64,000 bases of DNA from positions 39,435-103,434 of the forward strand of contig NZ_JBALBW010000007.1 of NCBI RefSeq assembly GCF_036919895.1, in the 5' to 3' direction. Made by a program: the position numbers and the translations under genes. Source of the stretch: Nostoc sp. (GTDB taxonomy: Bacteria; Cyanobacteriota; Cyanobacteriia; Cyanobacteriales; Nostocaceae). Within the stretch, counting starts at the first letter, position 1. Each line of letters begins with the position of its first letter. Below the pieces are notes generated by a model. It made no database searches. It saw only the letters and a program-made list of their open reading frames with translations, and was not told the DNA's origin. Shown one piece after another: positions 1 to 64,000 of the stretch.

Positions 1-1
1 A

Positions 2-361
2 ATGGATTTGACTCAAGGGTTAGCTCTGATATCAAGCCTAATCTTAGGAATTATCCCTTTTGCGATTCTCGGTCTTGCATTGGGGTACTTGCTAAACCCC
101 AAAAGTGCTGATTCTATTCTTAGCCTATCGCTAATTGTTATTCCTGTTGCTTGCGGTTCAATTCCACTTCCAGTACCGCAAATCGTCCAAGACTTAATTG
201 CATTCTCGCCGTTCTACCACTTTCGGCAGTTAATTCTATCGGCGGTTAACTTGAACCACGATAACCACCTAATTTTACATTTACTTTGGCTACTTTGGGC
301 TTGTGGTGCTTTTGGTTTATTGGCGGCTTGGTCTTATCAACGCGATCGCGCCGTACAATAG
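2..361 (+). CDS. ABC-2 type transporter permease, C-terminal part (gene probably starts left of the window)
   Basis: Hydrophobic helices and the P..(I)QDLIAFSPFYHF motif typical of ABC-2 permease C-termini. Confidence 0.75.
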   Translation: MDLTQGLALISSLILGIIPFAILGLALGYLLNPKSADSILSLSLIVIPVACGSIPLPVPQIVQDLIAFSPFYHFRQLILSAVNLNHDNHLILHLLWLLWACGAFGLLAAWSYQRDRAVQ

Positions 362-391
362 CTTCAACAGGATTATGTAGACTCTTATTTG

Positions 392-556
392 CTACGCATC
401 TGTTACTTCGGTTTCAAACTGCACTTTTCGGTACAAATGAGCGATGCCTTCGGCGGGCTTCGCCAACGCAATTTCTACATTCACCGATTCCAGCCGCAAT
501 ATATCGCCATGCGTGGAGAACATCCATTGCTGAGGGTCTATCAGGAAAAAGTTTCC
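392..556 (-). pseudogene. 3' remnant of a Uma2-family endonuclease gene
   Basis: Minus-strand frame reads FLIDPQQ..GDILRLESVNVEIA[LAKPAEG]IAHLYRKVQFETEVTDA*, like Uma2 C-termini; no start codon or N-terminal half. Confidence 0.55.
441..469. repeat. 21-nt small dispersed repeat (SDR5-like) inserted in a HIP1 site
   Basis: GCGAT|gccttcggcgggcttcgccaa|CGC; removing 446-466 restores GCGATCGC. Confidence 0.75.
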
Positions 557-652
557 AAGTGCTGACATTTGAATTAACTCTAATTTAAGTTAACTATACA
601 AGCATCTAAACCTCTAGCATTTTATCTGGTAGCTGGTTAATGCGATCGCCTC

Positions 653-1222
653 TCAGATTTTTCGCAATAATTCCCGAATAGCGATCGCACAATCAGGGAA
701 GGCTAAAGGTGAAATTGTCACATCCTCTGCAAATATGCTCTCACTGTGATAGCCGTCTGGACTGGGAAGACGATACATATACAACTTGCGTCCATTGACA
801 TCTAAAATCCAGTACTCAATAATCCCTGACATAGCATAAGCCATCGCTTTTACTTCGCGATCGTATTTAAGACTAGAATCAGCTATTTCAATCAGTAAAA
901 ATACTTCGGAAGCATTGGGATGGTGATCCTCATAATCTAATGGATTCAGCTTCACTACCGAAATATCTGGCTCTGGTTCCGAGTAATCGTCAAGTTGCAC
1001 TGGTGACTGGATTCTTAATAAAACTTTGTCACCCAAACGTTGACGTAATAACCTTTCTGTGCGGGTAATTGCTGATTCGTGAGCAGTTCCTTTTGCTGAC
1101 ATTCTGATGATTTGTCCCGCGATTAATTCTAAGCGTTCTTCAGGATGCAAAATTCCCGTTTCCGCCATTTGGTGATATTCTTGAACACTAATTAGGCGAA
1201 TATTGGTAAGCATAAGATTCAC
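653..1222 (-). CDS. Uma2 (DUF820) family endonuclease
   Basis: VQEYHQMAETGIL..RLELIAGQI, SEPEPD, LLIEIADSS, EYWILD motifs. Confidence 0.9.
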   Translation of the reverse strand: MNLMLTNIRLISVQEYHQMAETGILHPEERLELIAGQIIRMSAKGTAHESAITRTERLLRQRLGDKVLLRIQSPVQLDDYSEPEPDISVVKLNPLDYEDHHPNASEVFLLIEIADSSLKYDREVKAMAYAMSGIIEYWILDVNGRKLYMYRLPSPDGYHSESIFAEDVTISPLAFPDCAIAIRELLRKI

Positions 1223-1223
1223 G

Positions 1224-3221
1224 TTAACGTCCTAGCATTCTATCTCGCAGATGTTTAATGCGATCGCGCAATTTACCTGCCTCTTCAAATTCCAGTTTCT
1301 TCGCCGCCTCTTTCATCTGCGCTTCTAACAGAGTAATCAACCCTGGAATCTGTTCTAATGGCAGTTCATCTATATGTTCATCTACTACTTTCAAGTCTGT
1401 TGCATTTAACCGCCGAGATACATCTAAAAAAGACAAAATCGCATTACTTGATTTTTTTACAATCGATTGCGGTGTAATCCCATGCAGTCGATTATGTGCG
1501 GTTTGAATCCCACGCCGCCTGTCGGTTTCATCAATGGCTTTAATCATGCTACCTGTCATATTATCGGCATATAAAATCGCTTGTCCCTGGACGTGACGCG
1601 CGGCTCTACCAATAGTTTGAATTAAAGAGCGCTCGGTTCTCAAGAAACCTTCTTTATCTGCATCCATAATTGCTACTAAGGAAACTTCGGGTAAATCCAA
1701 ACCTTCCCGCAGCAAGTTCACGCCAACTAATACATCAAATTTCCCATCGCGCAAGTTCTGCAAAATCTCAATGCGCTCAATAGAAGTAATCTCGGAATGT
1801 AAATACCGTACCCTGATGCTGCGGTCTTGCAAATATTCGGTTAAATCTTCCGCCATGCGTTTGGTTAATGTGGTAATTAACACTCGTTCATGGCGATCGG
1901 CTCTATCTTTAATTTCGCCTAACAAATCATCAATTTGTCCTTCTGTGGGACGTACAGAAATTTCTGGATCAACCACTCCAGTTGGTCGAATTACTTGCTC
2001 AACTACATGGTCTTCAGAAACTTCTATTTCCCAATTTCCCGGAGTGGCGGAAACAAAAATACACTGATTCATCTTTTGCCAGAATTCCTCGGCTTTCAAA
2101 GGACGATTATCAGCAGCACTAGGAAGTCGAAATCCATGTTCAATTAAAACTTTTTTTCTCGCTTGATCGCCGTTATACATACCACGAATTTGTGGCACTG
2201 TCACGTGAGATTCATCGATAATTAATAGCCAATCTTTAGGAAAATAATCAATTAAACATTCTGGTGATTCTCCAGCTTGTCTTCCTGCTAAATGACGGGA
2301 ATAATTCTCAACGCCGTTGCAATAACCGACTTCGCGCAGCATTTCTAGGTCATAGCGTGTACGTTGATCTATGCGTTGCGCTTCTAATAGTTTCCCAGCT
2401 TGTTCTAAGTCTAGTTTTTGCTGTTTTAACTCGGCTGCAATGTCATTACAAGCTCCTTCTAAGCGTTCTTCTGGGGTGACAAAGTGACGCGCAGGGTAAA
2501 CATTCACCGCTTCCAAACTTTTGAGAATTTCCCCTGTCACCGGATCGATATAGCGAATCGCGTCAATTTCATCACCAAAGAATTCGACGCGAATAATTCG
2601 GTCTTCATAAGCTGGGCCAATTTCTAAGACATCACCCCGGACGCGAAATTTTCCTCGACCCATTTCTATGTCGTTGCGGCTATATTGAACATTTGCCAAA
2701 TCTCGTAAAATTTGGCGTTGGTTGACTTCCATACCTATCTGAAGAGGGATGGCAGCTTTCAGATATTCTGCTGGCATTCCTAAACCGTAGATGCAACTGA
2801 TGGAAGCAACGACAATGACATCACGACGTTCAAACAGCGATCGCGTCGCTGAATGCCGCAACATATCTATTTCATCATTAATTGCCGCTGTTTTTTCAAT
2901 ATAAGTATCGGTGACGGGAATATACGCTTCTGGCTGATAATAATCGTAGTAGCTGACGAAATACTCGACTGCGTTGTTGGGGAAGAAATCCCGCAACTCG
3001 TTACAAAGCTGTGCAGCCAGAGTTTTGTTATGCGCCAGTACTAAAGTAGGCTTGCCAATTTTCTCAATCACTGCTGCTACCGAAAATGTCTTACCAGTTC
3101 CAGTGGCTCCTAGTAAAGTTTGGTAACGATTGCCTGATTGGATACTAGCAGTTAATTGTGCGATCGCTTGTGGTTGATCGCCTGTCGGACTAAAGGGAGC
3201 TTGAAGACAAAATTCTGTCAT
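1224..3221 (-). CDS. uvrB: Excinuclease ABC subunit B
   Basis: GATGTGKT Walker [11 protein letters not shown] beta-hairpin, DESH, LLREGLD, C-terminal UVR motif; likely start [10 protein letters not shown] at 3221. Confidence 0.98.
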
Positions 3222-3474
3222 ACAGTTTTGCTGGAAATACCCTATCTCATGGTGACGATTCCGCCCTGTATTCATTCTAGCGGGACTATTAGACCAACTA
3301 AATAGTAATAATTATTTACAAAACTTAATAATTAAAATTTACTTATGTATCAGTTTTAAGGATTCTTATATCTAGATGAGGTTTTTTAAGGTTAAACTCT
3401 AGAGTATATGGAAAAAAATTTCATCTTTCCTTAATTATTGTAAAATTCAATTAACAAACCAGAGGTCTTCGTTT

Positions 3475-3936
3475 ATGACTATTAGCAACGCTGGCAAAGC
3501 AACCAGTTCTCGGCAAAAGCCTGCCAAGTCTCCAGGGGATAATAATACAGATGAAGTTGAAAATCAACAAGACCAGAGCTTGAATGCTGATAAAGTCGAG
3601 GAAGAACTGCCAGTGGGGGCTTCTGGGACACTTGCTATTTCTGGAATTCGTCCCATAGGCGCTAGTGATTTAGAAGTTGCTGAACACCTCTCAATTGCTG
3701 GGGTGCGTCCCATTAGCACCAGTACCTTGGAAGTAGTTGAAACCTATAACTCAATGGGTATTCGTCCAATTGGTGCTAATACATTCCAAGTCGTTGAAAG
3801 TATCAACCTCTCTGGGATTCGTCCAATTGGCTCAAGTTTATTGGTAATTGATGAAAGCTATTCCACCTTTGGTAATCGTCCCATAGCATCAAATGAAGTT
3901 GATAATTCTGAAAGCCTGATGGGTTTTCTAGATTAG
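3475..3936 (+). CDS. Hypothetical protein with five 19-aa G(I/V/N)RPI repeats
   Basis: 153-aa ORF: disordered N-terminus, then 5 tandem xGxRPI repeats. Confidence 0.75.
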   Translation: MTISNAGKATSSRQKPAKSPGDNNTDEVENQQDQSLNADKVEEELPVGASGTLAISGIRPIGASDLEVAEHLSIAGVRPISTSTLEVVETYNSMGIRPIGANTFQVVESINLSGIRPIGSSLLVIDESYSTFGNRPIASNEVDNSESLMGFLD

Positions 3937-4264
3937 ACAAAAAATATCCCCATAACTTTATTAACCCAGTTTTGTAGAGAAGCTGGGTTTTTAGTTAAAG
4001 AGTTAAAAGTATAAATTACAATATCTGCACTTTTTCTATGCCTTTTAGCATAGGTAACTAAACTACTATTACTTTATTTTGTATTCAGCCAACATCCAGA
4101 ACCCTTACTACAATTACCTTTCGTAATTATGAATCATTGAATATGTCTTGTGGTGGAAGGCTTTAGCAAAAACTTTAAGTTACTGTATAAGAGTAAATAA
4201 CAAAAAGATTTCAAAGTTAGTTTATAGCTTTAAAAGGAATCTTTCATTAAATCAGGAGTACAAA

Positions 4265-4447
4265 ATGAGCATTGAAGATCGCGCAAAGGCAGCTGCTAAA
4301 AATGTTGAAGGTAAAGCCCAAGAAGCATTAGGCAATATCACTGGAGATCCAGAAGATAAAGCTAAAGGTAAAGCAAAGCAAGCTGAAAGCGAAGTACGTA
4401 ATGGAATTGAAGACGTCAAAGATAATGTCAAAAAGAACATTGACTAA
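4265..4447 (+). CDS. csbD: CsbD-family stress protein
   Basis: MSIEDRAKAAAKNVEGKAQEALGNITGDPEDKAKGKAKQAE; GGAG upstream of ATG 4265. Confidence 0.9.
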   Translation: MSIEDRAKAAAKNVEGKAQEALGNITGDPEDKAKGKAKQAESEVRNGIEDVKDNVKKNID

Positions 4448-4604
4448 TAATTCATGATTTTTTTGCAGAAACTCTAGGAATACAAATGGGGTGGATTCCA
4501 TTTTTGCAGAGAAATGTGAGTTGTTTGATAACCAAGCTGAATTCTTGTGGTATTCCCTGGGTAAGGGTTAGAGAATAAAAGATCAGCTTGATTGACAGAA
4601 TTTT

Positions 4605-4635
4605 TGTAGAGACGTAGATTAATCGCGTCTCTACA
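4605..4635. repeat. REP-like palindrome GTAGAGACG...CGTCTCTAC, degenerate copy
   Basis: tgtagagacgtagattaatcgcgtctctaca; same family at 34126 and 63231. Confidence 0.8.
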
Positions 4636-5079
4636 ATTACCAAATTGCCAAAAAAGGTTTAAATTCAAATATTATATATAACTATCATTCATTATTTTGC
4701 CAAGCCAGTTTTAAAGGTTTATATTAACTAATAACTTTAGTGATTATTTGGAATTTATTTAGCTATAACTTGAAAATTAGAATTTAAAAACTCAATCAAT
4801 TAGTTTGAGCAGATTTAAAATAATAGCTTTTAAATTTATAATGATAAACATCTAGACCAAAAGTTGGGACTTTCTACACATAACCCGAACTACATGACTG
4901 TTGATGATGTTAGTAAACTAGGGTAATTTCTAATACGAACGTAGCTGCGGCAACTTTTCCCAATCTGAAGATTATTCCAAATATCGTCAAATTGTAGTAA
5001 TATAGCACGGGCATTAACTATCTTCAGCTACATCTGATTGTTAGCGCTCAGAAATTTACAAATCGATGAGAGTATTACC

Positions 5080-5718
5080 GTGAGCCTAACTCTTTATTTT
5101 CTCCGTCACGGACAGACAGAATGCAGTCGCAATAACTCCTTTTGCGGTTCCATAGACTCAGAACTTACTCCAGAAGGCTTGGAGATGGCAAAGGCTTTTG
5201 CAGACGCATATAGTTCTATGGATTGGACAGCAATATTTTGTAGTCCTATGCGGCGAACTGTATTGACAGCAAAACCCTTATCTGAAGCAATAGGGATGGA
5301 ACCACAACTCAGAGATGGTTTGAAGGAAATCAACTATGGTAAGTGGGAAGGAAAAACCCCAGAAGTAATTAGCCGTGAATATCACGATGATTATATTCGC
5401 TGGTCAGCAGATCCGGCTTGGAATGGCCCAACTGGCGGAGAAATGGCAGTTACAATTGCTTCTCGCGCCTTGCAGGTAATTGAAGAAATCAAGCAAAATT
5501 ACACTAGTGGCAATGTGTTAGTGGTTTCCCACAAAGCAACCATCAGAATTATTCTGTCTAGTTTATTGGGGATTGATGTGGGACGTTTCCGTTTTCGTTT
5601 GGGATGCCCTGTGGCTTCGGTCAGTATTGTAGAATTTTCCTCACATGGCCCATTGGTAAAGGTTTTGGCAGACCGTAGTCATTTGGATGACCGATTGCGA
5701 AATTTACCGGGGACGTGA
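5080..5718 (+). CDS. Histidine phosphatase (phosphoglycerate mutase-like) family protein
   Basis: LYFLRHGQT, SPMRRT, LKEINYGKWEG, VVSHKATIR motifs; likely GTG start at 5080. Confidence 0.9.
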   Translation: MSLTLYFLRHGQTECSRNNSFCGSIDSELTPEGLEMAKAFADAYSSMDWTAIFCSPMRRTVLTAKPLSEAIGMEPQLRDGLKEINYGKWEGKTPEVISREYHDDYIRWSADPAWNGPTGGEMAVTIASRALQVIEEIKQNYTSGNVLVVSHKATIRIILSSLLGIDVGRFRFRLGCPVASVSIVEFSSHGPLVKVLADRSHLDDRLRNLPGT

Positions 5719-5752
5719 GGGGAGACGCGAAAAATCTTTGTCTGTATAGGAG

Positions 5753-6211
5753 TTAGGAATTATTATTTTTACCTTGTTCTGCTTCGCTATCTGGTGCAGT
5801 GTATTTGCAGAAAACATTTATCCCAATTTTTAGAATATATAATACGACAATTGTTGCGATCGCACCATCAATCGGAATTCCATGTGCAGCAGCAACAATC
5901 ACCAGTGAACCAATGATACTATTGAGCAGAGAAGAACTACCAGGGTTATTGGTGTATTCTTTAATTTTGCCCCGTAAACCATCATCACCACAGATTTCGG
6001 CGCTAATTTCATTGAGGGTAAGTTGCAAGAGAGATTTTTTGCCCCGACTATAATCTGTTTTGCCGACTTTCTCTTGCCAAAGTGCATCAAAACTGGCTTC
6101 TAGATTGCCGTTGTGTTGTTGCAGGGTAGTAAGCGCTTGTTGCGCTGGGGTGTCGTTTACAAGAAGTTGCTGAAATTCTTGGATTTCGACAGGGGTTAAT
6201 TGGGGATTCAT
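5753..6211 (-). CDS. Hypothetical protein with C-terminal hydrophobic helical hairpin
   Basis: 152-aa ORF with two hydrophobic segments (SLLNSIIGSLVIVAAA, AIATIVVLYILKIGINVFC). Confidence 0.75.
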   Translation of the reverse strand: MNPQLTPVEIQEFQQLLVNDTPAQQALTTLQQHNGNLEASFDALWQEKVGKTDYSRGKKSLLQLTLNEISAEICGDDGLRGKIKEYTNNPGSSSLLNSIIGSLVIVAAAHGIPIDGAIATIVVLYILKIGINVFCKYTAPDSEAEQGKNNNS

Positions 6212-6222
6212 ATATATTTGAC

Positions 6223-6419
6223 TTAATTATTTATGATGTTGGTATCTAACAAGATTTTCACAGATTATGTTTCTCCTTTAAAGCTTCCCATCTGGCTTGG
6301 TCTGGGTCAAAATCAGAAGGCGTGGGTTGTGTTTTTTCAAACCAGCCTTGCAAAGCTTTGATTTTTGTTTGTCTCTTTGGCTTTTCTGGCTGTGACTCAA
6401 AGGATGGAACTGGCTGCAA
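6223..6419 (-). pseudogene. Toxin-antitoxin scar: antitoxin-like C-terminus plus the first 12 codons of a PIN/VapC toxin
   Basis: ...DFDPDQARWEALKEKHNL* overlaps (GTGA) with VKILLDTNIINN*; xxLLDTN is the PIN-domain N-terminal motif. Confidence 0.6.
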
Positions 6420-6469
6420 AATAGTACCTGAATCAACGATCGCAGTTAGCAGTTATAAGTGAATATCTT

Positions 6470-6637
6470 ATCGTCACCAACATTACAACATTAAGTCTTA
6501 ACGCTATAACTTTAAGGCTTAATGCTATAACTTTAAGGCTTAACCTTATAACTTTAAGGCTTAACGCTATAACCTTAAGGCTTAACGTTACAACATTAAT
6601 CACCAGCATTATAAGATTAAGGCTTAACGTTACAACT
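6470..6637. repeat. 21-bp tandem repeat array, 8 units (6 close to consensus ttaaggcttaacgctataact, 2 divergent)
   Basis: Units start at 6470, 6491, 6512, 6533, 6554, 6575, 6596, 6617. Confidence 0.9.
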
Positions 6638-6729
6638 TTTTGACAAAAGCTTATGCGATCGCTCTTTAGGGTAGTGTAATCTGTGCGATCGCTAACAACA
6701 CTTAAGCAAAACTTATGGTGCTGCGAGAA

Positions 6730-6754
6730 CCCCGACTTCTTCAAAAAGTCGGGG
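6730..6754. terminator. GC-rich hairpin (REP-like or terminator) just downstream of the CHAT gene
   Basis: ccccgactt-cttcaaa-aagtcgggg, 9-bp stem. Confidence 0.6.
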
Positions 6755-6761
6755 ATCTGAA

Positions 6762-9700
6762 TCAACCTAGCTTATCCCGCGCTGCCCAAATTGCCTCGCG
6801 CACCTCTCTGGCGCACTCTTCACCCGTCGCCTCACGCCAAATAAGTTGAAACTGACTTTCGCCTAACTGCTGGAGCATACGGGCTAAAGCATTGATACGA
6901 TAACCAATCAAATCTTGATTATGCTCTAAGTCAATGGCTAAAACACGAATGTAAATTTGCAAAGCCTCAGTATAATTTTCTTGAGCTTCTAAAACCCTTC
7001 CCCACTTACCCAATGTTGCTGAAGCCTTACGCCAATCACGGAATTGTTCAAAAACTTTATAGGTTTTTTGATAATAATCAACAGCCACATCAAACAGCCG
7101 TTGCTCTTCGGCTACCCTGCCCAGTTGGTGATAGACAGTAGCAGCACTGTACAAATCCCCGGCATCTTCTTTTATCTTCAGCGCCTTTTTATAGTAATCA
7201 ACAGCCACATCAAACAGCCGTTGCTCTTGGGCTACCCTGCCCAGGTGGTGATAGACACTAGCAGCACTGTACAAATCCCCGGCATCTTCATATATCTTCA
7301 GTGCCTTGTTGTAGTAATCAACAGCCACATCAAACTGCCGTTGCTCTTCGGCTACGCTGCCCAGTTGGTGATAGTCACTAGCAGCACTGTACAAATACCC
7401 GGCATCTTCTTTTATCTTCAGCGCCTTGTTGTAGTAATCAACAGCCACATCAAACTGCCGTTGCTCTTCGGCTACTATGCCCAGTTGGTGATATTGATTA
7501 GCAGCACTGTACAAATCCCCGGCATCTTCAAATATCTTCAGCGCCTTTTTGTAGTAATCAACAGCCACATCAAACTGCCGTTGCTCTTTGGCTACCGTGC
7601 CCAGTTGGTGATAGTCACTAGCAGCACTGTAAAAATCCCCGGCATCTTCAAATATCTTCAGCGCCTTTTTATAGTAATCAACAGCCACATCAAACTGCCG
7701 TTGCCCTTCGGCTACGATGCCCAGTTGGTGATAAGCAACAGCAATTTTGTCATTCACTGAGGAGTCATTTACAGCTATCAGTTCATCCAGAATTTCTTGA
7801 TGGACTTTCCTTGCCCCTTCCAAGTCAGCACTTTGAGCGGCTTCATTGGCATCTGTACCCCGCAGATACATCCAGAAATCTAGAGCATCTTTACCCTTTG
7901 CTTTGGCATCTGTCAAATGAATACCAATATGCTTCAGCGTCCGTTGTCGCAGTGACTTAAATTCGGGTTTGCGTCCTATGCGATCATACACTTCTCCCAA
8001 GGCTTGCAGAATCCATTGTGCATAAGCCCATTCCTGCTGATGTTCAGCAAGGCGCAGATTTTGCAACAGATTTGGTTCTTCCACCCGAAGCACAAAAGTT
8101 GCTAGTTCTGCATTGCTAATGAGTTTCTTACGGTAGTTGTCAGCCAACGCTGCGTAGAAAATCAGCAACTTTTTTTCGAGTTCGTTAATCACCTCCTGGG
8201 AAGTAATTGTGTTTAACTGCTGGCGCAAATACCAAGGTAGTGCTGGGTGAATTTTGTAGATACTCTCACCCAACAAATATTCCACAATACCTGTGGTGGC
8301 GGCTTCATTGAGAATCTGCAACCAATCTGGTTTTTGCAAGTTCTCCCCAAACACCGCTTGATATGCTTGTCCAAATTCATTATCAGGATTTTTTGAAAAA
8401 CCATGCAGCCAATCTGCATCAACCCGTTCCGAAAACAACGCCAAAAATGGTAAATGCTGGCGTGTTCGTTCTGACAACTTAGCAAAAGAATAATCCAACG
8501 ACACAGTAAGAGATTTTTCTCTCCCTTCTTCCTCTTGTCCCCTAAAAGTATCCAACCCCCGCCGCAGCGCCTCAATTAACTGCACAGGTGTCTGCATCTT
8601 TAAATGCGGCAACACCACCCGCAAGGACAACGGATGTCCCCCCAACAATTTCAACAATTCCAAATACTCTGCTGGTAGGTTCTTTCTCTCCACGCCCACC
8701 GTTTGCAAAATCTTCGCGGCTAACTCTTGGGCATCCGCTTCAGACAACCCCCGCAAGTTGATTAAACTATACCCACAATCCAACCAAGGTTCTTCGCGGC
8801 GACTGGTAATTAATACCCAAGATTTACCACCCCGCAATTCCTTAAGAAACCGCTTCAGCTTGTTTCTTTCTTCCCCACTCAATAATGGTTCATTCCCCGT
8901 CGGGAAACCGTTGACAGGTTCAAAGTTATCCCAAATCAACAAGCAAGGATTAGTTTGCAGATATTGCTGCACCACATCTTCTTGCTTATCGGGCATCATT
9001 TGCGAAAATCTCTCACCTCCTAACGCCCTACCAATTTGGTTAATTACCTGACTCAACCCCGCACCCTGTTCAAAGGAGGTGAAAAACATACCGCCTGTAC
9101 GTCCTTGGGTATCATCCAACCATCGGGCGAAACCTGCGGCTAACTCAGTCTTCCCAACGCCGCCCATTCCCTGTACTAACACAACATGATTTTGCCGAAA
9201 TGCTCTCTCTAAACGCAAAATCTCATAATCCCGCCCAATAAAACCGAATGCACTTTCATCAGGTAAACCCACAGCTTTGCTGCTTTCTGGAGTATTGTCT
9301 GTTTGCGCCATCAAATCGGCAAAACTGGGTGCTATCTTTTTAGGAACAAAAGGCGTATAGGGTTCCTGCTGATACAACACTGGCACAAGCCAATCTTGTA
9401 AAGGTAAATTTCCTTTGGGACTGGGGCGCATTTTGTCAATAGACATGGACTTACGCCCTGCTGCAACTGCTGTGGCGATACACTCTCCCCTGACTAATTC
9501 TCCATACAACCGCCCAATAAAGTGTTCTGCACCTTTGGCGTAAACTGAATACGCCATCGCTACCACACCCTTAGCCCCCAATTTCACCAACTGTCCCGCC
9601 ACAGAAGAAAAAGCTTCTTCGCCTACTTGTCCAGACTTGCAAGCATTCAGCACAAAAATAGGCACACGGCAATCTGTTAAATATTGGGCGATTTCTCTAG

Positions 9701-10454
9701 CACTGACAGCTTGCTCATTTCCCTGTTCATCCTCAAAGACTAAAACTCCCTGAGTCTCGCTGTCAAAATTCCCATGTCCATCAAAATGGACGATATGATA
9801 AAAACCCTTATGCGCTTGCAGTTCTGCTTCAAATGCTTTCAAGCTAGGGGGACGCAATACCTTAAGATTGACTCGCTGTCGTATCGGTTGCAGTGCCGCC
9901 AGCAGGGGACGGGCAATGGTTTTAAACCCAACATCTTGCTCATCGTCAGGACGGGCAATAACTAGTAAAATATTCAGTTGGTCATCGGGCATTTCTGGCA
10001 ATGGTGCTTTTACGCCCTGACTGCTGAGACTGCGATACATCCCCGCCAGTGAAGGTGCAAGAAATTGATAATCGGGGGAATATAGCAACTCCCAAGGCAA
10101 GTTCAGCACTTCGGCGTTATCGGAAATGATGCCCAGTTCACATTTATCAAGCCCTTCCCGTGTGGCTTCTTGAAAAAACTCTCTTCCTTTTTCTGTGCTG
10201 CGAAATACTAGCTCAAATAAATGTTGTCCCCAGTGCTGTAATTTTTGCTCGATTTTTGCAGCGTTATCAGGAAATATACCGTAAGGAAATTTTAAATAAT
10301 CTTCTAAATACCAGCGCAATTCAGCCGCGTTTTCTTCATCGAAGGGTTGCTGGAAGCCAACTTCTGACGCAAAGCGAGGATTTTCATATCCGCGTTGCCA
10401 AGAAAGTTGGATTTTGTCGTTTTGATGCGTAATCCGCAACCAATTCTGCGCCAT
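6762..10454 (-). CDS. CHAT (caspase-like) protease - STAND/NB-ARC-like NTPase - TPR protein
   Basis: CHAT dyad HIVHFDGHG and LNACKSG; Walker A GMGGVGKT; Walker B LLIWDNFE; LITSR and GHPLSL motifs; C-terminal 40-aa TPRs; ATG at 10454 (TTG at 10469 possible). Confidence 0.92.
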   Translation of the reverse strand: MAQNWLRITHQNDKIQLSWQRGYENPRFASEVGFQQPFDEENAAELRWYLEDYLKFPYGIFPDNAAKIEQKLQHWGQHLFELVFRSTEKGREFFQEATREGLDKCELGIISDNAEVLNLPWELLYSPDYQFLAPSLAGMYRSLSSQGVKAPLPEMPDDQLNILLVIARPDDEQDVGFKTIARPLLAALQPIRQRVNLKVLRPPSLKAFEAELQAHKGFYHIVHFDGHGNFDSETQGVLVFEDEQGNEQAVSAREIAQYLTDCRVPIFVLNACKSGQVGEEAFSSVAGQLVKLGAKGVVAMAYSVYAKGAEHFIGRLYGELVRGECIATAVAAGRKSMSIDKMRPSPKGNLPLQDWLVPVLYQQEPYTPFVPKKIAPSFADLMAQTDNTPESSKAVGLPDESAFGFIGRDYEILRLERAFRQNHVVLVQGMGGVGKTELAAGFARWLDDTQGRTGGMFFTSFEQGAGLSQVINQIGRALGGERFSQMMPDKQEDVVQQYLQTNPCLLIWDNFEPVNGFPTGNEPLLSGEERNKLKRFLKELRGGKSWVLITSRREEPWLDCGYSLINLRGLSEADAQELAAKILQTVGVERKNLPAEYLELLKLLGGHPLSLRVVLPHLKMQTPVQLIEALRRGLDTFRGQEEEGREKSLTVSLDYSFAKLSERTRQHLPFLALFSERVDADWLHGFSKNPDNEFGQAYQAVFGENLQKPDWLQILNEAATTGIVEYLLGESIYKIHPALPWYLRQQLNTITSQEVINELEKKLLIFYAALADNYRKKLISNAELATFVLRVEEPNLLQNLRLAEHQQEWAYAQWILQALGEVYDRIGRKPEFKSLRQRTLKHIGIHLTDAKAKGKDALDFWMYLRGTDANEAAQSADLEGARKVHQEILDELIAVNDSSVNDKIAVAYHQLGIVAEGQRQFDVAVDYYKKALKIFEDAGDFYSAASDYHQLGTVAKEQRQFDVAVDYYKKALKIFEDAGDLYSAANQYHQLGIVAEEQRQFDVAVDYYNKALKIKEDAGYLYSAASDYHQLGSVAEEQRQFDVAVDYYNKALKIYEDAGDLYSAASVYHHLGRVAQEQRLFDVAVDYYKKALKIKEDAGDLYSAATVYHQLGRVAEEQRLFDVAVDYYQKTYKVFEQFRDWRKASATLGKWGRVLEAQENYTEALQIYIRVLAIDLEHNQDLIGYRINALARMLQQLGESQFQLIWREATGEECAREVREAIWAARDKLG
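7071..7731. repeat. Six near-identical 120-bp TPR-coding repeats
   Basis: The block taatcaacagccacatcaaa recurs exactly every 120 bp in six units (starting 7071, 7191, 7311, 7431, 7551, 7671). Confidence 0.95.
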
Positions 10455-10558
10455 AGCTATTGCCAACACTAGTTAGATGCTACCTTATCTTAGTAATTCA
10501 CGCAGAGGTTAGCTGATTACGCAAATGAAATCAGCTAATTCTATTGGGTTAGAGTTTT

Positions 10559-10653
10559 ATAGGACTTACGCACGAGTTACGGAATAACGAACCACAGAGG
10601 CACAGAGGACGCGGAGAAATCAGAGTTTGAGAAATAATTTGCGTAAGTCCTAT
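10559..10653. mobile_element. Short MITE-like element with 14-bp terminal inverted repeats
   Basis: ataggacttacgca ... tgcgtaagtcctat, perfect inverted ends, non-coding interior. Confidence 0.7.
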
Positions 10654-10708
10654 TTTAATTCAGTAGAGATACAGGGATAATGTACTCAAATTCTCAGTGA
10701 ATTATTTT

Positions 10709-11848
10709 ATGCTGCCAGTTGTTGAGACTATTCCTTTACGTCAAATGGCTTCGGGCGATCGCTTATACTTACAAATATACAAATTTATCGGCGCTCAACC
10801 TGGTAAAAAGGTATACATTCAATCAAATCTGCACGGTGCAGAAATCGCTGGTAATGCCGTCATTCACCAGCTAATTGAGTTTTTATTAACAATAAATGAT
10901 ACAGATTTAACTGGAGAAATTTGGCTAGTTCCCGTTTGTAATCCGATGGGGACGAATGAACGCGCTCATCATTTTTCCCCTGGGCGATATTGCGTTTATG
11001 AAGCCAAAGACTGGAATCGCATATTTTGGGATTACGAAAAAGAAGCTGATAATTTAGTCGCTTTTACTAAATCTCAACTTCATATCGGACTAGAGGTTGT
11101 TCGACAAAATTATCTAACTATAATTAAGCAAAAATTTGCGAAAATTTTAGAAAAGATTAATTCTTCTAGTGGTGTTCCTTACACTGAGCTTTTTGCCTAC
11201 AAGCTACAAAATCTGAGCTTAGATGCAGACTACTTAATTGACTTACATAGTTCTACAAATCAAGCTTTAGACTACGTTTATTACTTCCGAAATCGAGAAG
11301 ACAGTGTAAAATACTTTTTGCTCGATTTTGGAATCTTGCTGAATAAATATGATGGTGATGCTTTTGATGAAGCTTTTATCAAACCTTGGTTAGCACTGGA
11401 AGCTTGTTTTCAAGAGTTTGGTAGAGATATCAAGTTTGATGTGGAAGCTTGGACACTGGAATTAGGCTCAGGAATGCAAATGAACCCTGATTCAGTCGCT
11501 AAAGGTGTAAGGGGCGTAAAAAACTATTTAGCGCAAAAAGGTGTACTGCAAATTCCTGATTTATCGGATGACACAAAAACTTATGAGATGACTTTCGCAT
11601 CTAGCAGCAGCCGGAAAAAATATTATGCGATCGCAGGTGGGATGATTCAATCCAGAATAGCATTAGGTAGTAGGTTTAAAGCTGGAGAAAAATTGTATCA
11701 AATTCTCAGTTTTAATAAAGAAGGTAACTTACCTAGTGTCATTGATGTCTGCGCTCAACAAGATGGATTGGTTTATGATGTCGCAACAAATCAAGCTGTA
11801 AATGAAGGCGAGTTTGTATTGGGGATTGTTTTCTGGACTTTAGTCTAA
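10709..11848 (+). CDS. Succinylglutamate desuccinylase/aspartoacylase (M14-like) family protein
   Basis: NLHGAEIAG, DWNRIF, IDLHSS, TLELG motifs; C-terminal biotinyl-like barrel. Confidence 0.88.
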   Translation: MLPVVETIPLRQMASGDRLYLQIYKFIGAQPGKKVYIQSNLHGAEIAGNAVIHQLIEFLLTINDTDLTGEIWLVPVCNPMGTNERAHHFSPGRYCVYEAKDWNRIFWDYEKEADNLVAFTKSQLHIGLEVVRQNYLTIIKQKFAKILEKINSSSGVPYTELFAYKLQNLSLDADYLIDLHSSTNQALDYVYYFRNREDSVKYFLLDFGILLNKYDGDAFDEAFIKPWLALEACFQEFGRDIKFDVEAWTLELGSGMQMNPDSVAKGVRGVKNYLAQKGVLQIPDLSDDTKTYEMTFASSSSRKKYYAIAGGMIQSRIALGSRFKAGEKLYQILSFNKEGNLPSVIDVCAQQDGLVYDVATNQAVNEGEFVLGIVFWTLV

Positions 11849-11855
11849 AGTCCAG
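11833..11855. repeat. Inverted repeat with 11-bp arms at a gene junction
   Basis: ctggactttag-t-ctaaagtccag. Confidence 0.8.
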
Positions 11856-12087
11856 TTGAGAACGACAGCGCTATATTGAGCGATCGCCTCTGTAATTGGT
11901 ACACTTAATACTTGGCGATTTTGCCATGTCACCATGCGATCGTATTTCTCCTCGGCAATTTAACCGCCGCCACACCAAAAGCTGTTGTAACTAATCTATC
12001 TATTGGCGAAGCTGTTCCACCCCGTTGGATGTGTCCCAAAACGGTGACTCGCGTTTCTACACCAATGTGCTGAATAATTTCATGTTG
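11840..12087 (-). pseudogene. pfkA: 6-phosphofructokinase 3' relic, frameshifted and 5'-deleted
   Basis: HIGVETRVTVLGHIQRGGTASPIDRLVTTAFGVAAV, frameshift near 11960, then AEEKYDRMVTWQNRQVLSVPITEAIAQY. Confidence 0.88.
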
Positions 12088-12248
12088 GTTTTGAATCTAA
12101 AAACAAAACAAAGTTATCTCAGGTGTAAAATATAAGTGTAGAGCCAGTAGTAGATTAAACCTCGGCAAAAGCAATACCTAAAAATGCCAGGGTAATTTTA
12201 TGCCTGTTTTGTGTCTAAGAAAAAACCAAGTTATCCCAGCTATAAAAT

Positions 12249-13223
12249 ATGAGGGTGGAGCCAAAGGTGACTAGTATTGAAAATTACAACTTCTCTTTTC
12301 CAGGAGAAGTCACAATCCCACAGGCTCCTCCTGAATTTAAATCAGGTTTTATCGGCATTGTTGGTCGTCCAAATGTCGGTAAATCTACTTTGATGAATCA
12401 GTTAGTAGGACAAAAAATTGCCATTACATCACCCATAGCACAAACCACACGTAACCGTTTGCGGGGCATTTTCACTACACCAGAGGCGCAGTTAATTTTT
12501 GTAGATACGCCAGGAATTCATAAGCCCCATCATCAATTGGGGGAAGTCTTGGTGCAAAATGCCAAAATTGCCATTGAATCGGTAGATGTAATACTGTTTG
12601 TGGTAGATGGAGCCGTGGCTTGTGGATCGGGCGATCGCTACATTGCTGAATTGCTCAGTCGCAGCAAAACCCCAGTGATTTTGGGCGTGAACAAAATCGA
12701 CCAACAACCATCCGATTCTCAGTTTCTAGATGATAGTTACGCGCAGATGGCCCAGTCCCATGAATGGGAAATCGTGAAATTTTCTGCCAAGACAAGTGCA
12801 GGATTACCGCAACTTCAAGAATTATTAATTGAACATTTAGAAATTGGGCCCTTATACTACCCGCCAGATTTGGTAACTGACCAACCAGAACGCTTTATCA
12901 TGGGTGAATTAATCCGAGAACAAATTTTATTATTGACTCGTGAAGAAGTACCCCATTCAGTTGCGATCGCTATTGACGTAGTAGAAGAAGCTCCCACGAT
13001 TACCCGTATACTTGCTACCATCAACGTCGAGCGCGATTCCCAAAAAGGCATACTTATTGGCAAAGGCGGAGCAATGCTCAAAGCCATTGGCAGCGAAGCC
13101 CGCGAACAAATCCAAAAGTTAATCGCTGGTAAAGTTTACTTAGAATTATTTGTCAAAGTTCAGCCAAAATGGAGACAATCGCGGATTAGTCTAGCAGAGT
13201 TAGGCTATCGCGTCGAAGAATAA
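12249..13223 (+). CDS. era: GTPase Era
   Basis: GRPNVGKS, QTTR, DTPG, NKID; KH domain with ILIGKGG. Confidence 0.97.
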   Translation: MRVEPKVTSIENYNFSFPGEVTIPQAPPEFKSGFIGIVGRPNVGKSTLMNQLVGQKIAITSPIAQTTRNRLRGIFTTPEAQLIFVDTPGIHKPHHQLGEVLVQNAKIAIESVDVILFVVDGAVACGSGDRYIAELLSRSKTPVILGVNKIDQQPSDSQFLDDSYAQMAQSHEWEIVKFSAKTSAGLPQLQELLIEHLEIGPLYYPPDLVTDQPERFIMGELIREQILLLTREEVPHSVAIAIDVVEEAPTITRILATINVERDSQKGILIGKGGAMLKAIGSEAREQIQKLIAGKVYLELFVKVQPKWRQSRISLAELGYRVEE

Positions 13224-13317
13224 AATAAATTTGTCATTAGTCATTGGTTATTGGCAGGCAAAAAAACCAAAGATTAATGACAAATAACAAATAACAAATA
13301 ACTCTTAATAAATAAAA

Positions 13318-13995
13318 ATGTCTTTAGATATTCGCTATCCCTTAAATTTACCTGTCAATGCTCCGCCGTTGCGCGTGTTAATTGTCGAAGACGATCCGAT
13401 GATGCAATTGGGATTAGAGCAATCATTAATGGCTCATCCTCAGTTAGAGATAGTTGGACAAGCCGAAGATGGTTATTTGGGAGTCCAAGCAGCGCTGCAA
13501 CTGAAGCCCGACTTAGTAGTTATGGATATAGGGTTGCCACGATTGGATGGGATTGCCGCGACACAGCAAATTAAGGCGGCGTTACCAGCAACTCATGTAG
13601 TAATGCTGACATCTCATCAAACAGAGACAGAAATTATTGCGGCACTATCTAGCGGTGCAGATGCGTATTGTATTAAAGGTGCAAGTGTAGAACGATTGTT
13701 AAGTGCGATCGCAGCCGCAGTTGATGGTGCAGCCTATCTCGATCCTCAAATTGCGCGGCGAGTAATTGATAATCTCAAACCGCCAGCACCCACCAGCAAC
13801 AACGCCAACTTATCTGGGCGCGAATTAGAAGTTTTGAAACTCATGGTAGACGGGTTGAGCAACCCAGAGATTGCCGAAAAACTCTATCTCAGTCCCAACA
13901 CCATCAAAACTCACGTCCGGGGGATTATGAATAAATTAGCAGTAGACGATCGCGTGCAAGCAGCCGTTGTGGCACTGCGTTCTGGGTTGGTTTAG
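13318..13995 (+). CDS. NarL/LuxR-family response regulator
   Basis: REC domain (IVEDD, VVMDIGLP, K) plus LuxR HTH (LSGRELEVL..SNPEIAEKLYLSPNTIKTH). Confidence 0.93.
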   Translation: MSLDIRYPLNLPVNAPPLRVLIVEDDPMMQLGLEQSLMAHPQLEIVGQAEDGYLGVQAALQLKPDLVVMDIGLPRLDGIAATQQIKAALPATHVVMLTSHQTETEIIAALSSGADAYCIKGASVERLLSAIAAAVDGAAYLDPQIARRVIDNLKPPAPTSNNANLSGRELEVLKLMVDGLSNPEIAEKLYLSPNTIKTHVRGIMNKLAVDDRVQAAVVALRSGLV

Positions 13996-14076
13996 AAAAT
14001 AAATGCAGCAAAATACGCGATCGCTCTTTGACGTAGACAATATGACTTGAGTCAATATTTTAATCCCATTTATAAG

Positions 14077-14102
14077 TAAAGGCGTACAAAAGTACGCCTT
14101 TA
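14077..14102. terminator. Probable bidirectional intrinsic terminator
   Basis: taaaggcgtac-aaaa-gtacgccttta between convergent ORFs. Confidence 0.7.
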
Positions 14103-14156
14103 TCAGAGATTTATTTGTTGCCGAGATGTTTGAAAAATAGTCTACCTCAATGCATT

Positions 14157-14324
14157 TTAGTTAAAAGAGTTTGAGAATTGATTAGGGTCTACATTATCAG
14201 GAAATAATAATATTTCCTTGCCTTCTAAATTAGCCTTATGGTAAAGCAAAATAGCCTTTTCCAAAAAACAATATTTAATCGGAACCCATCTGTCGCTATA
14301 AAAGTAGACAGTTACTCGGCTCAT
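14157..14324 (-). CDS. Small hypothetical protein
   Basis: 55-aa ORF MSRVTVYFYSDRWVPIKYC...; start uncertain (longer frame to 14396). Confidence 0.45.
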   Translation of the reverse strand: MSRVTVYFYSDRWVPIKYCFLEKAILLYHKANLEGKEILLFPDNVDPNQFSNSFN

Positions 14325-14724
14325 TGCATACTCTTTCAACGGCAGTGGAAGAGACCAGGACGAATCCACAGTTTGAACGTCAACTGTTGAGTTCATGCTT
14401 TGAACCTCAGTTACTAAGTATATTTACTCTCACTCATCCAAGTGAGTTTGAGTAACTATCACAAGTAATAAGCTGATATAGCTTTAAGTTAGATATTTAG
14501 TTAAAAGTTCAGCAGTCAACGACTTTTTAGTTGGAATTGAGTCTTAGTAGTTAGTAAGGAATTTTTGGGTAAAGTTTGACAGGTTGTCTTTTGACGCAAC
14601 TATTCTTTTAAAATTATCGTTCTTAAATATCTGGTGGAAAATAGCATCAAAAATATTTTTTAATTTTCCTTTAATTGCCTTTCCCCAGTTAATCTGCTCT
14701 ACTCCACTTACTCTAAAAAACTCT

Positions 14725-15165
14725 ATGTACCACTTTACCCTAGAGAAGAATTTAGGATGGCTATTATTAATTTCGGTTTTGATTGCCACACCAGTTAATG
14801 CCCACACCGAAAAGGTATCAGAAGATGTGGGCGGGATGCTGCATATTGAACCCCAGGACAATCCTCAAGCTGGCAAAACCGCTCATGCTTGGATTATTCT
14901 CACCCATAGAGGCGGGCGAATAATTCCCCTGACACAATGTAACTGTCAGTTGGCTGTCTATCCTCAACCTCACGCCAAAACTGATACCCCATTGCTGAAG
15001 CCAAGTTTACATAGCGTATCAACCAAACAATATAAAAGCATTCCTGGAGCCGACATCGTATTTCCCAAAGTAGGAGCTTATGATTTGGAGTTAAGCGGTA
15101 CTCCAAAACCTGGAGCTAATTTCAAGCCCTTTCTGTTGTCTTACCCAGTCACTGTTGGCTCATAA
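14725..15165 (+). CDS. Secreted/periplasmic hypothetical protein
   Basis: Signal peptide ending ATPVNA followed by HTEK; beta-rich mature part; likely ATG at 14725. Confidence 0.75.
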   Translation: MYHFTLEKNLGWLLLISVLIATPVNAHTEKVSEDVGGMLHIEPQDNPQAGKTAHAWIILTHRGGRIIPLTQCNCQLAVYPQPHAKTDTPLLKPSLHSVSTKQYKSIPGADIVFPKVGAYDLELSGTPKPGANFKPFLLSYPVTVGS

Positions 15166-15548
15166 AAGCTGAAGTGTGTCGAATTTTATGCTGTAGTAAG
15201 ATCCGGTAGGGTTCAGAAATCGTAGTGCGATCGCTACCGTTTTAGAGGCGATCGCACTTCTGACTCTATTTGCATATAAATTACCTTAATCCCTCTACTG
15301 CCAAGAATATTTCTACGCTTCGCCCCATACCCCCACCCCTAGACATAATCACCTCAATATATTGGTGAATAAATGGAGACAAGGGAGAAATAAATAAGCA
15401 ATGCCCAATGCCCAAAATTTAAAATCCTGCCAAACGATGTAAAGGTTTCAAACTCAGGGACGATGAAGAATTAGCAATTAAATTGACAAAATCACACTAT
15501 AAAGAGTGATATTAAGCGATAGATAGCGCTTGTAAAGGACTAACGGGC

Positions 15549-16022
15549 ATGATTAAATCTTGGATGGTGATTGGGGGCGTGGCTTTCTTGGTTGCTTTAG
15601 CCGCTAACGTGATTACACCTAGCGATCGCCAATGGTTCAAGCGCTTACAACGACCGAGATGGCTAACTTTTGAGGGGGCAATTCCCATTATCTGGATTGT
15701 AATATTTATTTGCGGTGCTTGGTCGGCTTATATTGTCTGGGAAAAAGATCCAGGAAGCAACTCAACCTGGTTAATCATGGGTTTATACTTGCTGTTAGAA
15801 ATTGTGACCATTGCCTATACGCCTGTAATGTTTCGGCTTCGCAGTCTGAAAGTGGGCACAATTCTCGGTGGCACAGGTTTTATAATTAGTGCTTTATTGA
15901 TACTTGCAGTTTTAGGTTTTTCTGGTTGGGCAGCATTGCTATTAGTTCCTTATTTGCTCTGGAGTCCCATCGGTACTTATACCACTTGGCAGATGGCTAG
16001 TCTCAATCCTCAAGATGTCTAA
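15549..16022 (+). CDS. tspO: TspO/MBR tryptophan-rich sensory protein
   Basis: WFKRLQRPRWLT, five TM helices, LLVPYLLWS. Confidence 0.9.
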   Translation: MIKSWMVIGGVAFLVALAANVITPSDRQWFKRLQRPRWLTFEGAIPIIWIVIFICGAWSAYIVWEKDPGSNSTWLIMGLYLLLEIVTIAYTPVMFRLRSLKVGTILGGTGFIISALLILAVLGFSGWAALLLVPYLLWSPIGTYTTWQMASLNPQDV

Positions 16023-16095
16023 GATTCGCACCAAGGAATGATTCAACTAGATTGAATAATCCAAAATCTAAAATTCTTCTGCCTCTTTAACGCAT

Positions 16096-16803
16096 CTATG
16101 CAATCCGCCCATACCTTGCTGTGACAGGATTAGCTGGATTAGATTGATTATTTAGCCAAGCCCACATTTGATCGCCAACAGAAAAATGCCACCACTCTCT
16201 AGGATTGCGTTGAAAGCCGACTTTTAACATTACATCTCGCAACAACTGACGGTGAGCATGATACTGTTGTGCTTCTGGGCGATCGCTATTGGCATAATAA
16301 TCGGGATGCGATCGCTCTGACATTTCATCAATGGGCGAACCCATATTTACTATTTGCCCACCATCATCTACTAGCGTCACATCCACCGCCGCACCTGTAC
16401 TATGAGGAGGCGGAGTTTTTTCATCAAAACTTGGTACAGCCCAAATTGCATAAACCGCTTCCCAAACCTCTTGACGTTGGTTTGGGGATAACTCCACGTT
16501 AGTTAATCCCCTGTCTTGCACTGCTTGAGCAAAGCTGTAATCTACCATAAACTGCTGGACTGCGATCGGGCGATAAGCATCAAAAATTTGGATATGCCAG
16601 TTAGGATGCAACAAATCAAGATAATTTTGCGCTTGGCTCAAATTTTCAATAACCCTTTGACGGAGATAATAAGGAGAGTGTTCGCCATAAGGCGCACCTA
16701 ATTTTTCATAAGGATGAGGAGATTCCACTGCAAATAATTCTAAAGGAATCTTAATTAGGGGTTCACCAGACTCAAATATCGGGATTTGATGATAAGGTCT
16801 CAT
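16096..16803 (-). CDS. M15 D-alanyl-D-alanine dipeptidase (VanX/DdpX-like)
   Basis: IFDAYRP, PPHSTGAAVD, EWWHFS zinc motifs. Confidence 0.9.
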   Translation of the reverse strand: MRPYHQIPIFESGEPLIKIPLELFAVESPHPYEKLGAPYGEHSPYYLRQRVIENLSQAQNYLDLLHPNWHIQIFDAYRPIAVQQFMVDYSFAQAVQDRGLTNVELSPNQRQEVWEAVYAIWAVPSFDEKTPPPHSTGAAVDVTLVDDGGQIVNMGSPIDEMSERSHPDYYANSDRPEAQQYHAHRQLLRDVMLKVGFQRNPREWWHFSVGDQMWAWLNNQSNPANPVTARYGRIA

Positions 16804-16912
16804 CTAGTCAGCCACATAGAACTTACGGATTTTAACGCAAGCATAGCATTCTGTGTAACGAGTCTCTTCTTCCTCCGTGTCCTTTGCGCCTCTGCGGTTT
16901 ATTTCTCCAAAA

Positions 16913-18379
16913 ATGCTCAATCAAAACCAAACACCCTTATTAGATGCTTTAAAAGCTTGTGCTGACCGCTCTCACGCTCCCTTTTACACTCCAGGGCATA
17001 AACAAGGTGAGGGAATTTCTCAACCCTTGGCTGATTTACTTGGTACAAAAATCTTTCGCGCTGATTTAACAGAATTAGCAGATTTAGATAATCTCTTTTC
17101 ACCCCAAGGAGTTATTCAAGCAGCGCAACAACTGGCGGCTGAGGTATTTGGCGCTTCGCAAACATGGTTCCTTGTCAACGGTTCTACCTGTGGGATTGAA
17201 GCGGCAATTCTCGCTACCTGTGGCACAGGCGATAAAATCATTTTGCCTCGGAATGTCCATTCTTCTGCGATCGCAGGTTTAATTCTCTCTGGTGCAATCC
17301 CAATTTTTCTCAATCCTGAATACGATCCAGTTTTAGATATTGCCCACAGCATCACGCCCAATGCTGTACAATCTGCACTCCAACAACATCCCGATGCGAA
17401 AGCAGTATTGATAGTTTACCCGACATATTACGGCGTTTGCGGAGATTTGAGTGCGATCGCCAATATCACCCATCAATACAATATTCCTTTACTCGTAGAT
17501 GAGGCACACGGCGCACACTTTGCCTTTCATCCCGAATTACCTACTCCAGCTTTAGCCGCAGGTGCTGATTTAACTGTACAATCTATCCACAAAGTACTCG
17601 GTGCAATGACACAGGCATCGATGCTGCATATTCAAGGTGACAGGATAGATTGCGATCGCATCAGTAAAGCTTTGCAACTCGTACAATCTACCAGTCCTAG
17701 TTATTTACTTTTAGCTTCTTTAGATGCAGCGCGTCAGCAAATGGCACTCCACGGAAAAATGCTGATGTCTCGCACATTGCAACTTGCCAATGAAGCGAGA
17801 ACAAAAATCAGTCAAATTCCTGGATTATCTTTACTATTTGTAGGGTTGGGGGAATCTCCCGGCTTTGTGACTTTAGACGAAACGCGATTAACAGTAACCG
17901 TTTCTGGTTTAGGCTTAACCGGATTTGAGGCAGAGGAAATTCTAGATGAAAAATTTGCTGTCACTGCTGAATTCGCCTCACTGCAACACCTCACCTTTAT
18001 CATTAGTTTGGGCAACACCCCAGCCGATATTGAGCAATTAGTACAAAGTTTTACCACTCTTGCTAAAGAATATCGACGAACCAATTTGAATGTTACAAGT
18101 TCTAATTTGCAAAATATTTTAACTACACAGGGTTATACTTTACATTTTTCTCCCCGTGAAGCCTTTTTTGCTGTCAGTGAAACATTGCCTTTAGCACAAA
18201 CAAGCGATCGCATCTGTGCTGAAATCGTCTGTCCTTATCCCCCAGGAATTCCTGTATTAATGCCAGGAGAAGTCATCACCAACCCCGTACTTAATTACCT
18301 AGAACAAATCCAAGGAATGGGGGGATTTATCAGTGGTTGCAATGATACTAGTTTCAAAACTTTGAAAGTTGTAAAATAA
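16913..18379 (+). CDS. Orn/Lys/Arg decarboxylase family PLP-dependent enzyme
   Basis: TPGHK, VNGST, LPRNVHSS, DEAHGAH, QSIHK (PLP lysine), STSPSY, PYPPGIP. Confidence 0.92.
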   Translation: MLNQNQTPLLDALKACADRSHAPFYTPGHKQGEGISQPLADLLGTKIFRADLTELADLDNLFSPQGVIQAAQQLAAEVFGASQTWFLVNGSTCGIEAAILATCGTGDKIILPRNVHSSAIAGLILSGAIPIFLNPEYDPVLDIAHSITPNAVQSALQQHPDAKAVLIVYPTYYGVCGDLSAIANITHQYNIPLLVDEAHGAHFAFHPELPTPALAAGADLTVQSIHKVLGAMTQASMLHIQGDRIDCDRISKALQLVQSTSPSYLLLASLDAARQQMALHGKMLMSRTLQLANEARTKISQIPGLSLLFVGLGESPGFVTLDETRLTVTVSGLGLTGFEAEEILDEKFAVTAEFASLQHLTFIISLGNTPADIEQLVQSFTTLAKEYRRTNLNVTSSNLQNILTTQGYTLHFSPREAFFAVSETLPLAQTSDRICAEIVCPYPPGIPVLMPGEVITNPVLNYLEQIQGMGGFISGCNDTSFKTLKVVK

Positions 18380-18572
18380 CGTTCTAACGCCTGAATTATT
18401 GTTGATAAAAATTTAATCCATGCGTCAACAGTAAATATGCGGACAAAGACAAACTTAAGCAGAAATACACAGTAATTATACAGCTATGAAACTTCTATGA
18501 AAATAGCTAGCAGACTAATGTCATCTTTAATTTATACCCATAGGATCGTATTGATGACTAATAAATCAAAAG

Positions 18573-19553
18573 ATGAAATCAAAAACCTATTATGTTTGGG
18601 GAGTAGCAACTCCGATTGTAGTCACTCTAGCGCTGAGTTTCTCGGCAAGAGCGAATGCAGTTGAGTTAGGCGCTGCGTCTGATTACAATGTGTTTGTTTT
18701 GGGAGATATCACTCAAAAATATACAGATATTGAAGGAAAACTTGCTGCTGGCGGTAACGTTAATTTCGTCGGCGGACTTGGAAGCAGACTTTCTGGCAAT
18801 AGTGGCAACGTAGTAGTAGCTGGACAAAACTTAACTCTGAGCAACGGTCAAGTTTACCACGGTAACGCTGTCTATGGAGGCAGTGCCAATGTGTCTAGCA
18901 ATGTGGGATTTCCCCAAGGAACTCTTACCAAAGCTAACCCCATCGATTTCAATGAAGCGGGGAAAGAATTGCGAGGGCTATCTCAATATTTAGCAACCTT
19001 AACTCCTACTGCTAAAACAACAGTTCAACCTTGGGGTGCTATTAACCTTAGTGGCAGTGGCACTGCCTTCAATGTTTTTAATCTTGCTGGCTCAGATGTC
19101 TCCAAGACAAACTATTTTGAAATTAAGGGCGATGCAAATTCGACTATTGTTGTCAACATCAGCGGTAAGGATGTATCGCTGCAAAACTTTGGCTTCAATA
19201 TCATTGGCACAGATCAACAAAAGGTGATCTACAACTTCTATGAAGCAACAAACCTAACCGCCAGTGGAATTGGTATCCAAGGTAGTATTCTTGCTCCTTT
19301 GGCTAATTTCAATTTCAATAACGGTCAAGTTAACGGCAACGTGGTAGTAGCTTCTTTGACAGGAAGTGGCGAGTCGCACAACTATCTGTTTAATGGCGAT
19401 CTGCCAGATGTCCCAACGAAGTATTACACTCCGCCTAAGCCTCCCACCCATACTCAGGTTCCAGAACCTGCAAATCTTCCAGGTTTAGGATTAGTTGCTG
19501 TAATATTTGGTTTATTTCGCAACAGACGCGATCGAGAAATTTGCCTAAAATAA
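18573..19553 (+). CDS. Choice-of-anchor-A-like, PEP-CTERM-sorted surface protein
   Basis: Signal peptide, YNVFVLGD..DIEGKLAAGGN, GSILAP, C-terminal VPEP + TM + basic RNRR. Confidence 0.85.
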   Translation: MKSKTYYVWGVATPIVVTLALSFSARANAVELGAASDYNVFVLGDITQKYTDIEGKLAAGGNVNFVGGLGSRLSGNSGNVVVAGQNLTLSNGQVYHGNAVYGGSANVSSNVGFPQGTLTKANPIDFNEAGKELRGLSQYLATLTPTAKTTVQPWGAINLSGSGTAFNVFNLAGSDVSKTNYFEIKGDANSTIVVNISGKDVSLQNFGFNIIGTDQQKVIYNFYEATNLTASGIGIQGSILAPLANFNFNNGQVNGNVVVASLTGSGESHNYLFNGDLPDVPTKYYTPPKPPTHTQVPEPANLPGLGLVAVIFGLFRNRRDREICLK

Positions 19554-19689
19554 TCAGAAATTTTTGGTAGTATAGCGCATGACGCGAACTTCTTTAGATA
19601 TTTTCGCTCATGCGCTATTTCCTTGCTCCCTACCTTCTACAATAAAGATAGACTTTATTGAAGATTTGTATAGTTGGGGAAAAGCTGTC

Positions 19690-20709
19690 ATGGCTCCCGC
19701 CGTTTTAATTCAGAATCTGCAAAAACGTTACGGTACAGTGGTTGCCGTTCAGGATGTTTCCTTTCAAGTAGAGCCAGGTGAAATCTTTGGTTTACTTGGC
19801 CCCAACGGTGCTGGGAAAACTACAACCTTACGTGCCTTGTGTACGCTGACCACACCGGATGCTGGCAAAATCGAAGTATCTGGCATCTCTGTGTTAGATA
19901 ATCCCAGAATAGCTAGACAACGACTAGGCTATGTGGCTCAGGAAGTCGCTATAGATAAGGTGTTAACTGGAAAAGAATTGCTGCAATTGCAAGCAGCACT
20001 TTATCACCTTCCACGCGCAGTAGCTAAACAACGCATTGAGACGGTATTAGATTTACTCGGTTTACAAGAATACGCCAATAAAAAGACAGGAACCTATTCC
20101 GGCGGTTTACGCAAGCGCCTAGACTTGGCTGCTGGGTTGCTCCATGCACCAGATGTTTTGGTATTGGATGAGCCAACAGTGGGACTTGACATAGAAACCC
20201 GTTCTGTAGTCTGGGAATTCCTCAGAAAATTACGCGCCTCTGGGACAACGGTAGTAATTACCAGCCATTATTTAGAAGAGATTGACGCTTTAGCCGATCG
20301 CGTGGCAATTATAGATCGGGGTGTGGTGATTGCCTCTGGGACACCTTCACAATTAAAAGATCAAGTAGGGGGCGATCGCATCACCTTGCGAATCCGCGAG
20401 TTTTCCCCCATTGAGGAAGCAGAAATTGCCAAAAAGCTCTTGCAAACTTTGCCCTTTGTGCAAGAAGCGATCGTCAACAGCGCTCAAGGTAATTCCCTCA
20501 ACTTAGTGGTGACACCTCAAAACGATGTTCTCATTAATATACAGCAAGCGCTGAATACTGCTGGCTTGCCCATATTTGGCATTTCCCAATCTCGCCCCAG
20601 CCTCGATGACGTTTACCTCGCAGCTACAGGACGCACCCTGATGGATGCAGAACTCGCAGCCGTTGCCACTCGCGATCCTAAAGCTGAGAAAAAGCAGCTT
20701 ATGAGATAG
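19690..20709 (+). CDS. ABC exporter ATP-binding subunit (DrrA-like)
   Basis: GPNGAGKT, YSGGLRKR, VLDEPT, TSHY; likely start MAPAV at 19690. Confidence 0.93.
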   Translation: MAPAVLIQNLQKRYGTVVAVQDVSFQVEPGEIFGLLGPNGAGKTTTLRALCTLTTPDAGKIEVSGISVLDNPRIARQRLGYVAQEVAIDKVLTGKELLQLQAALYHLPRAVAKQRIETVLDLLGLQEYANKKTGTYSGGLRKRLDLAAGLLHAPDVLVLDEPTVGLDIETRSVVWEFLRKLRASGTTVVITSHYLEEIDALADRVAIIDRGVVIASGTPSQLKDQVGGDRITLRIREFSPIEEAEIAKKLLQTLPFVQEAIVNSAQGNSLNLVVTPQNDVLINIQQALNTAGLPIFGISQSRPSLDDVYLAATGRTLMDAELAAVATRDPKAEKKQLMR

Positions 20710-20875
20710 GGAATGGGGACTGGGTAATGGGGAAGAAGGAAGGGAGCAGGGAGCAGGGGGAGAAGAACTATTAATATATTGCCCAATTCCCAATTCTCAA
20801 TTCCCAATTCTCAATTCCCAATTCCCAATCCCCAATCCCCAATCCCCAATCCCAATCCCCAATCCCCAATCCCAA
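20709..20875. repeat. STRR-type heptamer array (CCCAATY/CCCCAAT) with a short inverted G-rich block
   Basis: gggaatggggactgggtaatgggg at the left end; a long run of cccaat(t/c) units at 20782-20875. Confidence 0.9.
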
Positions 20876-20878
20876 ATT

Positions 20879-21769
20879 ATGAGCGTTACTCCTAAAACTG
20901 ATATCAATTGGCAGCCGATAACATTGCCACAAGCAGATGTTAATGCTACACCTAACTTTTACGCTGAATTGCTACAAGAGACATTGGCTTTAACTCGTCG
21001 CTTGTTTATTCAGTTGCAACGCCGTCCCTCAACTTTGGTTGCTGGAATTATTCAGCCAGTTATGTGGTTGATACTGTTTGGTGCTTTGTTCCAAAATGCC
21101 CCCAAGGGTATATTTGGTAATACAACAACCAATTACGGACAATTTTTAGCTGCCGGCATTATTGTGTTTACAGCCTTTGCCGGGGCGCTGAATGCTGGTT
21201 TACCTGTAATGTTTGACCGTGAGTTTGGCTTTTTAAATCGTTTGCTGGTAGCACCGTTAGCATCGCGGTTTTCTATTGTCTTCGCTTCGGCAATCTTCAT
21301 CATCAGCCAAAGTTTGCTGCAAGCAGCCGTGATTGTAGCAGCAGCAGCATTTTTGGGTGCTGGACTACCCGATGCAGTTGGTTTAAGTGCGATCGCTCTC
21401 ATTGTCTTGCTCTTAGCTTTAGGCGTAACAGCCATCTCCCTTGGCTTGGCTTTCGCCCTACCCGGACACATTGAATTGATTGCAGTAATTTTTGTCACTA
21501 ACCTGCCATTATTATTTGCTAGTACTGCTTTGGCTCCTTTATCCTTCATGCCTCAGTGGTTACAGGTTGTGGCTACCCTGAATCCTCTCAGCTATGCGAT
21601 CGAACCAATTCGCTATCTGTATCTCCACAGTAGTTGGGGATTAGGTAGCATCGTAATGCAAGCTCCTTGGGGTGATGTTACCTTTGGGGGAGCATTGCTG
21701 GTGTTGTTTGGCTTCGCCCTTGTCGCCTTATTGAGCATTCAACCCCAACTGCGTCGGACTCTTGCTTAA
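20879..21769 (+). CDS. ABC-2 exporter permease
   Basis: [28 protein letters not shown]; follows the ATPase. Confidence 0.92.
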
Positions 21770-21802
21770 GATAAAATAGAGAAATTTTAGGGTCAAAACC
21801 CC

Positions 21803-22198
21803 ATGAAAAAACCATTTTTACAAATTCCTAGACTCTTTATAGCTACCGTGGCAGGAATCAGCTTTGCTTCCTTGCTCATGGCTCAACCCAGTTCGGCTCA
21901 AATCAGTAGCCCAGCAGATGCTTTTCCTAGTAATAGTACAACAGACCAAAATACCGATCCCTTCGCCCGCTCAAACTCAGATAATTTCAACATGTTTGAC
22001 CTGATTCATCGGGCAAATTTTGGGACTCTCAACTGGGATTCTAACCAAAAAAATGAACAATTAGACTCAGCCGCAGCAGTCTTTAGAGCAAGTCAACAAA
22101 AACGAATTCAACAAGGAGGTCAACGACAACAAGCAACCCCCGTTTCGCCATCGGTTACGCAGCCATCGTTTACGCTGCCATTACCGTCAGGTAACTGA
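21803..22198 (+). CDS. Secreted hypothetical protein
   Basis: Signal peptide (…AQPSSA), low-complexity mature region. Confidence 0.7.
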   Translation: MKKPFLQIPRLFIATVAGISFASLLMAQPSSAQISSPADAFPSNSTTDQNTDPFARSNSDNFNMFDLIHRANFGTLNWDSNQKNEQLDSAAAVFRASQQKRIQQGGQRQQATPVSPSVTQPSFTLPLPSGN

Positions 22199-22452
22199 AA
22201 TTAAACAAAGAACCCCAAGCCTCTAATACTTTGTCGGCTAGTTTTGTGGGTTTATAGTAAGTAAGCACTTTAATGCTTAGAAAATAAGGACTAAAGTCCT
22301 TACCCAACGGGAAAGTTAGTCGCTCATGGGGGAAACCCCCAAGACCGCGCTAACTCACTACAAACTTGTTTACCCATCAATTTAAACTTGACACACTATT
22401 AAGGCTTGGGGTTGAGACTATTTAAAAGTCTTTAGTTATCTAGGGTAAAAAA

Positions 22453-22890
22453 CTACAGCCCAAGCGCAGCTAAAATATCGCCAGCATGGGTGGTGGTATT
22501 TACAGCAGTGTCAACATGGGTAATTTTACCCTTGGGGTCAATTACATAAGTGACGCGCTTGGCATAACCGCCGCCATCCACATCGAAAGCTGTGATGAGG
22601 GATTTATCGGAGTCAGCCAGTAGGGGAAAATTCAAATTATATTTTTGGGTGAATGCTTGATGAGAAACCTCATCATCAGCACTGACTCCCAACACTACAA
22701 CATCTTTACCTTGATATTTAGATTGGGCATCCCGAAAACTACAGGCTTGTTTGGTGCAGCCTGGCGTGTCATCTTTGGGGTAAAAATATAAAACTACGGT
22801 CTTACCAGCAAAGTCAGATAACGATACTGTGTTGCCGTTTGTATCTTTGGCGGTAAATGCAGGTGCATCCGTACCAACTGCTAGAGGCAT
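22453..22890 (-). CDS. bcp: Peroxiredoxin, BCP/PrxQ family
   Basis: YFYPKDDTPGCTKQACSFRD. Confidence 0.93.
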   Translation of the reverse strand: MPLAVGTDAPAFTAKDTNGNTVSLSDFAGKTVVLYFYPKDDTPGCTKQACSFRDAQSKYQGKDVVVLGVSADDEVSHQAFTQKYNLNFPLLADSDKSLITAFDVDGGGYAKRVTYVIDPKGKITHVDTAVNTTTHAGDILAALGL

Positions 22891-23084
22891 AATTAACCTT
22901 TCCTGTTTCAGATTGTTGATGCACTTGAAATTTTACATTAATTTATAATGATTAAATATAATTACTAAAAAATAGCATAACTATACTTTAGGTAACTAAT
23001 TTTGGTTAAATGAGGTATTTGGTACAAGAAAAAATATATTCTTGAATTAATCTTTCTTAGAAGAAAAATTTATACCCCTACACA

Positions 23085-23489
23085 ATGGCTGCTGTTGATT
23101 CCCAAAACCCAAATATTTTTGTCTATCCTCAAAGCACAGTAGAAAGAGCCGAGCGATCGCTAGTGTGTTCACCCTTCAATTTATCTTTATTTGAAGTGAT
23201 GGGACACCAGAGTGTTTCATTAACTGCGATCGCCTCAGAAAATGGACTTAAGCAGGGCTATACAAAGCGCCCTTTATCAGAATTAGCCTGTGATAACGCC
23301 TTGGGCTGGCTGATTCAAGTAGGTGTATTGCGCCGAGAAGTCGATGGACAGGGGATTACAGATGGTTTTCGACTCACTCCTTTGGGTCGTCAGTTGGTAG
23401 AACAGTACCAAGGAAAAAATTGGCGGATACCTTCATGGCGCGATCGTTTATTCGATGGTGCGATCCGTTGGTTGCGGATACCCTTTTAG
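23085..23489 (+). CDS. Conserved cyanobacterial protein (Npun_F0494-like, winged-helix-like)
   Basis: RAERSLVCSPF, WLIQVGVLRREVDGQGITDGFRLTPLGR recognised from memory; sits upstream of cobQ. Confidence 0.75.
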   Translation: MAAVDSQNPNIFVYPQSTVERAERSLVCSPFNLSLFEVMGHQSVSLTAIASENGLKQGYTKRPLSELACDNALGWLIQVGVLRREVDGQGITDGFRLTPLGRQLVEQYQGKNWRIPSWRDRLFDGAIRWLRIPF

Positions 23490-23762
23490 AAGAAAAAACC
23501 CAAGAGTTAGGATTACGCAATCAAAGGGAATAATATATACGGAAACACCACATCTATTCATGAAGTCTTTACAATGTGGTGGGAATTGGGAATTGGGCAA
23601 AAAAGGAGAAAGAAGTAATACATTTTTCTCTTAACTCTTGCGCTGTGTGTCTTGGGTAAAATTCGCTTACTTTTTCGGAGAAATAGGTAATTCATTCTCC
23701 CCTTCTCTCTTACCCCAATGCCCAATGCCCAATTATCTTGAAAAACTAACTAATAACAACTT

Positions 23763-25247
23763 ATGAAATCAATTATGGTGGTGGGGACAACATCCCATGC
23801 AGGGAAATCACTTTTAACTACGGCTATTTGTCGCATTTTATCGCGGCGTGGCTGGCGGGTGGCTCCCTTTAAAGGTCAAAATATGGCTTTAAATGCTTAT
23901 GTAACTGCCAATGGTGGAGAAATTGGCTATGCCCAAGCAGTGCAAGCTTGGGCTGCGGGAGTTGTACCTTGGGTAGAAATGAACCCAATTTTACTCAAAC
24001 CTCAAGGGGATATGACTTCTCAAGTAATTATCAAAGGTAGGTCTGTAGGTAAGGTGAGTGCCTCAGATTACTACGAGCAATATTTTGACCTGGGGTGGAA
24101 GACAATTGAAGAATCGCTACAGCATTTAGGCACAGAATTTGACATGGTGGTTTGTGAAGGTGCCGGTAGTCCAGCAGAAATTAATCTCAAGCACCGCGAT
24201 TTAACTAATATGCGGGTGGCAAAATATTTGAATGCGCCAACGATGTTAGTAGTTGATATTGACCGGGGTGGTGCTTTTGCCCATGTCATCGGAACCTTAG
24301 AGTTATTGGAACCCGACGAACGCGCCCTAATTAAAGGTGTGGTAATTAACAAATTTCGAGGACAGCGATCGCTGCTAGATTCGGGAATAAAATGGTTAGA
24401 AGAACGCACGGGTATTCCCGTTGTTGGTGTTATACCTTACTTGCAAGATGTGTTTTCGACCGAAGACTCCCTTGATTTGCTAGAACGTCAATCGTCATCA
24501 AGTAAAGCCCAAACTGACCTCAATATTGCCGTTATCCGCTTACCAAGAATTGCCAATTTCACCGACTTTGATCCACTGGAATCAGAAAGCACGGTTTCAG
24601 TAAAATACCTCAGTCCTAAGCAAGATTTAGGACATCCTGATGCCGTAATTATCCCAGGAACAAAGACTACAATTGCTGATTTATTACTGCTACAAAAAAG
24701 CGGTATGGCAGAAGCTATTCAAAACTATGCGGCTTCTGGGGGAACAGTTTTAGGTATCTGCGGTGGCTATCAAATGCTCGGTCAAATCATTGCCGATCCA
24801 GAAGGGATAGAAGGGCAAGCTGGCAGATTTCAGGGGTTAAATCTTTTACCAATCAGAACTGTAATTACCGGACAAAAAATTGCCCGCCAGCGCCAAGTTA
24901 GCTCAAATTATCCACAACAGGGCTTACCAGTAAATGGCTTTGAAATCCACCAAGGGCGATCGCGCATCGAACAGCAAGGTGTAGATCCTCAATCGTACCA
25001 TGCCCTATTTGACGATATTAATTTAGGATTAGTAGATAGTTGTCAATCAGTGTGGGGAAGTTACCTCCACGGGCTTTTTGACAACGGCCCTTGGCGACGC
25101 GCTTGGTTAAATCGCCTCCGTCAACAGCGCGGTTTAAAATCTTTGCCGACCGGTGTTGCTAACTACCGCGAACAGCGAGAGCAGATTTTAGATTCTTTAG
25201 CCACTGAAGTTGAAAGTCATTTAGACTTAACTCCATTTTTGTCTTAA
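23763..25247 (+). CDS. cobQ: Cobyric acid synthase
   Basis: GTTSHAGKS, PFKGQNMALN, CEGAGSPAEINL, GICGGYQMLG, GSYLHGLFDN. Confidence 0.97.
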   Translation: MKSIMVVGTTSHAGKSLLTTAICRILSRRGWRVAPFKGQNMALNAYVTANGGEIGYAQAVQAWAAGVVPWVEMNPILLKPQGDMTSQVIIKGRSVGKVSASDYYEQYFDLGWKTIEESLQHLGTEFDMVVCEGAGSPAEINLKHRDLTNMRVAKYLNAPTMLVVDIDRGGAFAHVIGTLELLEPDERALIKGVVINKFRGQRSLLDSGIKWLEERTGIPVVGVIPYLQDVFSTEDSLDLLERQSSSSKAQTDLNIAVIRLPRIANFTDFDPLESESTVSVKYLSPKQDLGHPDAVIIPGTKTTIADLLLLQKSGMAEAIQNYAASGGTVLGICGGYQMLGQIIADPEGIEGQAGRFQGLNLLPIRTVITGQKIARQRQVSSNYPQQGLPVNGFEIHQGRSRIEQQGVDPQSYHALFDDINLGLVDSCQSVWGSYLHGLFDNGPWRRAWLNRLRQQRGLKSLPTGVANYREQREQILDSLATEVESHLDLTPFLS

Positions 25248-25284
25248 GCTAGGCTCTGATGGGAAATTTAAATCCGAATTATTA

Positions 25285-25521
25285 ATGGTTGTTCGTGTCC
25301 GCTTTTTACCAGATGATGTTACAGTAGATGCCGAAGTGGGAGAAGCCCTTTTAGATGTAGCAGACCGGGCTGGGGTATTTATTCCCACCGGTTGTCTAAT
25401 GGGGTCTTGTCACGCTTGCACGGTCGAGTTAGAGGATGGAGAGATCATCCGCGCTTGTATTACCGCAGTACCACCACGCGAGGAATTGACGATTAATTTA
25501 TTTAGCGATCCAACTTGGTAA
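25285..25521 (+). CDS. 2Fe-2S ferredoxin-like protein
   Basis: TGCLMGSCHAC ... RAC cysteine pattern. Confidence 0.9.
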   Translation: MVVRVRFLPDDVTVDAEVGEALLDVADRAGVFIPTGCLMGSCHACTVELEDGEIIRACITAVPPREELTINLFSDPTW

Positions 25522-25595
25522 TGTCGCCCCTGTTATTGAAAATGACTGATATGCTATGGCAATATTAATGACTATCATCCTTAAAGGAGAACAAG

Positions 25596-25907
25596 ATGGC
25601 ACGGTCACCCATCCATCCTGGAAAAATTCTTGCTGATGAGCTTCATGAATTGCAAATGAGCGCAAGTGAGTTAGCACGTATCCTTCATGTACCAACAAAC
25701 CGGATTACTGAAATAATTAATGGTGAACGGGCAATTACTGCTGATACGGCATTACGATTAGGGCAATGGTTTGGTACTGGTGCTGAGTTATGGATGAATT
25801 TACAAAAAAATTATGAGCTTAGACTAGCTGAACAAAAAATGGGTGAAGAAATTCAGGCTACTATTTCTCCCCGAATATTATCTAAGTTCAAACAAGTCAA
25901 GGCATAA
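25596..25907 (+). CDS. higA: HigA-family antitoxin (no intact higB)
   Basis: PIHPGKIL, ELARILHVPTNRITEIINGERAITADTALRL, WMNLQKNYEL; AAGGAG RBS. Confidence 0.92.
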   Translation: MARSPIHPGKILADELHELQMSASELARILHVPTNRITEIINGERAITADTALRLGQWFGTGAELWMNLQKNYELRLAEQKMGEEIQATISPRILSKFKQVKA

Positions 25908-25932
25908 AAAAAATCGAATATTCGATTTTTTT
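25907..25932. terminator. 26-bp perfect palindrome downstream of higA
   Basis: aaaaaaatcgaatattcgattttttt. Confidence 0.6.
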
Positions 25933-25998
25933 GGATAGATAGCAAGAAACTTTGACACATTGTTTTTACTGTGCAGGTCGCATTTTTTTTTTAAATTA

Positions 25999-26217
25999 AT
26001 GCCAAAGAAAGATAAACTCAAGTACCAAATGGTAATTCAGTGGTCTGAGGAAGATGATTGCTTCTTAGTCGGATTACCTGATTTTCCAGCACAACGCTGG
26101 CGGACTCATGGGGATACTTACGAGTTGGCTGTGGCAAATGGAATTGAAGCTTTAGAGTCTCTAGTTATTGCCTACGAAGCTAGCTGTCGGCGATCCACTT
26201 CTAGAACTATCTTATGA
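25999..26217 (+). CDS. hicB: HicB-family antitoxin, possibly C-terminally truncated (no hicA)
   Basis: KYQMVIQWSEEDDCFLVGLPDFP..THGDTYELAVANGIEALE. Confidence 0.8.
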   Translation: MPKKDKLKYQMVIQWSEEDDCFLVGLPDFPAQRWRTHGDTYELAVANGIEALESLVIAYEASCRRSTSRTIL

Positions 26218-26496
26218 GGCTGGATTATAAGGAATTGAACTACCAAAAAGACTTTCAGAAAAAAGATAGACCAAATTTATAGTTTCTATCTTGCCATTCT
26301 CAAATTGGATAACAACCTCATGAGATGAAGTCTCTTTCAGAATTTTTCCAATCCTACCGCATGGATAAACTCTGCATTTACCACCAATATAAAAATCGTA
26401 AGTTCCTGTATCAGCTTTAGAGCAAGATACTCCTTGAAAAAAAAGTGTCTTTATACCGGATTCATCAATGTACTTCAAATTAATGTGACGATGCAT
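26212..26496 (-). CDS. Hypothetical protein, AT-rich
   Basis: 94-aa ORF, no recognised motif. Confidence 0.45.
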   Translation of the reverse strand: MHRHINLKYIDESGIKTLFFQGVSCSKADTGTYDFYIGGKCRVYPCGRIGKILKETSSHEVVIQFENGKIETINLVYLFSESLFGSSIPYNPAS

Positions 26497-26710
26497 TCAA
26501 TGTCTCACTCATTTTTACAATAGTAGAGAATTGTAACACTTTCTAATAAGTGTTATAGTCCAAACAAGATTTTTGTATATTAAACTTAATCCCTAACGAG
26601 CAATAGAGATGTGCGATTGCACCTTCTCCAACCCTTAAAAAATCCATATTTTCCCATCAAGCAGCAAGAAATTTTAACACATTGTTTCCTACTGCCTGTT
26701 TTTATCTATA

Positions 26711-27157
26711 TCAATTACCTTTAACATTCAGCGCGTATTCTTTAAACCTTTCCAAATCAGCTTGAATCGTTGATTCAACTACGCGCCCTAAAAATAAGTT
26801 ATCCATAATTTTGCCAATAATGCCGGGGATGGCATAGGAAATACTCATTTTGACAATGCTACTACCGTTGCGATCGTAAAAGCGAATCGCTCCCTGATTC
26901 GGCAAACCATCAATCGATTCCCATTGGATAATTTGGTTTGGGATAACTTTGAGAATTCTGGATTTCCAGGTAAATTCCAGACCGCCACCAGCACGAAGTT
27001 TCCAAAGAGATATATCTGGATTATCTGGCGGAATTTTCACAGAATCAATCCACTTCATCCACCGGGGCATTTGCTCCAAATCAGCCCAGAGGCTCCATAC
27101 TAAATCTATGGGAGCCTCTACTTCTACCTGCACAGTATGCTCTAACCAATCTGACAT
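26711..27157 (-). CDS. SRPBCC (polyketide cyclase/START) family protein
   Basis: VWSLWADLEQMPRWMKWI, WESIDGLPNQG; directly downstream of zds. Confidence 0.9.
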   Translation of the reverse strand: MSDWLEHTVQVEVEAPIDLVWSLWADLEQMPRWMKWIDSVKIPPDNPDISLWKLRAGGGLEFTWKSRILKVIPNQIIQWESIDGLPNQGAIRFYDRNGSSIVKMSISYAIPGIIGKIMDNLFLGRVVESTIQADLERFKEYALNVKGN

Positions 27158-27181
27158 TCTCTCTTCTTCCTTTGCGGTTAG

Positions 27182-28618
27182 TTATTTCTTCAAACTCTCC
27201 AAAATCACTTTTGCCGCCCGCCGTCCAGAAATAGTAGCACCTTCCATGCTGTCGATGTAATCTTGCTGAGTATAACTCCCTGCAAGGAAGAAATTATCTA
27301 CAGGTGTCTTTTGGTTGGGACGGTACGCATCCATCCCTGGTGCTTCTCGATAGAGAGACTGAGCAAGTTTTACCACACTGTACCAAGTCATATTTAACTC
27401 TCGTGACGAGGGAAACAGTTCATGCACTTGCTTGAGGACATGCTGCGCGATCGCTTCATTGCTTTGGGCAATAAACGGATCTCCCGGTGTCAGCACTAGC
27501 TGTAACAAAGAACCCTGTCCTGGGCGATAATAATCAGCAGGGCTAGTCAACGCCAAATCAGCAAAACAAGAAAAGTCAGCATCGGCTGTATACAGCAAAT
27601 TATCGATTCCAGCCGCATGATTTAGCTGTTTACGTTCCTCTCCATCGTTCAGTTCAGTCACCCAACCATCGAAGCGTAACTGCACTGTAGCCACTGGCAC
27701 TGCATCCAGTTTATAAATATTGTCAAATTCTGACCACTTGCGCCACTCCTGGGGTAGAATGCGTTGAATTCCTGGAACATCACAGGCAAAAACGTAAGCA
27801 TCAGCAGTGATAGTTTCTACTGCATCACCTTGGGCAACTACTATACCAGTGACGCGAGTTTCTTCGTCTGATGTAAACTTAATTTCCCGAACTTGCCGAC
27901 GGGTGTAAACTTTAGTCCCTCTAGCTTCCAAATATTCCAGAATGGGCTTGTGTAAATATTCAGATGGAGAACCTTCCAGCATTCGCAAAACTGAGGCTTC
28001 AGTTCTGACTGCGAATAATTGGAATATCGTTAACATACAACGGGCAGACATATTTTCGCAATCAATAAATCCCAATGCGTAGGCGATAGGGTTCCATAAG
28101 CGCTTAATGCTGCCATTACTGCCACCGTGACTGCGAAACCAATCGGCAAAGCTAACTTTATCTAAGTTGCGAATGGTTTTCATCGCCCCATTAAAGTCTA
28201 CCAATCCGCGAACTATCGGACTCGTACCCAAAGCGATCGCATTTTGCAGTTTATCCTGCAACGATAGTTGAGAAGTCGTGAAAAATGCCTTTAAGCCATT
28301 GAAAGGCGCACCTGTAAAGAAGCGAAAATCCAAACCACCAGTCTGGCCTCCTTTATTAATAAAAGTGTGGGTATGTTCTTTGAGGCGTAAGTTTTCTAGC
28401 CCGCCCACTTTCTTCATTAAGTCAAATAGTTGGTAGTAGCACCCGAAAAATACATGCAAACCCATTTCTAGATGGTTGCCATCTCCATCAACCCAACTGC
28501 CAACTTTGCCACCCACAAAGGGACGAGACTCAAAAATCTCTATTTCACAACCAGCATCAGCTAAATCTACTGCGGTTGCTAGTCCAGCCAGTCCCGCACC
28601 TACGATTGCAACACGCAT
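27182..28618 (-). CDS. zds: 9,9'-di-cis-zeta-carotene desaturase
   Basis: [50 protein letters not shown]. Confidence 0.96.
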
Positions 28619-28881
28619 TCCGTCGTTCCTTTTCAGTTTCTTTACAGATTGTAACTGGGTTGGTGTCGGAATTTGCTACTTAATATCAACTCTACCAACA
28701 TATCAAGCTATGGCAATATCGATACTAAAATCTCCTTTTAGTCCCAGCAATTGACCAGACGCGAGAAAACGCCCCTGTATCAGTTAGACAAATTATTGTC
28801 CATCGCGGCGGACTCAAAAAAGTATCGCAGCTATTTTTTTAGTGGCAAAGCAGTTATCTAGTAAGTAGTGAAAGTATGTTC

Positions 28882-29058
28882 TTACTTGTTTACATCTTTG
28901 CCATCGTCGGAGATCGGCAAACTTCTAATCAGTTCCCGAATCACATCGGTTGCAGGTCTACCTGTTTGTTGGCAATATTTTTCTAGTTTTTCCGCTTCCT
29001 GTGTTGCGAGATTAACTGTTATGCGTTTAACGGCCCATTTTTTATTTGTCATTATCAT
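28882..29058 (-). CDS. CopG/ribbon-helix-helix small transcription factor (not in the ORF track)
   Basis: MIMTNKKWAVKRITVNLATQEAEKLEKYCQQTGRPATDVIRELIRSLPISDDGKDVNK*, a beta-alpha-alpha RHH pattern, 58 aa. Confidence 0.8.
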   Translation of the reverse strand: MIMTNKKWAVKRITVNLATQEAEKLEKYCQQTGRPATDVIRELIRSLPISDDGKDVNK

Positions 29059-30566
29059 GCTATCTGCTGTATATCTAAATTGTCGAAAGATTCTAAGTTA
29101 AAGAGGGAACCGATAAGGTTATCAGAATTTGTCTCAGGAAACAAGTAATATCATTAATATTAAAAACTGTAGTTTTGTCAAAGGATTCATCATTTTCTAA
29201 AGAAATCAGAAACTTAGACTTTATTTGTTACTATTTTGACAGCAAAAATAGTACATAGTTCCTTCTGAGGAGAATAGCCCTATTAGCAGTATCAGGAAAG
29301 CCTGACAAAGAGCTTTTATAAATGAATTTGAGGACACCTAATGTTGACTAAATCAAGGTTTTTCAAATTATTCTCTATTAAAAGGATTTGACATTATCTC
29401 TTAAGTAAGTTCGCCAAACTCACTTAGTGAGAACATCTGTATAACTGATGAAAAATAAAGCTTTAGAATCATGATCGGGCTGAAATAGTGGACTACAGGC
29501 TGGTTATAGTGAGATATACAGACCGCTAACAATCACTTAAAAGTGAAAATATCCGTCTGCACCCATTCCTGTAACCAATAAGCTAATATCTGCTTGAACC
29601 GTTAAGACTTTTGGCTTACCACGATTAAGCTGATTGCCTTTCCGCAGTAATCTTGCAGTCAATAAAAATGGGATATGACTCAGCTTTCTGAGTGTGAATA
29701 ACCATTTTTTTAGCAAAATTTGACAGCATTACCTGTAATTTTACACAGGCGAATTAGCATATAAATCATGTGATGTTACTTGAATGTTGTCGATAATAAT
29801 ATTTTAGTTGCGTTTCATTTTTTTTACACTAAATTACCGTAAAGATACGATGAAAATATAGATGTCTTTCTCCTCGTAATAGCGAAATAATTTGTTTTTA
29901 ACTCAGCACTTTTAGATTATTTGTATTTATCTATCTAGAGATTACACAAATTATTTTTAGTCTGGATGGCGCTAAAAATTCCATTATTACCCGCTTTTTT
30001 CTATTGAAAACTAAGAGAAAAACTACTTCAAAAAAAAAATAACCTACAACCATTATTCATTGGTAAATAAACCTATACAAATGATTGTGTGTTTCAATTC
30101 CTTTTGCGGTGTATTCATTATAGCTATGATTTATACTCTTTCAAGAAACTTTATCTAGAGACGAAACAAGCTCGTTATCAGACTTTATAAAAAAATTACA
30201 AAGCACAAGATACAAGATGAGCTTTTGCTTAATGATATTGATATATAACAAGCTCTTAAGCTCAAAAAATTGTTAAAAGAAAAATTCTGATATTGAAGTG
30301 TGTCGACTAGGTTTGATTAAACCGGACTTTGTAAATAATTCTCTAGTGGTTTGTACTGATTTATACTTGTAAATCTCCAAATAAAATTACTGGAAAACGA
30401 TCAGAATACAGATACTTCATGAAATTTAGGTAAAGTTAGCTGCCATCCGGGGTATGTACTAATACAGATGAAAATCCTTTTGTCAAAGGTAGACAAACTT
30501 CAGCCATGCTGTGCTAGGTGCATCAAGACTAAGTTTTTTAATATTACTTAGCACTCAGTAATGCCA

Positions 30567-31143
30567 CTAGTACAACACGGCGGAAATAAATAGACCATTC
30601 CAAATCAACGAAACGCTTACGCTGCATTAATTTTGAATTTTGTTGGCGCAGCGTAAAGCCTTCTCTTCTCCTATCGGAGACACTTCGTGAACGAGAGGCT
30701 TGTCTGCGACACGGTGCGCGAACGCCAACGGCATGGCAACTCTTAGAGGTTGTTTGAAAAGTCCTCTTCTCGGTAACAAAAGTTCTAGATCCCCCTAAAT
30801 CCCCCTTTTTAAGGGGGACTTTAAGAGGCTTTTGCCTGCTTTTTAAGGGCAGCGCTGTTTCATTCCCTAAAGAGCGCTAAATATCAATGGTTCTAGCGAT
30901 TTTAAATTGATTATTCTGTTACCAGCGTGCCAAGAGAACGAACAATCTTACTGTTGTTCAAGTGCTTAAAAGTTTATCTTCTCGTCACCCTCACTTACAA
31001 TTGTCTCGCTAACCATCTTGACAAATCCTGTTTGAAATGGGATGAATCAGCCCTGCCCGAAAGGGTACGCTTAGAGCGAGTCCAGCGTTCGCTTTTAGCG
31101 TCTCGTAGAGAGCGTCATTTTGAATTTCGCCTTGCGGTACTAG
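30567..31143. mobile_element. Composite MITE-like element with CTAG ends carrying nested small repeats
   Basis: Left ctagtacaacacggcggaa, right ttcgccttgcggtactag (imperfect TIRs); several short GC-rich hairpin repeats inside. Confidence 0.6.
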
Positions 31144-31205
31144 CTCTTCAGCGCTGAGTTTAGTCAATATGCGAATCGAATACTATGTCAACTTAATTTC
31201 TCATA

Positions 31206-31233
31206 GCCGTAATCCTTAATGTCGGATTACGGC
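31206..31233. terminator. Probable intrinsic terminator of the 31245-32888 gene
   Basis: gccgtaatcc-ttaatgtc-ggattacggc. Confidence 0.7.
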
Positions 31234-31244
31234 AATTAGTGCAA

Positions 31245-32888
31245 CTATTCCAATTTAAGTTGGGGCATGAGTTGGAGAGTGCCAATACCTAAATCTTTTG
31301 GTGAAAGCGATCGCGTTTCAAACAAAGCCATCATATCCCGTAACTGAGGATTGCCACGGGAGGCTCCCGTTAGTCCTTTGGCAATGATTAAGCCACAGTA
31401 GCCCTTAGTGTTTTTACAACGTTGATTCCATTTTTTCCGGGCTTCTACATGAATCGGATCTTCATCTAAAAACTCACCAAATAGGAACAATTCGTCATTT
31501 TGAGTTTGCAATAAACCGAGGTCGTAGCGATCGCCATCGAAAGGATCGGCACCTGGATTAAAGCAAATTGCTCTTAGTCCACCTGCTGCTTCAATTCTTT
31601 CAATTACAGTTTTAGCCTTGGGCCGGGAAGTTTGAATTAAAATTACCGGCAAACCGTCACCCACTTGTTTGATTTCACCAGCCTTATGGTAAGTTACTCC
31701 CTTACGGAGGCTATCCAGCATTTCCCAGGACACCACACCTAAGCTGAGGAAGGAGTCTTCCGGTATCAAGTCATCTTGCAATGATTGAAAATTCGCCGAG
31801 TCAAGATTATCACTTTCTTCCTCATCGTCATCAAAGCCTGCCATTTCCTCTAACTCTGCTGCTAACTGCGGCATTGTAGAGACTGTCACAGCCACAGATT
31901 TAGTTGATTCTTCCGACTGCGGTAGAGAAATGCGATAGCGGTGACTAAGGCTAGGGAAGATATCCTCTTGTAAATGGCGACGGCGATCGCGAATAAAGCG
32001 GATCAGACTTTCGATCGCAACGAAGATTACCAGGGCTTCTTCATCATACAAAACAGACCGCAGTCCTTCTAAGGGGTGGATATTACCGAAAGTTGGGTCA
32101 ATTTCTGATAATGGCAGATCCGCCAAATCACTTTCTTCGTCTTCGTCCTCATCTTCGTCTTCTTCACCACTCTCAAAGGTGAGAAACAGGCAATCTTGCT
32201 TGAGAAACGCTTCTTCTAGATGCTCTGTTGATTCTACATCTTGTAAAACTGCGGTACGAAACTGTTTTAAAGACTCCTCTGAGCGATAAAACAAAATTCC
32301 ATACTCCATTCCCAGCATTCCCATGACTGAGGCGTAGAGTGTGCCAACATCCCACTTATTAATTTCGATTGACAAAATTTGCTGTTCTTCCAAAAATTCC
32401 CAAGGTGCTGCTTCCCAAATTGCAAATGCTTTCTCTCGCAAGATTTGGGCATATTGTGGGGGTAAATCGGGGGTTTGACTATCGAGGATGTCAGCGAACC
32501 CGCGAAAGAGTTCGTCAATTAAAGGCAGTTCTGGTGCGTAGTCAATGGAAATATCCAAATCTTGCAGCACTCCGCGCAGGTAAAATTGGATCTCACGGTC
32601 TTTGACTACAATTCTTTGGGGTCTGGCAGGTCTTGCCGGACTGTGAGGATGCTCCATTGCTCGCATTAAGGTACGAACTATTGCTTCTGGGCCAACATCT
32701 GAAGCTACCACGTCCATTCCTCGAACCACACCTTGGGAGTAATCTACCCAAAGAATGCACTCCCCCTTTTCCTCGGAGTCTGAATGCTGGTTTGGTGATG
32801 ACAACGGACGGCGATCGCCCTCCCATACAGAAGGAATTTGAGTTAATTTCTTCAAGCGACGACTGGTAGAGCGATTAAAACTTGTCAT
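31245..32888 (-). CDS. Conserved cyanobacterial hypothetical protein (DUF6930-like), acidic
   Basis: 547-aa ORF, WEGDRR and IWEAAPW motifs recalled from a cyanobacterial family; poly-E/D stretches. Confidence 0.75.
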   Translation of the reverse strand: MTSFNRSTSRRLKKLTQIPSVWEGDRRPLSSPNQHSDSEEKGECILWVDYSQGVVRGMDVVASDVGPEAIVRTLMRAMEHPHSPARPARPQRIVVKDREIQFYLRGVLQDLDISIDYAPELPLIDELFRGFADILDSQTPDLPPQYAQILREKAFAIWEAAPWEFLEEQQILSIEINKWDVGTLYASVMGMLGMEYGILFYRSEESLKQFRTAVLQDVESTEHLEEAFLKQDCLFLTFESGEEDEDEDEDEESDLADLPLSEIDPTFGNIHPLEGLRSVLYDEEALVIFVAIESLIRFIRDRRRHLQEDIFPSLSHRYRISLPQSEESTKSVAVTVSTMPQLAAELEEMAGFDDDEEESDNLDSANFQSLQDDLIPEDSFLSLGVVSWEMLDSLRKGVTYHKAGEIKQVGDGLPVILIQTSRPKAKTVIERIEAAGGLRAICFNPGADPFDGDRYDLGLLQTQNDELFLFGEFLDEDPIHVEARKKWNQRCKNTKGYCGLIIAKGLTGASRGNPQLRDMMALFETRSLSPKDLGIGTLQLMPQLKLE

Positions 32889-33209
32889 AGAGTAAGTTAA
32901 AGAAGCAATTTGGAAGTAAACTTTGGGGAATAGCTAGCCTCGGATTAGGTTTTTATGGCTGCACCTGAAAGATGGTTGCTTCTCAGACTGCCGCCACACT
33001 TGAACTCCAAAAATACCGAATCTCTAAACACACTGAGTCTATCAATTCTAGAATAAAAATCTTTGGCTGCTTTTTACGGAGTGTTTACAATTTGGCATCT
33101 AACGACTTCTAAGCCGCTAGAATGAATACAAAAACACCAAGAGAAACTCAGAGGCATTAACAAGCCGATATTGAGTAAAGCTTAGACTAATTAAGGAGTT
33201 AAAAAGCAG

Positions 33210-33566
33210 ATGACACAAGCAATTCAGTCTCAACAACGCGGAATTCTGTTGAGCGAAGCCGCATTGCACCAAGTAAAATCCCTCCGGGACAAGCAAGGCA
33301 CAGATTTCTGCTTACGGGTAGGAGTCCGTCAGGGCGGCTGTTCTGGAATGTCTTACATGATGGACTTTGAAGACACTAGCAAGATCACCCCACAGGATGA
33401 AGTTTTTGACTATGATGGCTTCAAAATTGTGAGCGATCCCAAGAGTCTGTTATATCTCTACGGTTTAATGCTCGATTATAACGATGCCATGATTGGCGGT
33501 GGTTTTCAATTCACCAACCCCAATGCCAACCAAACTTGCGGTTGCGGCAAGTCATTTGGGGTGTAA
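33210..33566 (+). CDS. iscA: A-type Fe-S carrier protein (HesB/IscA)
   Basis: [32 protein letters not shown]. Confidence 0.93.
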
Positions 33567-33621
33567 TATTGTCATTTGTCATTTGTCCCTTGTTATTTCT
33601 CGTTTCTCATTTGCAATTGCC

Positions 33622-33693
33622 TAATGACTAATGACCAATAACTAATGACCAATGACTAATGACCAATGACCAATGACTAATGACAATGACTAA
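33622..33693. repeat. Heptamer array (TGAC(C/T)AA) running into the next start codon
   Basis: taatgactaatgaccaataactaatgaccaatgactaatgaccaatgacc... Confidence 0.85.
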
Positions 33694-34108
33694 TACAGTA
33701 GAATCCCTGTTTGATACGGGTTTGGAACGCTATAAAGCTGGAGAAGCGGTAGATTCTTTAATCCCTGTGTTTAAAGAAGTGTGCGATCGCGCTCCGAAAA
33801 CTAGTGCTGCTTGGATTTGTTTGGCGTGGTTGTATCTACTCGATAACAAACCCAACTTGGCTTACAAAGCTGCACAGAAAGCAGTCAAGTTAAACCCACA
33901 AGATCCACAGGCTAGAGTCAATATCGCCTTAGCAATGCTGGAAACCGGTCAAAAAGGTTTACGAGAACATATTGACGTAGCACAACAGTTGATTTTTGTC
34001 AATGAAGAGTGGCAGGATGAAATAAAAAATAGTATTGAAGACGGTTTAAGTAGAAAACCAGATTGGCAGAGTTTGAAAAAAGTCAAAAATTGGCTGTTTG
34101 AAGAGTGA
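33680..34108 (+). CDS. Small TPR protein
   Basis: AWICLAWLYLL..AYKAAQKAVKLNPQDPQARVNIALAM. Confidence 0.85.
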   Translation: MTMTNTVESLFDTGLERYKAGEAVDSLIPVFKEVCDRAPKTSAAWICLAWLYLLDNKPNLAYKAAQKAVKLNPQDPQARVNIALAMLETGQKGLREHIDVAQQLIFVNEEWQDEIKNSIEDGLSRKPDWQSLKKVKNWLFEE

Positions 34109-34125
34109 GAAGTTAAGAGTTAGGA

Positions 34126-34153
34126 GTAGAGACGCGATTAATCGCGTCTCTAC
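34126..34153. repeat. Perfect 28-bp REP-like palindrome
   Basis: gtagagacgcgattaatcgcgtctctac, flanked by taggagt-type heptamers. Confidence 0.85.
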
Positions 34154-34253
34154 AGGAGTTAGGAGTTAAATTCAAGTCGAGAATTCTCACTTCTAACTTA
34201 CCCGTAACTTAGTTAGCAGTCGTAAGATTTTGGGTAATTAGACAAAAGGGTAG

Positions 34254-34499
34254 ATGAAAGATAAATTGTTAAATTGGCTAAACACGATTTTAGTCGCAGA
34301 TGTTTTTTTAGTTTTGTTTGGTTTTGTCTGGTTAGCGATCGCTGCGATCGGTGATTCTGTAGGAGTAAACCTGGGCTTAGATTTGTGGCATCAACTCTGG
34401 CAACCCGTATTTAACCCCGCGATCGGTATCCTCATGGGCGGTGCAATTCTCAGTGGTATTATCAGTTGGGTTTCCAAAAAATTTCTCTCTAGTCAATAG
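34254..34499 (+). CDS. Small two-TM hypothetical membrane protein
   Basis: 81 aa, two hydrophobic helices. Confidence 0.75.
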   Translation: MKDKLLNWLNTILVADVFLVLFGFVWLAIAAIGDSVGVNLGLDLWHQLWQPVFNPAIGILMGGAILSGIISWVSKKFLSSQ

Positions 34500-34633
34500 C
34501 GCAGCACAAGAGACACTTACCCCAGAAAATCTGCCCCTTTCCTGCTTATTCATAGAAGCATTGCCAAAAATCCAGTCATGCAAATGGCGAGTATCCGTAA
34601 TTTGACAACAGTCGTCAACCCCCAAATTTTGTG

Positions 34634-34707
34634 TTGACGTTGTATACACAATGTTCTATATTAGATATTAAGCATTGCTGAATTAAGCTTGAAACTTAAT
34701 TCAGCAA
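34634..34707 (+). promoter_or_regulatory. Sigma70-type promoter and downstream hairpin of the DUF1778-GNAT operon
   Basis: TTGACG (34634)-17 nt-TATATT (34657); TGTATACA palindrome in the spacer; 13-bp-arm inverted repeat ttgctgaattaag/cttaattcagcaa at 34675-34707. Confidence 0.65.
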
Positions 34708-34740
34708 CGCTAAATGAGATACACAAATGGAAGATACCCA

Positions 34741-35031
34741 ATGCTTGCCCGTTCTAAAATGGATAACCTTGGCCGTAACCAAGTAATTAATATTAGAGTT
34801 CAAGAACAACAACGGGATTTAATTGATAATGCCGCTTCGATTCTTGGTAAGAGCCGTTCTGACTTTATGTTAGAGGTAGCCTGCCGAGAAGCTGAAAAAG
34901 TCATCTGTGACAAAACTTTCTTCGCGTTAAACGAGGAAAAATATCAAAATTTCCTTGCTATGTTGGACTCACCACCTAAAGCGAATGAAGAAATTCGTAA
35001 ATTATTAACGACTAAATCGCCTTGGGATTAA
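34741..35031 (+). CDS. DUF1778 (TacA/AtaR-like) RHH antitoxin
   Basis: INIRVQEQQRDLIDNAASILGKSRSDFMLEVACREAEKVI..F..FLAMLDSPP..LRKLL..KSPW. Confidence 0.9.
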   Translation: MLARSKMDNLGRNQVINIRVQEQQRDLIDNAASILGKSRSDFMLEVACREAEKVICDKTFFALNEEKYQNFLAMLDSPPKANEEIRKLLTTKSPWD

Positions 35032-35540
35032 TGATAGAACAAACAAAAACTATTAATGCTCCTCAGCCACTTACTCATGAGCATGATGTATTAGAGTTTA
35101 AATCTAAATCAGAAGCTTTGAATAACTGGCTGAAGGAGAAAGCTTTGAAAAATGAGGGGGATACGGCTAGAACTTTTGTGGTAACTGTTGAAAATCAAGT
35201 AATAGGCTATTACTGTTTAGCAACCGGATCTGTAACTCATTTAGTAGCTGTTAGCAAAGCTAAACGGAACGCACCAGACCCTATACCATGTATGCTTATT
35301 GGTAGACTAGCAGTGGATACCAAATGGGAAGGACAGGGTATAGGGTCTGGCTTATTAAAAGATGCTATTATTCGGATTTTATCAGTATCCCAAATAGCAG
35401 GTGTTAGATGTATTTTGGTTCACGCTAAAGATGAAGAAGCCAAAAGATTTTATTTAAAACGTGGGTTTCAATCATCACCAATAGAACCATTAACACTGAT
35501 GATGACTTTAAAAGATATTCGAGCAAGCATTATAGATTAA
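35031..35540 (+). CDS. GNAT acetyltransferase toxin (TacT/AtaT-like)
   Basis: IGYYCLATGSV, PDPIPCMLIGRLAVD..WEGQGIGSGLLKDA, LVHAKDEEAKRFY; TAATG overlap with the antitoxin. Confidence 0.9.
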   Translation: MIEQTKTINAPQPLTHEHDVLEFKSKSEALNNWLKEKALKNEGDTARTFVVTVENQVIGYYCLATGSVTHLVAVSKAKRNAPDPIPCMLIGRLAVDTKWEGQGIGSGLLKDAIIRILSVSQIAGVRCILVHAKDEEAKRFYLKRGFQSSPIEPLTLMMTLKDIRASIID

Positions 35541-35796
35541 AATGAAAACCCTTCCCACCCATTCCCCCAACACCCTCAAATTAGACCCCGTAGCACCTCA
35601 CGTAGCACGGGGTTTTGCTTTTGGGGTTGGGTGCGATCGCTGAAGGTGGTTGAGAAAGATGATTTTCTGCTATTTCCCGACATTTCACCTGCAACTGCTA
35701 TAGTCCAAACCAAACCTGCTGCTTAGATTTAATGAGGTTGATTGAAAATTTTGAAGGTAGGACATAAGGAGAATCTGGAATGGTAAATGATGAGCA

Positions 35797-36111
35797 TTAT
35801 ACTCGGCTGAACAAAGGACTGTTGAGTACTAAATCACTTGATTGACCGGAATTAAAATGGTTTCTTGCTTCCTCTAACACACTTGAGTTAAGAGGGTTTG
35901 AGAGAGGTGAAGAAGCATATTTGAGGTAAATAGTTACAGCTACTGATGAACGAGGGTCAACTATGCCTGCTATCAACATTCTGCCAAAATCCTCTTTCCG
36001 AACCCAAATCTGGTAAGGATTGAGAAATATACTTGCTAATTGTTCAAAATAGTGGGTATATAGTCTTTCCTCTGCATCTAGGGTCAAAGGATTATAAAGT
36101 TTATCTTGCAT
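35797..36111 (-). CDS. Hypothetical protein
   Basis: 104-aa ORF from MQDKLY, downstream of the integrase fragment. Confidence 0.5.
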   Translation of the reverse strand: MQDKLYNPLTLDAEERLYTHYFEQLASIFLNPYQIWVRKEDFGRMLIAGIVDPRSSVAVTIYLKYASSPLSNPLNSSVLEEARNHFNSGQSSDLVLNSPLFSRV

Positions 36112-36155
36112 AATCAAGTCTCCAAAGTTGGTTAGTACGCTTGTATTATAATATA

Positions 36156-36458
36156 TCAAAAGTCAGTATGGCAACAAAGCAGAAAATAGGGTAAATTGCC
36201 AGAAATCACTGGTATTGACCAAGTTGCAAGTTTCCCCTTGGTGTTTGATTTTCTGATAATCAGCCGGGGTCTGACGATGCCCTTGGCTGTGTAGATATCT
36301 TGAGTTTGTAGCGTACAGCATTCACGGATTCTACAGGCACTAAATAGGCAGACACCAAACAATGTGCGATCGCGGTCATTTTCTAACCCCTGACTAAAAA
36401 TTAGCTGTATTTCTGACTGCGTTAGAATTTTGGCGCGTCCATGCCGATTTATTTTCAT
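36156..36458 (-). pseudogene. Tyrosine recombinase/integrase, N-terminal half only
   Basis: RAKILTQSEIQ..RDRTLFGVCLFSACRIRE (catalytic R), TKGK (K); ends before HxxR and the catalytic Tyr. Confidence 0.85.
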
Positions 36459-36588
36459 TGCTAGACTGTAGACTCTGTAATCCACAGCCTACAACGATTT
36501 GACACCTGATTAATCGGAATTATTTGACCGAGATTAGCGATCGCTACAGTTAAGCAAGTGACTGATAATAGAATCTTTAATTAATGTT

Positions 36589-36705
36589 ATGTATTCTCAT
36601 AGGGTCTTTTTACGTCAAGGCATTTCTACAGTTAGATTTTCAGCAGAGCAATGTTATGAAAATCCCACAGCAGTTGTTGAAGAATTTTTAGCGTTATTTA
36701 ACTAA
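36589..36705 (+). pseudogene. C-terminal relic of a DUF559/Vsr-like endonuclease domain
   Basis: RVFLRQGISTVRFSAEQCYENPTAVVEEFLALFN* matches the GxxVxRF..xPxxVVxxI/F tail pattern. Confidence 0.5.
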
Positions 36706-36708
36706 TTT

Positions 36709-37410
36709 TTAATCATATTCTTGGATATATTGTTCATAACTTATATGACTATAACCAAAGTCATTGTACTCATCAGATGCTATAAATTCATCTAGATAAG
36801 ACATTCTCGCTTCTTCTTCTTTTGCAGCTTCTTCTGCTTTTATCTCTTTATATGTTAGAAATTCAAAATCTAATTTTTGATTTGTTTTTTCAAGAAATGT
36901 TAAATACCTTTCTTCCCAATATAGTGAAGGATCTATATATCCTTCCATTAAAAAAGGATATATTTCTGGCATAAAAATAGGTTCTAAATCTTCTAATTCA
37001 CTATCTACTATGTCTTCTGTAGATTCTTTTCTTAATTTTATTCCTTCCAGAATACTTTTTATATAAAAATCATGATTTTTATATGCTTGATATTCTTTAA
37101 AAATCTTCCAGCAACAATGAAAACTACTATAAACTTTTACTGTGTAGAAAGTTTTATCCTTAGAAGGTATATAAATAAACTTATGCATTTCTCTTTCCCG
37201 TTTATTAGGTATGCTAATAATATCTTCATCTTCAGCTAGTGGTTCTGAAGTTAATATTTCTCTTATAGCGTTTATCCAAATTTGTAATTCTGAAGTAGGA
37301 ACATCGAATATAGCATTATAGTAAATATGTTTTGGAATTAATTCAAACCTAGAACCATCATGTAATTTTGTATGTGATAGTTCTAATGTGTAATCAATTT
37401 GATCTCCCAT
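36709..37410 (-). CDS. Hypothetical acidic protein, very AT-rich
   Basis: 233-aa ORF with GAGG upstream of the ATG; no recognised motif. Confidence 0.65.
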   Translation of the reverse strand: MGDQIDYTLELSHTKLHDGSRFELIPKHIYYNAIFDVPTSELQIWINAIREILTSEPLAEDEDIISIPNKREREMHKFIYIPSKDKTFYTVKVYSSFHCCWKIFKEYQAYKNHDFYIKSILEGIKLRKESTEDIVDSELEDLEPIFMPEIYPFLMEGYIDPSLYWEERYLTFLEKTNQKLDFEFLTYKEIKAEEAAKEEEARMSYLDEFIASDEYNDFGYSHISYEQYIQEYD

Positions 37411-37676
37411 ATTTACTACCTCAGTTATACATATATTAATGTTGTAGCTTTAACTTTTGAGTATTGTCATAGAATAATTACTGAACTACTCGCGCTAGCA
37501 CCTGGAATGAAAGGCGATATTAATTTAGTAAGGCAAAAAATTGTAACAATGTGCTGTGGAGTTTTTTGATTTGTGGGGAGGCGGTGCGATCGCACTTGCA
37601 GATAAAATTTAAAGAGAGTAACAAACTACTCTTGTTATTTTGTGCTGGAATCATTTCCCCCACTCCCCACTCCCTT

Positions 37677-38597
37677 TTAATTAAGAATTTGCGTTAACGC
37701 CGATTGTAAATTAGAATATTTGTACTCAAAGCCTGCTTCTACAGTGCGCTTGGGAAGGACTTGCTGACCTTCTAAAACTACTATAGCCCCGTCTCCTAAA
37801 AGAGCTTCGATCGCAAAACCCGGAACAGGCAACCAAGATGGGCGATTCATGACTTGTCCCAAAGTTTGACTTAAATCTGCCATTCGCACTGGGTTAGGGG
37901 CAGTGGCATTGTATACGCCTTCTATTTCCGGTTTAGTTAAAGCTTGCATAATCAAGTTAACTACATCGTCTACGTGAATCCATGAGAACCACTGGCGACC
38001 ACTACCAATGGGGCCACCAGCAAAGAGTTTGAAAGGTGGAATCATTTTACCTAAAGCACCACCATTGCCTAGAATAACCCCAAAACGCAGAATGACCAGC
38101 CGTACACCAGCATCTTTTACCTTTCTCGCTTCTGCTTCCCAGGCTTGGCAGACTTGGGCGAGAAAATCGTTACCAGATAGACTTGTTTCATCAAAGGTTG
38201 CAGTTTCACTAGTGCCGTAGTAGCCAATAGCCGAAGCGTTAATTAAAACGGTTGGTTTGGGGTTAGCGTTGGTTATTGCTTCAACTATTCTTTGTGTACC
38301 TAACTTTCGGCTATTGAGGATTTCTTGTTTGCGTTCTGGTGTCCAGCGTCCTTCACCAATGGGTTCTCCTGCTAGATTCACTACACCATCACAACTAGCA
38401 ATGACACTTTGCCAAGAACCAGAGGCGTTTGGTGTGTAGGGAACAATTTCTACATTGGCAAAAGCCTCAGATGGAAAAACCTTTTGAGCAAAAGCGGTGT
38501 TCCGAGTTAATACTACTATTTGATGACCTTTCCCGTGGAGTCGTTGTACCAAAAGACTACCGACAAATCCTGTTGCTCCAGTAATTGCTACTTTCAT
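37677..38597 (-). CDS. thyD: TIGR01777-family NAD-dependent epimerase-like oxidoreductase (ThyD/SulA-like)
   Basis: ITGATGFVG, VVNLAGEPI, ASAIGYYG, FSWIHVDD. Confidence 0.9.
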   Translation of the reverse strand: MKVAITGATGFVGSLLVQRLHGKGHQIVVLTRNTAFAQKVFPSEAFANVEIVPYTPNASGSWQSVIASCDGVVNLAGEPIGEGRWTPERKQEILNSRKLGTQRIVEAITNANPKPTVLINASAIGYYGTSETATFDETSLSGNDFLAQVCQAWEAEARKVKDAGVRLVILRFGVILGNGGALGKMIPPFKLFAGGPIGSGRQWFSWIHVDDVVNLIMQALTKPEIEGVYNATAPNPVRMADLSQTLGQVMNRPSWLPVPGFAIEALLGDGAIVVLEGQQVLPKRTVEAGFEYKYSNLQSALTQILN

Positions 38598-38622
38598 TTT
38601 CTATCTCAGCCAAACCTTTATT

Positions 38623-38803
38623 TTGACACTCCCACGGCTGTTAAACTCTTCGGTTCGCTCAACTTAACAAAAAGCCCTGGGATTCCTGCTATATATGGAT
38701 TCCAATGAATTTACCCTCTTCCAAGAGAAGATGCGAAGCGCGAACAGCAAGCATCTTGACTGTCTGCCCGACGGCTGCACACCCTCTATTAAAGACGATG
38801 CTG
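38623..38803 (-). mobile_element. IS200/IS605-family relic: TnpB C-terminus plus right-end hairpin
   Basis: Frame SIVFNRGCAAVGQTVKML..EEGKFIGI, then GGAATCCCAGGGCT[insert]AGCCGTGGGAGTGTCAA. Confidence 0.7.
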
Positions 38804-38909
38804 TATAGCCTTTCCTAATCACATGAGTTACATCATAGTCCCCTCATCGCTTGCGGGGAGTGGGTTGGGGGTGGGGTTCTTGTACTTCACTTGACTGAGA
38901 ACCGCTACA
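38804..38909. mobile_element. 106-bp MITE-like element
   Basis: tatagcctttcctaatcacatgagttac ... gtacttcacttgactgagaaccgctaca, imperfect 28-bp TIRs; G/C-rich hairpin core. Confidence 0.7.
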
Positions 38910-39012
38910 ATACCCAATCTCAAAACTCAAAAACTTTGCTTTTTTAATCACTTTTCGTTTAGATGCTTCGGTATTATAGGATGGACGGAGTGTTGCAAGG
39001 CGTGGGGCTATT

Positions 39013-39360
39013 ATGGCTCGCTATACGTGTTCGTTTATTCTTTCTGTTGCTAGTGACCATCTCCAGCCATTACTTGTAGAACTTCTACAGGACTGTCAGT
39101 TGGATATTCAATACCACACGGGCGATTACATTATCGCTCGTCAGACTCCTGGCAATGTGCCTTTTCCTAAATTGATCACAGTAGAAGTACTGATTGATAA
39201 ATCAAAATCTACTGAAACAGAAACCAAGATGAGTATTGTGATTAAAAATGAAGAATTACCACTCCAACTAGATAATTACTGCCGACAAATGTTTGAATTT
39301 ATCAAGCAGACTATTGAAAATAGCCGCCATTGGCATTTGATTGAAAGTCTTGCAGGATAG
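39013..39360 (+). CDS. Conserved hypothetical protein
   Basis: 115-aa ORF with typical host composition, NEELPL motif. Confidence 0.75.
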   Translation: MARYTCSFILSVASDHLQPLLVELLQDCQLDIQYHTGDYIIARQTPGNVPFPKLITVEVLIDKSKSTETETKMSIVIKNEELPLQLDNYCRQMFEFIKQTIENSRHWHLIESLAG

Positions 39361-39374
39361 TTTTGGTAATTGAA

Positions 39375-39410
39375 TTGACAATCCCACGGCTTTTAGCCGT
39401 GAGAGTGTCA
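39375..39410. mobile_element. Minimal IS605-end-like palindrome
   Basis: ttgacaatcccacggct-ttt-agccgtgagagtgtca; same stem as at 38623. Confidence 0.65.
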
Positions 39411-39432
39411 GAATTTGATTGGTAGTTAGAAT

Positions 39433-39873
39433 TTAATCTCCCAGATCCTCTAAATCCTCGGCCATACCGGGGTTTATTAGTGTAATGTCGTACTCGCTCG
39501 AATCCGTTTGTCCCAAACGCTGAGTGTTTTTTAAAAGGTAATAAATGGCACGGACTTGAGGGCCAAAAACGATCTCGTCTTCATTTCTAAGATCGTGGTT
39601 TGGTATCTTACGTCCATTAATCATCAAACCGTTGGAACTTGCCTTACCTTTGGCATCGCCATCTACAATCCGGTAATAGTAGCTATGGCTATTATGCCCT
39701 CGTGGCAATCTTACTAATGTGGCATGGCGGCGGGAGACAAACTGCGACATCAAACGGATATTACATTCGCGGTCTCTACCTATAGAGTAGACGGGTTGCT
39801 CCAGAGAAAATTCTTTGCGACCTTGATCGTCTTCAATAATCAGTAGATGGTTTTCATTATTTTCTGCTGCCAT
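39433..39873 (-). CDS. FHA-domain protein
   Basis: SIGRD, VSRRHA, SSNG, LRNEDEIVFG; likely start MAAENN. Confidence 0.9.
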   Translation of the reverse strand: MAAENNENHLLIIEDDQGRKEFSLEQPVYSIGRDRECNIRLMSQFVSRRHATLVRLPRGHNSHSYYYRIVDGDAKGKASSNGLMINGRKIPNHDLRNEDEIVFGPQVRAIYYLLKNTQRLGQTDSSEYDITLINPGMAEDLEDLGD

Positions 39874-40083
39874 TGACAAATCGGTGTAACTGTGATATAT
39901 CAAGATTTGTTTAGGATCGTATTTTGCCATTTTCGCGCACCGTTAGTCTGTGGTGCTAATCTAAATAAGCTTGAAAGAGTAGAACTTGGTCGTTCTACTC
40001 CAGTAGCTATGATAGCTTTTGTAGGTACTTCAACAGGCTTTGTGATTTGTGTAAGTTTAACAAAATCTGCTAATAACTAATTT

Positions 40084-40134
40084 GTAGTGACGTTCTCTAC
40101 AGGCAAGGCAGCATCTCGTAGAGAACGTCACTAC
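40084..40134. repeat. Perfect 17-bp-arm inverted repeat (terminator or REP-like)
   Basis: gtagtgacgttctctac-17 nt-gtagagaacgtcactac. Confidence 0.75.
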
Positions 40135-40208
40135 GAATTACGAGTTGTTAACTTGAGATCGGAATAACTAAGATTTGTGAGGGGAAATTTAAGATGCAAA
40201 AAAGTATT

Positions 40209-42686
40209 CTAAGGGTGATGAGCTAATCGCCGTAATAATATTGAGTTTGTGACGACGCTAACAGAGCTAAAAGCCATTAATGCAGCAGCACTAGATGGAT
40301 TAAGGACAAAACCCAGACTAGGGAACAAAACACCTGCTGCTAAAGGAATGCCAACTGTATTATATGCAAAAGCCCAGAATAAATTTTGGCGGATTTTTTT
40401 GAAGGTGGCACGACTAAGCTGAATAGATTCGACGACATCGTTTAGGCGATCGCGCATTAGGATAATTTCAGCAGTTTCCATCGCCACATCTGTCCCGGAG
40501 TGTAAAGCAATTCCTACATCTGCTTGGGATAAAGCTGGAGCATCATTGATTCCATCTCCGACCATTGCCACAACGGACTGGGGATTCGGTATCGGGGATT
40601 GGGTATTAGGCAGAATTTTCCCTAGTCGCCAGTCCCTAGTCCCCAATCCCTCTTTCTGGAGAGACTGGATTGCCGCCGCCTTTTTGGCTGGGGGAACACC
40701 TGCGATTACGTCAGTGCTGTCTAATCCTAGTTGTTTGGCTATGGCGTTAGCTGCTTCTTGGCGATCGCCACTGAGCAACATTACCCGTAGACCCATCTGG
40801 CGCAATTTGTCTACAGTCGATTGGGCATCTGGTCTGAGGGGATCGGAAACAGCAATTAGCCCAGCTAAAGTTCCCCCAACTGCTACACAAACGACTGTTT
40901 TACCATCCGTTGCTAAATCCTGTGCTAACTGTTGTGCTGTTTCGCTAATATCAATGCCGTGCCAACTCAACCAGTCCCAGTTACCTAACAATACAACCGT
41001 GTTTTCTACTACAGCAGAGATTCCCAATCCTGGTTCCGTGTGAAAGTCCACAGCCTCTGGAATAGATAATTTTTGCCTGAGTGCTTCTTGCTGAATCGCT
41101 TTTGCTAACGGGTGGTGAGTACCGTTTTCTACAGCTGCTGCTAGTTGTAATAGAGATTGGGAATTCCTAGTCCTCAGTCCCCAGTCCCCAGTCCCCGATC
41201 CCTCAATTAACAGACAATCTGTAACGATGGGATTACCTGTGGTCAGAGTGCCAGTTTTATCAAATACTACAGTGTCTAACTGGTGAACTTTTTCTAAAAC
41301 ATCACCGCCTTTGATTAACAAACCCCTCTCTGCGCCCATAGCAGTCCCGACCAGAATGGCTGTTGGGGTGGCAAGTCCTAAAGCGCAGGGACAGGCGACC
41401 ACCATAACTGCGATCGCTAGTTTTAAGCTGATTAATAGGGGAGAGTGGGGAACTTCATGTGTAGCGTGACCCATCATTTCCATACCACCAGACATGGTGA
41501 TATCAGTCCAGATGTGAGTGCCAAAAAAGTACCAAAAGACAAATGTTAATGCAGATGCTGTCAATACCCCGTAGGTAAAGTAACCAGCTACTGTATCCGC
41601 TAATTTCTGTACTGGGGCTTTCCGAGTTTGGGCGGCTTCTACTAAAGCGACAATTTGAGCTAGAGTTGTATCACTTCCAGTCCGGGTTGTCTGAATAGCG
41701 ATCGCTCCTGACTGATTTATTGTCCCCCCTGTCACCAAATCTCCTGGTTGCTTAATTACTGGCACGGCTTCCCCAGTCAACATGGATTCATCGACTGTTG
41801 TTTGACCAACCACCACTTCACCATCCACAGGGATTTTATCACCAGGCAGCACTTTTAACCATTCACCAACCCGCACCTGTTCAGCAGGAATCTCTACACT
41901 AGAAGATCCCACTCCGTCTTTTTCTGGGTTAGCAATCAATCGCGCTACCTGTGGCTGGAGTGCTAGCAATTTTCTAAATGCAGCAGCAGCGCGACCTCTA
42001 GCTTGTTGTTCTAATGTCTTTCCTAAAATAATAAAGCCCAGCATCATTACTGGTTCGTCAAAGAAGCACTCCCAACCCAATTGGGGAAACAGCAGCGCTA
42101 CTAAACTAGCAATGTAGGCTGTCAGTGTTCCTAATCCGATCAGGGTGTTCATGTTGGGCGCATTTCGCCGCCAGCCCAGCCAGCCGTCCACTAAAATCGG
42201 GCGACCAGGAATTAATAGTGCCACTGTCGCCAGTCCACAGTGAAACCAGATGTTATTTAGTAGTGGCAGCACTGAGCTACCAAGATTACCAAAATGTCCA
42301 CTTGCCGACAATAACAGCAATATTGCAGCGATCGCCAACTGCCTTAAAGAAGACTGCATTTCTCGGCGTTGTCGTTCTGCTGGGTCTGATAAGGTAGACA
42401 TCTCGCCTACTACTGTGCCCCTAGCTTTTCGGGGTTGAGTCGGGAATCCAACGGCTGTTAATTGCTGTGCTAGTGCATCTGCATCTACCGCACCAGTTTC
42501 TGACTCTACAACTGCTACCTCTGTAGCCAGGTTCACACAGGCACTCTTGACTCCTGGATGTTGGGTTAGCTGTCGTTCTACCGCATTCACACACCCAGCA
42601 CACTTCATGCCCCCAACATCAAGAATAATTTTCTCTATGATTGGGTCAAGTTCTGGGGCTAGCTTAGTTTTTGGGACAAGTTGCAT
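40209..42686 (-). CDS. ctaA: Copper-transporting P1B-type ATPase (CtaA-like)
   Basis: [51 protein letters not shown]. Confidence 0.92.
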
Positions 42687-43077
42687 GGCTTGTGTTTAGA
42701 TTCGCTACAGAAATTCAACGCCTGACAAAAAGCGTCTCTAATTTGAGCGTAGGCGAAATATGGAACTACGACTGTATGTCAACCCTATTAAATTTCTTAA
42801 TTTATTGTACTTTGCTGAAAGTCAATGACGGTTCCAGCGGAAATAAGTCACATAGATAATAGCTACCACTTGCATTGGCGCGATCGCAATCAGGCTTTTT
42901 AAGAAATAGTTGATTTCCAAATGAGACATAACGCTGAAATACCCTATGCCCAACAAGAAGAACATTGCCCAGTTAAGCTGTTTAGGTTTGAAAATGAGCA
43001 TATCAATAAAAATAAATAATCAGAAGTAGAAGTGGCGTATAACTACTGCTATCTCCTGCAATAACAGCCTTCTTACA

Positions 43078-43353
43078 CTAGAACCAGCCCTGTTTATTCA
43101 CAAAGTAGGTATTTACAAATTCTTCAGGCGACTTATTCAAGTAGATCATGCCTTCAATTAAACCTACAAGTAGCATAATTACCAAGGTAATGCCGTAGGT
43201 AAAGGAACCCCCGACTAGAGAAATCACCAACATGATAAAGCCTTCTGGAGCATATCCTAAAATAAATTTATGAACCCCAAATCCTCCCAGGATAATGCCA
43301 CAGTAACCAGCTAGAAGTTGTTTGGTAGGGTGACTGGGGTTGAGATTTGCCAT
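43078..43353 (-). CDS. TM2/NINE-domain membrane protein
   Basis: GIILGGFGVHKFILGY, IEGMIYL. Confidence 0.88.
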   Translation of the reverse strand: MANLNPSHPTKQLLAGYCGIILGGFGVHKFILGYAPEGFIMLVISLVGGSFTYGITLVIMLLVGLIEGMIYLNKSPEEFVNTYFVNKQGWF

Positions 43354-43956
43354 ATTAAGTGCTGCTCCTTGGTAAGTGAGGTATAAAAATAAAGTCTTTA
43401 TTGGAATAAAAGCAAGTATAGTTACTCACCTAATAAATAGATTTTAATTTTTCAGTACAAGTAAGTTCCAAGACAAATAGCCAAAATCACCGTACTTATA
43501 CTTCAGAGGAAACGCTAAAATATTTTGCGGCATAGCCTGAAAATCTGGCGTTCCTTAATAAATTTTGCTGGATTTGACGATCGCAAACCCTGATGCAGCA
43601 GTTTTGCAGATTTTTAGATCAGACATTTTTCTTGAGAAGAATGAACCTCAATAATCAGCAAAAACTACTACACCACTTTTTACAAGTCCATCAGTATTAT
43701 TTCCGGATTTTTTTTCCGATGGCTTCCAGTAGGCGTGAAATACTATCGCACCAATGATGAAACCAGTTATTGGCTAAAATCATCCCGATGAGAATAAATG
43801 CTTAACTAGATATTTTGATTGTCTATGTTAACAGCATTCTTTGATTGGCTTTTCAGGTAGTATTTATGCTTATGACCAATTATAACTAGTAAGTTGTTCT
43901 TACATAAGCAGATAAAATCAGATATTTCCAGTTTTGACAACAGTAACATCATAGTG

Positions 43957-45531
43957 TTAATTGCTACCCAAAACGAATAGACTTAATAATGTACCACTAT
44001 TCCAGAGGCTGTGAAGGAGCATAGGAGCAAGGAGATTGCGCGATCGCGTGTAAACTACCCCTAAAACAATCCCTAATGCAGTCAGGGGAAGAATTTCTGA
44101 CAAGCTGAGGTGAGCGATCGCAAACAACAAACTACTAATCAAAATCGATCCCCACACGGGTAAGTAGCGAGTTAGAGAGGGTAACAAAAAGCCACGAAAT
44201 AGGATTTCTTCAAAAAATGGGGCTGCGATCGCGGCTGTAGAGAAAAATATGCCCAGTGCTATACCATCTCGGCTTTCTAGAGCTAGTTGCAACAGGGGGT
44301 TACTACCACCCTGTCCTTGCCATAGCTGTTGATTAATCAAAGATACCACCACAACTATAGGTAAAGCCGTGCAATAGCCTCCCAGTCCCCACCAAAACCA
44401 ATTATCTTGAAAACGGAAGCGAAACCAGAATTGCGGTAATGGGAAAAACGGCTTGAGAGAGAAATACAGCACTAACAGCGCACCTAACGCCACCAATAGG
44501 TAACTAACCAAAACAGAAAACGCCTGAAGTCGCACATCAACAATAGGACGCGGGATGGGTAACACCGATATCACCAAGGGCACAAAAATTTGCCCCATAA
44601 AGAAAAAGCCTACAATAAAAACCTGCAAAACCGTTTCACCATCCCAAGGCGTTGACCAAGGGACATCAGAATTTTGAGCTAGTAACGAGGCTTTTCCTTT
44701 CAACAAGCGTTGAGCAAATAATAAAATCAGCAGTATTAGACCAATTAAAGCTGCCAAAGTGGGAATAGTCCCAATAACGGCTAATTTCAACACTGCTTGA
44801 GCCGCAGACTCTTGTTGTGCAGCTTTAACTGCTAATAAAGCGTCTTCTCGTTGTTGGAGTTGGTATAACTTAACCAAAGCATTTGAGCGAAACCAACCTT
44901 CTAAATTCTTTTGAATCCGTTCTTGAGCATTTTGAAGCAGACGGGGAGGATTGCTCCACAGTCCACTTAATACAGAGGCGGTTTCCCCAAATTCTGGATT
45001 GATATTTGAGCGTTGTTGTAATTCGCTCCAAGTCTTGAGGGCTGTATCCGTTTGTCCTTGCTGTGCTTGTAATATTCCCAGGCGCAAGTCTAATTCAGCC
45101 AGTAATTTCTGGAGTTGTTTGAGGGATTGCTGTAACTGTTTCTGTCCCTGTTTAGAGGTTTTAGTTGTGGGAGGAACGTTAGGTACAGGTTTTGGAAGTG
45201 TGGGAGTGATGTCAGGTTGAGAGCCTAATTGTGCAAGTTTGCTGTTAACTTTGTCCAAATTAGCTTGAACTGATTGACGCGCCTCCTCATACTGCTTTGT
45301 GGAGCTTTCCAAGGGTTGATCGCCAAGTATCGCTGCTCGAATCGTCTGGAGATTGCGATCGCTGCTATCTTCAGATTGCCAAGCTTGGGCTTGGAGAGCA
45401 ATATTAGTTTGGTACAATTCTAGGCGACTTTGAAACTGAGGTTCTTGCCAACTACTGAATAAAGCCGAAACTGCCAAAAGAACTGCAATCGGTGTCAGTA
45501 TAAAAATTAAAATTAACCGCTTGAGTGTCAT
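43957..45531 (-). CDS. CPBP (CAAX/Abi) intramembrane glutamic protease
   Basis: APFFEEILFRG, FAIAH, LHSLWN motifs after a long periplasmic helical region. Confidence 0.92.
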   Translation of the reverse strand: MTLKRLILIFILTPIAVLLAVSALFSSWQEPQFQSRLELYQTNIALQAQAWQSEDSSDRNLQTIRAAILGDQPLESSTKQYEEARQSVQANLDKVNSKLAQLGSQPDITPTLPKPVPNVPPTTKTSKQGQKQLQQSLKQLQKLLAELDLRLGILQAQQGQTDTALKTWSELQQRSNINPEFGETASVLSGLWSNPPRLLQNAQERIQKNLEGWFRSNALVKLYQLQQREDALLAVKAAQQESAAQAVLKLAVIGTIPTLAALIGLILLILLFAQRLLKGKASLLAQNSDVPWSTPWDGETVLQVFIVGFFFMGQIFVPLVISVLPIPRPIVDVRLQAFSVLVSYLLVALGALLVLYFSLKPFFPLPQFWFRFRFQDNWFWWGLGGYCTALPIVVVVSLINQQLWQGQGGSNPLLQLALESRDGIALGIFFSTAAIAAPFFEEILFRGFLLPSLTRYLPVWGSILISSLLFAIAHLSLSEILPLTALGIVLGVVYTRSRNLLAPMLLHSLWNSGTLLSLFVLGSN

Positions 45532-45639
45532 CTATCCCCCTTTGACTAACAGTGGAGAGCGCGTCCCCCTTGGGAATTATCGCAATAAAAAGTCAGAGGT
45601 GGATAGATATCATCAATATTATAAGTTTGCTATGAATGT

Positions 45640-45668
45640 GCATAGGCGTAGCCCGTCGTAGATATCGC
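45640..45668. repeat. Second SDR5-like 21-mer in a (degenerate) HIP1 site
   Basis: GCA|taggcgtagcccgtcgtagat|ATCGC; 15/21 identical to the reverse complement of 446-466. Confidence 0.7.
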
Positions 45669-45675
45669 ACCCACC

Positions 45676-45826
45676 ATGTTAAATTACAACCCATTGCACT
45701 GCTTACCCTCCGCCGAGGATCTGCCCGATTCTGACGATGAACCGGGCGATCGCTGCTGAACAACGCGCTCAAAGGTTGGCACAAGAATTACAAAGGTTGG
45801 GGATAGATCCAGATTCTTTGAGTTGA
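45676..45826 (+). pseudogene. Uma2-family gene with internal deletion (N- and C-termini joined out of frame)
   Basis: MLNYNPLHCLPSAEDLPDSDDEP joined at GGCGATCGC to AIAAEQRAQRLAQELQRLGIDPDSLS*. Confidence 0.8.
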
Positions 45827-46054
45827 TGTGGTTAATTCAGATAAACCTAGTCTTTGTTTGACTGATTGCCATGTTGAACCTTGGCTTGCGTTTTGGTGAT
45901 GTATCTCCAAGCGTCTATCTAATTCTTGTTTTTGGCCGTCGTTGAGAGGAACTTCATTGGGTGTAGTAAGAATGCTATCCCATAATTCCTGGGCAAGCTG
46001 TATACGTTCAGATACACTTAGTTCGGAAATATCGATTTTTATTATGTGGTGCAT
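45788..46054 (-). CDS. TIGR02574-like addiction-module antitoxin; no toxin, native stop apparently lost
   Basis: LSVSERIQLAQELWDSI..QKQELDRRL..TWQSVKQRL. Confidence 0.8.
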   Translation of the reverse strand: MHHIIKIDISELSVSERIQLAQELWDSILTTPNEVPLNDGQKQELDRRLEIHHQNASQGSTWQSVKQRLGLSELTTSTQRIWIYPQPL

Positions 46055-46349
46055 GGTTGTTGTTACAGCAGTTTTTTATCAAACCCACCACAAAAATAAA
46101 TCCCAAAACAAAGTCCAATATTGGTTTTAGTACTTTTAACTGTGGCACGTTTGATTAAAATTCGCTGTAATATAGTTACTCAATCGATACTAGTACATGT
46201 ATGTCTACGCATTTTATTTAAGGTTATGCGATCGCCTTTTAGACTCAAACAAGCAATATATTTTGATTCTTTGCTCTTTTTGATACACTAATGCCACTGT
46301 TAGATTAGAGTAGTGCATTAGACACAGCGTGACTTCGTAATTAGACTCA

Positions 46350-47471
46350 ATGACAAACATTCAGATTAAAGAACGCAAAGTTGTTGAACTTCATCCCCAT
46401 CCCAAAAATGACAGTATTTACGGCGACGAAGATATTGAGCAACTAGCCCAAGATATTAAAAGGTCTAAATGGGTCAAACCGCTTATTGTTACACCAGAGG
46501 GTACAATCATCAGTGGACATCGGCGTTGGAAAGCAGTGTCATCTCTTGGATGGACAACAGTTCCCGTTGAAGAAAAAGAGTTTACTGATGAAATAGCTGA
46601 ATTAGAAGCTCTGTTACTGGAGAATGCTAATAGAGAAAAGACTATAGAACAAAAATGTCGAGAAGGATTAACTTGGGAGGCTATTGAGCGAACTAACTCT
46701 CGTCAGCGTCAGGGAATTAAAGGATCTGGTGTGGGGACTACTAGGGATATGGTAGCGAAGAGGGTTAGTCTGGGAAGTGGTATTAATTATGAGAAGGCTA
46801 GTAAAGTTGTATCAACTATTGATGAGGCACTTTTAGTTGGTAATATTGCAAAAGCAGAGGCATTGCGAAAGACATTGAACCACAAAAGTGTAAATGCGGC
46901 TTTCAAAATGATTAGCAGTATTGAAAATATTAGTGAAACCCAACATAGCGAAACACAACACACACAAATGCAGTGGATATTAGCTAAGTTAGGTCAAAAG
47001 CTCTGTGGCTCAGTGTGGATTGCTTCTAACGATCGCTCACGTATATGGGAGAAAGAAAAATTAGGCAGCTTAAGTATGGATTCTTTGCCACAATTAGGAA
47101 TTCGTAATGATGCACAAAAAACAGTTGCACTTATTGATGTAGTTTGGCTGAGTGGTGATAATCAGATTACAGCAGCTTTCGAGATTGAATGTACTACGTC
47201 TATTTACTCAGGGTTACTAAGAATGGCAGATTTAGTTGCTCTTGTTCCAAATTTAAATTTTCCACTTTATGTAGTCGTTCCTCTGTCCCGTGTTGCGAAA
47301 GTTAAGAAAGAATTGTCTAGACCAAGTTTTCAAACTCTTAAAATGAATAATAAATGTAATTGGATAGTGCTTGAAGATTTAGTTCAAGAATGGGAAGCTA
47401 TTATGAAATATGGTACAGAATTAGATGCTATAAATAGATTGTCTCATAGCCTGAATAAGATTAAAAACTAA
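46350..47471 (+). CDS. ParB/Srx domain - HTH - restriction-endonuclease-like (PD-(D/E)XK) fusion
   Basis: PLIV..IISGHRRWKA and ENANRE (ParB); TRDMVAKRVSLGSG (HTH-like); C-terminal VWIASNDR, LIDVVW, AFEIECTTSIYSGLLRMADL. Confidence 0.8.
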   Translation: MTNIQIKERKVVELHPHPKNDSIYGDEDIEQLAQDIKRSKWVKPLIVTPEGTIISGHRRWKAVSSLGWTTVPVEEKEFTDEIAELEALLLENANREKTIEQKCREGLTWEAIERTNSRQRQGIKGSGVGTTRDMVAKRVSLGSGINYEKASKVVSTIDEALLVGNIAKAEALRKTLNHKSVNAAFKMISSIENISETQHSETQHTQMQWILAKLGQKLCGSVWIASNDRSRIWEKEKLGSLSMDSLPQLGIRNDAQKTVALIDVVWLSGDNQITAAFEIECTTSIYSGLLRMADLVALVPNLNFPLYVVVPLSRVAKVKKELSRPSFQTLKMNNKCNWIVLEDLVQEWEAIMKYGTELDAINRLSHSLNKIKN

Positions 47472-47535
47472 ATCTAAGCATATATATTTTTTAGAAAAAG
47501 CTAGCTAATAATTAGATTAGTGAATAAGCTATACT

Positions 47536-48168
47536 TTACCCTATCTGTCCCCTCACCCAAGCGCGAAATGATTTGAGCAAAGCAATTTCTCCCATACTTT
47601 TACTCTGCTCAATAAATCTGCTTATCTCACTCACTGAAATTATAGGAAAGGCAATACTAAACTTACACTCAATATATTGTCCCTCTATTAGTTGATAAAA
47701 TTTTAAATTTTGCCCATCATATCTCCAAAGTTCAGTTACACCCAATGCTGAATAAATACCGAATTTGTTAACTGAACTACTAGTAATATCAATCTCAATC
47801 GCTAAATCAGGTGGTGGATCTGTTTCTAAATTGAGCGTCATCCTACCTCTGACTATCGATTCACTTCGTATATAGTAGCAAGTATCTGGTTCTATTCCCC
47901 GTTTTGATATTTTACGCTTTAGTGTTGTAGAACCAGCACTTTTAATTTCTACTCCGACTTCTTCAGCTAAAGCGAATATAAAACGATCAAATTGAATTTT
48001 GGGGTTTTCATGTTCAAAAAGTGGAGTCATAATTTCTAAAACACCGCAGTCATAAGCAAACCGAGAACCTCTATCTTCACCTGTATCTCTCAGCAAGGCT
48101 TCAAAGGTTTCCCAGCTAACGTTGTGTAGGACTGTTCTTTGTTCAGCAGGCGTTGACTTAACAAGCAT
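47536..48168 (-). CDS. Uma2-family endonuclease
   Basis: LHNVSWETFEALL, GIEPDTCYY, PPPDLAIEIDITSSS, ELWRYDG. Confidence 0.92.
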   Translation of the reverse strand: MLVKSTPAEQRTVLHNVSWETFEALLRDTGEDRGSRFAYDCGVLEIMTPLFEHENPKIQFDRFIFALAEEVGVEIKSAGSTTLKRKISKRGIEPDTCYYIRSESIVRGRMTLNLETDPPPDLAIEIDITSSSVNKFGIYSALGVTELWRYDGQNLKFYQLIEGQYIECKFSIAFPIISVSEISRFIEQSKSMGEIALLKSFRAWVRGQIG

Positions 48169-48366
48169 ATTAAAATACTTCTTCTGTCAGGATATTAGAT
48201 AAAATCCCGATAATTTTACCTATGTCATTAATATAATACTCGCTCAAGTCAATTTCAAGCACTTGCCTAATTAGCTTGAGAAACTTCCAGGTTAGTTATA
48301 GTGATGTCAATACCATAATTTGTCTGAATGTTATTGCCCTCACGTTCATTAAACTCCAGATAATAA

Positions 48367-48412
48367 ATTGTGCCAATTATTAGCAAGATATCTTGCTGAT
48401 ATTTGGCACAAT
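48367..48412. terminator. Long imperfect palindrome downstream of sufS
   Basis: attgtgccaa-ttat-tagcaagat/atcttgctg-atat-ttggcacaat. Confidence 0.65.
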
Positions 48413-48435
48413 CAGTTTCTGAATATTTTGTAATT

Positions 48436-49698
48436 TTAAGCAAGGAAACCTGCAAAAAAGTCCAGAGTTTCTTTCAGTGCTTTGATGAAAACATCAATTT
48501 CCTCGCGGGTGTTGTAGAAAGATAGACTTGCCCGTGCGGTTGCAGCAAGACCTAAGTAACGGTGTAATGGTTGAGTACAATGGTGTCCAGAACGGATGGC
48601 AACGCCTTCTTGATCTAATAATGTAGATAAGTCGTTAGCGTGGACTTCTCCGGCGGTGAATGACGCAAGAGCGGCTCTACCCTCACCTTTCGCATTTGGT
48701 TTGGGGCCGTAAATCCTAATTTGGGGAATTTGCTCTAATTGTTGGAACAAATAAGCTGTTAATTCGGCTTCGTAGGCGTGGATTTTATCCATGCCGATAT
48801 TGCTAAGATAATCTATCGCAGCACCAAGTGCGATCGCTTCCCCAATTGCAGGTGTACCGGCTTCAAATTTATGCGGTAATTCTGCATAAGTTGAATGGTC
48901 TAAATATACCTCTGCAATCATCTCACCACCACCAAAAAATGGTGGCATTGATTCTAGTAATTCCAACTTGCCATACAGAAATCCTATCCCAGTTGGCGCA
49001 CACATTTTATGACCGGAAGCTACCAACCAATCACAATCTATTTTCTGCACATCGACAGGGTAGTGAGGGACACTTTGGCAAGCATCTACTAAGAATTTAG
49101 CACCGTAGCTGTGAGCGATCGCAGCAATTTCTTCCACTGGATTAATGCAACCCAAAGTATTAGAAATATGTACCACCGACACCAACTTTGTTTTTTCAGA
49201 AATCAGTTTTTTAAACTGTTCCAAATCAAAAGTTTCTTCTGGTGTTAATTCTACAAATTTCAGTACTGCACCCGTTTTTTGTGCCACCAATTGCCAAGGT
49301 ACAATATTGCTGTGGTGTTCCATCACTGAGAGAATAATTTCATCCCCAGGCTGTAAATTATTCATGCCCCAACTGTAGGCTACTAGGTTAATCGCCTCAC
49401 TTGCGTTGCGGGTGTAAACGATTTCCTGACGCGATGCAGCATTGATGAATTTGGCAATTTTATCTCTAGCACCTTCATAAGCATCAGTAGCTTTAGCACT
49501 CAGAGAATGGGCACCTCGATGCACGTTAGCATTATATTGCTCGTAATAATCCCGCAGGGTATTTAATACGAATAAAGGCTTTTGCGATGTCGCAGCATTA
49601 TCGAGATAAACCAAGGGTTTCTCATTGACTTCCTGATGCAATATCGGGAAGTCAGCGCGAACTTTATCAGCAAGGGTTTTGGTAGGAGTGAAAGTCAT
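48436..49698 (-). CDS. sufS: SufS cysteine desulfurase
   Basis: [30 protein letters not shown]. Confidence 0.97.
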
Positions 49699-49712
49699 TG
49701 GTAGATTAGTTA

Positions 49713-51119
49713 TTACTCATTAGTCAGGGACTTGAGATTATTCACTGTGTTTAAAAGGATTTCTCGCAGAGAGGGAATCGGTATTTGGTTGATAACTTCA
49801 GCAGCGAAGGCGTTAATTAACAACTTTCGAGCATCGTTTTCATCAATTCCCCGACTTTGCAGATAGAATATTTCATCATCTTCCAATTGGCTAACGGTAG
49901 CACCGTGAGCGCACTTTACATTATCCGCAGTAATTTCCAATTGGGGTTTGGTATCAACTCTGGCTTTAGACGATAGCAGCAAATTGCGATTCAACTGGGA
50001 TGCATTTGTTAACTGCGCTAGTTTGGGTACAAAAACTTTACCATTGAATACCGCATGAGCGCGATCGCCTACAATACATTTATGCAATTGGTGACTTGTA
50101 CCGTGAGGATGGTTGAGTGCGATCGCACTGTGAGTATCAGACAACTGCTTACCATAAATCATCGTCAACCCATTGAGAGTAGTTTCTGTCTGTTCACCAG
50201 TTTGCAAAATTTCTAAATTGTGCCGCGACAACTTCGCGCCTAAATTTATGGCATGACAAGTATATCGACTATTACGAGCTTGCGAGACAGATGTTTTACC
50301 AATATGAAAACCCTCTGCACTTTCACCTTGGATTCGAGTATGGTTAACCTGGGCATTTTCCTCAATCCAGATTTCTGTAACTGCGTTAGTAAAGTGAACT
50401 ACTTCCCCAAGTTCTATTTGATCTGGATCTTCTACGTCTGTTGGTTGATACAGATAATCTTCAATGAGCGTAACACTACTACCAGATTCAGCCACTACTA
50501 AAGAACGAGGTTGTGATAGTATCGGTGAATCGCTAGGAATAGACAGGAATAGTAAATGAATTGGCGTTTCTACCACAACATTTTTTCCTACCCATACTAC
50601 AGATGCATTTGTGAAAGCAGCCGTATTCAACGCAGTGAAAACTTCTTGCGTACCCGGTTCTTGGACTGAATAATAATTCTCTAGGCGAGAGCGATATTCT
50701 AAAGGAAATCCAGCTAAATCTTCCACCCATATACCTTCTGGCAAATCTGCAACAGATGACAGATCGGGCGAAAAAACTCCGTTGACAAACACCAACCTAC
50801 TATCAACAGCTTCTGGTAAAGTCAGTCGTGTGATATCAAATTTTACAGACCAAAACCCTCGTGTCTCTACATTGAATTTTACTTGCCGTAGAGACGACAG
50901 ATCAGTAAATCGCCATTCTTCCTCACGGGTAGTGGGGATAGTTGAGTTACGGACAAAATTAGCAGCGCGATCGCGCAGTTGTTGTAACCAAGCAAATGTT
51001 TCCGGCTGAGGAACTTCCTCGACAATCAATTCCTGAAATTGATTTAACAACTCACTTAGGTAAGGATCTTCATTTACTAAGGTGTTGGAAGCCTGATTTT
51101 GAGATACTTGAATACTCAT
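49713..51119 (-). CDS. sufD: Fe-S cluster assembly protein SufD
   Basis: [32 protein letters not shown]. Confidence 0.96.
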
Positions 51120-51907
51120 TACACACCTACCTCAGCTGCAAATTCTGCTAGTACCCAGTCATAACCGCGAGACTCTAACTCCAGCGCCAGTTCTTTACCA
51201 CCACTCGTAATAATCTGCCCCTGTGCCATCACATGCACAAAATCAGGCACAATATAATCGAGTAACCGTTGGTAGTGAGTAATCAAAATTGTCGAATTGT
51301 CTGGACTTGCCAGTTGATTTACGCCATTCGCCACAATTCTGAGCGCGTCAATATCCAAACCCGAATCAGTCTCATCCAAAATTCCCAACTTTGGTTCTAG
51401 CAGCGCCATTTGCAGAATTTCATTCCGCTTCTTCTCACCACCAGAAAACCCTTCATTCAAACTCCGACTGAGAAAACTGGGATTCATCTTCACCACATCC
51501 AGCTTTTCCTCAATCAAATCGTCAAAATCAAAAGCGTCTATTTCCTCTAAACCTTGCGCCTTGCGACGAGAATTATACGCCACCCGCAAGAAATCCAAAT
51601 TGCTCACACCGGGAATTTCTAACGGATACTGAAACGCCAAAAACACACCACTTCTAGCCCGTTCCTCCGGTTCCAACTCCAGTAAATTTTGCCCCTGGAA
51701 AATCACCTCACCGCCAGTCACCTCATACGCCGGATGCCCAGCCAACACCTTAGAAAAAGTACTCTTACCAGAACCATTCGGCCCCATAATCGCATGAATT
51801 TCACCCGATCGCACCTCCAGGTTTACACCTTTCAAAATCGGTGTCCCATCAACACTAGCCGTCAGATTCCTAACTGACAGCACAACTTCACTATTTTCAA
51901 TAATCAT
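51119..51907 (-). CDS. sufC: Fe-S cluster assembly ATPase SufC
   Basis: [31 protein letters not shown]; start MIIENS at 51907. Confidence 0.97.
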
Positions 51908-52010
51908 CTTCTCTCTTCTCTCTCTGCGCTCTCTGCGCCTCTGCGGTTCGTTACTCTTCCAAAAGATAAACACAGAAAGCCGATGTCCCTGTGTTTATCC
52001 TTGCTTCCAC

Positions 52011-53450
52011 TTATCCAACACTGCCTTCCAACTTCAAACTCAACAACTTATCAGCTTCCACAGCAAACTCCATCGGTAGCTGATTAAAAACATCCTTACA
52101 AAAGCCGCTAATCATCATCGAAATAGCATCTTCCGAAGAAATCCCCCGTTGAGCAAAGTAAAATAACTGATCTTCCCCAATCTTAGAAGTAGAAGCTTCA
52201 TGCTCCACCTTCGCACCGTTATTTTGCACCTGAATATAAGGGAAAGTATTCGCATGGGCATTATCCCCAATCAGCATCGAGTCGCACTGAGAATAATTTC
52301 TCGCTCCTTTCGCCGTCGGATTGACTTTCACCAAACCCCGGTAGCTATTACTAGAATTACCTGCGGAGATTCCTTTAGAAATAATTGTACTGCGGGTATT
52401 TTTACCGACATGAATCATCTTGCTGCCAGTATCAGCTTGCTGCTTATGATTTGTCAGCGCCACCGAGTAAAACTCACCCACAGAGTTATCACCCACCAAA
52501 ACACAACTAGGATATTTCCAAGTAATTGCCGAACCTGTTTCTACTTGAGTCCAGGAAATCTTGGAATTCACACCCTGACATAAACCGCGCTTGGTGACAA
52601 AGTTGTAAATACCGCCTTTCCCGTTAGCATCTCCAGCGTACCAGTTTTGCACAGTAGAGTATTTAATTTCGGCGTTGTCGAGGGCGACGAGTTCCACAAC
52701 GGCGGCGTGCAGCTGGTTGGTGTCATACATCGGTGCAGTGCAACCTTCCAGGTACGAAACATAACTACCTTCTTCGGCGACAATCAAAGTCCGTTCAAAT
52801 TGTCCCGTGTCACCAGAGTTGATGCGGAAGTAGGTAGATAGTTCCATTGGGCATTTTACGCCTTTAGGAATATAGACAAAAGAACCATCGCTAAATACGG
52901 CGGCGTTTAAGGCGGCAAAATAGTTATCAGCGATGGGAACAACGCTACCCAGGTATTTTTTGATTAGTTCTGGGTGTTCTTGCAACGCTTCCGAAAAGGA
53001 GCAGAAAATAACACCATCTTCCGCTAACTTTTCTTTAAATGTAGTAGCGACAGAAACGCTATCGAAAATCGCATCGACGGCGACATTTGCCAGTCGCTTC
53101 TGTTCAGATAAAGAAATACCTAATTTTTCAAAGGTTTCCAGCAGGGTTGGATCGACTTCATCCAAGCTGTTTAGTTTTTCTTTCTTACGTTTTGGTGCTG
53201 AGTAATAAATGATATCCTGATAATTGATTGGCGGATACTTGACATTAGGCCAAGTTGGTTCCGTCATTTTTTGCCACTGGCGATAAGCTCTGAGGCGAAA
53301 GTCCAGCATGAACTGTGGCTCGTTCTTCTTAGAGGAGATCAAGCGAACAACGTCCTCGTCTAGTCCACGCGGAATAGTGTCGGCCTCAATATCAGTAATA
53401 AAGCCGTACTTGTAGGGTTGGTTGACTAAGGTTTTGACAGTGGCACTCAT
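52011..53450 (-). CDS. sufB: Fe-S cluster assembly protein SufB
   Basis: [33 protein letters not shown]. Confidence 0.98.
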
Positions 53451-53572
53451 CAGTAATAATCTCTCGTGTTCTGAACTCTTTTAGGATGGGAGACGGACTT
53501 TATCTTTAATCGATTCCCATATCAGGTTACGCAATGGTTACACGGCTGCTAGAATAGTGGTGGAGACTAAAA

Positions 53573-53586
53573 CAACAGCTTTGTTG
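53573..53586. promoter_or_regulatory. SufR binding site 1
   Basis: CAAC-agcttt-GTTG matches the CAAC-N6-GTTG SufR operator in the divergent sufB-sufR spacer. Confidence 0.8.
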
Positions 53587-53617
53587 TTTAACCTATCTTC
53601 ATTTTACGCTAGATTAA

Positions 53618-53631
53618 CAACAACAATGTTG
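53618..53631. promoter_or_regulatory. SufR binding site 2
   Basis: CAAC-aacaat-GTTG. Confidence 0.8.
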
Positions 53632-53694
53632 TCAAAGTCAAATTTTCAAAGAAATTTTTGGGACGTTCGCTGAACGCCTCGCACCAACCATAAG

Positions 53695-54378
53695 ATGGCG
53701 ACTACCCACCAGTCCTCAACCAAGCAAGATATCCTTGAGTATCTGCATAAACGCGAAAAAGCAACGGCTTTGGAGCTAGCTGAAGTTTTAGACGTTACCC
53801 CCCAAGCGATTCGTCGCCACCTCAAGGACTTGGAGACGGAGGAGCTAGTTTTGTATTCAACATCAGTGCAGACGGCGGGGATGGGGCGGCCGCAGCACCT
53901 TTATGAATTGAGTCGTCAAGGACGCGATCGCTTGCACCGCACAATGAGCGATCGCTTTGGTGATGGCCACGGAAATTTTGCGGTTTCGTTGCTAGACACC
54001 TTAGCCGAAACGGTAGGACATGAGCAATTTAAATCGATTTTAGAGAAACAGTGGCAGCGCAAAGCTTTAGAATACCGCGATCGCGTCGGTAATGGTTCGC
54101 TGCGAGAACGTGTAGCCAACTTAGTAGAGTTGAGAAAAGCGGAAGGCTTCATGGCAGAGTATCACCCTGTTGATGTCCGTGACACCTTTGAGTGCGATCG
54201 CTTTATCTTAATGGAGCATAACTGTGCTATTTCCAACGTTGCCGAGTCTTTCCCCAGCGTTTGCGGTCACGAATTAGAAATGTTTGCAGCCGTACTACCA
54301 GATTGTAACGTAGAACGCACCCACTGGATTATTGATGGCGAACATCGTTGTGGCTATTTGGTACAAATTCGTCATTAG
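53695..54378 (+). CDS. sufR: Fe-S biosynthesis transcriptional regulator SufR
   Basis: N-terminal wHTH, EHNCAIS..VCGHEL..EHRCGY cysteines; divergent from sufB. Confidence 0.96.
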   Translation: MATTHQSSTKQDILEYLHKREKATALELAEVLDVTPQAIRRHLKDLETEELVLYSTSVQTAGMGRPQHLYELSRQGRDRLHRTMSDRFGDGHGNFAVSLLDTLAETVGHEQFKSILEKQWQRKALEYRDRVGNGSLRERVANLVELRKAEGFMAEYHPVDVRDTFECDRFILMEHNCAISNVAESFPSVCGHELEMFAAVLPDCNVERTHWIIDGEHRCGYLVQIRH

Positions 54379-54433
54379 TCATTTTTGAAATATTATCCAA
54401 TGCCCAATAATCAACTAAATTTGAGATAACGTT

Positions 54434-54694
54434 ATGGATACACCACCACAGCAACCATCAGCACAATTTTTAACCCTGGAAGAGTCAGCAAAAGTAGATG
54501 CGGCTTTGTTGTCTTCCCCAGAAAAGTTTTTAACAAGATTGACAATTTCATCACTTAAGCTTTTAAAGCATATCGCTCAAGAATATGGTGTTGCTATTGA
54601 AGATTTGACAGCGCCGCAAGTAATTGCGTGGTTTGAAAAAGATGGTAGAATTCGCCGTGAGCAGGGAATTGAAGCTTCATATCTGAAATGGTAA
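54434..54694 (+). CDS. Small conserved hypothetical protein
   Basis: 86-aa ORF, KFLTRLTISSL..WFEKD. Confidence 0.7.
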   Translation: MDTPPQQPSAQFLTLEESAKVDAALLSSPEKFLTRLTISSLKLLKHIAQEYGVAIEDLTAPQVIAWFEKDGRIRREQGIEASYLKW

Positions 54695-54742
54695 TTTGTT
54701 TAACAAATTTTCCAGTTTTTCTGCAATTGCAATGCCTTTCTT

Positions 54743-55798
54743 CTAGCTTGGTGGTTGAGTTTGCAAAACCTTATTTTTATCTAACAATGCAGTAGTTGCA
54801 TTGACTACAATCTGTGCTGAACCTGTGAAAAACGATCGCTCGATAGTCGCTGGAACATCGCTAGGTTGATGATAGTGCGGAGTTCGTAAGTTTGCGGTAT
54901 CTGTCACCAATACAGCACCCACACCCTGATACCAAAATGGTGCATGATCGCTGCGTAGGGTATCTGGTGTCAGTAAACCTTTAAAAGGAATTGGTACTGT
55001 CAAAACTGCTGGCAGATTTGATTCCTGTTTATTCAGGGCGGTTGAGGGGAGCATCTGTGAGCTTTGAAAAGCATTCAGTAAAGGCAAATGTTCTGTATCA
55101 CCAACTACTGCCAAAAAATCGCCCTTGTTGCTAGGTGGTATAACAGGCAATGCGGCAGGGTATTTCTGACACCCAGGAGTGTAACAAGCATAACCTACCA
55201 TATCCATAACGATCGCTCCGCCCAAGTTTTGTAAGCGTGCTGTCTTGCTCACAAAAGCCTGACTACCCAAAAGTCCTGCTTCTTCTTGGTCAAAAAAAGC
55301 TATTTGTAACGTCCGTGGTGTGGAACGAGAACCCAGCAACCGCGCAACTTCCAGCACTACAGCTACACCACTAGCGTTATCATCAGCACCGGGGGATAAA
55401 GCAACGGTATCGTAATGCGCTGCTACCAAAATTGCTTTAGCGGCTTTGTCAGTTCCTGGACGTTCAGCAAAAATATTCACACCCTCAGAGAACTTTTCTA
55501 ATTTAGGTTTCCAGCCGAATTTTGTGAGTTCAGTTGTGATATAAGTGCGAGTAAGCGATCGCTCTTTTGTTGTGTAGCGCTGAAAATTCAACTTTTGGAT
55601 ATGGTTTAACAGCCTGTCAGTAGACACTTGTGGCGCACTGTCAACTTCCTTTAACTCTGCCTGTGGTTGGCGTGTTTTCACTGGAATGCGCTCAACAATT
55701 GCCGGTGACGGACGCTGTTCTAAAAACGTGCTACCTCTACTACCCACCACAGCAACTGCCATCAGCATCAACAGCATCAGCCAAATCCATTTTTTCAT
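54743..55798 (-). CDS. M28-family metallopeptidase, exported
   Basis: AAHYDT, GADDNASG, FDQEE, MDMVG, RSDHAPF, YHQPSD. Confidence 0.92.
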   Translation of the reverse strand: MKKWIWLMLLMLMAVAVVGSRGSTFLEQRPSPAIVERIPVKTRQPQAELKEVDSAPQVSTDRLLNHIQKLNFQRYTTKERSLTRTYITTELTKFGWKPKLEKFSEGVNIFAERPGTDKAAKAILVAAHYDTVALSPGADDNASGVAVVLEVARLLGSRSTPRTLQIAFFDQEEAGLLGSQAFVSKTARLQNLGGAIVMDMVGYACYTPGCQKYPAALPVIPPSNKGDFLAVVGDTEHLPLLNAFQSSQMLPSTALNKQESNLPAVLTVPIPFKGLLTPDTLRSDHAPFWYQGVGAVLVTDTANLRTPHYHQPSDVPATIERSFFTGSAQIVVNATTALLDKNKVLQTQPPS

Positions 55799-55958
55799 GT
55801 GATTTATCCTTGGCTTCCTGACTTAAGGTAGCGCAAATCCCGAAGCATAATTAATGCGATCGCAGAATTCTGTGCTAGCTGCGATTTGAACTAAAAAACT
55901 ATTGAGGAATTAAATAATTAGAAAGCAAATTACGCTTAATTTGATAAATAGAAACACC

Positions 55959-56091
55959 GGGCGATTGGAAATCGCGGCTATACAGACTAAACCCGCCTAG
56001 GCGGGTTTTATAGAGTCCGCGCAGGCGGACTTCGTTTGTATAGCCCCAGACTTCTAGTCTGTTCGCGTAGCGTGCGCCTTAGCGCAGGGCG
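55959..56091. repeat. Composite REP/BIME-like multi-hairpin element
   Basis: Outer arms ggctatacagac/gtttgtatagcc enclosing aaacccgcctaggcgggttt and agtccgc-gcag-gcggact; followed by gttcgcgtagcgtgcgccttagcgca. Confidence 0.7.
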
Positions 56092-56102
56092 GTCTGCTGA
56101 TG

Positions 56103-56208
56103 ATATCATGTCCGGTTAACCACTTATGATTACCGCATCTGTGCAACAATCGAAAAAACCTTTTTCCCCCTGCGGTGTGAATGATAAGTCTTTAGCCGGA
56201 CACGATAT
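56103..56208. mobile_element. 106-bp MITE-like element with 28-bp imperfect TIRs
   Basis: atatcatgtccggttaaccacttatgat ... atgataagtctttagccggacacgatat (5 mismatches). Confidence 0.7.
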
Positions 56209-56220
56209 GAGGGAAATATT

Positions 56221-59200
56221 TTAGCCAGGTAGAGTTAGCCCAGTCACAGCGATCGCACCTGCGATCGCACTAGCTGCAAGGGAAGTGATAGCTGTCCCAA
56301 ATATCCACCAAGCAGCATTTGCAACGGTTTTTTTGCTTTCTTCAGCTTGCTTTTTAGCTTGATGTTGGATAGCTTTCAAACGTTTTTGGGTTTCTTTCTG
56401 GATGCGTTCGGCTCGTTGCAATACGCCATCCCGCGCTGATTCTATTTGATCGATAATGCGATTAGCATCTGCCTCAGAGATATCTTTACGAGAACTCATG
56501 ACAGCAACTAAGGTGTCACGATCGAATTCACTGAGGCGATCGCGCAATGCTTCAAATCCAGCTTGCGGATCGTCAAATACTTTGGCAAAGTCTTGCTTAA
56601 TGCCTTCATAATTAAGTTCGGAACGATCCAGGGAGTTAAGATAGTTGCGAACTTTGCCAAAAACTCCATCCAGCACTGATTGCACCCTTTCCTGGATCTG
56701 CTGGAATTGTTCGACAATGGAACTGCGAACTGAATCAATTTGATCCACAATTCGGTTAGCTTCTTCTTCTGAGATATCCTCACGTTGGGATAATAGCGCC
56801 ACAATTGTCGAACGATCGAATTTCGAGGCGCGATCGCTTAAACTTCCAATTCCAGCGCGGGGAGAAGACAGCAGCAATTGTAAATCGCGTTTGATTCCTT
56901 CAGGATTGAGTTCGTCTTTGTTGGTATTACGCAGATATTCTTCAAGATTGGCTTCAAAATCTAAAGCTACTTGAGTGGTACGTTTTGCTAAACGTTTTGG
57001 CGCTCTGATAATATCACCAATGGCATCTTGGGCGCGATCGATGATCTGATTAACTTGCTCTTGGCTCAAGTCTCCGCGCTGACTGACAAGTTTAACCAAG
57101 GTTTCTCGATCGACATTAGATAAGCGATCGCGCAGTGCTAAGGCTCCAGCTTTGGGATCGTCGAGTAATTTTTCCAAATCCCTTCTAATACCTTGTGGAT
57201 CGAGTTCTTCCAAGTTGGTATTGCGGAGATATTCAGCGATCGCTTTGGTAGTTTTTTCGTACTGTTCTTTGGCTTGCTGCGGTACTTGCAAAATACTATC
57301 TCGGACTGATTCTAGCTGATCGAGAGTTTGGTTTACCTGTTCTTCGCTCAAATCTTGACGCTGACTGAGCAATTGTACCAATGTATCGCGGTCAAATTGC
57401 GCTAGGCGCGATCGTAACAAGCTAATTCCAGCTTGCGGATCGTCTAGTAAAACTTTAAACTCACGTTTGATGCCTTCGGGGTTGAGTTCGTCTTTATTAG
57501 TATTCCGCAGATAGTCTTCAACTTTTTGGCGCAGTTCATCAGCTTTCGCTTTTGCTTGTTCTTGCAATTCTCTAGCACGATTCAAGACATTATCGCGGTT
57601 GCGTTCGAGTTGACTAACAATATTATTAGCTTCCTCTTCGCTGATATCTTGACGCTGACTGAGCAATTGTACAAAAGTATCGCGATCAAATTGTCCGAAG
57701 CGGCTACTTAAATCTTCAAAGCCAGCTTGTGGATCTTCCACCAACTTGGCAAAGTCTCGTTCAATACCTTCAGGGTTAAGTTCTTCTTTCCCCGTCGAAC
57801 GCAGATAATCTTCGATGCGCGTGCGGAAATCTTGCCCTTTTTCTCGCGTTTGAGCCTGTTTTACAGTCTCTAAAACTTCCACGCGATCGCTTTCCATTTG
57901 TTCGGAAATTTCTTTCACTCTGGCTTCACCCAAATCGCCTCTCTGCTTCAGCAAGTTAGAGAAATATTGTTGATTTATTTCTTCCAACTCCCGTCTGACA
58001 GTTGTCGGATCTGCATTTACATCATAGATAACTTCTTTGAATTCATCTACTAGCGTAATTCGGTTAAAATGCCAAGGAAACGAATTTAATATGTACTCTT
58101 CTACATCTGCCTTAATCGCGTTTTCAAGTGATATTGGCAATTTTGCAGATACTTGCTCAGTTGCTTGCTCTCTAAACTTTTTAAATTGTTCTGTGACTCG
58201 ATCGACATCGACATCTTGAACTTTTTCTTTCAGCTTTTGCAACTGAGTTGTAATTTTGCTGACATCAATATCAGAAAGGTTTATCCGCTCCAAAACGGCT
58301 GGTGCAGCAGCGCTCAAGCCGTATCGAATAGCTTGCTTAATTACACCATTGCCATTACCGCCTCCAACTGTAACCAGTTGTTGAAGTCGTTCGCCCAATT
58401 GCTCAGAATTAAGTTCTTCAGGAGTAGCAGATTTAAGTAAATTAATTACTTGTTCTGTGGGATTTTGACGATTCAAAGCTTGTTGCCAAGCACCTTGAAA
58501 TTGGTCAGCAATGCCATTGATATCTTCTTTAGATAAATCTGCGCGACTGCTGATTAAATCAATAAATGTTTGGCGATCGATATTTTTTAATAGATCGCTG
58601 TTCGCCACAGATTGCAAATCTGTATCTTTAAGAAGCTGGTCAAATTGGGTGCGAATTTCTTTAACATCCAGCTTTGGCAATTGCAAAGAACCTAAAGAAC
58701 TTTGGAGCGTATTTTTAATTCCTTCGGGATCAAAACCTGAAGTTAATTCCCGCCGGACTGCGGCTGTAATATCTTCAGCCGTAGAAACTAACTGTTTTTT
58801 CGCAGCATTAGCACCGATACCAGCAGTTGCTGTACCCATCAGAGCTTGAAAACCAGAAGTTACAGTATTAGAAATAGAACCAACTAAAGAACCTACTGCT
58901 GATGAACCCAACCAAATTACTAATGAAAAATAGGTAGACCAGATGACTACACCAATAATTGCACCTAAAAATGCACTTTCGATTAGGCTAAGTTTTACTG
59001 CTAAAAAACAAGCAATAAATAATGCAATACTAACGGTGATTAACGCCCAAGTACCAACTTTAGCTTGACCTTTACGAATTGTCTTACCCAAACTTTCCGA
59101 CTCATCATCAGAATCTGAGCCAATTTCCCAAGATGAAATTCCGACAGCAACTGAAAAGTTTGTCAATAATAATTGAAAGGCAAATGCCATCAAAACCCCA

Positions 59201-59343
59201 GCCAGCAATGCCACCAAGAATTTAGGCCCAGAAAAAAGAACTGATGCTTCTTCTGGAGTTAGTGCTTCCTGAGCTAAAGTTATCGGCATTAACCCAAAAG
59301 GCAACCAGTTACATCCCAAAATACTTAAACAACCTTGAAACAT
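56221..59343 (-). CDS. Large membrane-anchored helical repeat protein
   Basis: N-terminal TM cluster, five clear ~95-aa repeats (YLRxTxxxELNPEGI..DPxAG..DRxTLVxLLSQRxDxS) plus degenerate ones, C-terminal TM. Confidence 0.85.
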   Translation of the reverse strand: MFQGCLSILGCNWLPFGLMPITLAQEALTPEEASVLFSGPKFLVALLAGVLMAFAFQLLLTNFSVAVGISSWEIGSDSDDESESLGKTIRKGQAKVGTWALITVSIALFIACFLAVKLSLIESAFLGAIIGVVIWSTYFSLVIWLGSSAVGSLVGSISNTVTSGFQALMGTATAGIGANAAKKQLVSTAEDITAAVRRELTSGFDPEGIKNTLQSSLGSLQLPKLDVKEIRTQFDQLLKDTDLQSVANSDLLKNIDRQTFIDLISSRADLSKEDINGIADQFQGAWQQALNRQNPTEQVINLLKSATPEELNSEQLGERLQQLVTVGGGNGNGVIKQAIRYGLSAAAPAVLERINLSDIDVSKITTQLQKLKEKVQDVDVDRVTEQFKKFREQATEQVSAKLPISLENAIKADVEEYILNSFPWHFNRITLVDEFKEVIYDVNADPTTVRRELEEINQQYFSNLLKQRGDLGEARVKEISEQMESDRVEVLETVKQAQTREKGQDFRTRIEDYLRSTGKEELNPEGIERDFAKLVEDPQAGFEDLSSRFGQFDRDTFVQLLSQRQDISEEEANNIVSQLERNRDNVLNRARELQEQAKAKADELRQKVEDYLRNTNKDELNPEGIKREFKVLLDDPQAGISLLRSRLAQFDRDTLVQLLSQRQDLSEEQVNQTLDQLESVRDSILQVPQQAKEQYEKTTKAIAEYLRNTNLEELDPQGIRRDLEKLLDDPKAGALALRDRLSNVDRETLVKLVSQRGDLSQEQVNQIIDRAQDAIGDIIRAPKRLAKRTTQVALDFEANLEEYLRNTNKDELNPEGIKRDLQLLLSSPRAGIGSLSDRASKFDRSTIVALLSQREDISEEEANRIVDQIDSVRSSIVEQFQQIQERVQSVLDGVFGKVRNYLNSLDRSELNYEGIKQDFAKVFDDPQAGFEALRDRLSEFDRDTLVAVMSSRKDISEADANRIIDQIESARDGVLQRAERIQKETQKRLKAIQHQAKKQAEESKKTVANAAWWIFGTAITSLAASAIAGAIAVTGLTLPG

Positions 59344-59865
59344 CGTATTTTCTCACTTAAACTCAATTAAATGCCCATTTAGAAAATGGCTTTAATTATC
59401 AGCTTAATCATCACTTATAAAAGCTGACACTTTCCTAGGTAATAGTTTTTTTTGCCAAAAGTTGTATTTTCAAATAATAAATGCTTTATTTTTTTGTAAT
59501 TTTTTTGAATTCTAAAAAAGAAGTATTTTTAGATAAAAATAATTTCTACAAGCTTATTGATTGCATCTATGTACACAGCAGGTTAGAAATAGATGATTAA
59601 CGGTGCTGAACGGTAGAAAATAATCCCTTTTGTATCAATCTTTAGCAAAAATATTTAAACCTACAATGATTGATATCTAAACTTTTAGAAAAAATATTTT
59701 ATGTTTGAGATTTCTTTACTCATTTAGATAAAAACACCTACGTCTAATGATAGAGACAAAAATTCTTCCAAGCGATTGATGAAACCTAAACACAAACATG
59801 CATTAATAAGGGTATTACAAGCTATAAATTTGTGAATAATTGATTTTTGCTGAGGAGAAAAGATA

Positions 59866-61143
59866 ATGGTTGTAGGTGTACATAAACGTGGTGTAGGTGT
59901 ATTTTCTAATCGTCGAGATGTGGAACACGCGCTACATGAATTAAAAAAAGTCGGCTTTGACATGAACAGAGTCTCTGTCATTACGCAAGATGGAGACAAA
60001 GATGATATTGCTGGAGCCGAAGTGCGCGATCGCGTCGGCGATAAATCTGACGATGGCGCTAAACTCGGAGCAGCCACAGGTGGCGCTTTGGGCGGATTAA
60101 CTGGTTTATTAGTCGGTCTTGGAACTTTGGCAATTCCTGGAATTGGGCCAATTATGCTGGCTGGAGCCGCAGCAACTACCCTAGCTACAACTCTCGCTGG
60201 CGCTGGTATTGGTGCAGTAGCAGGTAGTTTGCTCGGTGCATTAATTGGTTTAGGAATTCCTGAAGAACGAGCCAGAGTTTACGACGAACGTGTGAGACGA
60301 GGACACTATTTAGTTATCCTCGATGGCACAGATACAGAAATTGCTAGAGCAGAAGCAATTCTCCATCAGCAGGGTGTCGAAGAGTTTGGTATTTATGACA
60401 ACCCAGATGCTCGAAATGCTGATTATGTTGCTCCAACCCCTAATGTTAATGTGGCTCATAGTGGTGTTGCTAAACGCGCGATTGGAGTATTTTCTCATCG
60501 CCGAGATGCGGAAACAGCACTTACAGAATTACGAGATGCAGGTTTTCCTTTAAGTAGAGTCTCCATCATCGCCAAAGATGCAAACGGTCAGGGAATCGCT
60601 GGTGTAGATGTAGATAGAAACGTTGGTACAGGTAATAAAGCAGACGATGGTGCAAAAGCTGGAGCAGCTACAGGCGGAGTCGTAGGCGGCTTGACCGGCT
60701 TATTAGTTGGTCTGGGGACTTTGGCAATTCCGGGAATCGGGCCTGTGATTGCTGGTGGCGCAGTCGCAACAGCTTTGGCGACAACCTTAGCTGGTGGTGC
60801 GATCGGTGCAGCCGCTGGAAGTATTGTTGGCGCACTTGTTGGCTTAGGGATTCCTGAAGATAGAGCGCAAGTTTATAGCGATCGCTTCCAAAAAGGCGAC
60901 TACTTGGTAATTATCGATGGTACGGAAGCTGAAATCCACCAAGCTGAAAAGATTCTCAAACATCGGGGGATTGAGGAGTTTGCGATCTATGATGCCACTG
61001 AAATTAGCGAACATCGCCCAGGTTTAGACCGAGTAACGCATCACGACACACCAGCCGTTAATAGCGGTACTAGTTACTCAACACAGACTGATAGAGACGA
61101 TCCTTCAGTAGTCATTGTTGATCGTCGCGACGAAGTGCTTTAA
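59866..61143 (+). CDS. General stress protein (YflT/Gsp17M-like) with duplicated glycine-zipper domain
   Basis: Two ~170-aa units GVFSxRRD..GGLTGLLVGLGTLAIPGIGP..GLGIPE..Y..GxYLV. Confidence 0.85.
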   Translation: MVVGVHKRGVGVFSNRRDVEHALHELKKVGFDMNRVSVITQDGDKDDIAGAEVRDRVGDKSDDGAKLGAATGGALGGLTGLLVGLGTLAIPGIGPIMLAGAAATTLATTLAGAGIGAVAGSLLGALIGLGIPEERARVYDERVRRGHYLVILDGTDTEIARAEAILHQQGVEEFGIYDNPDARNADYVAPTPNVNVAHSGVAKRAIGVFSHRRDAETALTELRDAGFPLSRVSIIAKDANGQGIAGVDVDRNVGTGNKADDGAKAGAATGGVVGGLTGLLVGLGTLAIPGIGPVIAGGAVATALATTLAGGAIGAAAGSIVGALVGLGIPEDRAQVYSDRFQKGDYLVIIDGTEAEIHQAEKILKHRGIEEFAIYDATEISEHRPGLDRVTHHDTPAVNSGTSYSTQTDRDDPSVVIVDRRDEVL

Positions 61144-61278
61144 TTCTAAGTAGCTGTCACTCATTCCCCAGGATTGCAGGAGCAATAATTTTAAAACTTT
61201 GCTCCTGACTTAAAAGACTTGCTCCTCCCTTTAGCCGTAAATATCAGCAAATTTCACTTTCGATTGCGAATTTAACCT

Positions 61279-61740
61279 ATGCAAAAGCTTACCCCCTTCT
61301 TAATTAGCGCTCTTTTAGTTTTTGGTGTTGCTGCTTGTGATAACGCTTCTAAAACTAGTGAATCTGCACCCAATAATCCTAATGAGGCTCCCCAAACACC
61401 AACTGCAAAAATAACACAAGCTTCTCAACAAGACGCGCAAAGTGAAGTTCGCAGAAAACAACTTGATGCTGATATTCGCGCCCGCGAACAGCGCAATGAT
61501 GTAACTGGTGGCGATGCACAACGAGCCAAAGGAGACTTATCAAGTGAAGTTCGCTCCAAATTAGAAGCTAACATCCCCAAGGGCCAACTAACAGTTAAAG
61601 CTTCAGGTGATGGGGTTGTTACTGTCGCGGGAACTGTGAGCAATCAGCAGGAGTTGGCTAAAATTGAACCTTTATCTAAGCAAATCAAAGGTGTCAAAAG
61701 TGTAGTTGTTAAAGCAACTGTTGCGCCACCAAAAAACTAA
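61279..61740 (+). CDS. BON-domain lipoprotein
   Basis: Lipobox GVAAC; C-terminal BON (VRSKL..GVVTVAGTV..IKGVKSV). Confidence 0.88.
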   Translation: MQKLTPFLISALLVFGVAACDNASKTSESAPNNPNEAPQTPTAKITQASQQDAQSEVRRKQLDADIRAREQRNDVTGGDAQRAKGDLSSEVRSKLEANIPKGQLTVKASGDGVVTVAGTVSNQQELAKIEPLSKQIKGVKSVVVKATVAPPKN

Positions 61741-61810
61741 GGCAACTAACGAATAAATCCAATTGAGTAGGTAGACGAAAATAAATTTAAATGCTCCTGC
61801 TCAGTCTTAT

Positions 61811-61955
61811 AGGACTCCTATTTGATTTTTGAACAAAATTAGGAATGTAGGGTGTGTTAGAACGAAGTTCGTAACGCACCATTATCAAGGGTTTGGTGCG
61901 TTACGCTGTCGCTAACACAACCTACGTATCTTTTCAGAAATCAAACCGGATTCCT
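61811..61955. mobile_element. 145-bp MITE-like element enclosing a REP pair
   Basis: aggactcctatttgatttttgaa / ttcagaaatcaaaccggattcct TIRs (4 mismatches in 23); inside gtagggtgtgttag..gtaacgcacc and ggtgcgttac..ctaacacaacctac. Confidence 0.7.
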
Positions 61956-62079
61956 TCCTTTGGTAGTTATTTATACTGATCACTTGCTGACTACTAAGAA
62001 TTGAAAACTGACGATTTTAATAATTATATTTATTGATGCTCAGTCCCGTTACACAAACTATTGTACCGCGAATAAAACT

Positions 62080-62511
62080 ATGGAAACTGGACAACACCAA
62101 CGTGAATCCATCAACACCTCATTATCACAAGCTACGCTAGCAATTGAAGGTGTTGATACTGAAAACTTACCAAAATTACCACCAGCTACTGAACCTGAAT
62201 CTCAATGGCAGCAAATTGGTAGACAGATTTCTCACTTTTTAGAGCAATTACCCGAATATTTAAGTAGCTTTTTTAAGGAATATAAACAGCCTCTAATAAC
62301 TTTTGCTTTGATTTGGGCAGCAGTTGTTACAGCCAAAATAGTATTAACACTATTAGATGCAATCAATGATATTCCACTACTATCACGGCTATTTGAATTA
62401 GTTGGAATTGGTTACACTAGTTGGTTTATTTTCCGTTATCTACTCAAGGTTTCAACTCGGCAGCAATTAGTCGATGAAATTCAACTTCTAAAAAACCAAT
62501 TTTTTGGCTAA
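62080..62511 (+). CDS. CAAD-domain (CURT1-like) protein
   Basis: LDAINDIPLLSRLFELVGIGYTSWFIFRYLL..RQQL. Confidence 0.9.
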   Translation: METGQHQRESINTSLSQATLAIEGVDTENLPKLPPATEPESQWQQIGRQISHFLEQLPEYLSSFFKEYKQPLITFALIWAAVVTAKIVLTLLDAINDIPLLSRLFELVGIGYTSWFIFRYLLKVSTRQQLVDEIQLLKNQFFG

Positions 62512-62758
62512 TAAATTTCCAACCATTAAGCTTATAAGTATGGTGGAAGTTTGCTTAACCTTGATAAGGGGCTTAAGGCTCTTGTTTTAAGCTCCTTTCC
62601 TAATGATTGGTAACTATCAGTATTTATATCCAAAGAGAGAGAAGATAGCGTTATACTTAACCTTAAAATCACTTCTAAAGATAGTAGATTTGAGATAGAA
62701 AACAGCCTAATCTAGGTTTTGAAGTTATTCAATAGATTTTTTAACGAGGACATAAATT

Positions 62759-63166
62759 ATGGCTAATGAAGCAGTTAAGAGAGATATAGATTCATCCGAT
62801 AGAGCCGAATCAAATACATACGATCGCGGCATTATCCCAGCTGAGACTGCTGCTCGAATGGAAAGAGAAGGAGATAAGTACAAAACACTCCCCACAGAAG
62901 AAGGGGAAGCAGATGCACTTACTGACGATCAAACCGATTCAGAAAGTATCCGCACCACTGACGGCTATACTGTGGACAAAGAAGGTTTGTCTAATAATTA
63001 TGCAATTGAACCGGAAATGTACTACGAAGAACCGGGTGATGCACGCAAACAAGCAGCAGAGGAAAAGGCAGCACGTATTGAAGAACTCGGAGAAGTTAAT
63101 CAAGACGAAGAAGGTAAGTTAACCGACAAGGGTGACAAACGCGGTAAAGGCCCAGGAGTAATTTAA
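62759..63166 (+). CDS. Acidic, hydrophilic hypothetical protein
   Basis: 135 aa, YDRGIIPAETAAR, GYTVDKEGLSNNYAIEPEMY; GAGG RBS. Confidence 0.8.
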   Translation: MANEAVKRDIDSSDRAESNTYDRGIIPAETAARMEREGDKYKTLPTEEGEADALTDDQTDSESIRTTDGYTVDKEGLSNNYAIEPEMYYEEPGDARKQAAEEKAARIEELGEVNQDEEGKLTDKGDKRGKGPGVI

Positions 63167-63230
63167 TTAACACTAATCCTTTTTACTAGGTGCAATCACA
63201 CGTAATTAGGCGAAATAAATAGGCATTTAT

Positions 63231-63257
63231 GTAGAGACGCAATCATTGCGTCTCTAC
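63231..63257. repeat. REP-like palindrome, third copy
   Basis: gtagagacgcaatcattgcgtctctac. Confidence 0.8.
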
Positions 63258-63289
63258 TTTTATGGGCTAATATTTCCAGAGGTTTAACA

Positions 63290-64000
63290 CTAAATAATCA
63301 ACGGTTCGAGTTCACTATTATGCCATTGTCGCTGATGCCATTCGGCAACCAAAGGACGGACAATAAACTTAGGCTGTCCATCACCTTTAACATCAATACG
63401 TAAACCTGAATAAGGTCGTCGCTTTTGAGAACCTTGACCGTTGCGACCAATGAAGAGATGCGATCGCGCCACTAATCTATTTTCTTCCATCAAATCTGCT
63501 CCCTCAATCCGTTGGCGGCGCAAACTAAACCCGCTTCCACCACAAACAAGCCAGTGGATATGAGCATCAGCGTGTCCTGTATCCATTGTCTCAAGGTGTT
63601 CCAAGCAGTGGGCGTGACCGTTTAATACCAAATCTACCAAAGGACGGCCCTGATTTAAGGAACCTATTTCTTTAGCTACTGCATCCAACACACCACGGAA
63701 GCGATCGCGAACGATCAAAGTTTGCGCTTGTTCCCACTTTGTCGCTTCAGTTACATAAGGTGGATGATGGAAATAAATCACTCTTCCCCGAACTTCTGAA
63801 TTATTCCAAGATTCAATTAATCTTTGCTTGAGCCAGTCTAATTGTTCAATATCAGTCTGCGTTGTTTTGTCGGTGGCTAATTGCTTCTTGATATCAACAA
63901 TAATTTCTTCTATTTGCGATAGCTTGGCGTGGAAGTCGTCTAATTGGTCGGCTTCAATGGGGTTTTCAGGACGAAGCTTGGCTGAAGTTTCAATGATTTG
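63290..64000 (-). CDS. Calcineurin-like metallophosphoesterase, C-terminal part (frame open to the window edge)
   Basis: EQLDWLKQRL, FHHPPY, VLNGHAHCLE, VCGGSG motifs. Confidence 0.88.
   Translation of the reverse strand, partial: QIIETSAKLRPENPIEADQLDDFHAKLSQIEEIIVDIKKQLATDKTTQTDIEQLDWLKQRLIESWNNSEVRGRVIYFHHPPYVTEATKWEQAQTLIVRDRFRGVLDAVAKEIGSLNQGRPLVDLVLNGHAHCLEHLETMDTGHADAHIHWLVCGGSGFSLRRQRIEGADLMEENRLVARSHLFIGRNGQGSQKRRPYSGLRIDVKGDGQPKFIVRPLVAEWHQRQWHNSELEPLII

Follow-up and report, generated by a model that had tools for sequence, protein, structure and literature searches.

What does a Nostoc cell do with a protein that joins a CHAT protease to a STAND NTPase and a TPR sensor, and does this protein act alone? 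The gene, called the NLR gene here for its layout, lies in a window of 64,000 nucleotides from Nostoc sp. (contig NZ_JBALBW010000007.1), and all coordinates below are positions in that window. An earlier note on this DNA had proposed an antiphage or cell-death protease switch. Our analysis gives most support to a role in conflict or cell death, and Avs, Craspase and gasdermin systems serve as analogies only, not as families to which the locus belongs. The protein probably switches on cell suicide in response to infection or danger, by a known design and possibly with a new executioner. What is new is that, on comparison of genomes, the NLR gene is not a lone gene: it has a conserved small partner across genera, gene orders and plasmids.

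Architecture of the CHAT-STAND-TPR protein

The NLR gene is encoded on the minus strand, about which the earlier note was silent, and runs from an ATG at 10454 to a TGA at 6764-6762. A GTG at 10469 would extend the protein to 1235 aa. However, orthologues begin MAxNWLRITHQ, and the ATG at 10454 is therefore the conserved start. The features of the gene are as follows.

6762..10454, minus strand: CHAT protease / NB-ARC-type STAND NTPase / TPR sensor gene (P0001), 1230 aa
9429..10148, minus strand: CHAT (caspase-fold) protease domain, residues 103-342, Pfam PF12770
9774-9776, minus strand: codon of catalytic His227, invariant in homologue alignments
9639-9641, minus strand: codon of catalytic Cys272, invariant in homologue alignments
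8235..9245, minus strand: STAND NTPase module, residues about 404-740, Pfam NB-ARC above cut-off
9147-9170, minus strand: Walker A, invariant in the alignments
8919-8942, minus strand: Walker B, invariant in the alignments
6867..8234, minus strand: helical-repeat sensor region, residues about 741-1196
7038-7757, minus strand: six near-identical 40-aa TPR units, residues 900-1139

An open frame of 1230 codons with such domain matches is, from sequence considerations, far beyond chance. The PF12770 match (E 1e-24, 88 bits against a cut-off of 24), together with the His/Cys dyad in HFDGHG (His227) and VLNACKS (Cys272), identifies the N-terminal part as a CHAT protease, one of 17-18 CHAT ORFs in the source genome. 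Residues 423-614 match NB-ARC (26.4 bits, cut-off 23.5), and the Pfam models NACHT (17.9 bits, cut-off 26.7) and nSTAND1 both score below their cut-offs. With Walker A GMGGVGKT (429-436), Walker B LLIWDNFE (505-512) and further NB-ARC motifs, this part is a STAND NTPase of the NB-ARC/AP-ATPase type, in which Asn, rather than Asp or Glu, follows the Walker B Asp. The further motifs are sensor-1-like LITSRRE (548-554), GxP-like GGHPLSL (605-611) and MHD-like KIHPAL (734-739), and their roles are assigned by analogy. More than 1900 homologues were found, the best of them 78-91% identical and from Nostoc spp. In two alignments, of 33 and 30 homologues at 61-92% identity, the catalytic and nucleotide-binding residues, and with them the three further NB-ARC motifs, are invariant. 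The intact dyad, Walker motifs and TPR array described in the earlier note were thus all recovered, and the Pfam order of CHAT, NB-ARC and TPR_12 agrees with the NLR/Avs-like effector-STAND-repeat layout that it had recognised.

The structure prediction that the earlier note had proposed for the monomer supports the STAND-TPR fold, for which the best PDB match was the STAND-TPR protein PH0952 (6mfv, Foldseek E 1.5e-14), also matched by sequence. The CHAT part was modelled with low confidence (AF2 pLDDT about 40-65, and below 50 around residues 226-234 and 263-284), and none of the solved CHAT structures matched the protein by sequence.

In the sensor, TPR_12 matches seven stretches (E 6e-54), and the underlying DNA is a 120-bp tandem repeat of 5.6 copies with 92% matches (TRF). 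The region is predicted as regular helical hairpins (AF2 pLDDT about 90) and resembles the LGN/Pins TPR fold (TM 0.8). Across homologues the number of units ranges from about 2 to 13, and entropy within the unit peaks at positions 7, 8, 14, 36, 30 and 4. Within the NLR gene, pN/pS is 2.69 at hypervariable codons versus 0.49 at framework codons, in small numbers and with a hypervariable set whose defining data include the gene's own six units. This pattern shows diversification of putatively ligand-facing positions and homogenisation of the framework. Near-identical tandem repeats with few variable positions and a changing repeat number are likewise found in fungal NLRs, whose TPR, ANK and WD repeats are internally conserved and hypervariable (Dyrka et al. 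2014, PMC4986451).

A small downstream gene and a decayed toxin-antitoxin pair

The earlier note had placed the gene between housekeeping genes. The flanks are indeed chromosomal (UvrB, Uma2, CsbD, a histidine phosphatase, an AstE/AspA-like protein, Era and a LuxR-type response regulator), but the idea of a lone insert does not hold, since at least ten other species of the genus carry the gene at the same site, genomes that lack it keep relics there and a partner gene accompanies it. Of 36 other species genomes from the genus, just 10 have a full-length orthologue, which in one case is interrupted by TGA and TAG stop codons; two others contain fragments. Where the syntenic site is empty (genomes G021, G011, G029 and G036), deletion relics of the NLR gene and/or the small gene are left. 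From the shared site and these relics, we conclude that the pair was present ancestrally at this site in Nostoc and has been lost repeatedly. Patchiness together with pseudogenes is the pattern shown by conflict genes. The earlier note would have counted a patchy housekeeping context with degenerate catalytic sites among homologues against its reading; the gene does turn out to be patchily distributed, yet in intact copies the catalytic sites never vary. The defence-system search that it had called for found no known system at the locus: beyond a TPR match, PADLOC gave the NLR protein only weak matches, to BovA and, across its CHAT part, to SAVED_CHAT, and the neighbourhood is no recognisable defence island.

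The substrate, left unknown in the earlier note, now has a concrete candidate in the conserved gene at 5753-6211, which that note had overlooked, as it had the toxin-antitoxin relic between the two genes. A pfk relic also lies near the NLR gene. The features downstream are as follows.

5753..6211, minus strand: conserved partner gene, 152 aa, downstream of the NLR gene
6068-6193, minus strand: UBA/CUE-like three-helix head, partner residues 7-48
Partner residues 49-60: variable basic linker
After the linker: two helices with the invariant E72/C74/G75 motif
5807-5932, minus strand: hydrophobic helical hairpin, partner residues 94-135
6223..6425, minus strand: VapBC-like toxin-antitoxin relic, from tblastn with the intact N. 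punctiforme genes and direct reading
6261-6425, minus strand: antitoxin remnant in this relic, residues 32-96
6223-6261, minus strand: PIN toxin remnant in this relic, first 12 codons, VKILLDTNIINN and stop
6500..6636, no strand: intergenic 21-bp tandem repeat array
6730..6754, minus strand: hairpin CCCCGACTT...AAGTCGGGG, just past the NLR stop codon, from direct reading

The hairpin is possibly a terminator or a dispersed-repeat element. The 21-bp array produces a spurious 110-aa ORF (6433-6765) and contains the best promoter-like site (6608-6635, minus strand); an Rfam match there, far below the gathering score, was taken as chance.

The partner is predicted to be all-alpha (AF2 pLDDT 85, pTM 0.81), with hydropathy peaks of 1.75 and 2.2. 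It has no Pfam, NCBIfam or PADLOC family match, and its family amounts to only 129 clusters among 1.84 billion representative proteins. The fold search returned no significant structural relative, and the case for a pore former thus rests on hydrophobicity and analogy.

How tightly is the small gene tied to the NLR gene? It lies 3' of it on the same strand in 13 of 13 NLR orthologue loci, which include five non-syntenic contexts (Nostoc PCC 7107, Microcoleus, Calothrix and two other genera). Conversely, a small-protein profile run over 185,579 species genomes gave 69 assessable loci, of which 54 have a STAND-type neighbour: a full NLR orthologue at 32, an NLR relic at nine, a convergent CHAT-STAND paralogue (27-33% identical) at nine and an NTPase+TPR pair without a protease domain at four. 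In both plasmid matches a CHAT-STAND-TPR gene is the small gene's partner, at a distance of 85 bp in one and 27 bp in the other. The laboratory strain Nostoc punctiforme ATCC 29133 also has the orthologous pair (proteins ACC79257.1 and ACC79252.1). Genomes with the small gene hold only 11-50 CHAT genes each, so chance adjacency should be rare, by rough estimate a few percent at most. Cleavage of the partner, if it occurs, cannot be universal, given the four protease-less neighbours and the 15 loci without a STAND neighbour. In three Nostoc genomes, the small-gene frame is kept and the NLR gene is replaced by a TPS-domain exoprotein gene.

Based on these associations and on analogy with characterised systems, we lean towards the reading that the two genes form a cyanobacterial conflict module of NLR-like type, of which this locus is one copy. 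In such a module the activated protease would license a death effector, most plausibly the small protein. A different arrangement, which we consider unlikely but the strongest of the alternatives, is that the activated CHAT domain acts alone and cuts essential host or invader proteins broadly; the small protein would then be a regulator or inhibitor, a guardee or a tether to the membrane. Such broad cutting is the mode of the caspase-like proteases of type IV Thoeris, and here the effector is already fused to its sensor in an "all-in-one" protein, as in bacterial and fungal NLRs. The 550 bp between the two genes in the window, without translational coupling, and the small genes beside protease-less NTPase+TPR proteins fit this arrangement, as does the UBA/CUE-like head, which may be a protein-binding module. 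Yet the strict same-strand downstream position, in unrelated contexts and on plasmids, demands an NLR-tied function, characterised protease modules typically have a membrane-hairpin protein as their effector, and the small protein shares no domain with the NLR protein through which it could be a homotypic docking partner.

The decayed pair between the two genes raises another alternative, namely that the small protein is a third component or alternative toxin of the VapBC-like operon and owes its proximity to the NLR gene to inherited synteny in a variable hotspot. In most Nostocales loci an intact VapBC-like pair occupies this position, in a tight antitoxin-PIN-small operon in which the PIN stop precedes the small-gene start by 25 bp (about 25 loci in several genera). 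Five loci have antitoxin, PIN and small genes without any NLR gene, and some have antitoxin and small genes only. These five, however, compare with 21 loci that have a STAND neighbour and lack the pair, and NLR-small pairs occur without it in Oscillatoriales (Microcoleus, Tychonema), Calothrix, Nostoc PCC 7107, LEGE 06077 and on both plasmids. A divergent small-protein subgroup is partnered by a divergent CHAT-STAND paralogue with no PIN, and in the lineage of the window the toxin-antitoxin pair has decayed, whereas the NLR and small genes are still intact. We therefore regard membership in a toxin-antitoxin operon as improbable.

Comparison with known systems

By itself the NLR gene is ordinary, since it is a plain member of a large, long-predicted class. 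CHAT/caspase - AP-ATPase - TPR/WD40 "all-in-one" NLR-like proteins have been described in cyanobacteria and actinobacteria, among them filamentous cyanobacteria (Koonin & Aravind 2002 and Asplund-Samuelsson 2012, via 10.1101/2020.01.06.895854; PMC7159879), and the architecture and taxonomic setting are the same here. The accessible parts of those surveys mention neither the partner family (145-152 aa) nor the VapBC-like pair lying between the two genes. Profile and neighbourhood tests against the named defence families Avs, bNACHT, gasdermin, EACC1 and HetF left none that fits.

A close parallel in logic is a caspase-Avs12 fusion whose small target, EACC1, yields a pore-forming C-terminal fragment on cleavage (Evans et al. 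2025, bioRxiv 10.1101/2025.11.14.688446); EACC1-caspase is "System 4" of Kaur et al. 2020 (PMC7159879). Both systems are enriched in multicellular bacteria and fuse a caspase-fold protease to a STAND module and helical-repeat sensor, with a small non-enzymatic partner of about 115-150 aa whose C-terminal part is membrane-active (here by prediction); the expected sequence of trigger, oligomerisation, single cleavage and pore is also the same. In contrast, the small gene lies 3' of the protease gene here and 5' in EACC1-caspase, our CHAT domain reaches 21.6 bits where NF047832 ("caspase, EACC1-associated type") requires 140, and the partner is all-alpha, with a UBA-like head and two-helix hairpin, where EACC1 is alpha+beta with one TM helix. 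In a profile comparison, the partner was not similar to this genome's own presumptive EACC1 (hhalign probability 0.25%).

Gasdermin operons likewise set a CHAT protease, often with an NLR-type sensor, beside a latent membrane-permeabilising protein, for which the partner is a candidate here. In these operons, CHAT/C14 proteases are fused to NACHT, TPR, LRR or WD40 domains, and CHAT proteases fused to NACHT/TPR cleave bacterial gasdermins (Johnson et al., 10.1101/2021.06.07.447441). A gasdermin system was rejected, as positions 1-16000 hold no gasdermin gene and the all-helical 152-aa partner has no Gasdermin Pfam or fold match. Avs proteins (2026 census of defence STANDs, PMC13581612) share the order of N-terminal effector, STAND NTPase and C-terminal TPR-like sensor, and their activation, by oligomerisation on binding a conserved phage protein, is the model transferred to the NLR protein. 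They differ in carrying nuclease, SIR2 or TIR effectors in place of CHAT, and a large bilobed TPR sensor in place of a short, very regular 40-aa array. No PADLOC family HMM for Avs1-5 or bNACHT matched.

Two further systems combine related parts. In the CATRA/CATASP ternary system, a TPR-caspase protein acts with the CATRA membrane protein and CATASP; it thus also has a TPR caspase-fold protease, a small helical protein and a membrane component. By that description, our locus appears to differ in having a STAND module and in carrying the hydrophobic hairpin within the small protein itself; beside the pair there is no third, roughly 400-aa membrane-protein gene, and neither protein has a CATRA-named NCBIfam match. 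Bacterial Bell/BASS amyloid-signalling pairs (Dyrka et al. 2020, 10.1101/2020.01.06.895854) also combine, in filamentous organisms, an NLR with a small helical protein that putatively causes death; unlike them, the NLR protein here carries its own protease. No segment common to the two proteins was found (hhalign probability 0.8%), and amyloid or homotypic templating is thus not supported.

Proposed mechanism and significance

Transferring what is known of STAND/Avs proteins and Apaf-1, an ADP-bound switch and the TPR arm would hold the protease domains apart at rest. A foreign or danger ligand in the TPR groove would drive nucleotide exchange and oligomerisation, which would bring the CHAT domains together and activate them. 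More tentatively, the active protease may cut the 152-aa protein at the variable basic linker (49-60) or at the conserved EICGDDGLRGK turn. By taking off the UBA-like head, this cut may release the C-terminal hydrophobic hairpin, which could then enter the membrane and make it permeable, with death or arrest of the cell as the outcome. The VapB-like/PIN pair of most Nostocales relatives may be a second licensed effector; as only a dead relic of it is left here, the NLR and the small protein would form the working unit.

By analogy, antiviral abortive infection or another regulated cell death is the best reading of the conflict-module role. Might the trigger instead lie within the filament, in kin or allorecognition or in developmental cell death, as with fungal het-type NLRs or HetF-like proteins? 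The NLR family is confined to filamentous, multicellular cyanobacteria, NLR-like architectures track the multicellular habit, the repeats resemble those of fungal NLRs in being internally conserved and hypervariable, and HetF too is a CHAT protease. But HetF identity was rejected (NF045509 equivalog, 27.9 bits against a cut-off of 1200), and presence in only about one third of congeneric species, with frequent pseudogenes, speaks against a core developmental role. KrAvs12, a related caspase-STAND fusion that has been tested, answers to a phage protein. We think a role in recognition or development within the filament very doubtful, though allorecognition itself is conceivable. That the gene is a decaying or non-functional remnant with a fortuitously intact frame is hardly credible: the neighbouring PIN, antitoxin and pfk genes are relics and several orthologues elsewhere are broken, but all 1230 codons are open, every catalytic and switch residue is invariant, identity to intact orthologues is about 90%, and framework pN/pS indicates purifying selection.

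For the two-gene conflict module, the value of the locus lies in offering a candidate substrate and effector for a caspase-armed bacterial NLR. Going further, the partner (145-152 aa) could represent a new family, restricted to cyanobacteria, of all-alpha death effectors that a protease licenses to disrupt membranes. The UBA-like head would be an autoinhibitory cap, followed by a linker that can be cleaved and a hydrophobic hairpin, and in Nostocales such effectors would be joined with the VapBC-like pair in a composite effector operon under one NLR. We offer this, drawn from analogy, as a speculation that may well be wrong; if true, it would add a protease-effector module beside the ten families of Evans et al. 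2025. The NLR gene is also a natural case of putative ligand-binding repeats evolving, as in fungal NLRs, by unit turnover and focused hypervariability. If the protease does free a helical membrane-active fragment, the principle known from gasdermin and EACC1, a caspase that cuts a latent pore former, would have arisen independently once more, and the module would be available in the genetically tractable model Nostoc punctiforme, which carries an orthologous NLR/small-protein pair.

The NLR gene and its repeat arm

The NLR gene, which encodes a 1230-aa protein combining a CHAT protease, a STAND NTPase and TPR repeats, lies on the minus strand and runs from an ATG at 10454 to a stop codon at 6762-6764. 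Its orthologues share the N-terminus MAxNWLRITHQ, which makes this ATG the conserved start in preference to a GTG further upstream (10469). An earlier note had described a receptor of this type with an intact catalytic dyad and P-loop. Reading the window sequence confirmed the open reading frame, and all four motifs named in that note were found: HFDGHG (His227), VLNACKS (Cys272), GMGGVGKT (residues 429-436) and LLIWDNFE (505-512). Additional hallmarks of NB-ARC-type STAND proteins are LITSRRE (sensor-1-like), GGHPLSL (GxP) and KIHPAL (MHD-like). Every named motif residue is an invariant column in alignments of 33 and 30 homologues (61-92% identity). The Walker B motif (window 8919-8942), WDNFE in all homologues, has Asn where a second acidic residue is usual and Glu two positions later, a substitution that may slow or alter NTP hydrolysis. 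Pfam places the domains as follows:

NLR residues 103-342: CHAT domain, 88 bits against a cut-off of 24
NLR residues 423-614: NB-ARC domain, 26.4 bits against a cut-off of 23.5
NLR residues about 850-1180: TPR_12, seven stretches

In an AlphaFold2 model of residues 1-1200, the repeat arm is good (pLDDT about 90), the NTPase mediocre and the CHAT domain poor, too poor in this whole-protein model for judging autoinhibition. Among PDB structures the model is closest to PH0952, a STAND-TPR protein from an archaeon (6mfv, E 1.5e-14); its repeat arm resembles LGN/Pins-type TPRs (TM about 0.8).

The repeat arm itself is both regular and variable. Residues 900-1139 form six 40-aa units, encoded by a 120-bp tandem repeat with 92% matches, and homologues differ in length by steps of about 40 aa, each having about 2-13 units. 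Across 335 units from 120 homologues, positions A6, Y9, L12, G13, A16, Q19, F22, A25, Y28, Y29, K31 and I35 form a near-fixed framework, and entropy peaks at positions 7, 8, 14, 36, 30 and 4. Within the protein's own six units, pN/pS is 2.69 for hypervariable and 0.49 for framework codons, from small numbers and with classes defined on data that include these units. We infer that the arm is a ligand-binding groove under diversifying selection, built on a scaffold in concerted evolution. In this the array is similar to fungal NLRs, whose repeats are internally conserved and hypervariable (PMC4986451). A 238-aa frame on the plus strand (window 7044-7760), antisense to these repeats, is a shadow frame and not a gene; it stays open because the TPR repeat is regular.

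A small partner gene and an intercalated toxin-antitoxin pair

Downstream of the NLR gene, on the same strand, lies a small gene encoding 152 aa (window 5753-6211). Related genomes carry 11-50 CHAT genes each by a CHAT-family scan of 19 genomes, which was too crowded for an adjacency test, so locus-by-locus tblastn was used instead. From the NLR side, the small gene was found downstream on the same strand at 13 of 13 loci, five of which (Nostoc PCC 7107, Microcoleus vaginatus, Calothrix NIES-2100 and two other genera) have flanks unrelated to the Nostoc synteny. From the small-protein side, 185,579 species genomes yielded 304 relatives, and all 80 that were retained come from cyanobacteria or uncultured metagenome bins. 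At 32 of the 69 assessable loci a full NLR orthologue lies upstream; the others have an NLR relic (9), a convergent, 27-33%-identical CHAT-NACHT/NB-ARC-TPR paralogue (9), a KAP/STAND-like NTPase with a TPR protein (4) or no STAND-type neighbour (15). Only two plasmids matched, and both carry a pair: in a conjugative plasmid of Nostoc commune the small gene follows an interrupted NLR by 85 bp, and in a mobilisable plasmid of Calothrix 27 bp separate it from a convergent paralogue. A phage search for the small gene found none.

Two of these arrangements deserve description. Where a divergent small-protein subgroup from Anabaena and Nostoc occurs (L102 9563-12560, also L106, L114 and L116), it adjoins a gene for a 447-aa KAP/STAND-like P-loop NTPase (GHRGSGKS) that overlaps a gene for a 564-644-aa TPR protein by about 40 bp; the protease domain is absent, and the two genes may represent an effector-less NLR that has been split or frameshifted. 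On plasmid pANSO36B of Nostoc cf. commune SO-36 (L123 1390-7408), the annotation divides an NLR orthologue (about 61-68% identity) into separate proteins, 'CHAT domain' and 'TPR repeat', and roughly 1.9 kb interrupts the NTPase region.

In most Nostocales, the NLR is followed by 0.3-1.3 kb, often containing IS elements, then by a 96-aa putative antitoxin, a PIN_3 toxin and the small gene. The antitoxin and PIN_3 genes overlap by 4 bp, and because the small gene begins only 25 bp after the toxin gene, it is with this VapBC-like pair that it is physically tightest. The pair could be the primary partner of the small protein, and five loci do keep the antitoxin-PIN-small trio without an NLR. Three observations argue against this. 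First, NLR and small gene occur without the pair in Oscillatoriales loci, Calothrix, PCC 7107, several Nostoc and both plasmids. Second, the divergent small-protein subgroup is paired with divergent STAND proteins, and PIN is absent. Third, the pair has decayed in the window, where the NLR and small gene are still intact:

6261-6425, minus strand: antitoxin relic, residues 32-96 (the C-terminal two thirds)
6223-6261, minus strand: toxin relic, only the first 12 PIN_3 codons, ending 11 bp before the small-gene ATG

From these observations, and from the count of 21 loci that have a STAND neighbour without the pair against the five that have the pair and no NLR, we take the NLR and small gene as the general unit. 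The VapBC-like pair would then be a Nostocales-specific intercalated module, acting as an addiction element or as a second effector licensed by antitoxin cleavage, a speculative and rather improbable idea. At three loci (L088, L089 and L090) an antitoxin-like gene begins 25 bp past the NLR end and the PIN gene is absent, so an antitoxin homologue can couple to the NLR instead of to the toxin.

In place of the 5' part of the antitoxin gene, the window has a 21-bp tandem repeat array (6500-6636; 4.8 copies, with nested 42- and 63-bp periods), which produces a spurious 110-aa ORF (6433-6765). The sole hint of structured RNA in the intergenic region, a sub-threshold Rfam miRNA-family match on these repeats, was taken as chance, and promoter and terminator scans gave sites no more numerous than in shuffled sequence.

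The small protein has no Pfam, NCBIfam or PADLOC match. Its first 48 residues have CUE/UBA-like similarity, at sub-threshold level only, in 13-14 of 29 family members, and Pfam, even with E values as high as 5 allowed, did not recover the name DUF2335, which one cluster member carries at NCBI. From a 29-sequence alignment, AlphaFold2 predicted a confident all-alpha model (pLDDT 85, pTM 0.81):

Residues 7-48: three-helix head
Residues 49-60: variable basic linker, low confidence
Around the invariant E72/C74/G75 motif: two helices, one on either side
Residues about 93-109 and 116-138: C-terminal hydrophobic helix pair, with an invariant P113/D115 turn between

The Kyte-Doolittle means of the two hydrophobic segments are 1.75 and 2.2. 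No PDB structure matched significantly in Foldseek (best E 0.88, TM below 0.3), where entries for the Bcl-2 family, globins and diphtheria toxin came up as insignificant echoes only; a PDB sequence-profile search was empty. Against 1.84 billion representative proteins, the small-protein profile matched only 129 clusters, all of them short (longest 226 aa), with no long multidomain proteins.

Ancestry and loss at the genomic site

Ten other species of the genus have an NLR orthologue in the same place and orientation, within a shared gene order of UvrB - unk - CsbD - HisPhos, small gene, NLR, AstE-like - (Pfk) - Era - LuxR. GC content is unremarkable (45-47%, versus 38-43% in the flanks) and the synteny points to ancestry, so recent horizontal insertion was rejected; the gene is no fresh arrival, and the earlier note's phrase 'inserted between housekeeping genes' misleads. 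None of the remaining 26 same-genus species genomes has a complete copy, and decay is evident at the syntenic site. One genome (G021) retains two pieces of the NLR, residues 216-269 (98% identity) and residues 1174-1229; in G011 and G029 the last 35 codons of the small gene are the sole remnant; the small gene is disrupted in G036; G032 and G005 have clean deletions; and TGA and TAG stop codons break the orthologue in G007. A gene for a TPS-domain exoprotein stands in the NLR's place in three Nostoc genomes. A gene that was ancestrally present and then repeatedly lost, pseudogenised or replaced behaves as conflict genes do, not as housekeeping genes do.

The TPS-domain (two-partner-secretion exoprotein) genes encode 970-1278 aa on the opposite strand (L033 7044-10880, L065 3209-6121 and L067 3581-7303), and the small-gene reading frame persists beside each. 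In the window, a phosphofructokinase relic lies on the minus strand between the AstE-like gene and era (11846-12081). A frameshift splits it into two pieces, which together cover residues 273-352 of Pfk from N. punctiforme (365 aa) and are 88-89% identical to it; pfk is intact at that position in relatives. In Nostoc sp. PCC 7107, genes for a PycTM-domain protein (189 aa) and a WD40 protein (1067 aa) at L026 747-4576, about 5.4 kb upstream of the NLR orthologue, may be another conflict module.

Known families and a possible mechanism

A homologue search with the NLR returned more than 1900 proteins, the best (78-91% identical) from Nostoc spp. and the next (60-75%) from Microcoleus, Tychonema, Lyngbya, Calothrix and Tolypothrix. 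All of these bear generic annotations, either 'tetratricopeptide repeat protein' or 'CHAT domain-containing protein'. In the window's own genome (6.34 Mb, 140 contigs) there are 17-18 CHAT ORFs, and a single distant paralogue shares the three-part layout. A PADLOC scan for defence systems matched no Avs, bNACHT or other system model; with Pfam NACHT also below threshold, membership of Avs/bNACHT was rejected. HetF and the 'caspase, EACC1-associated type' are likewise excluded by score, the first at 27.9 where 1200 is required and the second at 21.6 where 140 is required. Elsewhere in this genome (contig C21, L119 67-2563), a separate caspase scores above the latter cut-off and is preceded by a 127-aa gene, presumptively EACC1, that matches no Pfam model.

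On the pattern of STAND/Avs/Apaf-1 systems, a ligand on the repeat arm would relieve autoinhibition and allow ATP-dependent oligomerisation, activating the fused protease by proximity. By analogy with gasdermin and EACC1 modules, both of them established by experiment, the protease might then cut the neighbouring small protein, releasing a membrane-active fragment; candidate cleavage sites are the variable basic linker (49-60) and the conserved GLRGK turn. Bacterial gasdermins are cut by CHAT/C14 proteases, often fused to NACHT/TPR/WD40 (10.1101/2021.06.07.447441). EACC1 is cut once by a caspase-Avs12 fusion upon sensing a phage tail connector protein, and its C-terminal fragment is toxic and permeabilises liposomes (10.1101/2025.11.14.688446).

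In its proposed function the pair resembles EACC1-caspase-Avs12 and gasdermin-CHAT modules but belongs to neither group. An EACC1 system is contradicted by the gene order, by the subtype of the caspase and by the lack of homology between the partners; as for a gasdermin system, gasdermin is absent and the two proteins share no domain. Because they share none, their coupling is not via a homotypic adaptor or amyloid motif, which excludes Death/EAD-type coupling and a Bell/BASS pair. Judged by gene content only, the pair differs from CATRA/CATASP in lacking a third membrane-protein gene and in having a STAND module.

The sequence itself shows that the protease dyad and NTP switch are intact, that the repeat arm is diversifying and that a small protein with a hydrophobic hairpin is inherited along with the NLR. 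The NLR is likely to be an NLR-like conflict sensor-protease, and the small protein is probably its functional partner. That the small protein is a cleaved membrane effector is a tentative proposal, drawn by analogy and somewhat doubtful; against it stand chiefly the NTPase and TPR loci without a protease, the small genes that are orphans and the fact that the two genes are not translationally coupled.

A layout of caspase/CHAT, AP-ATPase and TPR/WD40 has been reported more than once from filamentous cyanobacteria, by Koonin & Aravind 2002 and Asplund-Samuelsson 2012 (both cited by Dyrka et al. 2020) and by Kaur et al. 2020; a 2026 STAND census mentions caspase-headed Apaf-1-like proteins for cyanobacteria. 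The NLR alone is a plain member of a long-described class, and the novelty lies in its pairing with an uncatalogued helical partner.

Follow-up and report, generated by a model that had tools for sequence, protein, structure and literature searches.

In the window, the whole 64,000-nucleotide stretch of a Nostoc sp. contig analysed here, a single gene joins a ParB N-terminal domain and a ParB-type helix-turn-helix (HTH) region to an NmeDI_C domain. Tentatively, with a confidence that stays somewhat short of even, we propose that this gene encodes a putative modular DNA endonuclease working without a methyltransferase (MTase). Judged from sequence comparisons, the fusion appears to be a rare, conserved ParB-fold-plus-nuclease-type variant, a putative nuclease and most likely a self-targeting DNA cutter that would act against foreign DNA. 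ParB-fold nucleotide switches are turning up beyond chromosome segregation, for instance in toxins and in methyltransferase and HNH fusions, and a restriction-type cleavage domain attached to a ParB N-domain and HTH would give this switch a further, new output. The fusion would also be a compact single-gene system in which to ask how a ParB head can direct an enzyme to DNA.

The fusion gene and its conservation

An earlier note on this DNA had described an open reading frame of 373 aa with N-terminal ParB/Srx motifs, an HTH-like segment and a set of characteristic C-terminal strings. The ORF list agrees with this gene (Table 1), whose Met start is shared by the homologues in an alignment of 14 full-length sequences. 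The motif string PLIV..IISGHRR as well as ENANR are present in the N-terminal part, and the quoted C-terminal strings are found within the NmeDI_C domain (PF27126, a precomputed Pfam assignment). Compared with four orthologues, dN/dS amounts to 0.20-0.35 for the whole gene and to 0.12-0.44 for each of the three modules, indicating purifying selection throughout, and a genome search with the protein gave no second match in its own genome.

Table 1. Coordinates of the fusion gene, its domains and motifs, and adjoining features (window positions).
Feature	Position	Strand	Evidence or remark
Fusion gene, ParB_N + ParB-type HTH + NmeDI_C	46350..47471	+	373 aa, ATG start, ORF list
ParB N-terminal (ParB/Srx, 'CTPase') domain, residues 1-98	46350..46643	+	Pfam, PDB matches, Foldseek
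G56-H57-R58-R59, Box II / P-motif (GxxR)	46515..46526	+	His replaces the canonical ParB catalytic Glu
E91-N92-A-N-R95, Box III (ENxxR)	46620..46634	+	N92 and R95 invariant in homologues
ParB-type HTH DNA-binding region and helical linker, residues 99-198	46644..46943	+	AF2 helices, Foldseek
NmeDI_C (PF27126), residues 199-373	46944..47468	+	Putative PD-(D/E)XK-type Mg-dependent cleavage and oligomerisation module
H204, first helix of NmeDI_C	46959..46961	+	H in 241/243 aligned family domains
D263, start of or just before core strand 2 ('PD' position)	47136..47138	+	D in 243/243 family domains
E278-I-E280, end of core strand 3 ('(D/E)XK' position, ExE)	47181..47189	+	E278 in 242/243, E280 in 240/243
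R291..D294, helix after strand 3	47220..47231	+	R291 in 242/243, D294 in 240/243 family domains
Upstream leader, possible operator	46239..46348	+	Three TTAGACWC direct repeats plus TTAGATTAGAG; weak
Uma2 (PD-(D/E)XK-family), convergent neighbour	47536..48168	-	Pfam Uma2 E 7e-22; PADLOC PDC-S17 E 1.5e-40
Orphan Unstab_antitox / TIGR02574 antitoxin-like gene	45788..46054	-	Present at some orthologous loci only

The ParB-type head

Regarding the N-terminal domain, Pfam places ParB_N (PF02195) on residues 22-92 with 39.9 bits, above the cut-off of 26.3 (E 4.5e-10), while TIGR00180 (parB_part) and a Noc model also match and ParB/Noc chains of the PDB are retrieved at E 9e-9. The adjoining segment is supported as an HTH of ParB type: helices span residues 99-120, 131-138, 144-162 and 166-178 in the AF2 model (pLDDT 90.4), and Foldseek alignments of this model with Noc, ParB and KorB, DNA-binding domains included, cover 196-222 columns at E 1.9e-7 to 1e-4. 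The fusion thus has the same N-domain and HTH fold as the canonical CTP-dependent clamps ParB, Noc and KorB, of which it also keeps Boxes II and III and, putatively, a self-associating C-terminal domain. Unlike these proteins, it has no ParA partner and no ParA-binding N-terminal peptide was found, the protein beginning 13 residues ahead of the fold. Moreover, no canonical ParB C-terminal dimerisation domain was found, the restriction-enzyme domain NmeDI_C standing in its place, and the gene lies neither on a plasmid nor at an origin-proximal par locus.

The nucleotide pocket is likewise altered in part. The GHRR box is invariant in 14 full-length homologues, 22 viral-contig heads and 17 cyanobacterial heads, H57 occupying the place of the hydrolytic Glu of GERR, which is not present in the fusion protein. 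The C-motif of Box I is divergent, with K19-N20-D21-S22 instead of a QPR-type sequence, and the alignment of homologues has R or K instead of E91 in the Dolichospermum/Sphaerospermopsis clade. Because of this divergent Box I, the replacement of Glu by His and the variability of E91 in that clade, hydrolysis and clamp cycling may differ or be absent. According to a 2025 survey of ParB folds, NTP specificity is unpredictable from sequence or AlphaFold3 (bioRxiv 10.1101/2025.10.10.680097).

The same ParB and HTH head occurs fused to DNA MTases on predicted viral contigs; over 190 aa, 46% of its residues are identical to those of a ParB-HTH-N6_N4 MTase encoded by an IMG/VR contig. DNA MTase domains are carried by 11 of the 22 viral-contig heads and a C5 MTase by 2 of the 17 cyanobacterial ones, and cyanobacterial plasmids and viral contigs frequently encode the head by itself. 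Fusions of ParB with DNA methyltransferases (N6_N4, MT-A70, Dam), from phages and prophages, have been surveyed (bioRxiv 10.1101/2025.10.10.680097). They belong to the same head subfamily (33-46% identity over ~190 aa), bear an identical HPxN / IYGxED / ISGHRR / N..R / LGSGxxY signature and differ in their effector, which is a methyltransferase on viral contigs, whereas here it is a nuclease-type domain on a Nostocales chromosome. Across the nuclease-type and MTase head fusions, the nucleotide-pocket residues H17, N20, Y24, SGHRR, N92 and R95 are invariant. The two sets form a matched pair, in which one head is found with methyltransferases on viral contigs and with a nuclease-type domain in host chromosomes. 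PHROGs profiles matched the ParB part only, none matching NmeDI_C. In the same survey, ParB-CTPase-HNH fusions are noted as novel; they similarly join a bacterial ParB_N fold to a nuclease domain and differ from the present fusion in nuclease fold. Restriction-type (NmeDI_C) fusions are unmentioned in the survey text, in which 'restriction' occurs 0 times (bioRxiv 10.1101/2025.10.10.680097).

A bolder reading, which we regard as rather unlikely when taken as a whole, is that of a restriction enzyme on a clamp. Cyanophages and plasmids would use the ParB loading head to place DNA methyltransferases on the phage or plasmid genome, and Nostocales would have joined this phage or plasmid head to a type IIS-like cleavage domain. 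The resulting protein would load at a parS-like site of the invader, close in a nucleotide-gated manner and cut the DNA that it encircles, making host methylation unnecessary. If this is true, a ParB-type switch would for the first time be seen to deliver a nuclease, and the host would answer the phage ParB-methyltransferases head for head.

The NmeDI_C domain

The C-terminal half of the protein is homologous to a proven restriction enzyme, R.NmeDI, a tetrameric protein of 351 aa that requires only Mg and cuts 12/7 outside RCCGGY (PMC2095814), a mode of action implying separate recognition and cleavage parts. Homology extends over ~175 aa, the domain being C-terminal in both proteins, where it probably serves as a Mg-dependent, oligomeric cleavage module that acts at a distance from the recognition site. 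In contrast to R.NmeDI, whose N-terminal half is replaced here by the ParB N-domain and HTH, the fusion gene has neither an overlapping m5C methylase gene nor a Vsr gene, and recognition of RCCGGY is not expected to persist.

The C-terminal part had earlier been read as a PD-(D/E)XK domain of the D..ExE variant. Topology and motifs agree with this proposal. The AF2 model of the domain (pLDDT 93.9, pTM 0.90) consists of H2-25, E27-30, E70-73, E79-85, H91-104 and E112-116, a predicted strand order that fits the alpha-beta-beta-beta-alpha-beta core of PD-(D/E)XK enzymes with D...ExE, and H204, D263, E278, E280, R291 and D294 are 98-100% conserved among 243 NmeDI_C domains. R291 and D294 might contact phosphate or bases, or substitute for the missing Lys. 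Structural comparison, however, fell short of significance: in Foldseek searches of the PDB (with the whole model and the NmeDI_C domain alone) and of BFVD, the best match to a PDB nuclease was BsaWI, at a non-significant E of 0.054 for the whole model and 0.42 for the domain alone. The other sub-significant matches, all with E >0.05, are enriched in nucleases (BstEII, SgrAI, BamHI, ERCC4, MmcB-like). A PDB profile search returned nothing for the fold of the domain, as did Pfam at E<=5 on the domain alone, while the PADLOC REase_II model PDLC03534 matches residues 199-332 (E 1.3e-10) with positions 173-312 only of its 351. The PD-(D/E)XK assignment is hence a prediction from topology and motifs.

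The protein could also be an orthodox restriction enzyme with its cognate MTase encoded elsewhere, for example the orphan rCCGGy m5C methylase DmtD, which is common in cyanobacteria; NmeDI_C itself would then read RCCGGY-like sites. R.NmeDI recognises RCCGGY (PMC2095814), most group B cyanobacteria carry the orphan DmtD, rCCGGy being under-represented in their genomes (PMC4390886), the best, although non-significant, fold matches are BsaWI and SgrAI of the CCGG family, and NmeDI_C is unusually conserved, with 50-60% identity across phyla. We nevertheless hold this possibility to be highly improbable, as the 12/7 cutting of R.NmeDI outside its site fits recognition by the N-terminal half, and as NmeDI_C is encountered behind many unrelated DNA-binding heads, in genomes and plasmids without a linked MTase.

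Indeed, NmeDI_C is nearly always C-terminal and forms a swappable module behind differing N-terminal modules, including ParB-HTH, DUF3102, Plasmid_parti_N-like, pentapeptide, the CopL N-domain and a ~220-aa domain. On two independent contigs, NmeDI_C proteins of ~420-440 aa are encoded between HmaB (DUF1156 methylase) and HmaC (DUF499 ATPase), and these contigs also bear neighbouring SIR2, GmrSD_N and HEPN genes. CopL, encoded in the cop cluster of pMOL30 from Cupriavidus metallidurans, likewise belongs to the NmeDI_C proteins (35% identity over the domain), and the family links a characterised restriction enzyme, a component of Hma defence operons and a member of this classic copper-resistance cluster. 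Learning the function of NmeDI_C would annotate >1000 protein clusters.

On plasmids, metal resistance is the largest annotated context of the family, not restriction-modification or defence: CopL-type NmeDI_C genes lie <=6 kb from metal-resistance genes on all 13 of the 13 plasmids sampled, from six phyla. CopL and the CopL-like 'type II restriction endonuclease' genes of these plasmids share with the fusion the invariant residues H, D, ExE and R (35-40% identity). A CopL-like role, linking an action of the fusion protein on DNA, be it repair, processing or regulation, to metal homeostasis, would make a functional neighbour of the Cu-type, CPC-motif P-type ATPase encoded at 40209-42686, 3.7 kb upstream of the fusion gene. 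Such a role seems to us very unlikely: no such ATPase is present within 8 kb of the orthologues of Nostoc sp. 106C, a further genome (G011), Dolichospermum and Sphaerospermopsis, and genes for CPBP, TM2 and, on the opposite strand, the antitoxin intervene in the window. The ParB-fused clade does not share the consistent metal-resistance neighbourhood, BLASTP similarity between the fusion protein and CopL is limited to the C-domain, the ~240-aa N-domain of CopL being unrelated to the ParB head, and copL is not copper-induced in CH34 (PMC7563307).

NmeDI_C stands exactly at the position of the ParB dimerisation domain and R.NmeDI is a tetramer, as would suit a protein that does not cut at all, namely a ParB/KorB-like regulator or the centromere-binding relic of an integrated mobile element in which NmeDI_C only dimerises or tetramerises. 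The NCBI name of the homologues (partition proteins), the frequency of the solitary head on cyanobacterial plasmids and viral contigs, and the direct repeats upstream of the gene are in line with such a binder. It is nonetheless an unlikely explanation in our opinion, given the 98-100% conservation of acidic and His residues of metal-site type in ~240 diverse members, fusion clade included, the chromosomal, fixed locus of the gene in several Nostoc species, and a window holding no parA, no ParA-binding peptide and otherwise no mobile-element genes. The plasmid-partition reading was rejected, with no parA and no full-length copy of the fusion on 72,556 plasmids.

Proposed mechanism

For the putative endonuclease that we favour, the ParB-type head, whose N-domain would bind NTP and whose HTH would read sequence, would bring the protein to DNA and is probably a dimer or clamp switched by nucleotide. 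NmeDI_C, at the dimerisation-domain position, would mediate oligomerisation and, with Mg, cut the DNA where the protein has loaded or close to that site, a role presumed as for the same domain in the type IIS-like tetrameric R.NmeDI. The host chromosome would be spared by a need for head-specific loading sites, possibly two in cis, and not by methylation, the most likely targets being Nostocales phages or plasmids that carry sites read by the head family. In the phage, plasmid and IMG/VR viral-contig collections searched, the fusion was not found, so that its partner in an arms race is conjecture.

Such a protein had been compared in the earlier note with GmrSD and SspE (DUF262 ParB/Srx-fold NTPase with HNH/DUF1524). 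The general plan is alike, a nucleotide-binding ParB-superfamily domain, a DNA-binding middle and a C-terminal nuclease or nuclease-type domain in one polypeptide, and an MTase of their own is absent from these systems as it is here. The individual domains are not the same, with DUF262 (DGQQR) and an HNH nuclease in GmrSD and SspE, and canonical ParB_N (GHRR, ENxxR) and the PD-(D/E)XK-like NmeDI_C in the fusion protein, in which Pfam finds neither PF03235 (DUF262) nor HNH and PADLOC gives no GmrSD or SspE match. As the N-domain is canonical ParB_N and not DUF262, GmrSD and SspE are analogues and not family-level relatives. For a modification-dependent (type IV) variant, which had also been envisaged, we found no support. 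As to the EVE-fused nucleases mentioned in that note, the Pfam annotations of the 120 best relatives include no EVE fusion.

Distribution and genomic context

The full fusion has a patchy distribution, confined to ~11 Nostocales genomes, in which full-length homologues share 50-93% identity and, in several Nostoc species, occupy a fixed chromosomal locus. It has decayed in several Nostoc lineages, remnants or truncations being found in four genomes. Recombination was also seen between the fusion type of the window and that of G011. As had been claimed, no MTase, ParA or replication gene is present within 40000-54000 of the window, and in four distinct neighbourhoods no MTase or parA lies beside full-length homologues. 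Given these homologues and their MTase- and parA-free contexts, none of the sequence-level observations that the earlier note named as refuting its reading was encountered. In the window, the gene is surrounded by those for a Cu-type P-type ATPase, a TM2 protein, a CPBP protease, an orphan Unstab_antitox, one Uma2 and sufS/D/C/B/R; the several Uma2 genes previously reported reduce to this single adjacent one.

The window locus is no classical defence island, and PADLOC-DB v2 gives no system-specific match, only the generic REase_II and, on the ParB-like part, MTase_II models being hit. By contrast, the Dolichospermum orthologue sits among GmrSD_N, HEPN, PIN and Panacea genes. The architecture, the homology to R.NmeDI, the predicted strand order and the lack of an MTase agree with the proposal of a defence nuclease. 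The ParB head shared with viral-contig MTases and the presence of NmeDI_C in Hma operons would favour defence, a reading that is partly supported, whereas the metal-resistance context of plasmid NmeDI_C, together with the lack of a classical defence island, speaks against it.

Solitary and without a protective MTase, the gene could alternatively encode a trigger-activated nuclease of self DNA, of the abortive-infection or toxin type, whose head would sense a change in nucleotide pools or in DNA state during infection or stress and turn NmeDI_C, as a non-specific nuclease, against the chromosome of its own cell. In CDI systems, the ParB fold has been shown to serve as a toxin that depends on NTP (bioRxiv 10.64898/2026.05.05.722872), toxin-antitoxin genes (PIN_3, ParE/ParD, Unstab_antitox) lie beside several homologues, and loss of the fusion gene has occurred repeatedly. 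However, no immunity or antitoxin gene proved to be a conserved partner, the adjacent antitoxin and Uma2 not being co-inherited with the fusion, and the good conservation of the ParB-type HTH points to site-directed action, not to an indiscriminate one. We accordingly consider self-DNA cleavage improbable.

Several neighbours were rejected as functional partners. Uma2 adjoins the fusion in every Nostoc locus, even in the rearranged context of Nostoc sp. 106C, yet it was discarded because at least five Nostoc genomes that lack the fusion have its orthologue (86-89% identity) next to sufS. The orphan antitoxin is missing from most orthologous loci. A 105-aa ORF and a 122-aa retropepsin-like ORF, upstream of the Dolichospermum and Sphaerospermopsis orthologues, were dismissed as operon partners since they are absent in Nostoc and belong to no informative family.

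Finally, scans for inverted repeats, promoters and terminators around the fusion gene gave nothing exceeding chance. Of the six TTAGACWC matches in the window, three fall within the 110 bp leader of the gene. Not found in Nostoc sp. 106C, this leader is kept at three close Nostoc orthologous loci.

Domain architecture of the fusion protein

The earlier note had described a solitary fusion of a ParB/Srx domain, an HTH-like segment and an endonuclease-like domain, and its open reading frame was recovered unchanged, with an ATG start (Table). Pfam ParB_N matches residues 22-92 of this window protein (39.9 bits against a cut-off of 26.3), and the NCBIfam parB_part and Noc models as well as ParB, Noc and Spo0J chains of the PDB all concur. 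With an AlphaFold2 model built from 84 sequences (mean pLDDT 90.4), Foldseek aligned about 200-220 columns to structures of Noc, ParB, pNOB8 ParB and KorB, with E values from 1.9e-7 upward; the likeness to ParB hence extends from the nucleotide-binding N-domain through the DNA-binding HTH domain, and the proposed HTH-like segment stands. A predicted 39-residue helix (181-219) links the HTH region to the C-terminal domain.

The nucleotide pocket retains Box II (G56-H-R-R59-W-K-A) as well as Box III (E91-N92-x-x-R95), while Box I reads K19-N20-D21-S22 where canonical ParB has Q-P-R, and an invariant His replaces the Glu of GERR, the CTP-hydrolysis Glu of canonical ParBs. The pocket residues HPxN, Y, SGHRR and N..R are invariant in the full-length, viral-contig and cyanobacterial sets of heads (the ParB_N and HTH part), a conservation that argues for a nucleotide-dependent function. 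The window protein differs from canonical partition ParBs by having no ParA, by its altered Box I and catalytic Glu and by a replaced C-terminal domain; the NCBI name of its homologues, partition proteins, is probably a misnomer.

The C-terminal 175 residues match the PADLOC REase_II model PDLC03534 (E 1.3e-10, model positions 173-312 of 351) and, in the precomputed annotation of a large protein collection, belong to Pfam family PF27126 (NmeDI_C); our Pfam scan gave no match there because the version scanned lacks this family. The window protein is a member of both ParB_N and NmeDI_C. Modelled alone (pLDDT 93.9, pTM 0.90), this domain is predicted to run helix (H204, Q208), strand, insert, strand after D263, strand ending in E278-I-E280, helix (R291, D294) and strand. 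PD-(D/E)XK nucleases share this alpha-beta-beta-beta-alpha-beta arrangement; here ExE replaces ExK, for which BamHI is a precedent. In an alignment of 243 domains taken from diverse relatives, H204, D263, E278, E280, R291 and D294 are 98-100% conserved. The PD-(D/E)XK assignment made earlier fits the predicted strand order and the conserved residues. The Foldseek matches fall short of significance: the top PDB match is BsaWI (E 0.054 with the whole model, 0.42 with the domain alone), SgrAI, BstEII, BamHI, XPF/FAAP24 and Mus81 stand lower in the lists, and the BFVD matches (ERCC4, MmcB-like and similar proteins) have E >= 0.05. On the model, a PD-(D/E)XK fold is likely. A non-catalytic ParB-like DNA binder, against which the conserved residues speak, is improbable.

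A C-terminal module behind swappable heads

R.NmeDI, after which the domain is named, is a 351-aa tetramer that requires only Mg, prefers two sites in cis and cleaves 12/7 on both sides of RCCGGY (PMC2095814). That it cuts at a distance from its site implies distinct parts for recognition and cleavage. With 1338 representatives in a library of 1.84 billion proteins at E<=0.001, 801 of which pass E<=1e-10, the family is large, and in nearly all members NmeDI_C is C-terminal. Its N-terminal partners are unrelated to one another and comprise the ParB head, DUF3102, pentapeptide repeats, a weak Plasmid_parti_N-like HTH, the CopL N-domain and a domain of ~220 aa. A constant domain behind swappable, mostly DNA-binding heads fits best with a cleavage-plus-oligomerisation module.

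Three family contexts were found. On two independent metagenome contigs, the gene for a 421-441-aa NmeDI_C protein separates HmaB (a DUF1156 methylase) from HmaC (a DUF499 ATPase), with SNF2, SIR2, GmrSD_N and HEPN genes adjoining; in some Hma defence operons, such proteins would appear to be a nuclease component that is not yet listed. On two cyanobacterial contigs, a gene for a 325-345-aa HTH-NmeDI_C protein directly follows a ~900-aa UvrD_C_2 plus pentapeptide-repeat gene, flanked by toxin-antitoxin (TA) pairs, and the two may form a two-gene system. In one relative (P0073), pentapeptide repeats are fused to NmeDI_C itself.

The third context is metal resistance. All 179 matching plasmid records matched through NmeDI_C, and the 13 neighbourhoods opened, from six phyla (Gluconobacter, Komagataeibacter, Deinococcus, Rhodococcus, Hymenobacter, Leptolyngbya, Cupriavidus, Enterococcus, Listeria, Paraburkholderia, Streptomyces, Sphingobium and Runella), all lie <=6 kb from copper or other heavy-metal resistance genes; in none of them does a DNA methyltransferase stand beside the NmeDI_C gene. 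These CopL-like genes (~420 aa) are often labelled 'type II restriction endonuclease'. The member on Cupriavidus metallidurans pMOL30 is copL of the cop cluster; the published coordinate 181,548 lies within RMET_RS30570. Over the domain, CopL and the window protein are 35% identical, and CopL retains H, D, ExE and R. The family therefore reaches beyond restriction and defence, and annotation as a restriction enzyme carries less weight. A CopL-like role tied to metal, which this kinship would suit and which the ParB head in place of the CopL N-domain does not favour, is very improbable for the window protein.

The same head on other proteins

Many relatives of residues 14-190 lack NmeDI_C. They occur in many filamentous cyanobacteria, on cyanobacterial plasmids (43-50% identity) and on 26 IMG/VR contigs; the window's own genome yielded no second member. 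Among 22 complete viral-contig head proteins, 11 end in a DNA methyltransferase (N6_N4 in 6, MT-A70 in 3, Dam in 2) and four in DUF5131. One of them matches the window protein along 190 residues (46% identity) and continues into a DPPY-type N6_N4 methylase. Proteins from cyanobacterial genomes carry an N-terminal C5 methylase in 2 of 17 cases and a Cys-rich segment in most others. A 2025 survey reports ParB-methyltransferase fusions enriched in prophages, ParB-HNH fusions in bacteria and an unpredictable NTP specificity of the ParB fold; restriction-type fusions go unmentioned in its text (bioRxiv 10.1101/2025.10.10.680097). No description of a ParB-NmeDI_C fusion was found in the literature.

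Proposed function and rival readings

Our tentative preference, held at somewhat under an even chance and by analogy, is that the window protein may be a methyltransferase-independent endonuclease directed by its ParB head against foreign DNA: the head would bind DNA and cutting would follow, steps borrowed from R.NmeDI and from ParB biology. That such a host nuclease mirrors the phage ParB-methyltransferases by loading on the invader's own sites is unlikely. The likeness to GmrSD and SspE drawn in the earlier note holds for the overall plan, in which a single chain combines an NTP domain of the ParB superfamily with a DNA-binding part and a putative nuclease, and fails as to membership, as the window protein has neither DUF262 nor HNH. 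As also claimed there, no methyltransferase, ParA or replication gene was found in 40000-54000, and neither a methyltransferase nor parA lies beside homologues in any of four distinct neighbourhoods (window type, Nostoc sp. 106C, Dolichospermum and Sphaerospermopsis). The window protein is not an NmeDI-type restriction-modification system. An orthodox restriction enzyme protected in trans, for instance by DmtD, an orphan rCCGGy methylase of cyanobacteria (PMC4390886), is the least probable of the named readings. The Dolichospermum and Sphaerospermopsis orthologues sit among TA genes, the former also close to GmrSD_N, HEPN and Panacea genes; a trigger-activated nuclease acting on self-DNA, which such company would suit in these two genera, is as improbable as the non-catalytic binder. 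What probability these five readings leave belongs to something outside them. The fusion architecture and the mirrored heads are appealing and open to testing, but the clade is small, its function is inferred throughout and the fold match is short of significance.

Distribution and history of the locus

With one genome for each of 185,579 species, the full-length fusion was found in only ~11 Nostocales (eight Nostoc, two Dolichospermum and one Anabaena MAG), with none on 72,556 plasmids or in IMG/VR; NmeDI_C as sole query had no match among phage records. A scar in genome G019, 128 C-terminal codons interrupted by a stop at the orthologous locus of G010 and short fragments in G003 and G002 imply that the gene is old at this locus and was repeatedly lost. 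Intact copies are under purifying selection in every module (dN/dS 0.12-0.44). Compared with the G011 orthologue (L021), the gene is a mosaic: the heads are nearly identical (dS 0.14-0.19), whereas NmeDI_C (dS 0.93) diverges at the level of distant orthologues, a contrast in sequence that indicates recombination having exchanged the C-terminal module.

Coordinates of the features (window positions, or extracted loci, L, in their own coordinates)
Feature	Position	Strand	Remarks
Fusion gene	46350-47471	+	373 aa
Uma2 gene	47536-48168	-	PADLOC candidate PDC-S17, E 1.5e-40
Neighbours	40000-54000		CPC-motif heavy-metal P-type ATPase, TM2 protein, CPBP protease, orphan antitoxin, one Uma2 gene, suf operon
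TTAGACWC direct repeats	46239-46348		three, with TTAGATTAGAG, just before the start codon; six in whole 64 kb
HIP1 site	46229-46236		GCGATCGC
G019 scar	L027: 7563-7592 joined to 7591 onward		codons 54-63 (30 bp) directly before the last 45 bp of the gene
G010 remnant	L023: 8542-8925
Head plus N6_N4 methylase	L052:5920-7275		viral contig
C5 methylase, ParB-HTH head, Cys-rich C-terminal segment	L089:6732-9782; L108:5468-8482		~1000 aa
Hma-operon NmeDI_C genes	L008:6001-7326; L033:7001-8266		stop and start overlap
UvrD_C_2/pentapeptide and NmeDI_C pairs	L048:4055-8038; L050:4180-7978
105-aa ORF and retropepsin-like pair	L030:7182-7864; L004:7182-7864
Metal-context loci	L034, L035, L037-L040, L042-L047, L041		L041 is pMOL30
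copL	L041:5242-6507		pMOL30 180704-181969

In Nostoc, a Uma2 gene is fixed beside sufS, and the fusion gene lies beyond it. Uma2 was rejected as a dedicated partner, being still present in genomes without the fusion; it adjoins sufS genus-wide, sometimes as tandem duplicates (G020, G008 and G012). Two C-terminal types of the fusion occur, with tails ...SLNKIKN and ...FDSDS. The orthologues in Dolichospermum and Sphaerospermopsis are preceded by two overlapping genes, a 105-aa ORF and one whose 122-aa retropepsin-like product has a DTG motif; this conserved pair, upstream of the fusion, is probably an independent small module. The TTAGACWC repeats are conserved only in close Nostoc orthologous loci.
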